Positions 1-64,000 of a stretch of DNA of 64,000 nucleotides are shown in pieces. This DNA comes from Isurus oxyrinchus (lineage: Eukaryota). A program made the position numbers and the translations under genes. Where the stretch lies: NCBI GenBank assembly GCA_026770705.1, contig JANJGN010000071.1, forward strand, positions 1,798,001 through 1,862,000, read 5' to 3'. Below the pieces are notes generated by a model. The model saw only the letters and a list, made by a program, of their open reading frames with translations. It did no database searches and was not told the origin of the DNA. Position 1 is the first letter of the stretch. Each line of letters starts with the position of its first letter.

Positions 1-615
1 GAGGAGAGCAGAGATCTCAGAGGGTTGAAGGGGCTGGATGAGGTTACAGAGCCAGCGAGTGGAGAGGGGGTTGGGGGGATTGGGAATTGAGCATGAGAAT
101 CTTAAAATGGAGGCACTGCTTGACTGGGAGCCTATGTAAGTCAGTGTGGATGGGGGGAAGGGTGGTAAAAGGTTGAGTAGAAAATCAGGATAAAAACTGG
201 AGGATGAAGTCTCTCCCTATGTTAGGTGTCTGATAGCAATATCCTGAAATGTGTCTTTTGCTGATTTTAGTCAGAATTTCCCATGAAGACAACACAGCAG
301 CTCCTAGAATAGACAGGCTGTTCAGTGTCACACTTCCTGTCCATTCTCACCATGCTAGATACTTCAATAAGGGAGCAAGATAACTGAAAGTGAGAAGGAA
401 GGTAAAGCTGTCTGTGTGTAAATGGGTCAATATACAGTTTGTATATTTGTCTTTCTCTCGACACATGCAGAGCTCAGGCTAGAGGCACTTTGTTAGTGTG
501 TTTCACAGGGTCTGCTGGAGGAGGGTCAGTGCTGAGCTTGGGGACAAGTCAGTCTACAATGCTGCATCGGAATCAACAATACAACAATATGGGGTTTGGA
601 TCAGAAATAATCCAT

Positions 616-800
616 TAGACAATGAGGATCCAAAGAGATTCCATAGACAATGAGGATCCATAGAGATTCCTTAGACAATGAGGATCCAAAGAGATTCCTT
701 AAACAATGAGGATCCAAAGAGATTCCTTAAACAATGAGGATCCAAAGAGATTCCTTAGACAATGAGGATCCAAAGAGATTCCTCAGACAATGAAGGTCCA
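616..800. repeat. 28-bp tandem repeat (about 6.5 copies)
   Basis: Unit agacaatgaggatccaaagagattcctt; a shorter array occurs at about 8595-8668. Confidence 0.9.
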
Positions 801-1434
801 AAGTGCACCAATCAGATTGAATCAGATTAGCCAATCAGCTGTGTTGAAGAGCAGACAGGAATGTTAGGCTAATTAGTGATTCATGACGGTGATAATGGGG
901 GGAGTTCTGAGGGCTCCTAATCCATTGTCCTGTCTTGTAAATCAGCACTGAATGGATCTCAATTGGTGCGTCTTGTAGACAGTGTATTGGGTCACATTTA
1001 ATCATTGACATTAAAGTGATAATTAGAGGCTGCATTTGGACTGAACATGAAGCTGTCACCAGGCCGCTTGAAATTAAGAATCCAAATGGTCCAGATGAGC
1101 ATAGAGCAATAGATTATATTTACATAGTGCCTTAACTGTAAAAAAAAACAATCCAAGGGGCTACACAGGAGCATTATAATACAAGGCACAGTGACACTGT
1201 CTCACTGGCTTCACTAAACAGGGTCCTGAGGACCATGAGCCAATGTAGAATGAACTAGTCCACTCCTGTGTCCAGGATTCTCTTCCATCCATTGTGAAAC
1301 CTTGGGGAGTTCCTTGTGTGTCCTGTAGATGGTCCACACTGCAGCCAATGTGCCCCAGTGATGGAGGGGGTGGATATCGAGTCTGGTGGATCCACAAACC
1401 ATCCAGAGTTAAATATTGATATTTCTCTCCCCAG

Positions 1435-1803
1435 TTGGACTGTCACAAGAGTGGAAAGGTGACACTCCCCGAGAGGTGACAGCGCAGGAAGGTTCGTGTG
1501 GACAGATTCCATGTCATTACAGTTATCCAGCACATTTGGAAAGCCAACCGCGAGGTGGAGTCTGGTTTAATAATGAGGAACAGATCCCCTGGGCTCCCAT
1601 AGCCTTTCACTCCAAGGATCACAGTCACGAGTTACCACGGTTCCGCCATCGGACCCGGCTGTCTGGAGACCTGAAAGATGGCGACTGTTCCCTGATTATA
1701 AACAACATCAGACGGGAAGATGCAGGACCTTATTTTTTCAGAATAGAATTTGACAATGGTCCGAGCCATAACTATTATCCTGTAACCCAGCTTCACATTT
1801 CTG
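1435..1803 (+). CDS. Siglec-like gene A, V-set Ig exon V1 (intact)
   Basis: Bounded by ccag| and G|gtaag; 369 nt, phase 1/1. Encodes GLSQEW..GSCGQIPC..DGDCSLII..EDAGPYFFRIEF..NYYP. Shows the B-strand C-x4-C, E-strand Cys and F-strand Arg (no canonical F-strand Cys), which is the Siglec V-set signature. The leader exon should lie just upstream of the window, since 1-430 matches the post-leader intron at 17592-18010. Confidence 0.9.
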
Positions 1804-2273
1804 GTAAGTGCTGTGTTATAATTACTCAACAATTCACATTCAACACTCAATGGGAAATAACACAAACTGTGACGTTTACATATTAACACAAAACACAGCT
1901 TATTATAACACACTGTCTGATTCTCAATAACCTGGTGATAGCTTCCAGTTCAGTCCTAAAGCAACCTCTAATACTCACTTTAATATCAATGATGAAAAGC
2001 ATTAACTGTATTATCAGGTTATCCACTCCCATCAATCTCTCCTGTCCTGTGTAAAAGTCTGACTTATCGATAAAAGAAAGATGTGCATTTCTGCAGCACA
2101 ATTTACCACCTCAGGAGGATCCAAATCCCTTCACAGCCATTGAAATTATTCCTGAATTGTAGTCACAGATGTAAAACACAGCAGGCAGTTTGTGCACAGC
2201 AAGATCCAACAAACCACAAGGTGATAAATCACCCAGATCACTGAGGAAATGAGAAGCCAGTGAACTCAAACCT

Positions 2274-2410
2274 CTGGTCTGATGAAGAGTCATACGGACT
2301 CGAAACGTTAACCCTGTCTTCCTCTCCACTGATACTGTCAGACCTGCTGAGTCTTTCCAGCAATTTTTGTTTTTGTTTCAGATTTCCAGCATCCACAGTA
2401 TTCTGCTTTT
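2274..2410 (+). mobile_element. Penelope-like element terminus with minimal hammerhead ribozyme motif
   Basis: CTGATGA-A-GAGTC-atacg-GACTC-GAAACGTTA followed by a gacctgctgag..tttccagcatc tail. A tail-only copy lies at about 30400-30500. Confidence 0.6.
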
Positions 2411-2662
2411 AACTCCAATCTCTGGTCTGAGCCTCTTCTCTCATCCAGTGTTCTCAATTCACATGTCTCGGAGTGAACGTGTATTAAGCTGAGAGACAGA
2501 AACACTACTGCCAAAGAGCAAGAAAATCTTTCCTGATCATTGTAACCTCTCAGTTCTGATATCATCCTTGTAAAAGTGCTTTCTCTTGTGGGACTGTGAT
2601 TTCTATTTGAACTGATGCTTCACGTTATATTTCTCTAAAAGGATCCATTCTCCGTCTGTTAG

Positions 2663-2958
2663 ATTTCACAGATAAACCCACGATATTCCCTGCTGAAATT
2701 ATTGCAGGAAAGCGTGTGGATGTAAGCTGCACCTTCAACACAACGTGCAATGGAACAGCAGCACCTGTCTTAACCTGGGACACTCCCACTGACGTACCTG
2801 GATCAGTCTCAAACACTGTAACTCAGCATGGTGTCACTCTGACCTATACTTCTGTTCTGACCCTGATCCCATCACTCAAACACCACGGACACATCACAGC
2901 TGCAGAGTGAGATATCCATCTGTTTCATCGGAGCGGACCCTCGTACTAACTGTGCAAT
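2663..2958 (+). pseudogene. Siglec-like gene A, C2-set exon copy a (frameshifted)
   Basis: ttag|AT TTC ACA GAT AAA CCC (DFTDKP). 296 nt versus 297 nt in the paralogues. A 1-nt deletion near 2893 (acatcacagc vs acactctcagc) gives TGA at 2908-2910 before the F-strand Cys. Confidence 0.85.
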
Positions 2959-3164
2959 GTAAGTATGGACACCTTTCATTCTACATTAGCTAGAACAGTG
3001 TAGATAATGCACAGCAGGATCCCATAGAAAGGTATTCTGATGAGAATCAGAGAATCTGTTTTTTAGGGAAAATAGTGACCGGAACACAATTAATAACAGT
3101 TTCTGAACAGTAACACAGCGGCTTTTATTTCCAGCCAAGAGACCGATAGAGCAGAGCAGGAATC

Positions 3165-5620
3165 GCAATGTACTCACCCCCTGACAGTGCAGCACTCCCT
3201 CAGTACTGACCCTCTGACAGTGCAGCACTCCCTCAGTACTGACCCTCTGACAGTGCAGCACTCCCTCAGTACTGACCCCCTGACAGTGCAGCACTCCCTC
3301 AGTACTGAACCTCTGACAGTGCAGCACTCACTCAGTACTGACCCCATGACAGTGCAGCACTCACTCAGTACTGACCCTCTGACAGTGCAGTACACCCTCA
3401 GTACTGACCCTCTGACAGTGCAGCACTCCCTCAGTACTCACCCCCTGACAGTGCAGCACTCCCTCAGTACTGACCCTCCGACAGTGCAGCACTCCCTCAG
3501 TACTGACCCTCTGACAGTGCAGCACTCCCTCAGTACTGACCCTCTGACAGTGCAGCACTCCCTCAGTACTGACCCCCTGACAGTGCAGCACTCCCTCAGT
3601 ACTGACCCTCTGACAGTGCAGCACTCACTCAATACTGAACCTCTGACAGTACAGCACTCCCTCAGTACTGACCCCCTGACAGTGCAGCACTCCCTCAGTA
3701 CTGACCCTCTGACAGTGCAGCACTCACTCAATACTGAACCTCTGACAGTGCAGCACTCCCTCAGTACTCACCCCCTGATAGTGCAGCACTCCCTCAGTAC
3801 TGACCCTCTGACAGTGCAGCACTCCCTCAGTACTGACCCTCTGACAGTGCAGCACTCCCTCAGTACTGACCCCCTGACAGTGCAGCACTCCCTCAGTACT
3901 GACCCTCTGACAGTGCAGCACTCCCTCAGTACTGACCCTCTGACAGTGCAGCACTCCCTCAGTACTGACCCCCTGACCGTGCAGCAATCACTCAGTACTG
4001 ACCTTCTGACTGTACAGCATTCCCTCAGTACTGACCCTCTGACTGTACAGCATTCCCTTAGCACTGACCCTCCGACAGTGCAGCTCTCCCTCAGTACCGG
4101 CCCTCTGACAGTGCAGCACTCCCTCAATACTGACCCTCTGACAGGGCAGCACTCCCTCAGTACTGACCCTCTGACAGTGCAGCACCCCCTCAGTTCTGAT
4201 CCTCCGACAGTGCAGCACCTCCTCAGTACTGACTCTCCGACAGTGCAGCACTCCTTCAGTACTGACCCTCTGACAGTGCAGCACTCCCTTATTACTGACC
4301 CTCCAACAGTGCAGCACTCAATCAGTACAGACCCTCCAACAGTGTAGCAATCCCTCAGTACTGAACGCCTGATCGTGCAGCACTCCCTCAGTACTGATCC
4401 TCCGACATCGCAGCACTCCCTCAATAATGTCCCTCTGACAGTGCAGCACTCCCTCAGTACTGACCCTCTGACAGTGCAGCACTCCCTCAGTACTGACCCC
4501 CTAACAGTGCAGCACTCCCTCAGTACTGACCCTCTGACAGTGCAGCACTCACTCAGTACTGACCCTCTGACAGTGCAGCACTCCCTCAGTACTGACCCCC
4601 TGACCGTGCAGCACTCACTCAGTACTGACCTTCTGACTGTACAGCATTCCCTCAGTACTGACCCTCTGACTGTACAGCATTCCCTTAGTACTGACCCTCC
4701 GACAGTGCAGCTCTCCCTCAGTACTGGCCCTCTGACAGTGCAGCACTCCCTCAATACTGACCCTCTGACAGGGCAGCACTCCCTCAGTACTGACCCTTTG
4801 ACAGTGCAGCACTCCCTCAGTACTGACCCTCTGACAGTGCAGCACCCCCTCAGTTCTGATCCTCCGACAGTGCAGCACTCCTTCAGTACTGACCCTCTGA
4901 CAGTGCAGCACTCCCTTAGTACTGACCCTCCAACAGTGCAGCACTCAATCAGTACAGACCCTCCAACAGTGTAGCAATCCCTCAGTACTGACCCTCTGAT
5001 CGTGCAGCACTCCCTCAGTACTGATCCTCCGACATCGCAGCACTCCCTCAATAATGTCCCTCCGACAGTGCAGCACTCCCTCAGTACTGACCCTCCGACA
5101 GTGCAGCACTCCTTCAGTACTGACCCTCTGACAGTGCAGCACTCCCTCAGTCCTTTCCCTCTGATAGTGCAACACTCTCTCAGAACTGACCCGCTGACAG
5201 TGCAGCACTCCCTCAGTACTGACCCTCTGACAGTGCAGCACTCCCTCAGTACTGACCCTCTGACAATGCAGCACTCTCTCAGTACTGATCCTCCAACAGT
5301 TTAGAAATCTCTCTGTACTGATCCTCCATCAGTGCAGCACTCCCACAGTACAGACCCTCCAACAGTGCAGCACTCCCTCAGTACTGACCCTCTGACAGTG
5401 CAGCACTCCCTCAGTACTGACCCTCTGACAGTGCAGCACTCCTTCACTACTGAAGCTCCAACTCTGCAGCGCTCCCTCAGATCTTACAATCCAACATTGA
5501 ATACCTCCCTCCCGACTGACCCTCAGATAATGCTGCAGTCCCTTGTTCCAGAGCTTCCAACTGTGCAACACTCCCTCAGTAATGACCCTTTGACAGTGCT
5601 GCTCTCCCTCAGTATTGCCT
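3165..5620. repeat. 33-bp minisatellite
   Basis: Unit cagtgcagcactccctcagtactgaccctctga, with a higher-order 627-bp (19-unit) duplication (4343 vs 4970). This array is the source of the TVQHSLSTDPL / RECCTVRGSVL ORFs. Confidence 0.97.
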
Positions 5621-8520
5621 TTAAACTAAATAGATGGGGAGAGTGTTCTGGAGAGGGTATATGTAGGCTTACAAAGCAAAAGGATTTGTCAGCATTGCAG
5701 GATAGCTGTTTTGGTGATGATACCCAGCGTGTGACAGGTGGGTACACAGTGTCCAAACATTAAAATACATCAGCAATTAGTGTCAGAGGGAGGAAAATGA
5801 TAAAAAGACAAAATTAATGGCTCTTGACTTAAATGCACATAGTATTTGGAACAACATAAATGAATTAAAGGCACAAATAGAGGTTAATGGGTTTGATCTT
5901 ATAGCCATTATGGAGACATGGTTACAAGGAGATCAAAGCTTTGAAATAAATATTCAGGGGTATGTGACTTTTCAAAAAGACAGGCAGGAAGGAAAGGTGG
6001 TGGGGTAGCTTTGTTAATAGGAGATGGAATAAGTACGAGAGCAAGAAATGATCTTGGATCGGAGGGTATAGAATCCATATGGCTCGAGGTAATGAATAAC
6101 AAGTGGAGGAAGGAACTGGTGGGAGTGGTCTATCAGCCCCATGACTGTAGCTCGGCTGTAGGACAGAGAATAAATCATGAGATAATGAGGGCATGTAAAA
6201 AAGGCAGTACATTAATCTTCACGTAGATTGGGAAAACCCAATTGGCAGAGGTAGCCACGAGCAAGAATTCATTGAGTGTATTCAAGACAGTTTCCTGGAA
6301 TAATATGTCGTGGATCTAACCAGGGATCAGGCTATTTTGGATCTGGTAATGTGTAATGAGGCAGGTTTCATACATGATCTCAGAATAAATGATCCCCTGG
6401 AAAACAGTGACCATAACCTGGTAGAATTTAGCATTCCGTTTGAGACTGAGAAACCTGGGTCGGAAACAACTGTGCTGGACTTAAATAAGTGTAATTACAA
6501 AGGAATAAGGACAGGGTTGTCTGGAGTGGACTGGGAAAGGGGTTTAGCAGAAAAGATGGTGGATGAACAATAGCAGATGTTTAAGAAAATAGCTCATGAC
6601 TCACAACAACGATATATCCCAGTGAGAAAGAAGGATTGTAGGAAGAGAATAAACCAACCTGGGTTACCCAAAGAAGTTAAGGTGTGTATCAAATTGAAGG
6701 AAAAAACATGCAGCACGACAAAGATTAGTGGTAAGCCAGAGGATTGAGAGAGTTTTAAAAACCAACAGAAGATGACCAAAAAATAAATAAAGAGGGAGAA
6801 AACTAGGTAAACTAGCAATTGATATAAAAAAGGACAATAAAAGCTCCTTTAAATATATAAAAAGGAAGAGAGAGACCAAAGTGTTCATAGGCCCCTTAGA
6901 GAACTAGGCTGGGGAAATAATAATGAGGAACCAGGAAATGACAGAGGAGTTGAATAAATACTTTGCATCAGTCTTCACGGTAGAACACACTAATATCATT
7001 CCAAAAATACTAAATAATCAAGGGGCAAAAGGGGGGTGGGGAGAGGAAATAAATACAGTAACTATCACTAGAGAATAACGCTAGCGAAACTAATGGGTCT
7101 CAAGTCTGATAGGTCCCCTGGACCTGATAGGTTGCATTTTAGGATATTAAAGGAAGTAGATGCAGAGATAGTGGATGTACTGGTTTTAATCTTCCAAGAA
7201 TCCTTAGATTCTGGGAAACTCCCAGAGGATTGGAAATCTGCCAAAGTAACACCCATATTCAAAAAGGGAGGGAGACAACAAACAGGAAACTATAGGCCAG
7301 TTAGCTTAACATCTGTCATTGGGAGCATGTTAGAGTCCATTATAAAGGATGTAATAGCAGACTATTTAGAAATGCATAATTTAAACAAACATAGGCTTCA
7401 TGAAGGGGAAATCATGCATGACAAATTTATTAGAATTATTTGAGGAGGTAACAAACAGGATAGATAAAGGGGAACCAGTAGATGTAATATATTTGGATTT
7501 GCAAAAGTCGTTCAGTAAAGTACCACATATAAGGCTACTTAATAAGATAAGAGCCCATGGTGTTGGGGGCAGTATATTAGCATGGAAAGAGGATCGACTA
7601 ACTAAGAGAAGACAGAGATTTGAGATAAGGGGGGCATTTTCAGGATGTCAACCTGTGGAGTGCCACAGGGATCAGTGCTGGGGCCACAATTATTTACAAT
7701 ATATATTAATGACTTGGATGAGGGAAATTAATGTACTTTCGCCAAGTTTGCGGATGACACAAAAATAGATGGGAAGGCAAGTGGTGAGGGTGACACGAAG
7801 AGTCTACAGAGGGACATAGACAGGTTCAGTGAGTGGGCATCAACTTGGCAGATGGAATATAATGTGGGAAAATGTGAGCTGCTGCACTGTGGCAGGATGT
7901 ATAGAGGAGCTGAATATTATTTCAATGGAGAAAGACATTGGAAAGGTGAAGCATAGAGGAATTTGGGAGTCATCAGAAAGATAACATACAAGTTCAACAG
8001 TTAATAGGGAAGGCAGGTGGAATGTTGGCCTTTATTTCAAAGGGAATGGAGTATAAAAATAGGGAAGTCTTGCTAAAACTATACAAGGCACTAGTTAGAC
8101 CACACCTAGAATACTGTGCGCAGTTTTGGTTCCCTTATCTAAGGAAAGATGTACTGGCATTGGAGGCAGTCCAGAGAAGGTTCACTAGGTTGATCCCAGT
8201 AATGGAGGGATTTTCATATGAGGAGAGGTTGAGTAGGATGGGCCTGTACTCATTGGAGTTTAGGAGAATGAGAGCTGACCTTATTGAAACATATAAGATT
8301 CTTAGGGTGCTTGACAGGGTAGATGCTGAGAGGTTGTTTCCCCTTGTGGGAGAGTCTAGGACCAGAGGGCATAATCTCAGAGTAAGGGGTCACCCATTTA
8401 AGACAGAGATGAGGAGTTTCTTCTCTCAGAGGGTAGTGAATGTGTGGAATTCTATACCGCAGAGAGCTGCAGAGGCTGGGTCATTAATTATATTCAAGGC
8501 TGAGATACACAGTTTTTTGG
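5620..8520 (+). mobile_element. CR1 LINE, degenerate ORF2 (endonuclease and RT)
   Basis: Fragments IAIMETWL, ILDLVMC..SDHNLVEF, SPGPDRLH, NYRPVSLTSV, DVIYLDLQK and ALVRPHLEYC, broken by stops and frameshifts. Confidence 0.92.
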
Positions 8521-8697
8521 GGGACAAGTCAGTCTACAATGCTGCATCGGAATCAACAATACAACAATATGGGGTTTGGATCAGAAATAATCCCTTAGAC
8601 AATGAGGATCCAAAAAGATTCCTTAGACAAAGAAGATCCAAAGAGATTCATTAAACAATGAGGATCCAGGGATAAATATTGATATTTCTCTCCCCAG

Positions 8698-9062
8698 TTG
8701 GACTGTCACAAGAGTGGAAAGGTGACACTCCACGAGAGGTGACAGCGCAGGAATCTGTGTACAGATTCCATTTCGTTACAGTTATCCAGTAGAGTTGGAA
8801 AACAAACCACGAGATGGAATCTGGTTTAATAAAGAAACACACAAATTGGGTTCTCCCATTGCCTTTCACTCCAAGGATCACAGTCACGAGTTACCATGGT
8901 TCCACCATCGGACCCGGCTGTCTGGAGACCTGAAAGATGGCGACTGTTCCCTGATTATAAACAACATCAGACGGGAAGATGCAGGACCTTATTTTTTCAG
9001 GATAGAATTTGACGGCAGGAAAAGATACAACTACTATCCTGTAACCCAGCTTCATGTTTCTG
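8698..9062 (+). pseudogene. Siglec-like gene A, V-set exon V2 (frameshifted)
   Basis: Same splice sites as V1 but 365 nt. A 4-nt deletion near 8754 gives TAG at 8790-8792. The second B-strand Cys codon is TTT. The downstream frame still reads YFFRIEF. Confidence 0.85.
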
Positions 9063-10377
9063 GTAAGTGCTGTGTTATAATTACTCAACAATTCACATTC
9101 AACACTCAATGGGAAATAACACAAACTGTGACGTTTACATATTAACACAAAACACAGTTTATTTTTACACACTGTCTGATTCTCAATAACCTGGTGATTG
9201 CTTCCAGTTCAGTCTTAAAGCAACCTCTAATAATCACTTTAATGTCAATGATTAAATGTATTGACTGTGTCCATCAATGCTATCAGGCTATCCACTCCCA
9301 TCAGTCTCTCTAATCCTGTTTAAAAGTCTAACAATTTGACAAAAGAAGGACGTGCATTCCTATAGCACCTTTCACCACCTCAACAAACTTCAAATCACTT
9401 CACAGACAATGAAGAAATTCTTGAAGTATAGTCACTGTCTAACGTGGCAGTGAGTTTGTACACAGGAAGCTCCCACAGAGAGCAATGGGATCAGTGACCC
9501 AGATCTCTGAGAGAATGATGAGCCAGGGTTCCATGAGCTGTGGGCTGCTCCATCACCCACACCCCAGTGTTGGCAATTCAAGGGTCTGGGAGAGAAAGTG
9601 TATTCAGCTCAGTGACACATTCCCCACCAAGTTTGAAAATAGGAAAGTTGCTGCTGATTGTTGTGACCTCTCAGTTCCCATCTCATCCTTGGAAACCTGC
9701 TTTCAAAATACAAAACCAAGTCTCACATTTCTATAGCGCCTTTCACCACCTCAGGACGATCCTAAATCAATTCACAGCCAATGAAGTGATTCTTGAAGTA
9801 CACATTCTCCCCACTCTCTGGGTAAAGAAGTTTCTCCTGAATTCCCCATTGGATTTATTAGTGAGGATGTTATACTGTCAGCCTCTGGTTTTGTTCATTG
9901 TGATGAGTGGAAACACTCTCTCCATGTCTACTCGATCAAAACCTTTCACTACTTCAAAGGTCAAATGATGTCACCCTTCAACCTTCTCTGTTCAAGAGAA
10001 CAGAGACCCAGCCTGTACATCCTCTCCTGATAGGTAAAGCCTCACATTGCGGAGATCATCCTTGTGAAGCTTTTTACCACCCTCTCCAGTGTCTCTATAT
10101 CCTTTTCCAAATGCTGAGTCTGTTCTCCCCGAGCTGTGAGCTGTTCCTCCACCCTCACCCAGTCTGGTCAAATCAAGGGTCACTGAGTGAGAGTGTATTA
10201 ATCTGAGTGACAGAGATTCAACAAGTGTAAAAATAGACAATTCTAAAATGATCGTTGTAACCTCTCAGTTCTGATATCATCCTTGTAAAAGTGCTTTCTC
10301 TTGTGGGACTGTGGTTTCTATTTGAACTGATGCTTCACGTTATATTTCTCTAAAAGGATCCATTCTCTGTCTGTTAG

Positions 10378-10674
10378 ATTTCACAGATAAACCCACGATA
10401 TTCCCTGCTGAAATTATTGCAGGAAAGCGTGTGGATGTAAGCTGCACCTTCAACACAACGTGCAATGGAACAGCAGCACCTGTCTTAACCTGGGACACTC
10501 CCACTGACGTACCTGGATCAGTCTCAAACACTGTAACTCAGCATGGTGTCACTCTGACCTATACTTCTGTTCTGACCCTGATCCCATCACTCAAACACCA
10601 CGGACACACTCTCAGCTGCAGAGTGAGATATCCATCTGTTTCATCGGAGCAGACCCTCGTACTAACTGTGCAAG
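10378..10674 (+). CDS. Siglec-like gene A, C2-set (domain 2) exon copy b (intact)
   Basis: 297 nt, phase 1/1, ag|..G|gtaagt. Encodes DFTDKPTIFP..VSCTFNTTCNG..LTW..TLSCRV..LTVQ. The extra Cys after the B-strand Cys matches the Siglec interdomain disulfide partner. Confidence 0.88.
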
Positions 10675-10995
10675 GTAAGTACATACACCTTTCATTCTAC
10701 ATCAGCACTCCCTCAGCGCTGACCCTCTGACAGTGCAGCCCGTTCTCAGTGTCCACATTCTCAGACCTCTCAAAGTGCTTCACAGTCGATAGCAATTAAC
10801 TGATCTTTAATTGATTATTGCTGAATGAAGGGACAAGCTGTCTAAACTTTACAGCTCGCACACATTATTTTCCATGGCAACTCTCCTCCAATCAGAGATC
10901 ACTTGCCACCCAATCAGCACTCTCTTCCCTTTAAATATAAATTGTTGTTCATTTTCTGTGGTAAACCTGCGATCTGTCTTGTTGAGTCCTGCGCT

Positions 10996-11148
10996 GACAT
11001 CTCAATGTCCCAATGAACAGAACAAGTTCCAACAATGAGCTGTGGTTGGTGATTCCTCATGTTACATCCATGGACACTGGAGACTATCAGTGTGTGGCAG
11101 AGAATGAACATGGAGCAGTGGAGGGGTTCATAACCATCACTGTGGAAC
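10996..11148 (+). pseudogene. 5'-truncated third Ig exon (3' half only)
   Basis: Encodes HLNVPMNRTSSNNELWLVIPHV..DYQCVAENEHGAVEGFITITVE followed by gtgagt. Near-identical to the - strand exons at 57.4-59.8 kb, but the 5' half and acceptor are replaced by unrelated repeat sequence. Confidence 0.8.
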
Positions 11149-12268
11149 GTGAGTTACACAGACTTCAACATCTCTCTTAGATTCAAACACTACACAAACA
11201 CACATAAATATACAGACCTAAATAGACAGCTGCAGACACACAATCCCACATCTATGAGCACACACAAAGACACACTCACAAACAAATACACTATCACATA
11301 GTGCCCTGTGGGTTTCCTGACCTCCTTCAGTGTTGCACCGGAGAGTTGACCTGGATTCTGGGATTTGTGTTCCCTTTCATATTAATGGAAGAATATGGAA
11401 ATTTCAAAGTCTACTACAGACACTCAGATGCACAGGGATACTCACAGATACACTCTGCCTCTCCAACTCTCTATCCTCCTTTAAGAAGCTTCCTGAAACC
11501 TAACCCTTTGACCAGTCACCTGTCCCAACTCGTCCTTATGTGATTTTGTGTGAAATTTTGTTTGAGTATCTGAGAGTAAGTGAGAGGTGGAGAGGTTTAG
11601 GAAGGGAATTCCTGTTGGTGAAAAGCTTACATCATGTTCTCAGCTTTCCAGTGCACATATTTCACATGATGTCCAATGTCCTTGTTTATAATGGGGATTG
11701 CCTATGTAAACGTTATGCTGTAGTTACACTCTCCCACCAGTGGTGGCACGGTTGCACTTAACCCTTGCATCTCCCAGCTTTTCAAGCAATTTCACTTCCT
11801 AATTCGCTACTACTCACCTCAACCACTCCCAGTGGGAGCGAGTTCCACATTCTCCCCTCTCTCTGGGTAAAGATTGGAACTGTTTATTAAGCGGGGGGTG
11901 TAAGTCCGTGGGGGAGTCCATCTCGATCCTGCCCGAATCACACACGCGTCCGAGATGGATTTCCACCCTGCACTAAACGTTTCCAGAATTTTCTACAGCA
12001 CAATCCTGTACACGGCGATGGAGAGAAACATTGGACAGGGAGTCCAACAGCACAATGATCCATTCTCACCAATGTTCCACGCTAAGGGGAAAGTTCCGAT
12101 TGTCCACTCTTAGAGTGTTTACAATGAAAACATTCATTCCACATTGAATCCCAGTGGATGAGTCAATATTACAGCAAATGTTGCAGTGATATGAAGCTTG
12201 ATTGTTCAAACACAGTGAGAGATTGAAAGCGGAGAGTCAGTGATGATTTCTTTCTGTGTGTTCTCTAG

Positions 12269-12408
12269 ACAGTGGAGGAGAGATTCTGCACGTGATCCTG
12301 ATCCTGGGAATACGAGCTGTGATATTCCTTGTGGCTGTGGTTATCACTATCACTGGAGTCTGTGTCTGGGAGAGACAAACAGTGAAAGGAAGTCGACAGA
12401 CTGTTTGA
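12269..12408 (+). CDS. Siglec-like gene A, transmembrane exon with intramembrane Arg and short tail (activating type)
   Basis: ttctctag|AC AGT GGA..., phase 1. Reads (D)SGGEILHVILILGIRAVIFLVAVVITITGVCVWERQTVKGSRQTV*. Arg codon at 12313-12315; no Tyr in the tail. Confidence 0.85.
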
Positions 12409-12519
12409 AGCTTTGTACAGCAACAATCTGGTCAGTCAGTGCGGACAAATAACGTGTGATGTTGGGTTAAGTTGTAATGAAACTGGTCAGTGTCCTGGTT
12501 AGAATCACCTTCGTATCAG

Positions 12520-13120
12520 AGAGGTATTCCAGCACAGTAGGAGCCCATTCAGCCCATTGAGTCCATGCTGCCTCTCTGTAGAGCAATCCACTCAGTCCCA
12601 TTTCCCCCGCTCTATCCCCGTATCCCTGTGAGTTTATTTCCCCTCATGTGTCCATCCAATTTCCTTTTGAAATCGTTCATCGTCTCCACTTCCACCATCC
12701 TCGTAGGCAGCGAGTTCCAGCTCATTACCACTCGCTGTGTAAAAAAGTTCCTTCTCACATCACCCCCTGTCCAAATCCTTCAATCTGTGTCCCCCAGTCC
12801 TTGTACCATCAGCTAATGGCAACAGCTTCTCTTTGTCTGCCTTATCTAAACCCATCATCATCTTGTACACCTCGATCAGATCCCCCCTCAATCTCCTTTG
12901 CTCCAAGGAGAACAACCCCAGCTTCTCCAACCCAACCTTGTAGCTAAAATCCCTCATCCCTGGACCCATTCTGCTCAATCTCCTCCCCACCCTCTCAAGG
13001 ACCCTCACTTCCTTCCCAAAGTGAGGAGACCAGAACTGGACACAATACTCTAGTTGTGACCTAACCAGAGCTTTATAAATGTTCAGCATAACCTCCCTGT
13101 GTTTTTACTCAATCCCTCGA
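12520..13120 (-). mobile_element. CR1 LINE 3' fragment
   Basis: YKALVRSQLEYCVQFWSP..LFSLEQRRLRGDLIEVYK; duplicate at about 28620-29205. Confidence 0.88.
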
Positions 13121-13485
13121 TTTATGAAAAGCTTATTCTTTCCATCAGCACAAACAGCAATTTCCAAGCGGACTCCCATCAGCAGACAGAGTGCAATGAA
13201 ACATCGGCATGCCTGCTTCTTAATGTACGGAGAGAATCCTGGAACGAGAGATTCTCCTTCTTCTCCTCAGCAAGCTGAAACTTTTCCTTATACCTGGTGC
13301 ACCCCAGTCCTGCTGTGTGGACACATCATAACCACGGCATTGTCTGGCTGTGTGCAGCCAACATGGTCAAATAGGAATGAACAGAAATGTGACGTTGCTA
13401 AACTCTGTTCTCTGATTGGAATGTGCTTTCTGAATGCTGCACCTTTTTCATGCTGCGATAGATTGTAAGAAGCATTTGGGTTATG

Positions 13486-13491
13486 AATAAA
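13486..13491 (+). terminator. Candidate polyadenylation signal of gene A
   Basis: AATAAA inside a segment homologous to the 3' UTR of the - strand ITIM gene; conserved in gene B at 29571-29576. Confidence 0.55.
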
Positions 13492-13849
13492 ATTACATTG
13501 ATTAACACAAGTGATTAAAATGCTCAGCCTGTTCTGTAGATATTTATAGATTAAAATTCTTATTTTGAAGCCAAATTTTTGGCTCAAAGACATTACTTCA
13601 TGTTGTCACATTTGTTCTATCATACGAATTGCTGTGCCCAGCTTTATAATAGAAATTTCCCATGTAAACATGTCACATTGTAGTTTCACACTCCTGCCAG
13701 TGGTGGTGCCATTCCAAAGCTGTCTTGTTGCACCGAACAGTGGGAAATATTCTCGACGTGTACATGATGTTGTTGTTACACGGACATCAGGCGGAACCTT
13801 GGGCAGTGCCTAGAATGCACTTAGAACAGTGCAGACCACGCTCAGAACT

Positions 13850-16560
13850 GACAGTGCAGCGTTTCCTCAGTGCTGACCCTCCGTCAGTGCAGCGCTCCCT
13901 CATTACTGTCCCTCTGACAGTGCTGCACTACCTCATTATTGACCCTTTTCAAGTGCAGCACCCCGTCAGCACTGACCTTCTGACAGTGCAGCACTCCCTC
14001 ATGGATGACAATCTGACAGTGCAGCACTCCCTCAGTACTCACTCACCCACAGTGCAGCATTACCTCAGTACTGATCCTCTGATACTGTATCCCTCCCTCA
14101 CTACTGACCTTCCGACAGTTCGGCACTCCCTCGGTACACACCTTCTGACTGTGCAGCACTCCCACAGTGCTGACAAACTGACAGTGCAGCATTCCCTCAG
14201 TACTGACCCTCTGACACTGTATCCCTCCCTCACTACTGACCTTCCGACAGTTCAGCACTCCCTCAGTACTGACGCTCCCACAGTGCAGTACTCCCTCAAT
14301 TCTCACCCTCCCACAGTGCAGCACTCCCTCAGGACTCACCCTCCCACAGTGCAGTACTCCCTCAATTCTCACCCTCCCACAGTGCAGTACTCCCTCAGGA
14401 CTCACCCTCCCACAGTGCAGCCCTCCCTCAGTACTCACCCTCCCACAGTGCAGCACTCCCTCAATTCTCACCCTCCCACTGTGCAGCACTCCCTCAGGAC
14501 TCACCCTCCCACAGTGCAGCCCTCCCTCAGTACTCACCCTCCCACTGTGCTGTGCGAGTTGTTTCAATCAAGACTGGTGCACAAAGAGGGAGGTTTCAAT
14601 GCTAAATCATTGAAATCGTGAAAATTATTTTTAGGCTTACGGGAACAAAACTTAGTTCCTCAAATCCTTTCTTTTGCAATAACACACAGTACAAGAATTG
14701 TGTTTAAATAAATTCCAGTTAAACTTTGCCATGAAAGGATATCTCTCCGCTCTACCTCAGTACTAACCCTCCCACAGTCCGGCACCCCCTCAATACTGAC
14801 CCTCCAACTGTGCGGAAATCACTCAGTACAGACCCTCCGACAGTGCAGCACTCCCACATTACTGACCCTCTGACAGTGCAGCACTCCCACATTACTGACC
14901 CTCTGACAGTGCAGCAATCCCTCATTACTGACCATCTGACAGTGCAGACCTCCCACATTACTGACCCTCTGACAGTGCAGCGCTCCCACATTACTGACCC
15001 TCTGACAGTGCAGCACTCCCTCATTACTGACCACGTGACAGTGCAGACCTCCCACATTACTGACCCTCTGACAGTGCAGCCCTCCCACATTACTGACCCT
15101 CTGACAGTGCAGCACTCCCTCATTACTGATCCTCTGACAGTGCAGCACTCCCTCAGTACTCACCCTCCCACAGTGCAGCACTCCCTCAGTACTCACAAAC
15201 CACAGTGCAGCACTCCCTCAGTACTCACACTCCCACAGTGCAGCAACCCCTCAGTACTCACCCTCCCACAGTGCAGCACTCCCTCAGTACTCACTCTCCC
15301 GAAGTGCAGCACTCCCTCAGTACTCACACTCCCACAGTGCAGCACTCCCTCAGTACTCACCCTCCCACAGTGCAGCACTCCCTCAGTACTCACCCTCCCA
15401 CAGTGCTGTGTGAGTTGTTTCAATCAAGACTGGTGCACAAAGAGGGAGGTTTCATTGCTAAATCATTGAAATCCGTGAAAATTATTTTTAGGCTTACGGG
15501 AACAAGACTTAGTTCCTCAAATCCTTTCTTTTGCAATAACACACAGTACAAGAATTCTGTTTAAATAAATTCCAGTTAAACTTTGCCATGAAAGGATATC
15601 TCCTCACGCTCCGCTCTACCTCAGTACTAACCCTCCCACAGTCCGGCACCCCCTCAATACTGACCCTCCAACTGTGCGGAACTCACTCAGTACTGACCCT
15701 CCGACAGTGCAGCACTCCCACATTACTGACCCTCTGACAGTGCAGCCCTCCCACATTACTGACCCTCTGACAGTGCAGCACTCCCTCATTACTGACCATC
15801 TGACAGTGCAGACCTCCCACATTACTGACCCTCTGACAGTGCAGCCCTCCCACATTACTGACCCTCTGACAGTGCAGCCCTCCCACATTACTGACCCTCT
15901 GACAGTGCAGCACTCCCTCATTACTGAACCTCTGACAGTGCAGCACTCCCTCAGTACTCACTCTCCCACAGTGCAGCACTCCCTCAGTACTCATACTCCC
16001 ACAGTGCAGCACTCCCTCAGTACTCACCCTCCCACAGTGCAGCACTCCCTCAGTACTCACCCTCCCACTGTGCTGAGCGAGTTGTTTCAATCAAGACTGG
16101 TGCACAAAGAGGGAGGTTTCATTGCTAAATCATTGAAATCCGTGAAAATTATTTTTAGGCTTACGGGAACAAGACTTAGTTCCTCAAATCCTTTCTTTTG
16201 CAATAACACACAGTACAAGAATTGTGTTTAAATAAATTCCAGTTAAACTTTGCCATGAAAGGATATCTCCTCACACTCCACTCTACCTCAGTACTAACCC
16301 TCCCACAGTCCGGCACCCCCTCAATACTGACCCTCCAACTGTGCGGAACTCACTCAGTTCAGACCCACCGACAGTTCAGCACTCCCTTATTACTTACCCT
16401 CTGATAGTGCAGCACTCCCTCATTACTGACGCTCTGATGTTGCAGCACTCCCACATTACTGACCCTCTGACAGTGCAGCCCTCCCACATTACTGACCCTC
16501 TGATAGTGCAGCACTCCCACAGTAAACTCCCGCTGACATTGCAGCACTCCCTCCGTAATG
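13850..16560. repeat. 33-bp minisatellite arrays with a triplicated ~200-bp spacer
   Basis: The spacer gagttgtttcaatcaagactgg..gccatgaaaggatatctc recurs at about 14555, 15412 and 16079. Confidence 0.92.
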
Positions 16561-16780
16561 ATAACAGGGATCGTTGAAATGTATCATAAGGCCAGAGACC
16601 TGTATTGGGAACTCTTATCGCCTGAGTTTCAGCCTCCGAGGTGAGGGGCAGGAGTCTAATCCCACGGAGCCAATGGAGAAGCTTGATGACTACAGCTGCC
16701 CAAATATGAGCTGACAGATCATCACATGGTAAACGTTTTGCTGAGAGCACAAAACATCCTCGATCTTCTCACTGGTTACC

Positions 16781-16794
16781 CACTTCCTCATTTT
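16781..16794 (-). promoter_or_regulatory. PU.1/ETS site in the putative promoter of gene B
   Basis: CACTTCCTCATTTT, i.e. AAAATGAGGAAGTG on the - strand. Lies about 130 bp upstream of a strong donor (G|gtaagt at 16921) of a probable non-coding first exon. Confidence 0.5.
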
Positions 16795-17370
16795 GTCTCA
16801 CAGTGACACATCCACTCTTTCTAATTAAACACACAGAGGGAGCAGCACAGGAAGAGGTCATTCAGCCCAAGCAGAGCGTGTGGGCAGTTCCTCCCCAGGC
16901 GAGCAGTCGGACAGGTCCTGGGTAAGTAACGGAACGATTGGAATTCACTTCCACCACCAACACCGTCCTTTGTTGATGTTGTGACTTTATAAAGACAGAG
17001 CCAATGATTGATGCATTTGAAAGATTTCTACTGGTTATTGAGATCTGGGTGTGAGACTCAAGTCTGTTGTACAGAACATCTTTCTAGCTCAAGGGATGAG
17101 GGAAGTGCAGAGACATGAGCTTTGGGACGTCTTGAGGTGGTGAAAGGTGCTATAGAAATGCAAATCCTTCAATGTTTTTCTTTCTTAAAGCCTTGTAACT
17201 CTCTGCAGAGCACCTATCATCCCACAGAGAATCAAATTAGTCTGTCAAGACATTGTCCAAAAACAGTTCTGATCTCTCGAGAGCTGTCGGACAAGAGGTG
17301 AGGTCTCATTAACTCCTTTCTCTTTCAGAGTTTGAGAGTCAGAAGCTTATGAAATATCTGGGAGTGGACA

Positions 17371-17410
17371 ATGATCGGGAAATCCTACTTCCTCCTGTCA
17401 CTTCTCCAAG
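17371..17410 (+). CDS. Siglec-like gene B, signal-peptide (leader) exon
   Basis: ATG ATC GGG AAA TCC TAC TTC CTC CTG TCA CTT CTC CAA G|gtaata = MIGKSYFLLSLLQ. The phase-1 donor joins the V exon to give MIGKSYFLLSLLQVGLS-QEW. Exon acceptor tttcag ends at 17328. Confidence 0.85.
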
Positions 17411-18959
17411 GTAATAACATCGTCAGCTCGGACAGTTTATGGCTAATAGTCTTTGTAAAAGATCATTCTTATTGAGTGTGATTGGGAACCGATTCAGCAG
17501 TGAGCCAGCGTACAAACTCACACCAAGTCCCATTCACCCATCACCCCTGTGCTCACTGATATACACTGACTCCCTGTCTGACAGCAGAATTGGAGGAGAG
17601 CAGAGATCTCAGAGGGTTTTAGGGTTGGAGGAGGTTACAGGGATCGGGAGTGTAGAGGGGGGATGGTGGGGTAAGAAATCGATGATGAGAATTTGAAATT
17701 TGAGTCATTGCTGGACTGGGAACCAGTGTAGTTCAGCCAGTGACAGGGGAGCGATCAGCTGAATAGAGAATCAGGAATACCAACTGGGGGATGAAGTCTA
17801 TCCTGATGCTGGGACTCGGATAACATTGCCCTGAAATTTTGTGTCTTTTGCTGATTTTGTCAGAATTTCCCATGAAGACAACACAGCAGCTCCTAGAATA
17901 GACAGGCTGTTCAGTGTCACACTTCCTGTCCATTCTCACCATGCTAGATACTTCAATAAGGGAGCAAGATAACTGAAAGAGAGAAGGAAGGCAAAGCTGT
18001 CTGTGTGTAAAACTGTCAAATATTCTGAGTTATCATGATTGTCTCTGATCTGCTGCAGAGTTTAAAGTTCTCAGAACATTAGCACTTTGCAGCTCAGAGA
18101 GAGACCATTGACTCACTGCCTGAAAGGCCGGTGGAAGCAGATTCAACAGGAACTTTCAGAAGGGGAACTAGATAAATACTTGAAGGAGACATTTTGCAGG
18201 GTTGTGGAGGAGAGAGTAGAGGTTAGAGTGGGACTTATTGGACAGATCTTTCAAAGGCCCAGCACAGGCTCGATGGGCCAAATGGCATCCTTCTGTTCCG
18301 GATCATTCTACAATCTGATAAATTAAGCCCCGCATCAGTAACTCTTCAGGCTCCTGCTGCAGGGATGGATCTTTGAGAAGGACAGGGAACAAGAGGTTCC
18401 TGGTATCATTTTCATATTTCTTGACAATTACATAAGTGTATAGATCTGTTGAATATTTGAGTCTCTAAAGCGTAGAGGTAATCTGCTGTTATGTCGAGAT
18501 CTTGTGGTGGCAAAATTGTCTGGAGGTTTCTTTAATTGCTCACATTGATCTGTGGGATTGTCATTCTTCGATGTTGTCCCTGGTTTCAACTGACATTACA
18601 CCCTTGATGCAATTGAGGAGGCTTTAAACTAATATGGCAGGGGATGGGATCCCGAGAGGAGGTTCAACAGAGAGAGATGCACAGCCAAAATTAGAAGAGA
18701 GAGCAAATGAACCTGGAAGGCATAGAAATTATTGGCCATTTAAGGCTCAAGATAGTATGGCAAAGTTGGATTGTATTAATTTTAATGCAAGGAGTCTGAC
18801 AGACTTGCATTCTCCTGCAGGTGTAATGTTGCAGCTCCCTTGAAACTGCCAATATTGTTGAATCTTTCTGCATATTTCAATGTTATGTCATGCACTGAGC
18901 TGATGGGATAGTTTCTGAGACTGGGACAGACGTAAATCCATTGGTTTTCGGCCAGACCG

Positions 18960-20600
18960 GACAATCATGGAAGTGGGTGGGGCCAGAAAATCCCACCCCT
19001 ATGGGAACATTTTCAGTTTATTTGATGTGCCCAGAGAGATCAATAAAGACCACAATCCACAATTTATTGGCAAGCCACGTCAGGATATGTGTGAGAGGTG
19101 GAATATCGATCACCGCTCCTCGTCTCGTCGTGTACATCATCGCCATTTCCTGGTTTGTCAGTCACCACATGTATATGTTCCTGATGGGATAGCGGATGGT
19201 CATTCTTATTGCTTGAAGGTTCCCCGTTGTGCAGGGTTTGTTTGGATCAGCGCACGGCTCTTTGTAGCTGCATCAGCCTTTGCTCTAGTGCCCTGCCGCT
19301 GTCAATGGCCCTTTCTGCCACAAGCCTTGCAGGATTGGTGGAAAGCTGGGCATTTCCTTGGTGTCCGCAGAAGGCCACACCTTCCACACGTCTCACTAGG
19401 TTTGGATGTTCTAGTGAGTGTGCCAACAATTGATGTTGTACTGAGGACCTATAAGCTTCGTTGACCTGCGAGGATCACTTCGTATTTATGTCCATCCTAG
19501 AGTAACTCTTCAATGCTATAGGTTTTGGTCTTATCTAGCAGATCTTTCTGGAAGGCTTCCATGGGAGTGGATGCGATCACCAACTCAACAACTGTGTCTG
19601 CAGGCTCTGTGTTTGAAATCACAGTGCGTACCCTTTTCTCTACATCGGCAGATGAAGTGGTCTATGGATTGTGTAGGCTGATGAAATGACATAAACTCTA
19701 GTTGATGAATATGGAGTTTCACCTGATTCTGAACCTGTCTTCCAATATCGTCCATATCTATTGGGGATCCTTTCGCTCTTCTGCTGTTAATCCTGACGTG
19801 TTCAGCCTGTGTAGACCTTCATTCCCAATCGCGAGGTGAATTTTTATGGGTGGTTCGTCTGGTTCAGTCACACCTGAATCAGGAAACCAGAGCTCTGTAC
19901 GCTGTTTAAACATTCTGAATTCAGATAGTCGGTCAGCTACATCCCAGTTCAAACTGGGGAATTTCGTGGACATTCTGACAATATTCCTTTGACGTTCCTT
20001 CTTCTACAGGACCTGGGATGAGTGTCGCTTTAGCCCCTTTTGTGCGCTTTTCTGAAGCTCCGCCCACGGAGACGGGTTGTGGCAGGAACACACCACGGAG
20101 TAATGGAGTCTTTGTTTTTTATTCAATTTGCTGTTCATCAATCTCAAAGCCGCCCGTTATAATCACTAACTTCTCTGGGCTGATTTTTATAATGGTTTTT
20201 GTGTGTTTGAATCTCCCTCGCTCACTATCGATCCAGCCCACACCCTGGTCACTCGCCTTCCCTGACTGAGCTAACCCGCTGCTGGTCCTGGCAATACACA
20301 CTGTCCCACTCACTGACCTACAGGCCGTGTGCTGTAATCTCACCACGAGGGATCCGTCTGCTCCCCAGCTCTTTACTTGAGCTCTTTCCCGTCACTGTGT
20401 CTTCAAAGGTTTCCTGAGCAGTCAGTACACTGCAATTTCAACCCTCTCTGATGCTGTGTCTCTGTTGTGGTCTGACCAAAGCGTCGAGGGTCGTCTCATG
20501 CCATGTTGTTCGATCTAAGGCTGTTCACCATGTCATACCTGTACTGAATCTTGCTGCCAGAATGTTTGGCCACCGCTGATCACCATGTTGTGTTTTTATA
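18960..20600 (-). mobile_element. Gypsy-like LTR retrotransposon relic (gag)
   Basis: Gag-like MSTKFPSLNW..FKQRTELWF, decayed zinc knuckle CKACGRKGH*QRQ at about 19300-19335, and a PBS-like AACA|TGGTGATCAG at about 20575-20590. Confidence 0.65.
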
Positions 20601-21827
20601 ATGATATAAAGGCACCAGCCACTGATACGGAATTGGGTAAATACATTGTGGGTTCAGTTATTTAGAACAGGGACATGAGAACAGATATACAAGGATAGAA
20701 AGCTGGGAGACACCTGCGGCCAAACTGTGTGAGCTGTGTTCTGCTCACAGGCCAAAGTGAAACTTGGACTGGATGGTGTTATCATCCCAGCTGATGTTAC
20801 TACTGGGCAAGTCAGATCCCAGGGTGGAACTCAGCTTGATAGGTCCTAACTTTTATTTTTTATTTAGGAATGTGGAGTGCGGCTACTGAACAGAGTCACA
20901 GGAGTCATCTGATGATCTTCTAACAAAAGAATAAAACATTTATTAAACTAGGAAAGACAAACTATATTACATTACACCTTCACCCAGATCTATACCTTTG
21001 CAGATTCATAAGTAGAACACAAGTTACAATAACTATCTTATATTCTCATGTTCACACTAAGTGCACAGTCGATATAAACCAATAGACGACCTGTGGTCAG
21101 GGACACCACATTCTGAAAGCAAGTGGCAGAGCCCACTTGAAACAAATTCTATGTCTCATCTGTCCCCAGACGCTTGTTACACTGTGAGCCAACCAGTCTC
21201 ACTGAAAAGCTTCTTTCATATGAGAGTTTCCAATCTCCACTCTCCAAGAACTCACTTTGGAATCTCCTCCAACATGACACTTTCACTCAGACACCTTCCA
21301 CAAGGGTCCACTTTCACTATTTCAAACTCTCCTTCCCATGTTCCTGCCCCCTGGATCGCCACGTGCATTCAGCCTTCCTTCCACGCCCTGTCTCTCCAAT
21401 GCTCAGCCGTGTCAATGGAACACCATGGCTTCACATGGCCGTAGTAATGAGTCACCAACCTGTGGTGTCTCCTAGGATCTTCTGGCTTCTCGCAAGCCTA
21501 TTTTGCTTTAGGCAAAACAAAATCAGCAAGTTAACCCAATGCCCCGGACAGTGGAATTCCAAATGCATTGTCCCAACTTCAGTTCTGTTGGAGAGCAGAC
21601 TTCTGCACAAACAGGGTCCTGAGGACCATGAACCAATGTAGAATGAACTTTTCCGCTTTTGTGTCCAGGATTCTCTTCCATCTGGTGTGATACCTTGTGG
21701 AGTTCATTGTGTGTCCTGTAGATGGTCCACACTGCAGCCACTGTGCCCGAGTGATGGAGGGGGTGGATAATGAGTCTTGTGGATCAACAAAACATCCAGA
21801 GTTAAATATTGATATTTCTCTCCCCAG

Positions 21828-22205
21828 TTGGATTGTCACAAGAGTGGAAAGGTGACACTCCACGAGAGGTGACAGCGCAGAAAGGTTCGTGTGTACAGAT
21901 TCCATGTCATTACAGTTATCCATCAGATTTGGTAAAGAAACCACATGTCGGAATCTGGAAAATGAGAAGCTACATACGGAACAAATGGTCTAAATGGTCT
22001 ACAGCCTTTCACTCCAAGGGTCACAGTCACGAGTTACCACGGTTCCGCCATCGGACCCGGCTGTCTGGAGACCTGAAAGATGGCGACTGTTCCCTGATTA
22101 TAAACAACATCAGACGGGAAGATGCAGGACCTTATTTTTTCACGATAAAATTTGGCAATCGTCCAAGCCATAACTATTACCCTGTAACCCAGCTTCAGGT
22201 TTCTG
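21828..22205 (+). CDS. Siglec-like gene B, V-set exon V3 (intact; essential Arg replaced by Thr)
   Basis: 378 nt, phase 1/1. Encodes GSCVQIPC..DCSL..YFFTIKF, with a divergent basic C-C' region WKMRSYIRNKWSKWSTAF. Confidence 0.88.
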
Positions 22206-22439
22206 GTAAGTGCTGTGTTATAATTACTCAACAATTCACATCCAACACTCAATGGGAAATAATAGTGTTTGATTTGCTTGTTTTTTGGCCGTGTTAACCA
22301 GCGTCACTATTTTTAATGATTTGTCTATTTCTGCTCCCAGATCCATGAGCTTATTGTGTGTGATTGAATCCACATCATAGCTGTAACGTAAACCGAGCTG
22401 AGGGGTGATGACACCTCCCCCCTGAGTGAAGTATCTCCT

Positions 22440-23430
22440 CCCCACTACACCTTTCACCCCTCACACTGTCCGTGTAAACCCCCGTCCCATCTCCAGCCTC
22501 TCTTTCCCCTCCAAAGTCCTTGAACGTGTTTCCATCTCCCGAATCCGTTCCCATCTTTCCCGGATCTCCATGTTTGAATCCCTCCAATCAGGTTCCCACC
22601 CCAGCCACTGTGCTGAAACAGCTCTTATCAAGGTCACAAATGGCATCCTGTGTGACTGTGACAAAGGTCAACTTTCCCTCCTCGTCCTTCTCGATCTGTC
22701 TGCAGCCTTTGACACGCTCGACCACACCATCCTCCTCCAACACCTCTCCACTGTCGTCCAGCTGGGTGGAACTGCTCTCCCCTGGCTCCATTCTTATCCA
22801 TCTCATCGTAGCCAGAGAATCACTTGCAATGGCTTTGCAGCATCATCTGAACAGTTTTAGTTTTCATCTGTCCACTGAGGATCCCCAGCTCTACCTCACC
22901 ACCACCTCTCTCGACTCCGCCACTGCTGCTAAATTATCAGGCTGCTTATCCGACATCCAGTACTGGATGGGCAGAAATTCCCTCCAATTAAATATTGGAA
23001 AGACTGAAGCCATTGTCTTCATTCCCCATTCCAAACTCTGTTCCCTCGCTACCAACTCCATTCCTCTCCCTGGCAGCTCTCTGAGATTGAAGCCAATCTG
23101 TTCACAGCTTTGTTGTCCCATTTGATCCTGAGATGAGCTTCCGGCCTCATATCTGCGCCCTCACTAACACCGTCTATTTCCACCTCCGTAACATTGTACG
23201 ATGTCACCCTGTCTCAGCTCATCTGCTGCTGAAACCCTCATCCACGCCTTCATTACCTCCAGTCTCGACTGTTCCAACACACGCTCTACACTCCATAAAC
23301 TTGAGGCCATCCAAAACTGCTGACCACGTCCTTACTCACACCAAGTCCCGTTCCCTTATCACCCGCTCTGCTCGATGACCGAGACTGGCTCCTGGTCAAG
23401 CAAAGTCTCAATGTCACAATTTTTGAATAT
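22440..23430 (+). mobile_element. L2-clade LINE RT fragment
   Basis: RPISSLSFPSKVLE..QSG..ETALIKV..LLDLSAAFDTLDH and QLNIGKTEAIVF. Confidence 0.88.
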
Positions 23431-23499
23431 TTTTCCTCCCTATTACAGTAATCTCCTCCTCTTCCTTCATCCACGGCAACATTCCCTATCTCAGGAGCC

Positions 23500-24325
23500 T
23501 CCTCCAGTCCCTACAACCCTCCTATCTCAGTACTCTCTTCCAATCCCGAAAACCATTCCTATCACTGCAAACTCCTCCGGACCCAACACCCCTCCCTATC
23601 TCTTTAACCTCCTCAAGCCCCGATAACCCTCGCGATATTTGTAGCCTCCTTCAGTCCTAACAACCTCCCCTATCTCTGCAACCTCCTTCAGACCGAATAC
23701 CTCTCCCTATCTCTGTAAGCTGCTCCATCTCTTACAACCCTTCATATTTCTGTAACCTCCTCCAGCCCACTACAACCCTCCCTATCTCTGTAACCTCCTC
23801 CAGTCCCTAAGAGTTTCCTTTATCTCTGTAACCTCCTCCAGCCATTATAACCCTCCCTATCTCTGTAGCCTCCCTCAGCCCCAGCCACACTCCATATCTA
23901 TCTAACCTCGTCCTGCCCCTACAAACCTCCCTATTTCTGTAACCCCATCCTGCCCCAAAAACTCCCCCATCTCTGTAAACTCCTCCAGTCCCTGCAACCT
24001 TCCCTACCTCTGGAACCTCCACCAGCCTTTCCAACCCTCCCTACCTCTGCAATCCGTCCAGCCCCTACAACTCTTCCTATCCCTGTAAACTCCTCCTGCC
24101 CCTAAAACCTTCTCTGCCCTTGCAGCCTCCTCCAGTCCCTACACGCTCCCCATCTCCATAAACTCCTCAAATCCCTATAGCCCTCCCTATCTCTGCAACC
24201 TCCTCCAGGTCCTACCACCCTCCCTATCTGCGTAACCTCCTCCAGTATCTACAGCCCTCCCTATCTCTGTTACCTCCTCCAGCCCCCACAAACCTCCCTA
24301 TCTGTGTAACCTCCTCCAGCCCCTG
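23500..24325. repeat. 37-bp minisatellite (C-rich strand)
   Basis: Unit ccctccctatctctgtaacctcctccagcccctacaa. Confidence 0.88.
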
Positions 24326-24394
24326 ATGGAAGGTGGGTCGAGCGGGTCAGTCACTTGCATGTTTATTCTGCAGCTTTAATATTTTAAGAAGGTA

Positions 24395-25228
24395 AGAATG
24401 TAGGAACATAAGAAATAGGGACAGGAGCAGGCCATTCGGCCCCTCCAGCCTGCTCTACTGATCTGGTTGTGGCCTTAACTCCATTTTCCTGCCTGTCCCC
24501 CAAACCCTTGACTCCCTTGTCGATCAAAAACCTGCCTCACTCAGCCTTGAGTCTATTCAATGGCCCAGCCTCCACTGCTGTCTGGGGAAGAGAATTCCAC
24601 AGGCTAGCGCCCCTCTGAGAGAGGAAATTCCTCCTCATCTCAGTCTTGAATGGGAGAGCCCTCATTCCGAAACTGTGCTCCCTGGTTCTAGATTCCCCCA
24701 CGAGGGGGAAACATCCTCCCAGCATCCACCCTGTCAAGCCCCCTCGGAATCGGATATGTTTCTATAAGGTCACCCCTCATTCTTCTAAACTCCAATGGAT
24801 ACAGGCCCAACCTGCTCAACATTTCCTCACAGGACAAACCCTTTAATCCCAGGAATCAGCCAGGTGAACCTCCTCTGAACTGCCTTCAATGCAGAGTCTA
24901 TCCCTCCCTAAGTAAGGAGACCAGAACTGTACACACTGCTCCTGATATAATCTCACCCTGTGCAGCTGTTGCAAGACTTCCCTCCTTTTATACTCCATCC
25001 CTTTGCAATAAAGGCCAACGTTCCACTTGCCTTCCTCATTCCGTGGTGTTCCTGAATGCTGACTTTCTGTGATTCATGTACAAGGACACCCAGATCCCTC
25101 TGTACTGCATTCAGCAGCCTCTCTCCATTTAAATAATATCCTGTTTTTCTATTCTTCCTGCCAAAATAATTTGTTGTAGTCCTCCTCAGTATTGACCATC
25201 CCCCCAATTCAGCCTCATCTGTAAATTT
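24395..25228 (-). mobile_element. CR1 LINE 3' fragment
   Basis: QRDLGVLVHESQKV and FKTEMRRNFLSQR..WNSLP. Confidence 0.82.
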
Positions 25229-25284
25229 GAGTCTAGTGGATCCACAAACCATCCAGAGTTAAATATTGAGATTTCTCTCCCCAG

Positions 25285-25653
25285 TTGAACCCTCACAAGA
25301 GTGGAACGGTGACACTCCACGAGAGGTGACAGCGCAGGAAGGTTCGTGTGTACAGATTCCTTGTCATTACAGTTATCCATCGTGTCTGGAAAACCAACCG
25401 CGAGGTGGACTCTGGTTTAATAATGAGAAACAGATTCCCTGGGCTCCCATTGCCTTTCACTCCAAGGATCACAGTCACGAGTTACCACGGTTCCACCATC
25501 GGACCTGGCTGTCTGGAAACCTGAAAGATGGCGACTGTTCCCTGATTATAAACAACATCAGACGGGAAGATGCAGGACCTTATTTTTTCAGGATAGAATT
25601 TGACAATGGTCCGAGCCATAACTATTACCCTGTAACCCAGCTTCACGTTTCTG
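25285..25653 (+). CDS. Siglec-like gene B, V-set exon V4 (intact)
   Basis: 369 nt, phase 1/1. Encodes VEPSQEW..GSCVQIPC..PSCLE..DCSL..YFFRIEF; closest to V1. Confidence 0.88.
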
Positions 25654-26466
25654 GTAAGTGCTGTGTTATAATTACTCAACAATTCACATTCAACACTCAA
25701 TGGGAAATAACGCAAACTGTGACGTTTACATATTAACACAAAACACAGCTTATTATAGCACACTGTCTGATTCTCAATAACCTGGTGATAGCTTCCAGTT
25801 CAGTCCTAAAGCAACCTCTAATACTCACTTTAATATCAATGATTAAAAGTATTGACTGTGTCCATCAATGTTATCAGGTTATCCACTCCCATCGATCTCC
25901 CTAACCCTGTTTGACAGTTTTACATATCGACAAAAGAAAGATTCGCATTTCTATAGCGCCTTTCAACACCTCTGTACGTTGCAAATGGTTTCACAACCAA
26001 TGAAATAATTCTTGAAATGTTGCCCTTGTTGTAATATGGGACACACAGCAGCCAATTTATTCACAGGAAGCTCCCAGAAACAGCAATGTGATCAATAACC
26101 TGATCATCTGTTTTAGATGCCGGTTCAGTGATTGGTTCAAATGGATTCTCTCCTGCTGGGAACAGGATAGAATTTAAATCTGGCAGATTTCAGAGAAAGT
26201 AACAAGCCAGTGTGTCAGGAACTGTGAGCTGCTCCCCCACCCTCACCTGGGATTGTCAGTTCAATTGTCTCAAAGTGGAAGTGAATTCATCTGAGAGACA
26301 GAAAATCCACTAAGTCTGAAAATAGGAAATTCTCTCCTGATCGTTGTAATCTCTCAGTTCTGATATCATCCTTGTAAAAGTGCTTTCTCTTGTGGGACTG
26401 TGGTTTCTATTTGAACTGATGTTTCACGTTATATTTCTCCAAAAGGATCCATTCTCTGTCTGTTAG

Positions 26467-26763
26467 ATTTCACAGATAAACCCATGATATTCCCTGCTGA
26501 AATTATTGCAGGAAAGCGTATGGATGTAAGCTGCACCTTCAACACAACGTGCAATGGAACAGCAGCACCTGTCTTAACCTGGGACACTCCCACTGATGTA
26601 CCTGGATCAGTCTCAAACACTGTAACTCAGCATGGTGTCACTCTGACCTATACTTCTGTTCTGACCCTGATCCCATCACTCAAACACCACGGACACACTC
26701 TCAGCTGCAGAGTGAGATATCCATCTGTTTCATCGGAGCGGACCCTCATACTAACTGTGCAAG
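26467..26763 (+). CDS. Siglec-like gene B, C2-set exon (intact)
   Basis: 297 nt, phase 1/1; near-identical to 10378-10674. Confidence 0.88.
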
Positions 26764-27086
26764 GTAAGTACCGACACCTTTCATTCTACATCAGCACTCC
26801 CTCAGCGCTGACCCTCTGACAGTGCAGCCCGTTCTCAGTATCTACATTCTCAGACCTCTCAAAGTGCTTCACAGTCGATAGAAGTTAACTGATCTTTATT
26901 TGATTATTGCTGAATGAAGAGACAATCTGCCTAAACTTTACAGCTCGCACACATTATTTTCCATGGCAACACCGCCTCCAATCAGAGACCACTTGCCAAT
27001 CAATCAGCACTCTCTTCCCATTAAATATAAATTGTTGTTCACTTCCTGTTGGTAAACCTGTGATCTGTCATGTTGAGTCCTGCCCT

Positions 27087-27239
27087 GACATCTGAATATC
27101 ACAATGAACAGAACAAGTTCCAACAATGAGCTGTGGTTGGTGATTCCTCACGTTACATCCAGGGACACTGGAGACTATCAGTGTGTGGCAGAGAATGAAC
27201 ATGGAGCAGTGGAGGGGTTCATAACCATCACTGTGGAAC
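27087..27239 (+). pseudogene. 5'-truncated third Ig exon, gene B copy
   Basis: Same truncation point as 10996-11148; MNRTSSNNELW..ITVE followed by gtgagt. Confidence 0.78.
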
Positions 27240-28357
27240 GTGAGTGTACACAGACTTCAACAGCTCTCTCAGATTCAAACACTACACAAACACACACAAT
27301 TATACAAACCTAAATAGACACGTGCAGACACACAATCCCACATGTATGAGCACACAAAAGGACACACTCACAAACAAACACACTAACACATTCTCCCCCG
27401 TGGGTTACCTGACCTCCCTCAGTGCTGCACCGGAGAGTTGACATGGATTCTGGGAGTTGTATTCCCTTTCAAGTTTATGGAAGAATGCGGAAATTGCAAA
27501 GTCTATTAGACACCCAGATGCACAGAGATTCTCACAGATACTCTCTGCCTCTCTAACTCTCTATCCTCCTTTAAAAAGCTTCCTGAAATCTAACCCTTTG
27601 ACCAGTCACCTGTCCCAACTCCTCCTTATGTAATTCTGTGTGAAATGTTGTTTGAGTATCTGACAGTAAGAGAGAGATGGAGAGGTTTACGAAGGAATTT
27701 CTGTTGGTGAAAAGCTTACATCATGTTCTCACCTTTCCAGAGCCCATTTTGCACATGATGTCCAATGTCCAAGTTCATAATGGGGATTGCCTATGTAAAC
27801 GTCACGCTGTAGTTACACTCTCCCACCAGTGGTGGCACGGTAGCACTTAACCCTTGCATCTCCTAGCTTTTCAAGCAATTTCCCATCCTAATTTGCTACT
27901 ATTCACCTCGACCACTCCCTGTGGGAGCGAGTTCCACATTCTCCTCTCTCTCTGGGTAAAGATTGGAACTGTTTATTAAGCGGGGGTTGTAAGTCCGTGG
28001 GGGAGTCCATCTCGATCCTGCCCGATTCGCACACACGTCCGAGATGGATTTCCACACTCCACTAAACATTTCCAGAATTTTCTACAGCACAATCCTGTAC
28101 ACAGCGATGGAGAGAAACATTGGACAGGGAGTCCAACAGCACAATGATCCATTCTCACCAATGTTCCACGCTAAGGGGATAGTTCCGATTGTCCACTCTT
28201 CGAGTGTTTACAATGAAAACATTCATTCCACATTGAATCCCAGTGGATGGGTCAATATTACAGCAAATGTTGCAGTGATATGAAGCTTGATTGTTCAGCC
28301 AGAGTGAGAGATTGAAAGCAGAGAGTCAGTGATGATTTCTTTCTGTGTGCTCTCTAG

Positions 28358-28497
28358 ACAGTGGAGGAGAGATTCTGCACGTGATCCTGATCCTGGGAAT
28401 ACGAGCTGTGATATTCCTTGTGGCTGTGGTTATCACTATCGCTGGAGTCTGTGTCTGGGAGAGACAAACAGTGAAAGGAAGTCGACAGACTGTTTGA
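28358..28497 (+). CDS. Siglec-like gene B, transmembrane exon with intramembrane Arg (activating type)
   Basis: Reads (D)SGGEILHVILILGIRAVIFLVAVVITIAGVCVWERQTVKGSRQTV*. Arg codon at 28402-28404. Confidence 0.85.
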
Positions 28498-29919
28498 AGC
28501 TTTGTACAGCAACAATCTGGTCAGTCAGTGCGGACAAATAACGTGTGATGTTGGGTTAAGTTGTAATGAAACTGGTCAGAATCCTGGTTAGAATCATCTC
28601 CGTATCATCGAGTTATTGCAGCAATGGAGGAGGACATTTGGCCCATTGAGTCCATGCTGTCTCTCTGTAGAGCAATCCAGTCAGTCCCATTCCCCCGCTC
28701 TATCTCCGTATCCCTGTGAGTTTATTTCCAAGTGTCCGTCCAATTTCTGTTTGAAATCGTTCATTGTCTCCACTTCCACCATCCTCGTAGGCAGCGAGTT
28801 CCAGCTCATTACCACTCGCTGTGTAAAAAAGTTCCTTCTCACATCCCCCCTCTGCCCAAAACCTTCAATCTGTGTCCCCCAGTCCTTGTCCCATCAGCTA
28901 ATGGCAACAGCTTCTCTTTGTCTACATTATCTAAACCCATCATCATCTTGTACACCTCGATCAGATCCCCCCTCAATCTCCTTTGTTCCAAGGAGAACAA
29001 CCCCAGCTTCTCCAACCCAACCTTGTAGCTAAAATCCCTCATCCCTGGACCCATTCTGCTCAATCTCCTCCCCACCCTCTCAAGGACCCTCACTTCCTTC
29101 CCAAAGTGAGGAGACCAGAACTGGACACAATACTCTAGTTGTGACCTAACCAGAGCTTTATAAATGTTCAGCATAACCTCCCTGTGTTTGTACTCATTCC
29201 CTCGATTTATGAAAAGCTTATTCTTTCCATCAGCACAAACAGCAATTTCCAAGCGGTCTCCCATCAGCAGACAGAGTGCAATGAAACATCGACATGCCTG
29301 CTTCTTAATGTACGGAGAGAAACCTGGAACGAGAGATTCTCCTTCTTCTCCTCAGCAAGCTGAATCTTTTCCTTATACCTGGTGCTCCCCAGTCCTGCTG
29401 TGTGGACACATCATAACCACGGCATTGTCTGGCTGTGTGCAGCCAACATGGTCGAATAGGAATGAACAGAAATGTGACGTTGCTAAACTCTGTTCTCTGA
29501 TTGGAATGTGCTTTCTGAATGCTGCACCTTTTTCATGCTGCGATAGATTGTAAGAAGCATTTGGGTTATGAATAAAATTACATTGATTAACACAAGTGAT
29601 TAAAATGCTCAGCCTGTTCTGTAGATATTTAAAGATTAAAATTCTTGTTTTGCTGCAAAATACTTGGCTCAAAGACATTACTTCATGTTGTCACGTTTTC
29701 CAATCAGATGAATTCCTCTGTCCATCTTTATAATAGAAATTTCCAATGTAAACATGTCACATTGTAGCTGCACACACTTGCCAGTGGCTGGTGTGATATC
29801 AAAGCTGTCTTGCTGCAGAGAAACAGCGAGAAATATTCCTGTTGTGTGCATGAACTTCATGTTAGCATGAGACACAGGCATCAGATGCAATTTTGTGCAA
29901 TTTGTACAATGTTCTTTAG

Positions 29920-30405
29920 ACAGCGCAGCACTCCCTCAGTCCTGACCCTCCAACAGTGCAGCACTCCCTCAGTTCAGACCCTCCTACAGTGCAGCACTCC
30001 CTCAGTTCAAACCCTCCGACAGTGCAGCTCTCTCTCAGTTCATACCCTCCGACAGTGCAGCACTCCCTCAGTTCAAACCCTCCGACAGTGCAGCACTCCC
30101 TCATTTCAGAGCCTCCGACAGTGCAGCACTCCCTCATTTCAGACCCTCCGACAGTGCAGCACTCCCTCATTTCAGAGCCTCCGACAGTGCAGCTCTCCCT
30201 CATTTCAGAGCCTCCGACAGTGCAGCACTCCCTCAGTTCAAACCCTCCGACAGTGCAGCACTCCCTCAATTCAGAGCCTCCGACAGTGCAGCACTCCCTC
30301 AGTTCAAACCCTCCGACAGTGCAGCACTCCCTCAGTACTGAACCTCCGACAGTGCAGCACTCCCTCAGTACTGAATCTCCGACAGTGCCGCACTACCTCA
30401 GTTCT
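29920..30405. repeat. 33-bp minisatellite
   Basis: Variant unit cagtgcagcactccctcagttcaaaccctccga. Confidence 0.92.
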
Positions 30406-31899
30406 TCTCCGCCGATGCTGCCAGACCAGCTGAGTTTTTCCAGGTATTTCTGTTTCTGTTTTTGTTTTGAATTTCCAGCATCTGCAGTTTTTTTGCTTTT
30501 AGTGCTGGGCAGTTCCTCAGCAAGGATTCGGGCCACAAAACATTGCGAGTGCTGTGGGTCTGTGCCACGATTTAGAGAGCTGTGCTTGGCATGCCTATTC
30601 TAGTCCCAGTCCAGTGTGGTGGGGACAGCCTGGCAGTCCTGGGTTGGTCGTGCCCAGCATGGTGTGCAGGACGTGGTCAGTCCCTCACACACGTCCATCC
30701 TGGGGGTGGGTGGCTTGATACCTGGCCGCAGGTGGCACAATCCCAGTCAGGGGAGGCATCTGCAGCCGGTCAGTGGGGAGCAGGTAATATAGAGAGTAGG
30801 GGTGGGGGTGGGAATCGAGGGGGGCCGGTGGTCTCTGTAAGTCACAGTACAATGGGCCTCTAGTTGGAGAGAGGTCAGATCTACATGGGGCATTGGGATG
30901 TCAACATCAGACCGTCTAGGGAGGAGGACTGGGATGTCAACCCTGAACACAATAACATCAAGGATTAGAGAGGAAGGGAGGAGACTGATTGGAAGGAGGG
31001 GAATGTGCACATTATGCTCCTCCAGCACGATGGGAGGGACTGTGATGGTTACGGGGGTGGGGGGGTGAAGTGGGAGGGGATAGAAGCTTACCTGGTGGTA
31101 TTGCCTCAGCCTCACCCTTTTTCAAGCTGATCCAATGTCGCAGTTGAAGAATAAGCTACAAAACAAATTGGCAGGGGAGGTCTCCCAGGGCCTGTGGGAG
31201 ACATCACCCACTGCATCTTCGGCCTGTTTGAAGGGGCACCCGAACAATTCCGGCTTTTCCAAATGATGAGGAAGACACAGCTGCACCCCGAGTCCCCTAC
31301 TGGGGATCCAGAAGGTTGCAATAGCGCTGCGAGGGACTCATGGGCTCCACAGTGACTCCCTAATTAGCGACTGGAAGGTTTATGTTCATTTATCTTTATT
31401 ATCCGTTCATATTGAGCAATGGAGCTCCTGATTTGTCACCTTTCTGTACCTCGTCCAATGCTTCTGTTATCAGGACTTCCACATCGATGTGAAAGAGCCA
31501 TGATGATAGCAGACAGTCGCACAATGGGAATGGCACTAGGCCAGTGATCCAGAGGCCCAGGTGAATACTTTGAAGGCACGGGTTCAAATCCCACCACGGC
31601 AGCTGGAGGAATTTCAATTCCATTAATCAATAAATTTAATTGATTGATACATTTTTTTCTTATTCATTTCAGGGATGTTGGTGTCGCTGGCTAGGCCAGT
31701 ATTTGTTGCCCATCCCCAATTGCCTTTGAGAACATATGGATATCTGAGTTAGGATCAGGAGTAGGTCACTCAGCCCCTCGAACCTGCTCCGCCATTCAGT
31801 AAGATCATGGCTGATCTGATTGTCACCTCAACCTCACATTCCTGCCTACCCCCAATGACCTTTCACCCTCTTGTTAATCAAGAATCTATCTAGCTCTGT

Positions 31900-33850
31900 G
31901 GAAGGGGAGCCAATCAATCGGGCTGCTTTGTCCTGGATGGGGTCGAGCTTCTTGAGTGTTGTTGGAGCTGCACTCATCCAGGCATGTGGAGAGTATTCCA
32001 TCACACTCCTGACTTGTGCGTTGTAGATGGTGGACAGGCTTTGGGGAGTCAGGAGGTGAGATACTGTCTGCAGGATTCTGAGCCTCTGACCTGCTCTTGC
32101 AGCCACAGTGTTTATATGGCTGGTCCAGTTCAGTTTCTGCTCAATGATAACTCCCAGGATGTTGATATTGGGGGATTCATTGATGGTAATGCCATTGAAT
32201 GCCAAGGGGCAATGGTTATGAATGGTCTGTGGAATATTCTGGTACAAAATTTCAACACTCGGACTCCAGATGCAATATTCAAGTGGTTCCTTTATTAGGC
32301 ATGTGGGGAGCAAACGCTGGGCAGTCCAGGCACTTCTCCACCGAGGTTCAAATGAGCACAGTTTATATATTTTTTACTCTCAGTTACAAGGTAATGGTAT
32401 TAGTTAGACAAGGCCACAGTACAATGACCCTCCGGTGGGCTGATAATTGTGTTCTTGTTCAGTAATTACAGGGCAGAGACTGGCTATTGTCCTTTTGAGA
32501 CAGCAAAGAATCTATGTTTGTTCGATACAAAAGGTTTCTGAGGGCTGACTGGATGTGGTTCAAGGCCATCGGAGGGTGTGAAATAACCTTCCCCATTTCT
32601 TGATTGAGTCACCCTGTGTCCTTGTGTGTGTGTCTCCCATTTCCTCATTGCAAATTTCCAACTGAGCCCTTAGTACAGGTTTTTAAGTTTTCACGTAAGG
32701 ATGTGTACGCTTTGGCGCCCTAGCTGCTGGTCCTGGCTGGCTCTTGAACATAAATCCAAATTTTCTGCACCTTCAATGAGATTCTCTCTTGTTGGAGCTG
32801 GTCAGTGCCTGGTACTTGTGTGGCATGAATGTTACTTGTCACCTGTCAGCCCAAGCCTGGATGTTGTCCAGGTCTTGCTGAATTTGGACATAACTTGCTT
32901 CAGTATCTGAGGAGCCGTGAATGGTGCTGAACATTGTGCAAACATCAGCAAACATCCCCACTTCTGACCTTATGATGGAAGGAAGGTCATTGATGAAGCA
33001 GTTGAAGATGTTTGAGCCTAGGACACTACCCTGAGTAACTCCTGCAGTGATGTCCTGGAACTGAGATGATTGACCCCCAATAATCACAACCATCGTCCTT
33101 TGTGCTGGGTATGACTCCAAGCAGCGGAGAGTTTTCCCCCGATTCCCATTGACTCCAGTTTTGCTCGGGCTCCTTGATTTGCCACACTCAGTCAAATGCT
33201 GCCTTGATGTCAAGGGCAGTCCCTCTCACCTCTGGAGTTCAGCTCATTTGTGCATGTTTGAACCAAGGCTGTAATGAGGGCAGGAGCTGAATGATCCTGG
33301 TGGAACACAAACTGAGCGTCAGTGAGCAGGTTCTTGCTAAGCAGGTGCTTCTTGCAAGCGCTGTTGATGACCCCTTCCATCACTTTAGTAATGATCAAGA
33401 ATAGACCGCTGGGGAATTGGCTGGGTTGGATTTGTCCTGCTTTTTGTGTACAGGACGTACCCCATAGCCGGGTAGTTGCCAGTGTTGCAGCTGTACTAGA
33501 AAATTCCAGAAAAGCTTGGCTAGGGGCGCAGCAAGTTCTGGAACACAAGTCTTCAGTACTATTGCCAGAATATTGTCAGGGCCTGGAGCCTTTGCAATAT
33601 CCAGTGCCTTCAGCCCTTTCTTGATGTCACGTGGAATTAGTCGAATTGGCTAAAGATTGGCATCTCTGATGCTGGGGACCTCCGGAGGAGGCCGAGATGG
33701 ATCACCCACTCAGCACTTCTGGCTGAAGATTGTTGCGCATGCTTCAGTCTTGTCTTTTGCACCGATGTGCTGGGCTCCTCCATCATTGAGGATGGGGATA
33801 TTTGTGGAGCCTCCTCCTCCAGTGAGTTGTTTAATTGTCCACGACTGGAT
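31900..33850 (-). mobile_element. Degenerate non-LTR retrotransposon (RT fragments)
   Basis: GVTQGSVLG..FINDLP..FADVCT and LNWTSHI..QVRSVMEYSP; interrupted at about 32220-32780. Confidence 0.8.
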
Positions 33851-35967
33851 GTGACATCTGGAATGCGAAGCTAGTCTCAGTAATGGTGACCATGAAACTA
33901 AGGCCAATTGTTGCAAAAACCCATCTGGGTCACTAATGCCCTTTGGGGAAGGAAACCTGCCGTCCTTACCCATTCTGGCCTACGTGTGACTCCTGACCCA
34001 CAGCAATGTGGTTGACTCTTAACTGGCCCCTGAAATGGCCGAGCAAGCCACTGAGTTATATCAAAACCCGCCACAGACCAGTCAAACCAGGCGAACTGCA
34101 GCACTTCGAAAAGGCAGCTCAGCACCCCCTTCTCAAGGGGTCAGTCTGGAACAGGTAACAAACGCTGTCCACATCCCGTGAAAGAATTTTGGTAAAAAGG
34201 TAGCCGTGTATCACCACCCACGGCCAGCGCCAACCCCCCCACCCCTACCTGATTGCACCAGTTTCAGATTACACCAGGTCAATGAACGGATAGAAACCCA
34301 AACCAATGAGATGAGCACAGAGAAGGATCAAGCCAGAGAGAGTTGGTGGGAAGAATTGGGAAAGCTACAAAAAAGGCAGAGCGGACACTAACACTATAAC
34401 AAAGTAAAGACCAGAGGAGGAAGGAAGCAAGTGCGAAGAGGAATTGAGAGCAGAGCTGGTAGGCTGCTTGTCGAAGCCAAGGAACCTCCATAGGGCACAT
34501 CCACAGTGCTGTTGGGGAGGGTGATACATGGTTTTGACCCAGGATCATCAAGTGTTGCACTGGCAGAGCCTTTAAAGTAAAGGGACCTTTACTACCCATG
34601 CACCCCCCCCGCCCTACAAAGCTGTTGACCTGCTGAGTCCACCTGTACAGGCAACCTCCAGACAGTTGGCTACAGAGGCCATTGCAGCTGCTGAATATGA
34701 CTTCCAGTTTCCAACCCTTCATGAATGCAAGGATGGAGAATTGAGCAGGAATATTCCTGCACACCCTGTGGCAGATCCTGTAAATAAAAGGGACCTTCAC
34801 TCACTCCCCAAAGCTGCTGACCTGCTGATTCACATCTACAGGCAACCTCCAAATAGTCAACTAGAGAAGACAACGCAGCTGCTGAATGTGACTCCTAGTT
34901 TTAAACCCTTCACTCTGGAAAGAATGGCCTCAGTATGATTCTTCACAGAAACTGATTTTAAATCTCATGTCTAAGTATTATTTTTCCTTTGCTTACATTT
35001 TAATCCCTGCACCTGATGGCTTTATCGCTTCAACTTAAATAACTTTCAGCAGGAGCCAGGTTCAAATTGAATGGACAAGCAGGCTTGGGAGGCCAAAAGG
35101 CCTACTCCTGCTTCTGTTTATTTATGTTTGTGTTGTTATGTAGTGGAACTAGAGAGGTTATAGCAGTTATGAGAACATTAAGCAAACAGCAGCAAGAATT
35201 GAACACCTACGTTGTGGTTTATGAAAAGGTTTTCAACCTGGTCAACTGGTAAAATCTGTTGAAAGTGGGCTATCATGCCGTGTGCCCTTTGTGAGATATT
35301 TGTAACAACGTTCTCGATGTCGGAACAGCTTGCATTGAACAAAGCTGATCTTTACCCAGAACTTCAGAGGAAGGGGGGACAATTGTTCCCTGGTGTGGGG
35401 GGCATGGTGGGGGGGGAGGGTGAGGGAGAGACAAGTAGCCTGAAATACCAAGCCAGACACTTTGTGAAGACAAAAGTTGTTTATTCATTTTTTTTTTACA
35501 AAGCACAATATTTACAATTAAAGTCCCGACAAGATAATGGTGAATCATGAACACATTGTCGGGGTGAATCTGTGCCCGGGAGCATAAAGCAGCAAAATCA
35601 GGAGCCCGCTTTACATCTCTCTGAATTTTAACTATCATTAACCCCAGTAACATCCATTCAAATGACTTAGTCATAAGATTCCTCACACATTCACTTGCAC
35701 ACTCACACACCCACACCCACACAGACACACTGACACACTCACTCATTCACATTGACACACACTGACACAGTCACACACACCCACACAGACACACTGACAC
35801 ACTCACTCATTCACATTGACACACACTGACACAGTCACACACACCCACACAGACACACTGACACACTCACTCATTCACATTGACACACACATATTGACAG
35901 TCACACACACACACACAGACACACTGACACACTCACTCATTCACATTGACACACACATATTGACAGT

Positions 35968-35999
<32 letters not shown>

Positions 36000-36327
36000 C
36001 ATAAAGACAGACACAAACACAGTCACGTGAGGTGAATAGTGTCGATGTATTTAAGGGGAAGCTGGATAAACACATGAGGGAGAAATGAATAGAAGGATAT
36101 GGTGATGGGGTGAGATGGAGAAGGCGTGGGCGGAGACTCGTGTGGAGCAGAAACACCAGCATGGAGCAGATGGGCCAAATGGCTTCTTTCCCTGCTGTAA
36201 AACACAGGTAAAGTTTCAGTTGGAATTAATGAACAGGGCCTGTGTGAAATAGATTGCTAAGCAGTAGATAAGGAGGGGAGAGGCTGTGGCATGGTGCAGG
36301 ATGACCTTGCGTGAATGAGGCCAGGGT

Positions 36328-36444
36328 CTAATATCTACAGCAGATACCACAAGTCTCATTTGGTTCTCTCCAATTACAGCAGTGACAGCAGAATCTGCAG
36401 GGCCGCTGTCTGCTCATTCTCTTCTGGCGCTGCAGCAAGGAGCC
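36328..36444 (-). CDS. HAMP: Hepcidin exon 3: furin site and mature peptide
   Basis: cttttccag|GGC TCC... = GSLLQRQKR/MSRQRPCRFCCHCCNWREPNETCGICCRY*. An R-x-K-R site is followed by the C-x2-CC-x-CC-xn-C-G-x-CC hepcidin pattern (8 Cys). Confidence 0.93.
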   Translation of the reverse strand, partial: GSLLQRQKRMSRQRPCRFCCHCCNWREPNETCGICCRY

Positions 36445-37875
36445 CTGGAAAAGCAGGAGGACAATAGGTGAGAACATTCCGGAAAGAAAGAAGGCATCAT
36501 TTCAATCAGGCGCGTCATTGGAAGGAGGATGGCGCATTTCTATAGCGCCTTTCCCCTCCTCAGGATGGCCCAAAGTGTTCCACAGCTGAAGGAAGGACTT
36601 TTTCTGAAGTGGGCTCACCGCTGTAATGTAGGAAACGCAGCAGGCAATTCACGCACAGCAAGATCCCACAAACAGAAATGTGATAATGGCCCCGATTTTC
36701 AGTTTTTTACCAATGTCAGTTGAGGGATAAATGTTTGCCCCAGGAAAGCGGACATAACTCCACCCCATCCACCCCCCACCACCCCCTCCACACATACCCC
36801 CAACTCCTGACGCACTTCATCTAAATTGTGGCCATGGAATCCTCTACATCCATCTGAGAGGGCAGATGTTGTCTCAGTTTAACATCTCATCTGAAAGACA
36901 GCGCCTTCAACAGTGCAGCACTCCCTCAGTACTGACCCTCCGACTGTGCAGCACTCCCTCAGTACTGACCGTCTGACAATGCAGCACCCCCTCAGTACTG
37001 ACCCTCCAACAGTGCAGCACTCCCTCAGTACTGACCGTCTGACAATGCAGCACCCCCTCAGTACTGACCCTCCGACTGTGCAGTCCCCCGCCGGTACTGA
37101 CCCTCTGACAGTGCAGCACTCCAAGACTGACCGTCTGACAATGCAGCACCCCCTCAGTACTCACCCTCCGACTGTCCTGCACCCCCGCCGGTACTGACCC
37201 TCCGACAGCTCGGTAATTTCTCAATTATGCCTGGTGGTCCTTTTAACTCAGAGCTGAGAGTTGCAGAGAATCGAGCACACATCCTGAACTGACACTTGCA
37301 GTGCAAGTACTGGGAGCGTGCTGGTCATTTTCATGCTGCTGTCTGTGGGATCTTACTGTGCGCCAATGGCTGATTCTTTTCCCACAGTACATCAGCGACC
37401 TCACATGAAAGAAAAAAAGCACTTGATTGTCTGCGAAACACTTTGGGACGTCCTGATGTGTTGGAAGGCGCTAGAGAAATGCAAAGTCCTCTTTGTCTTT
37501 CACTCGATCCTCTAAGGTGTCTGTTGATTAACCAGCCACTCGGTGTTTGATGTAGGCCTGGTTATAAACAGTTAGAAGGATCAAATATCAAAAGTGCTTT
37601 GGCTGACAGTCAAACCGATTGTGCATTCGGAGAGATTAGATATGGTCTGCACACAATGACTCCAGTCTCTGGCACTGACTGCCGCCTGGGGTCTCCCTTC
37701 CACATAACACTCACAACTTGCATTTACACAGCGCCTCTGACATTGCAAAATGTCCCAGCCCACATTACCGGAGCGTAAATCAGAGAGAAGTCTAACACTG
37801 AGTCACATCTGGAGATATTAGGGTTAGGTGACCAAAAGCTTGGTCAAAGATGTCAGTTTTTAAGGAGCGTCTTAA

Positions 37876-37906
<31 letters not shown>

Positions 37907-38767
37907 GCAGAGAGGTTAAGGGAGGGTATTCCGGAGCTCAGGGCCCCAGGCAGCTGAAGGCACGGCCACCAATGGTGGAGCGATGGGAATCAGGGGGTCC
38001 CGGGAGATGCAGTAATGTCAGAGATTTTGGAGGAACATCGGGACCGGAGGAGGTGTTCTCCTGCTCCATATCTCTATCTCTCTTCCTCTCATCCACTCCT
38101 CCTCTCCCTGTCTCTCTCTCTCCTACTCTTCCTCTCAATTGCCCTCTCTCCCAATCTTTCTCTCCTCTCTCCCTTTTCCTGTCTCTCTCCCTCTCTCTCT
38201 CCCTGTCTCCTTCTCCCACTCTGTATCTCTCCCTCTCTCTCACACTATTTTTGTACCTTTCGCTCACTCTGTAACTCTCCCTTTCCTGTTAATTTCTCTC
38301 TCTTGGACAATCTCTCTTCCCTTTTCACTTTCCCTCACTCTGCATCTCTTCTTTAATTTCTCCCTCTGTCACTCTCTCCCACCTATGTTCTTTCCCTTTC
38401 ACCCCTCCCCGTCCCACTCTCTGTCTCTCTCTTCCAATCCCTCCCTCCCCCATTCCATCCCTCTCTCCGACTCTCGACTCCCAGCCTCTCTTTAACCCAC
38501 TCCCAGGCTGGATCAGTCTCCCTCTCACTATTCCCGGCGTGGGTTACATTTAAAATTCCTGTGGGGATATGTTCACTTCCTTGGAATTGCCTCTTCCCAG
38601 CTTTGCAAAAAAGTTGGGCGGGGGGGGGGGGCGGGGCTCGATTTCAAACATGCCTCCTGAGTATAACCGAGACAGACTGCCACTGAAATCAGCTTGAAAT
38701 CAGAAAACTTTCTGTGGAAGAAACGAGCAGGGAGAAACCTTAAAATAAGGAATGAATTTCCACCTAC

Positions 38768-38824
38768 CGTGTCCGGGGAATCCACAGATTTCTCAATCGT
38801 CGAAGAACCTAAAGCAGTGTCAAC
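38768..38824 (-). CDS. HAMP: Hepcidin exon 2: pro-region
   Basis: ctttttgcag|GTT GAC..GAC ACG|gtaggt; 57 nt, phase 0/0, VDTALGSSTIEKSVDSPDT. Both other frames are closed. Size and phase fit a hepcidin middle exon. Confidence 0.8.
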
Positions 38825-38919
38825 CTGCAAAAAGAAAGAATTTATCAGGGAGAAAGTGAGAGGAGGATTGAGGGAGAGGGAGAGAGAGAGAGAGAGGTAC
38901 AGGAGAGAGAGGGGGAGGA

Positions 38920-39565
38920 GGACAGACTTGCATTTCTCTAACGCCTTTCACCACATCCCAAAGCATTTCACAGCCACTGAAGGATGTTTTTGAAGTGCAC
39001 TCACACTGTAGGAAATGTGGCAGCTGATTTGTGCACAGCAAGATCCCACAAATAGCAATGTGATCATGGCCTAGATCATCTGTTTTTGGTGATGTTGGGT
39101 GAGGGATAAATATTGGTGCCAGGACACCGGGGAGAACTCCCCCTGCTCTTCCTCCAAATAGTGGCTGTGGGATCTTTCACACCCGCCCGAGAGGGCAGAC
39201 GGGGGACTCGGTTTAATGTCTCATTCAACATTGTTGTGCTCCCTCAGTACTAACCCTTTGACACTGCAGCACTCCCTTAGTATTAACCCTTCGATAGTGC
39301 TGCGCTCCCTCAGTACTGTCCCTCCGTCAGTGCAGCGCTACCTCAGTACTGACCCTCCGACAGTGCAACACTTCCACAGTACTGACCCTGTAACAATGCA
39401 GCACTTCCTCAGTACTGACCTCCGACAGTATAGCACTCTCTCAGTACTGTCCCTCCAATAGTGCAACACTTCCACACTACTGACCCTCTGACAGTGCAGC
39501 ACTCCCTCAGCACGGAGTGTTGACCGACGTTATGGGACTGAATTCCCTGGAGTGAGACTCAGACC
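38920..39565 (-). mobile_element. Deu-domain-like SINE with internal 33-bp expansion
   Basis: Conserved core gcacagcaagatcccaca..gagggataaatattgg..ggacaccggggagaactcc also at about 36530-36930, 45945-46215 (+) and 62135-62405. The family assignment is from recall, not a search. Confidence 0.6.
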
Positions 39566-39589
39566 AGAGATTTAGGTAGGGTTGTTCCG

Positions 39590-40690
39590 GCTGGAGGAGG
39601 TTACAGAGATAGGGAGGGTTGTAGAGGCTGTAGGAGATAACAGAGATAGGGAGGGTTCTAGAGGCTGCAGGAGGTTACAGAGATAGGGAGGGTTGTAGGG
39701 GCTGTAGGAGGTTACAGAGATGGGGGGGTTGTGGGGGCTGGAGGAGGTTACAGAGGTAGGGAGGGTTGTAGAGGCTGGAGGAGGTTACCAAAATAGATAC
39801 TGTTGTAGGGGCCACAGTAGGTTACAGAGATAGGGAGAGTTATAGTGTGGAGAGGACGTTATAGAGTTCATGAGCATTGTAGGGGCTGGAGGAGGTTACA
39901 GTGATTCTGAGGGTCGTGGGGCCTGGAGGAGGTTACAGAGATAGGGAGGGTTGTAGGGTCTGGAGGAGGTTACAGAGATAGGGAGGGTTGTAGGGTCTGG
40001 AGCAGGTTACAGAGATAGGGAGGGTTGTAGGGTCTAGAGGAGGTTACAGTGATCATGAGGGTTGTGGGGCCTGGGGGAGGTTACAGAGATAGGTAGGGTT
40101 GTAGGTGCTGGAGGAGGTTACAGAGATAGGGAGGGTTGTAGGATCTGGAGGAGGTTACAGTGATCGTGAGAGTTGTGGGGCCTGGGGGAGGTTACAGAGA
40201 TAGGGAGTGTTGTGGGGACTGTAGGAGGTTACATAGATAGGGAGGGTTGTCGGTTCTGGAGGAGGTTACAGAGATAGGGAGGGTTATAGGGACTGGAGGA
40301 GGTTACAGAGATAGGGAGGGTTGTAGAGACTGTAGGATGTTACAGAGATAGGGATTGTTGTAGGGGCTGGAGGATGTTACAGAGATAGGGAGTGTAGTAG
40401 GGGCTGGAGGAGGTTACAGAGATAGGGAGGGTTGTAGGGGCTGGAGGAGGTTACAGAGATAGGGAGGGTTGTACGGGCTGGAGGAGGTTACAGAGATAGG
40501 GAGGGTTGTAGGGGCTGGAGGAAGTTACAGAGATAGGGAGGGGTGTAGGGGCTGGAGGAGGTTACAGAGATAGGGAGGGTTGTAGGGGCTGGAGGAAGTT
40601 ACAGAGATAGGGAGGGTTGTAGGGGCTGGAGGAGTTTACAGAGATAGGGAGGGTTGTACGGGCTGGAGGAGGTTACAGAGATAGGGAGTC
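39590..40690. repeat. 37-bp minisatellite in HAMP intron 1
   Basis: Unit ggaggaggttacagagatagggagggttgtaggggct, about 30 copies; another array at about 43345-43710. Confidence 0.95.
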
Positions 40691-40865
40691 GCTGAGGAGG
40701 GATTGAAAACAAGAATGAGAATTTCAGGGGAAACGACAGAAGGAAATGATGTTAAATTCATAGAGGGCGACAATATTAAAGGCACGAACATAATAATATC
40801 AAACTGCGGAAGAGACCAGTCTATCTGGGTGGTAGACGTAGAGTCATGTGCAAGAAACACCTCAC

Positions 40866-40982
40866 CCAGAGGGACATCTCTTAGCTTAACCTCGACAAGG
40901 AGAAGAAGTGACTCAGCTGCAGGGAGAGCAGCAAAGTCAGAGTGAACAAGACAAGTCGCCATTTCATCTGGGAGCTTCCCAT
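40866..40982 (-). CDS. HAMP: Hepcidin exon 1: signal peptide (apparent lesion, 3' boundary uncertain)
   Basis: Reads MGSSQMKWRLVLFTLTLLLSLQLSHFFSLSRLS*EMSLW|gtgagg, a hydrophobic leader downstream of TATAAGA. There is an in-frame TAA at 40883-40881 before the phase-0 donor at 40866. The alternative weak donor (GAG|gttaag, 40891) is phase 2 in this frame. Confidence 0.65.
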
Positions 40983-41052
40983 CTCTGCCTGTCTCTTCTG
41001 ATCTTCTGGCTCTGCTTTGATGCTTTGGTTTGTAACTAGAGGAGCTTCCTGC

Positions 41053-41212
41053 TCTTATACCTGAAACACTTGAACACTTGAAACACTACCCGCGGGTGGG
41101 TAGCTGTGTGGTATCACACCCATTTCTGGATATTGCAGTGTCGATGTTCCCTGTCCCACTGGCCTGGGACCAGCAGTAAGGTCACTGGGACATTGACTGT
41201 CTGGCGCCGAGA
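41053..41212 (-). promoter_or_regulatory. Hepcidin proximal promoter (TATA, degenerate STAT-like site, BMP-response-like GGCGCC with adjacent AGAC)
   Basis: TATAAGA at 41059-41053; ATCCAGAAA near 41123-41131; GGCGCC at 41203-41208 immediately followed by AGAC on the - strand. Confidence 0.6.
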
Positions 41213-44064
41213 ACTATCAGTCCCTCCGCAACGCCCTTCACCTTGTGCAAATATGTGTTCGTATTGATGCAACACAACATAGCAAAAACATAGGGGCTGG
41301 TTCTTATGTCGGCAAATCAGGTGAAGCGCACGCCCCCTAACCCCTTACTCCTCTCATTGCTCCTCCTTCCTGCCAGACACTTACTATTTTACAAATTGTG
41401 TGCGTTGCTTTTATTTCGGACAAGGGGCCTCGAGGGGGAACTGATTTACGCTGAGGTTTAGGGGTTAACAGCCATGTCATGTGTTGATCGGTCAGTGTTT
41501 ACCATGTGGAGACTGTCTGTCACCAGCTTTGTTAATGGTTTATCCAGGAACATTGAAGGGCATGAACGTTCTTGCTTTGTATGGAACAAGTTACCAACTG
41601 GGTTCAGTCATCGACTCAGACTCACATCAACATAAAATGGCTTCTGACAGGTAAGTTTCTATTACATAAGGGTAGGAGGAGGCCATTTGGCCCCTCGAGC
41701 CTGCTCCACCATTCAATGAGATCATGGCTGATCTGCAAACTAGCCCCATATGCCTTTGTCCCATCTCCTTTAATACCTTTGGATAACAAAAATCTATCAG
41801 TCTCACAGGTTTAAAATGAACAACTTGATCGTGCATCAGTTCCTGTTTGGGGAAGAGAGTTCCAAATTTCTCCCACCCTTTGTACTTCCTAATTTAATTC
41901 CTTTTTAGGCTCTGACCCCGAGTCCCAGACTCCCCCCAACCAGGGGAAATGGTTTCTCTTTATCGCCCCCAATCTGTTCCCCTTAATATCATGCGAGCTT
42001 TCATCAAATCTCCTGCTTAACATTCTAACTTCCAGGGAATATAAGCCGAGTTTGTGTTTAATCTCTCCTTGTGATTTAACCCTTGGAGTCCCGGTCTCAT
42101 TCTGGTAAACTGACACTGCTCTCCCTCCGAGGTCAATATATCCTTCCTAAGGTGTGGGGCCCAGAATGTCTCACAGTGACTCCAGGTGTGGTCTAGCCAG
42201 GGCTTTATGTAGACTGAAGCATGACCTCTGCCCCCTTATATTCTAATCCGTGAGATAGAAAGGGCAGAGTTCCAGAATTGTTGTGTTTATTCGACAACAG
42301 AATAACAGAGGAAGGTTTCCTCTCTGCCCTCTTCAGCCCCACTGGGAAGGTCAGGATGAGAAGGTTGGGCTGGGTCCCCTGTACTGGACACTCGCTGAAT
42401 CTTCCAATGATAGTTCTGGGCTGGATTTCAAAACGCATAGACAAGGATTCAGTGTTCCATCACATTCTGCCTTTGTCTCTTTTCCTCTCGTTCTCTTTCT
42501 CTACCATCCTCTCTCTCTATCTATCTATCTTTCTCCTCATTCTCTCCTGCTTCATCTCTATCACTTTCTTTCTACTTCTTTGTGTGTCTCTGTCTCTCTC
42601 TCTCTCTCACTCTTTCTTTCCTTGTCCTTATCTCTTTCAGTGTCTCCCTCTTTCTCTCTCTCTCTCTCTCTCTCTAAATGTGACCCTCTCTAACAGTTTG
42701 GCCCAGTACTCTTATTTCCCTGTTTTACTGGTGTTCCATTTGAAGGTATACAAGACCAGATCAGACCAGAATGTTTATTTTCCAGTGTTTACTGTGTTTT
42801 TTTCATTCTGGATGTCTCTCGACTCTGTCTGTCCCTCTCTGTCCTTTTATTTCATTCTTTCATGTGATGTGGACATCACTGCCTAGGCCAGCATTTATTG
42901 CCCAACCCTAATTGCCCTTGTTCAGAGGCCACTTTTTAAAAGTGAACCACATTGCTGTGGGTCTGGAGTCACATGTAGGCCAGACCAGGTAAGGACAGCA
43001 GATTTCCCTCCCTAAAGGGCATTTGTGACCCAAATACAAGAATCAGCAATGGTTTCCTGGTCATCATCGGACTTTTAATTCCAGGTTTTTATTGAATTGA
43101 AATTCCACCAACTGCTGTGGTGGGATTCTAACCAGGGTCCCAGGAGCATTACACTGGGTCTCTGGATTACTGGTCCAGCGAAAATACCATCAGGCCAACA
43201 CCTCCCCAATCTTCCCTTCCACCATCTTTCACACTTGTTCTGTCTCTCTCTCACTCTCCTTCTCTCTTCCCCCTCTCTCAGTCTCTGTCTCTCAATCTCT
43301 CTATCGCTCTCTCTCTCCCTGTCGCTCTCTCTCTGACTGTCTCCCTCCCTATATCTGTAACCTCCTCTCTCTGTCCCTTTCCTCCAGCCCCTACAACCCT
43401 CCCTATCTCTGTAACCTCCACCTGCCCCTACAATCCTCCCCATCTCTGTAACCTCCTCCACCTCCCACAACCCTCCCTATATCTGTAACCTCCTCCACAA
43501 GCCCATACAATCCTCCCTATCCCTGTAACAACCTCCAGCCCGACAACACCCCTATACATGTCACCTCCTGTAGCCACTGTAACCCTAATAATCTCCCAAG
43601 CCTCCACCAGCCTTGACAATCCTGCCCATCTCTGTAACCACCTTCAACCCCTACACCCCTCCCTATACCTGTAACCTCCTCCAGCCCCTGTAACCCTCCC
43701 TATCCCTTGAAGGGTTCTCAAAATTCCCACATTTTCCATATCATCAACAAGGATATCACTTTTGCACCTTTAAACTGCTGAGTTAAGTGGAAAACCCTGC
43801 AGACAGGAGGCTGGGCCCATGAAGGCCTGGGGCTGCACATGTCCGGGCTTATTGAGAGCAGTGTGGAATGTTTGGCCTGAAACCAGACAACGAGAGGAGA
43901 CAGAATACGCATTCTTCCCTTTAATACAATCAACCCAGAGAAAGACTTCACTTCACACGCAACTGAAGCCCATCTAAATCTTGCATCAATAATCGCTCCT
44001 AACTTCTGAGGCCGGCAATTTAATTATGCGAAGCCATCAATACTCCACACATACAATGGCTTTC

Positions 44065-44950
44065 ACAATCTCTCTCTATCACACTCCTGTGCTCTCTCTC
44101 TCTCTCTCACACACACACATTCTCTCTCTAACACTCACAATCTCTCTCTATCACACTCTTCTGCTCTAATTCTCTCTCTCACACACACACATTCTCTCTC
44201 TAACACTCACAATCTCTCTCTATCGCACTCTTCTGCTCTATCTCTCTCTCACACACACACATTCTCTCTCTAACACTCACAATCTCTATCTATCGCACTC
44301 TTCTGCTCTATCTCTCTCTCTCACACACACACACATTCTCTCTCTAACACTCACAATCTCTCTCTATCACACTCTTCTGCTCTGTCTCTCTCTCACACAC
44401 ACACATTCTCTCTCTAACACTCACAATCTCTCTCTATCGCACTCTACTGCTCTCTCTCTCTCTCTCACAAACACAATCTCTCTCTATCACACTCCTCTGC
44501 TCTATCTCTCTCTCTCACACACACACATTCTCTCTCTAACACTCACAATCTCTCTCTAAAACACTCCTCTGCTCTATCTCTCTCTCACACACACAGACAT
44601 TCTCTAACACTCACAATCTCTCTCTATCGCACTCTTCTGCTCTCTCTCTCTCTCTCACACACACACATTCTCTCTCCAACACTCACAATCTCTCTCTATC
44701 GCACTCTTCTGCTCTATATCTCTCTCACACACACATTCTCTCTCTAACACTCACAATCTCTCTCTATCACACTCTTCTGCTCTATCTCTCTCTCACACAC
44801 ACATTCTCTCTCTAACACTCACAATCTCTCTCTATCACACTCTTCTGCTCTCTCTCTCTCACACACACACATTCTCTCTCTAACACTCACAATCTCTCTC
44901 TATCGCACTCTTCTGCTCTATCTCTCTCTCTCTCACACACACATTCTCTC
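44065..44950. repeat. Compound ~60-bp CT/CA tandem repeat
   Basis: Recurring cacaatctctctctatcacactcttctgctct..cacacattctctctctaacact. Confidence 0.9.
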
Positions 44951-45129
44951 TGTCTCCCTCCCTCAAATACATTCTCTCTCTCTCAGACACAAACACTCTC
45001 TCACACACTCACACACTTTCCCTAAAACTAACACAATCTCTCTTTCTGTCAAGCACACACTCTCTCTCACACACACACACTCTCTCTCTCAGACACGCAC
45101 ATTCTCTCTCTCTCAAACATTTAACATTT

Positions 45130-48069
45130 CTCTTCATCTCGGTCTTCTGCTGTCTCTCTCTTTCTCTCCCTCGCACACACACACACTCTCTGTCACAAAC
45201 ACACGCTCTCTCCCACACACTCTCTCTCACACATTCTCACATGCACACTCTCTCCCTCATATACAAACACTCTCCCTCACACATGCACACACTCTCTCTA
45301 TCTCTTTTTCTCTCTCACACAGTCTCTCTGTCTCTCTCTCTCTCTCAGACACTCTCTCTCTCTCTGATAAAGAATGTTTTAAGACCTGCTCATGATTTCA
45401 GCTCAAAACCCAGGTAGATTCTCCCCAGTGAGGGAGTGGTGAGGGTGTGCTGCACTGTCAGAAGATCAGTACTGAGGGCATGCTGCACTGTCAGAGGGTA
45501 AGTACTGAGGGAGTGCTGCACTGTCGGAGGATCAGTACTGAACACAATGTCCATTCAGAACAGCTCGGTCCCCGATCAGAGAAACAGCCTCAGACAGAAC
45601 CAACTGACGCTGGAATCCATACAATTCATCAACGTGTTGGGAGTTAGTTTGATGTCGGAGATGGAGTGTTACTGGGAAGGAGGGAACCCGTCAGGATGAA
45701 CAGCTCGATGTACGATAAGGAAAGGATGAGCTAAGAGGGGTTGGCCACGGACAGACGGAGCATGTGAAGACTCAACAACCTAATGGCAGGTGAAGAGCTG
45801 GAAAGGTGTCTTTTCAACACAAGGTTTAGACACAGATCTCGATGTTTGATCGGGTATTTCAAACCAGAGAAACTCTTTACAGGGTGAATGGACCTTGTCA
45901 ATAATCCATCCAGCCAACCTCGCCTGGAGATTAGTCCAATATTAGACACTAAACCGAGTCCCCCCTCTGCCCTCTCGGGCGGGTGTGAAAGATCCCACAG
46001 CCACTATTTGGAGGAAGAGCAGGGGGGAGTTCTCCCCGGTGTCCTGGGACCAGTATTTATCCCTCAACCAACATCACCAAAAACAGATGATCACATTGCT
46101 GTTTGTGGGAGCTTGCTGTGCGCTAATTGGCTGCTGCGTTTCCTACATTACAACAGTAACCACACTTCGAAAAAAGGGTGAACTCTATTGTAAAGTGTTC
46201 TGGGACATCCAGAGACCATGCTATACAGAAGAGATTTGACAGGAGCAGCAAGTGTTTTACTTACAGGAGAATGAGTCCCCAGGGTTGTAGAGTCAATCCT
46301 GTCAGATGAATGTCTAACTGAAGACACTTCAGGGAGCTGATCTAATTCTGGAAATGTTCAGTTTAGCAGGATCGGAGGAGAGATGATCTTCCTCTCCTGA
46401 CTGCATCGGACACGAGGTGAACTGGCTCTGGGAGGAGGGTCAGTGTTAACCCAGTTTTTCTGTGTTTGAAGGAGATGTGAAACTGGGGAAGTCACGTGGT
46501 TTTTTGGTGTGGTCACTCCATGTCTTTATTTGGTGCAGCACTCATTTAGTTCCTGTCATTGTTTCAATGCTACAAAACCACAGCGCATTCTGGACTATTT
46601 CTGCCTGACCTGCTGTCAGATACACACAGTCTGACAGAGAGGCGGAAAAGTGGTCCCTAGCAACGTGTGTAACTGTGAACTCGNNNNNNNNNNNNNNNNN
46701 NNNNNNNNNNNNNNNNNNNNNNNNNNNNNNNNNNNNNNNNNNNNNNNNNNNNNNNNNNNNNNNNNNNNNNNNNNNNNNNNNNNNNNNNNNNNNNNNNNNN
46801 NNNNNNNNNNNNNNNNNNNNNNNNNNNNNNNNNNNNNNNNNNNNNNNNNNNNNNNNNNTCAAACACACACTCTTTTGCACAAACACTCTCACGCACACAC
46901 ATGCACACACACACGCACACAAACGCACAAACTCACTCACACACAAACCCTCACACACACACAGAAACAAACATTAGCACACACACACACACACACTCAC
47001 ACATGCACACATACTCTCAAACACACACTGTTTTGCACAAACACTTTCTCTTTCACACACACACATACACACACACTCTCTCTCTCACACACATGTTCTC
47101 TCTCACTCCCTGTCTCAAACACACAATCTCCCCCTCCCTCAAACACTCACACCATCTCTTTCTCGCACACTCCCTCTCTCAAACACACACACCCTCTTTC
47201 TCAAACACACACACACACACCATCTCACACACACACTCTCACATACACAAACACTCTCTCACAGACACACACTCTCTTTTGCACACACACTATCTCACAC
47301 GCACATTCTCTCTATCTTTCTCTCTCACACATAAATTCTCTCTCACTCTCACAGACGTTCTCTTTCTCTCACACACACTCTCTCTCTCACACACACAAGC
47401 TACCTCCCTCTCTCATGCACACACACTCTACCTCTCTTTTGCTCTCTCACACATACACACTCTCAGTCTCTCACACATACATTGTCTCTCTCTCTCACAT
47501 AAACGCACTCTCTCTCTCTGAGATGGAAGGTTGGGATTTTGAGACCGTCTCAAGGTTTCAGCTTAAAATGCGGACGGACTCTTCCCAGTGAGGGAGTGCT
47601 GCACTGTTGGAGGGTCAGTACTGAGGGAGTGCTGCACGTCCAGAGGGTCGGTACTGAGGGAGAGCTGCACTCCCAGAGGGTCAGTGCTGAGGGAGTGCTG
47701 CACTCCCAGAGGGTCAATACTGAAGGAGTGCTGCACTCTCAAAGGGTCAATGCTGAGGGAGTGCTGCACTGTCAGAGGGTGGGCACTGAGAGAATGCTGC
47801 TCTGTCAGACCTGCCATATTTCAGATGACATTTGAAATTAGCAACTTGCCTCATGTATAATTATATATCATCAGCTCAAAATAAATAGATTATTCCTGTA
47901 TGTTTCACTTTACTGTAAATTGTTTGCAGTTTCATTTCCTTAGAAACCAGGCTTGTGTGATCACTATTTTTAAATAACGTTAATAATAAAGATGCAACAA
48001 TCCACACGCACACATGTACACACACACACACACTCACTCACAAGGGTACATAGACAGACACACACTCAC
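45130..48069. repeat. Left arm of large inverted duplication (partner 60510-64000)
   Basis: 45536-46683 is the reverse complement of 61665-62812, and 47500-48030 of 60520-61180. Near-identical ORFs appear on opposite strands (45888 + vs 62462 -). Confidence 0.9.
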
Positions 48070-48211
48070 NNNNNNNNNNNNNNNNNNNNNNNNNNNNNNN
48101 NNNNNNNNNNNNNNNNNNNNNNNNNNNNNNNNNNNNNNNNNNNNNNNNNNNNNNNNNNNNNNNNNNNNNNNNNNNNNNNNNNNNNNNNNNNNNNNNNNNN
48201 NNNNNNNNNNN

Positions 48212-50400
48212 GTTAGAGTCCAATAAAAATTTAAAAGAATATATGATTAATACAATTGCTTGTCTTTGAGGTGTAGATTGTTGACGTTTGCAGCTGTTCA
48301 AGGTTAATTGGTTTCCTGTGGCATCCTGGTGGTGATTTGATTCAGATTTGCACTTTGTTGAAGATGCGCTGTTAGCTTCAGAAAGAGAGAGAGAGAGAGA
48401 GAGAATTTCTGCTCTTTTCCAGCAGTGTTTTTGAGTGACTGCCATCTTTCTTTTTCCTCCTACTTTCTCTTATATCTGCTTGACAGAACCTGTTGTTAAA
48501 CTCCTGTCTGTATATTCCCAAAGGGAATTTGATCAGCATGTCTTGCATTCATTGTCACAGACCAAGTAATCCCTTTTTTGATCTTTGCATCTCTGAAACA
48601 TTTGATGCATTTCAAGATATAAATCAACAGGAGATGGAGGCATTTCATCCTCCACAAGGGGTTTTGAATGACTGATGAATATCTGCATGGTGAGCAGTTC
48701 CCATTAGCTTGATAGACCTACAGTGATCAGAGTCCAGCGCTTTGCATTTTTAATGGAGCCCCTGTTTCAGGTGGACCCTGACACACCTCAGTGAGAACTT
48801 TCATGCAACATGTCTGTAGTGCAATTCATTTGAAGCTTTCCAGAGAAGTGATCAAGTTTGCAGTATCAGCAATCAGGTGACTCGTGACAGCCATTTTTGA
48901 TCAATGCCTAATCTTGTACTTTTGAAAAACAGGTCTCCTTTAAACAGTTCAATACGTTTTTGGCTCATTGGTTAAGTTGAAGGAAGCTCTGTTATGACAT
49001 AACAGATGGTAAATGCTGAGCTGTTCAAATCCTGGAGGGAAACTTGAAACAACTGTCACAACCAATTTCCAACTTGTATGTTTTGAGATGTGGGCTTTGA
49101 ATTCAGTAGTAATGAGATTAAGATGTTTAAGAGGTAATTATGGTTGGTTGAAAAAAAGGGTTTAAAATATATTTTCCCCCAAATGCAATTTCCAAAGCAA
49201 GTCTCTTTGATTGTTAAGAATGAACCAATTAAACCACGTTTGGTGGAGTCAAAGAAAGAGTAAGTTTATTAGTTACCTAACTGGAGGAAAAATAATTAAA
49301 ATGGGACAAAACACACACACAAATGCACACATACACACACACACACACACACACAGACAAACGCACATACACACAGATAGGTGCACAGACATACACACAC
49401 AGACAGATACACACAGACAGGCTCACATGCACAGACAGACAAATGCACACACACAGNNNNNNNNNNNNNNNNNNNNNNNNNNNNNNNNNNNNNNNNNNNN
49501 NNNNNNNNNNNNNNNNNNNNNNNNNNNNNNNNNNNNNNNNNNNNNNNNNNNNNNNNNNNNNNNNNNNNNNNNNNNNNNNNNNNNNNNNNNNNNNNNNNNN
49601 NNNNNNNNNNNATAATTATGGAGTCTAATAAAAAATTAAAAGAGTTGTTTGCTTGTACTACAGCGTAGGCTGTGAAGTTTGAAGCTGTTTTAAATTAGTT
49701 GGTTTTCTGTAGATTCCTGTATTTTATCTGGCTCAGACTTGCACATTGTTGAAGACATTCTGTTAGCTTCAGACAGAGAGATAGAGAGGGAGAAATCATT
49801 TCTGCTCTTTTCCAGCAGTGTTTGTGGAAGACTGCCATATTTCTTTTTCCCCTCCTTTCTCTTATATCTGCTTGGCAGAACCATTTGTTAAACTCCTGTC
49901 TGTATATCCCTGAAGTCAATTCGATCAGCATGTTTTGCATTCATTGTTATAGACCAAGTATTCCCATTTTTTTATCTTTGCATCTCTGAAACCTTTGATG
50001 CATTTCAAGATATAAATCAACAGGAGACGGGGGTATTGTATCCTCCACAGGAGGTTTTGAATGGCTGATGATTATCTGCTTGGTGAGCAGTTCCCAATGT
50101 TTTGATTGAACTACAGCTGATCAAAGTCCAGCATTTTACATTTTAATGCCTTCCTTTTAAGAGTGTCTCTATTTGAAGTGGACCCTGACACACCCCAGGC
50201 GTGAACTTCCATGCAACAGGTCTGCAGTGCAATTCATTTGAACCTTTCCAGAGAAGTGATCAACTTCACAGTATCAGCAATCAGGTGACTTGTGTCAGCC
50301 ATTTTTGATCTGTGTACAATCTTGTATTTCTTTGAAAAACAGGTCGCTTTTAGACAGTTCAATATGTCTTTGGTCTGTTAGTTAAGTTGTAGGAAGCTCT
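48212..50400. repeat. Diverged direct duplication, period about 1.4 kb
   Basis: 48215-48990 aligns with 49620-50400. Confidence 0.8.
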
Positions 50401-52074
50401 TAATCGCAGTTTGTTGTCATTGGGATATTGTCTTTGTGTGTGTGTGTGTGTGTGTGCTAGAGTGTGTGAGTGAATGTGTGTGTGTGAGTGAATGTGTGTG
50501 TGTGTGTGAATGTGTGTGTTTGTGTCTGTCTGNNNNNNNNNNNNNNNNNNNNNNNNNNNNNNNNNNNNNNNNNNNNNNNNNNNNNNNNNNNNNNNNNNNN
50601 NNNNNNNNNNNNNNNNNNNNNNNNNNNNNNNNNNNNNNNNNNNNNNNNNNNNNNNNNNNNNNNNNNNNNNNNNNNNNNNNNNNNNNNNNNNNNNNNNNNN
50701 NNNNNNNNNNNNNNNNNNNNNNNNNNNNNNNNNNNNNNNNNNNNNNNNNNNNNNNNNNNNNNNNNNNNNNNNNNNNNNNNNNNNNNNNAGTGAAACCTCC
50801 TTGAGTCTGGCCACTGTGTTTAACATTTAAGGCACACAGACAGGATGTGCTTAAAAGGTGAAACCACAAGGAGTGAGTGACTTTCTCAGTGACTGTCTCT
50901 CTGTGGGTTTCCTGTGGGTTTCTGTGAACGGCCTGTGGTTTTAAAAAAATCTTCCAACCCCACATGCACGGCATCAAATAAGGAATTGGAAGCTGCTGCT
51001 CAGAGAGTAACTAGTCCCCCGAGAATTCACAGCCCCTCAAACACAGATTAACAGCATTAATCCTGACCGTCAGCCCACTCACTCATTGCCTCTTGTCTCA
51101 GACACTAGAAAGTGGAAGTTAAGGCCGGATTTTCACTCCCGGGTCGGGGGACACAGAGACAGCAGGAAAAAATAACAAAATATGTCTCGAGCACACAGAG
51201 CTCCAAGGGAAGGGTCGTGCTGCAGCTAAGGTGTGAGACATGGTACATTCCGCGGATGCAGCATTGAGGCTTGTATGTCTACACAGCTGATGTAGGTGCA
51301 CATGGAACACGTGTGAATGAGCACTGTGATGCACACACACCCTGGAGAGTAATATCCCTCCATGCACTACATATCAGGCTAACATCAACTCATGTTGTCA
51401 TTGCTGACCAACAGGGTTGAAGCAGGTCACAGAGACGGCTCATCTTAAACCCCTCGATTAGATCACCCCTTAATCTTAGAGACTCGAGGGAACACAAGCC
51501 TGGTCTGTGCAACCTGTCCTCGGGATTTAACCCTTTCAGCCCCGGGATCGTTCTGGTGACTCTGCACAGCACCCCCTCCAAGGACAATATATCCTTCCTA
51601 AGCTGCTGGACCCAGAACTGAACCCAGTGACACCAGATTGGGTGTGAGGGGACCTTAATAAAACTGTGCCAGACACTTCAAAAATCTCTTCAATTCAACC
51701 TTGTAAACGCAGTAGGAAAAATCCCACGGGGCCATTGTATCTTAGCAACATCGTAAACTTGGCCAAAAGAATCCCCCTGGTCACTCCTGAGTGTTACTTA
51801 TATTGTAAACACAACGTTTCCAGCTCCTCCAGTCTCTGAGAAGCAAAACTAGGACACTAAAGCACCACCACTGGCAGGAGGCTGTAATTACAGTGTGACA
51901 TGTTTACATGGGAATGTTCCATTACCAATGACATAGGAATTTAAATAATCAGAAGGACATGTGACAACAGGAAGTGGTGCCTTGGAGAATGGAATTATTC
52001 ACTAGAATACATATTTAATTTGATAAAAATGTACAGAAATGTCAGGGCATTTTAATTACTTCTTTTTTGTATTC

Positions 52075-64000: not shown

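What the first reader, a model, noticed from the sequence alone, without database searches (positions are those of the whole stretch)
36328..36444. Hidden, divergent hepcidin: extended loop, N-glycan sequon, no ferroportin-type N-terminus
Seen: the 29-aa mature peptide MSRQRPCRFCCHCCNWREPNETCGICCRY follows RQKR and is too short for the ORF track. All 8 Cys are kept. The loop between Cys5 and Cys6 is 8 residues (NWREPNET) and contains N-E-T; the N-terminus is MSRQRP. Known: iron-regulatory hepcidins begin DTHFP or QSHLS-like, need this segment for ferroportin activity, and have a 4-5 residue loop. Teleost HAMP2 peptides lacking it are mainly antimicrobial. Inference: a lineage-specific, possibly antimicrobial or glycosylated hepcidin paralogue (5 Arg, 2 Glu).
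Basis: partly seen in the sequence, partly recalled or inferred. Interest (0 to 1): 0.85.

Follow-up and report, generated by a model that had tools for sequence, protein, structure and literature searches.

The report
Shark long-loop hepcidin copy, flawed donor
This is a real three-exon gene copy for an unusual long-loop form of the liver peptide hepcidin; the same peptide is very strongly transcribed in a shark, but this copy has a faulty first splice site and is probably a silent duplicate.

Summary
On the minus strand, 36444-36328 is the last exon of a hepcidin gene: an RQKR cleavage site, then a 29-residue peptide with all 8 Cys, an 8-residue Cys5-Cys6 loop holding N-E-T, and the N-terminus MSRQRP. 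The exon alone passes Pfam Hepcidin (29.9 bits, cut-off 27).

Public contigs fix the gene model: exon 1 about 41026-40890, exon 2 38824-38768, exon 3 from 36444. Depth on exons is 100-500 times that on introns in two runs. The abundant mRNA shows no listed difference from the window in the mature-peptide exon.

- **A standard-looking hepcidin is also expressed.** One contig from the same sample reads ...RQKR-MS-HLSICMYCCG. The long-loop form is therefore a paralogue, not the only hepcidin.
- **This copy has a faulty first splice donor.** Intron 1 begins TT (40889-40888), not GT. Ordinary GT-AG splicing puts a stop at codon 36. All RNA contigs also carry G where the window has A at 36204. The RNA probably comes from sister copies.

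The gene lies among CD22/Siglec-like exons, as HAMP does in mammals. Function is untested. This scan has already reported the same long-loop hepcidin, and similar donor faults, at other places in this genome. I found no paper on shark hepcidin sequences.

The parts
41243..41250 (-). C/EBP-type consensus TTGCACAA in the promoter
   Evidence: Motif scan. About 0.28 such sites are expected per 618 nt. Motif level only.
41199..41208 (-). GGCGCC followed directly by AGAC (a BMP-responsive-element-like site plus a SMAD half site), about 145 nt upstream of the TATA box
   Evidence: This is one of only 3 GGCGCC sites in the 64 kb, with about 0.03 expected in this stretch. Its role is inferred from knowledge of HAMP promoters and was not tested.
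41054..41059 (-). TATA box (TATAAG)
   Evidence: The spliced contig X5 record 32 starts at 41026, about 30 nt downstream.
40890..41026 (-). Exon 1: 5'UTR, ATG at 40982-40980 and a signal peptide with hydrophobic core LVLFTLTLLLSL. The last base used in the mRNA is 40890.
   Evidence: Joint 38824|40890 seen in 9, 2 and 1 contigs of X1, X2 and X5, and bin depth 290,291 in X1. Hydropathy peaks at 2.5.
40888..40889 (-). First two bases of intron 1 read TT instead of GT: the donor lesion. The GT one base upstream (40890-40889) would shift the frame.
   Evidence: The joint ends are reported as CT..AA on the plus strand, which is TT..AG on the gene strand. A script shows a stop at codon 36 with GT-AG splicing and an open 88-codon frame with the junction seen in RNA.
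38825..40889 (-). Intron 1, holding a 37-nt minisatellite (39573-40688, 30 copies) and a 33-nt SINE-like array (39239-39510)
38768..38824 (-). Exon 2, 19 codons of the pro-region (VDTALG...SPDT), phase 0 at both ends
   Evidence: Joints, sequence, bin depth 162,833 in X1
36445..38767 (-). Intron 2, with canonical GT..AG ends
   Evidence: Joint 36444|38768, reported as CT..AC with cut +1, in 8, 5 and 1 contigs
36418..36444 (-). Start of exon 3: end of the pro-region with the furin-type site R-Q-K-R (36429-36418)
36331..36417 (-). Mature 29-residue peptide with 8 Cys, the loop NWREPNET (36375-36352) and the sequon N-E-T (36360-36352)
   Evidence: The AlphaFold2 model is a hairpin with strands 18-24 and 31-37, mean pLDDT 66.
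36100..36330 (-). Stop codon (36330-36328) and 3'UTR, which runs on below 36100. At 36204 the window has A and every RNA contig has G.
   Evidence: bin depth 714,636 in X1. At 36204 the other-letter depth equals the total depth in X1, X2 and X5.

Best explanation
This is one copy of a multi-copy, long-loop hepcidin paralogue that sits in a shark CD22/Siglec-like gene cluster.

Shown:
- The gene has three exons encoding a signal peptide, a pro-region and the mature peptide.
- mRNA with this exon 3 is spliced in frame into an 88-codon reading frame.
- That mRNA is extremely abundant in two runs from one sample and about 1000 times lower in a third run from the same sample.
- A standard-looking hepcidin transcript is present in the same sample.

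Inferred mechanism: the prepropeptide enters the secretory pathway. A furin-type convertase cuts after RQKR. The 29-residue product folds as the four-disulfide hepcidin hairpin, with its turn enlarged from 4-5 to 8 residues; the turn may carry an N-glycan. At N-terminal positions 3-6 it has R-Q-R-P where hormone-type hepcidins have H, F/L, P/S and I/L. It therefore probably does not act on ferroportin. More likely it serves defence or another extracellular role, like teleost Hamp2 but arising from an independent duplication.

This copy: intron 1 starts TT instead of GT, and its 3'UTR variant is not seen in RNA. It is probably a recent silent duplicate, and the RNA comes from sister copies.
For: - Pfam Hepcidin is above the cut-off for exon 3 alone, and the motif occurs once in the window.
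- Splice joints are 36444|38768 (canonical) and 38824|40890. Exon depths in X1 are 290,291 (exon 1 bin), 162,833 (exon 2 bin) and 595,000-715,000 (exon 3 and 3'UTR bins), against 270-1,500 in non-repeat intron bins. Exon depths in X5, from the same sample, are 100-350.
- No other-letter rows fall within 36328-36444.
- The loose end at 36412 translates to HLSICMYCCG after ...RQKR-MS. That sequence is absent from the window.
- GT-AG splicing of the window sequence gives a stop at codon 36. The junction seen in RNA gives an open 88-codon frame.
- At 36204 the window has A and all contigs have G. Intron contigs differ from the window by about 1-3% and differ between X1 and X2.
- CD22-type V-set exons are at 1413-1883, 21806-22294 and 25263-25733, with C2-set exons nearby.
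- Sea bass Hamp1 and Hamp2 have 5-residue loops, and only Hamp1 regulates ferroportin (PMC5665920).
Against: - The runs are coded and their tissue is unknown, and contig depth is a poor measure of expression.
- Contigs drop rare variants, so low-level RNA from this copy is not excluded.
- The TT at the donor could be an assembly error or an allele of the reference animal.
- The RNA sample may be another individual or a close relative, given the 1-3% intron differences.
- Loss of ferroportin action is inferred from residue identity only. Cys7, Phe9 and the 6-residue N-terminal length are kept.
- A GGCGCC-AGAC element and a C/EBP site in the promoter would fit iron/BMP control.
- A net charge near +3 does not mark the peptide as an antimicrobial.
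Confidence: 0.65

Rival explanations
1. The copy is fully functional. The T at 40889 is an assembly error or a reference-individual allele, and this locus contributes to the abundant mRNA.
For: All three exons are open and identical or nearly identical to the abundant mRNA. The promoter has a TATA box, a C/EBP site and a GGCGCC element. The contig X5 record 32 matches 40890-41026 with no mismatch.
Against: No contig supports the window's A at 36204. Intron contigs differ from the window by 1-3%. Other follow-ups of this scan report donor changes in further copies (s1-865382, s1-870761, s1-870987); I could not check these.
Confidence: 0.2
2. The long-loop peptide is the main iron-regulatory hepcidin of this lineage and still acts on ferroportin.
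For: It is by far the deeper hepcidin-family contig in run X2, about 199,000 against 6,460 for the contig that skips the mature-peptide part (depth is a rough guide only). It keeps Cys7, Phe9 and the N-terminal length. A GGCGCC-AGAC element lies in the promoter.
Against: A transcript with the hormone-type MS-HLSIC start is present in the same sample. His3 and the hydrophobic residues at positions 4 and 6 are replaced by Arg, Gln and Pro. In sea bass only the QSHLSL-type peptide regulates ferroportin (PMC5665920).
Confidence: 0.12
3. The long-loop form as a whole is a decaying, functionless hepcidin relic.
For: This copy has a broken donor. The scan's notes list truncated and chimeric hepcidin copies elsewhere in the genome (unchecked).
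Against: All 8 Cys, the furin site, the signal peptide and the reading frame are intact. The mRNA encoding this peptide is among the deepest contigs in two runs and is correctly spliced.
Confidence: 0.03

Closest known systems
Hepcidin (HAMP, Pfam PF06446), hormone type: human hepcidin-25 and teleost Hamp1
   Same: It is a three-exon prepropeptide with a signal peptide, a pro-region and an R-x-K-R site directly before the mature peptide. It has 8 Cys in the same order, 6 residues before Cys1, and Cys7 and Phe9 kept. It is very highly expressed. It lies beside Siglec/CD22-type genes, as HAMP lies beside MAG and CD22 in mammals (my own knowledge for the mammalian order). The promoter holds a GGCGCC element.
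   Different: The loop between Cys5 and Cys6 has 8 residues instead of 4-5 and carries an N-E-T sequon. N-terminal positions 3-6 read R-Q-R-P instead of H-F/L-P/S-I/L, so the x-x-His metal-binding motif is absent. The peptide has 29 residues instead of 25-26.
Teleost Hamp2-type hepcidins (for example sea bass Hamp2; bass hepcidin structure 1S6W)
   Same: It is a multi-copy paralogue that exists alongside a hormone-type hepcidin. It shares the CRFCC start of the core and the CCR-aromatic end. It lacks the hormone-type N-terminal motif.
   Different: Hamp2 has a 5-residue loop and no sequon. The teleost duplication is lineage-specific, so the shark form must come from an independent duplication (inference). 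Hamp2 has measured antimicrobial activity, and this peptide has none measured.
Other long-loop hepcidin copies in this same genome, noted by this scan
   Same: They are described as having the same 29-residue long-loop peptide, the same Siglec neighbourhood and very strong transcription. Some copies are reported with a changed first splice donor (s1-863544, s1-869579, s1-868585; s1-865382, s1-870761).
   Different: I could not read those loci, so identity of sequence and of the lesion is not verified here.

Membership tests
Hepcidin family (PF06446) | Match to the family profile above the curated threshold | tested here: met
   29.9 bits against a cut-off of 27, E 7e-7, for the 38-residue exon alone
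Hepcidin family (PF06446) | Eight cysteines in the order C-x2-CC-x-CC-loop-C-x2-CC | tested here: met
   The loop is 8 residues instead of the usual 4-5.
Hepcidin family (PF06446) | Three-exon prepropeptide: signal peptide, pro-region, and a convertase site R-x-K/R-R directly before the mature peptide | tested here: met
   Exon borders come from RNA joints, the RQKR site and the hydrophobic core. In this copy the exon-1 donor reads TT.
Hepcidin family (PF06446) | Conserved neighbourhood beside Siglec (MAG/CD22-type) genes | tested here: met
   Three V-set exons match PF24518 Ig_CD22 and PF07686 above their cut-offs, with C2-set exons alongside. The mammalian gene order is from my own knowledge.
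Hepcidin family (PF06446) | Very high expression in liver | tested here: inconclusive
   Exon contig depths are about 1.6e5 to 7e5 in X1 and about 8e4 to 2e5 in X2, and about 1000 times lower in X5 from the same sample. The tissues are not on record.
Iron-hormone hepcidin (HAMP / Hamp1 type) | N-terminal motif x-[ST]-H-[FLI]-[PS]-[IL]-C | tested here: not met
   The N-terminus reads M-S-R-Q-R-P-C. The co-expressed paralogue reads M-S-H-L-S-I-C.
Iron-hormone hepcidin (HAMP / Hamp1 type) | Binds ferroportin and causes its occlusion or internalisation | not testable with these tools
   No shark ferroportin sequence is on hand. The reference chains of complex prediction cover bacteria, archaea and phages only.
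Iron-hormone hepcidin (HAMP / Hamp1 type) | BMP/SMAD- and STAT3-responsive promoter | tested here: inconclusive
   GGCGCC-AGAC lies at 41208-41199, with 0.03 expected. There is no TTCNNNGAA within 618 nt upstream of the ATG. These are motifs only.
Teleost Hamp2-type antimicrobial hepcidin | Measured antimicrobial activity without ferroportin regulation | not testable with these tools
   This needs a bench assay. The net charge is about +3.
N-glycosylated secreted peptide | N-x-S/T sequon that is actually occupied | tested here: inconclusive
   The N-E-T sequon is present at 36360-36352. Occupancy cannot be tested here.

The most novel reading that the evidence does not exclude
The long-loop, possibly glycosylated hepcidin is a second circulating hormone of cartilaginous fishes with its own target. 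One candidate target is the second ferroportin paralogue, which lacks the hepcidin-binding cysteine and is reported for some cartilaginous fishes (PMC8235187). In that case early jawed vertebrates would have run two hepcidin-receptor pairs.
Probability: 0.06. Interest if true: 0.8.

Novelty: new variant of a known kind. Interest (0 to 1): 0.42.

Why it matters
Hepcidin is the master iron hormone of vertebrates, and cartilaginous fishes are where its binding site on ferroportin first appears (PMC8235187). I found no paper describing shark hepcidin sequences in four literature searches.

If the most abundant hepcidin-family transcript of a shark is a long-loop form without the hormone-type N-terminus, then hepcidin split into a hormone copy and other copies in sharks independently of teleosts. 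That gives a natural test of which parts of the peptide ferroportin binding needs.

For genome annotation, the genes are too short for ORF-based calling. Individual copies, like this one, can look intact and still be dead.

Tried and rejected
- **Word-indexed protein search.** The 49-residue reference and a 57-residue reference scored over residues 18-57 found no candidate. The peptide is not in that collection within 27-99 residues. This says nothing about longer or shorter entries.
- **phmmer against 1.84 billion representatives.** The single hit, P0001, is a 723-residue repeat translation without the Cys pattern. I reject it as a composition artefact.
- **PDB sequence search.** Only bass hepcidin 1S6W turned up, at E 0.36. 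It is useful for the alignment only.
- **AlphaFold2 on the single sequence.** The model is a hairpin of modest confidence, pLDDT 66. Foldseek against the PDB gave only an arenicin hairpin at E 9.4, which is not evidence.
- **ESM Atlas.** A hepcidin cluster came up at score 0.75, which is a lead only. Two earlier tries did not complete.
- **Other hepcidin pieces in the window.** blastn and tblastn of the three exons and the promoter found none.
- **Alternative in-frame splicing for this copy.** The second acceptor at 38809 and the weak donor at 40912 need non-consensus sites and have no listed joint. I rejected them.
- **Joined 88-residue model.** A local script joined the exon references only to count where the first stop falls, and printed no sequence.
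- **Literature.** Four searches found no description of shark hepcidin sequences. The supplement of the nurse-shark plasma proteome paper does not contain the word hepcidin. Preza et al. 2011 is not held.

Full report
**1. Observation**

- The peptide has 8 Cys in the hepcidin order, an 8-residue stretch NWREPNET between Cys5 and Cys6, and an N-E-T sequon.
- It has 5 Arg, 2 Glu and 1 His.
- The Cys motif occurs once in all six frames of the window.
- The exon alone passes the Pfam Hepcidin gathering score: 29.9 bits against 27, E 7e-7.

**2. Gene model and transcription**

Reading upstream on the minus strand gives:
- a TATAAG box at 41059;
- an ATG at 40982, followed by a hydrophobic signal-peptide core;
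- a 57-nt exon at 38824-38768;
- a polypyrimidine tract and AG acceptor before 36444.

I laid Logan contigs of four public runs on 36100-41200. Runs X1, X2 and X5 come from one sample of coded organism A. X4 comes from organism B.

Contigs join 36444 to 38768 with canonical GT..AG ends, in 8, 5 and 1 contigs of X1, X2 and X5. They join 38824 to 40890 in 9, 2 and 1 contigs.

Summed contig depth:

| Stretch | X1 | X2 |
|---|---|---|
| Exon 1 bin (40888-41058) | 290,291 | 77,107 |
| Exon 2 bin (38665-38835) | 162,833 | 79,786 |
| Exon 3 bin (36271-36441) | 595,332 | 198,810 |
| 3'UTR bin (36100-36270) | 714,636 | 168,988 |
| Non-repeat intron bins | about 270-1,500 | about 3-220 |

In X5, from the same sample, exon depth is only 100-350.

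The runs are labelled RNA only as a guess. However, spliced joints together with a 100-500-fold excess of exon over intron depth cannot come from genomic DNA. Depth from contigs is a rough figure, and the tissue is not on record.

The table of other letters has no row inside 36328-36444. The abundant mRNA therefore shows no listed difference from the window in the mature-peptide exon. A spliced contig begins at 41026, about 30 nt below the TATA box.

**3. This copy has a faulty first donor**

The mRNA junction uses 40890 as the last base of exon 1 and 38824 as the first base of exon 2. In the window the intron then begins TT (40889-40888) and ends AG. The tool reports the ends as CT..AA on the plus strand.

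The only GT nearby lies one base upstream. Splicing there gives a stop at codon 36 of the reading frame. The junction seen in RNA gives an open frame of 88 codons. That script joined the exon references only to count stops. The joined model was not printed or sent to any search tool.

Either a G became T at intron position +1, or one G of a GGG run was lost. The first would restore the consensus GTAAG, so it is the likelier history.

Three more observations point away from this copy as the source of the RNA:
- Every contig in X1, X2 and X5 carries G at 36204, where the window has A.
- Intron contigs differ from the window by about 1-3%.
- Those intron contigs differ between X1 and X2, which come from the same sample. 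Several copies or alleles are therefore transcribed.

Junction variants were also seen, each with the in-frame length: ACG to ATG at 38769, and changes at 38823 and 40892.

My reading is that the RNA comes mainly from sister copies and this copy is a recent silent duplicate. An assembly error, or a difference between individuals, is not excluded.

**4. A standard hepcidin is expressed in the same sample**

One X1 contig matches the window down to 36412, that is through ...RQKR-M-S. It then runs on with 30 other letters that translate in frame to HLSICMYCCG. That is the hormone-type start; compare QSHLSLC in sea bass Hamp1 (PMC5665920).

An X2 contig of depth 6,460 joins 36331 to 36412 and skips only the mature-peptide part. 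It probably comes from the same paralogue. Neither sequence is present in this window.

The long-loop peptide is therefore not the only hepcidin of the animal.

**5. Surroundings**

- **Neighbouring genes.** Plus-strand exons at 1413-1883, 21806-22294 and 25263-25733 match V-set and the CD22 first-Ig family above their cut-offs. C2-set exons follow them. More Ig exons lie on the minus strand at 57100-58878. A fourth ORF at 8726-9142 looks like these V-set exons by eye but was not scanned. In mammals HAMP lies beside MAG and CD22 (my own knowledge), so the neighbourhood fits descent from the ancestral HAMP locus.
- **Promoter.** One of only three GGCGCC sites in the 64 kb lies here, directly followed by AGAC (41208-41199). 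A C/EBP-type TTGCACAA is at 41250. No TTCNNNGAA occurs within 618 nt upstream of the ATG. These are motif matches only.

**6. How it most likely works**

Shown: a secretory prepropeptide frame, an R-Q-K-R site, the full Cys set and very high tissue-restricted RNA.

Inferred:
- Cleavage by a furin-type convertase yields a 29-mer of about 3.55 kDa and net charge near +3.
- The peptide folds as the four-disulfide hairpin. A single-sequence AlphaFold2 model gives strands at residues 18-24 and 31-37 of the exon with the long loop as the turn. Mean pLDDT is only 66.
- Compared with hormone-type peptides, it keeps the 6-residue N-terminal length, Cys7 and Phe9. Positions 3-6 are R-Q-R-P instead of H, F/L, P/S and I/L, so the x-x-His motif is gone.
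- In sea bass, only the QSHLSL-type peptide regulates ferroportin (PMC5665920).

I therefore rate a non-ferroportin role, in defence or something else, as most likely. The charge is no higher than that of ordinary hepcidins, so the argument for an antimicrobial role is weak. Glycosylation at N-E-T is possible but untested.

**7. Comparison and novelty**

- The peptide meets the tests for the hepcidin family.
- It fails the N-terminal test for the hormone type.
- It resembles teleost Hamp2 in its CRFCC start and CCR-aromatic end. The alignment shows a 4-residue insert in the loop, and the duplication must be independent of the teleost one.
- Protein searches found no close relative in the collections.
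- Four literature searches found no description of shark hepcidin sequences.
- One paper notes that hepcidin in nurse shark plasma had no orthologue in the whale shark annotation (PMC9207270). That fits such genes being missed by annotation.

This scan has already reported the same long-loop hepcidin at many other places in this genome, some with a changed first donor. I could not read those loci.

**8. Verdict**

This is a real hepcidin-family gene copy of an unusual long-loop variant. The family is strongly expressed alongside a standard hepcidin. This copy is probably silent because of its donor. Its function is untested. I class it as a new variant of a known kind, of moderate interest.

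Noticed in passing
window 1413-1883, 8726-9142, 21806-22294, 25263-25733 (+), with 2611-2907, 10326-10727, 26415-26816 (+): There are four near-identical V-set exons and three C2-set exons. Three of the V-set exons were scanned and match the CD22 first-Ig family. Together they look like a repeated Siglec-like unit upstream of the hepcidin gene on the opposite strand.
   Followed up: partly
window 39573-40688: A 37-nt minisatellite of about 30 copies, 85% matching, fills half of hepcidin intron 1. The same unit recurs around 43400-43700.
   Followed up: partly
window 36904-37208 and 39239-39510; also 3000-5700, 14000-16500, 29900-30600: Arrays of a 33-nt unit (consensus ...CAGTACTGACCCTCCGACAGTGCAGCA...) lie in both hepcidin introns and as long blocks elsewhere. 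In the organism-B run X4 these are the deepest contigs, with depth up to 824,000.
   Followed up: no
window 35698-36021: A 64-nt tandem repeat (4.5 copies, 95% matching) inside a CA-rich tract lies just below the stretch of 3'UTR that I covered. No AATAAA was seen between the stop codon and this tract, so the poly(A) site is not placed.
   Followed up: no
window 38826 (loose end, run X2): One contig joins hepcidin exon 2 to 61 other letters not found in this window. It may be an alternative or chimeric upstream exon from a sister locus. The scan's notes mention hepcidin-Siglec chimeric transcripts elsewhere.
   Followed up: partly
window 41060-41200: Contigs of depth 143 (X2) and about 3,000 (X1) extend upstream of the TATA box. 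They carry a 7-nt shortfall in the duplicated CAAGTGTT stretch at 41075-41087. This points to promoter differences between copies and some upstream transcription.
   Followed up: no
window 5945-8651 (+) and 52701-53198 (-): These are fragments of reverse-transcriptase (LINE-type) ORFs. The second matches RVT_1 just below its cut-off.
   Followed up: partly
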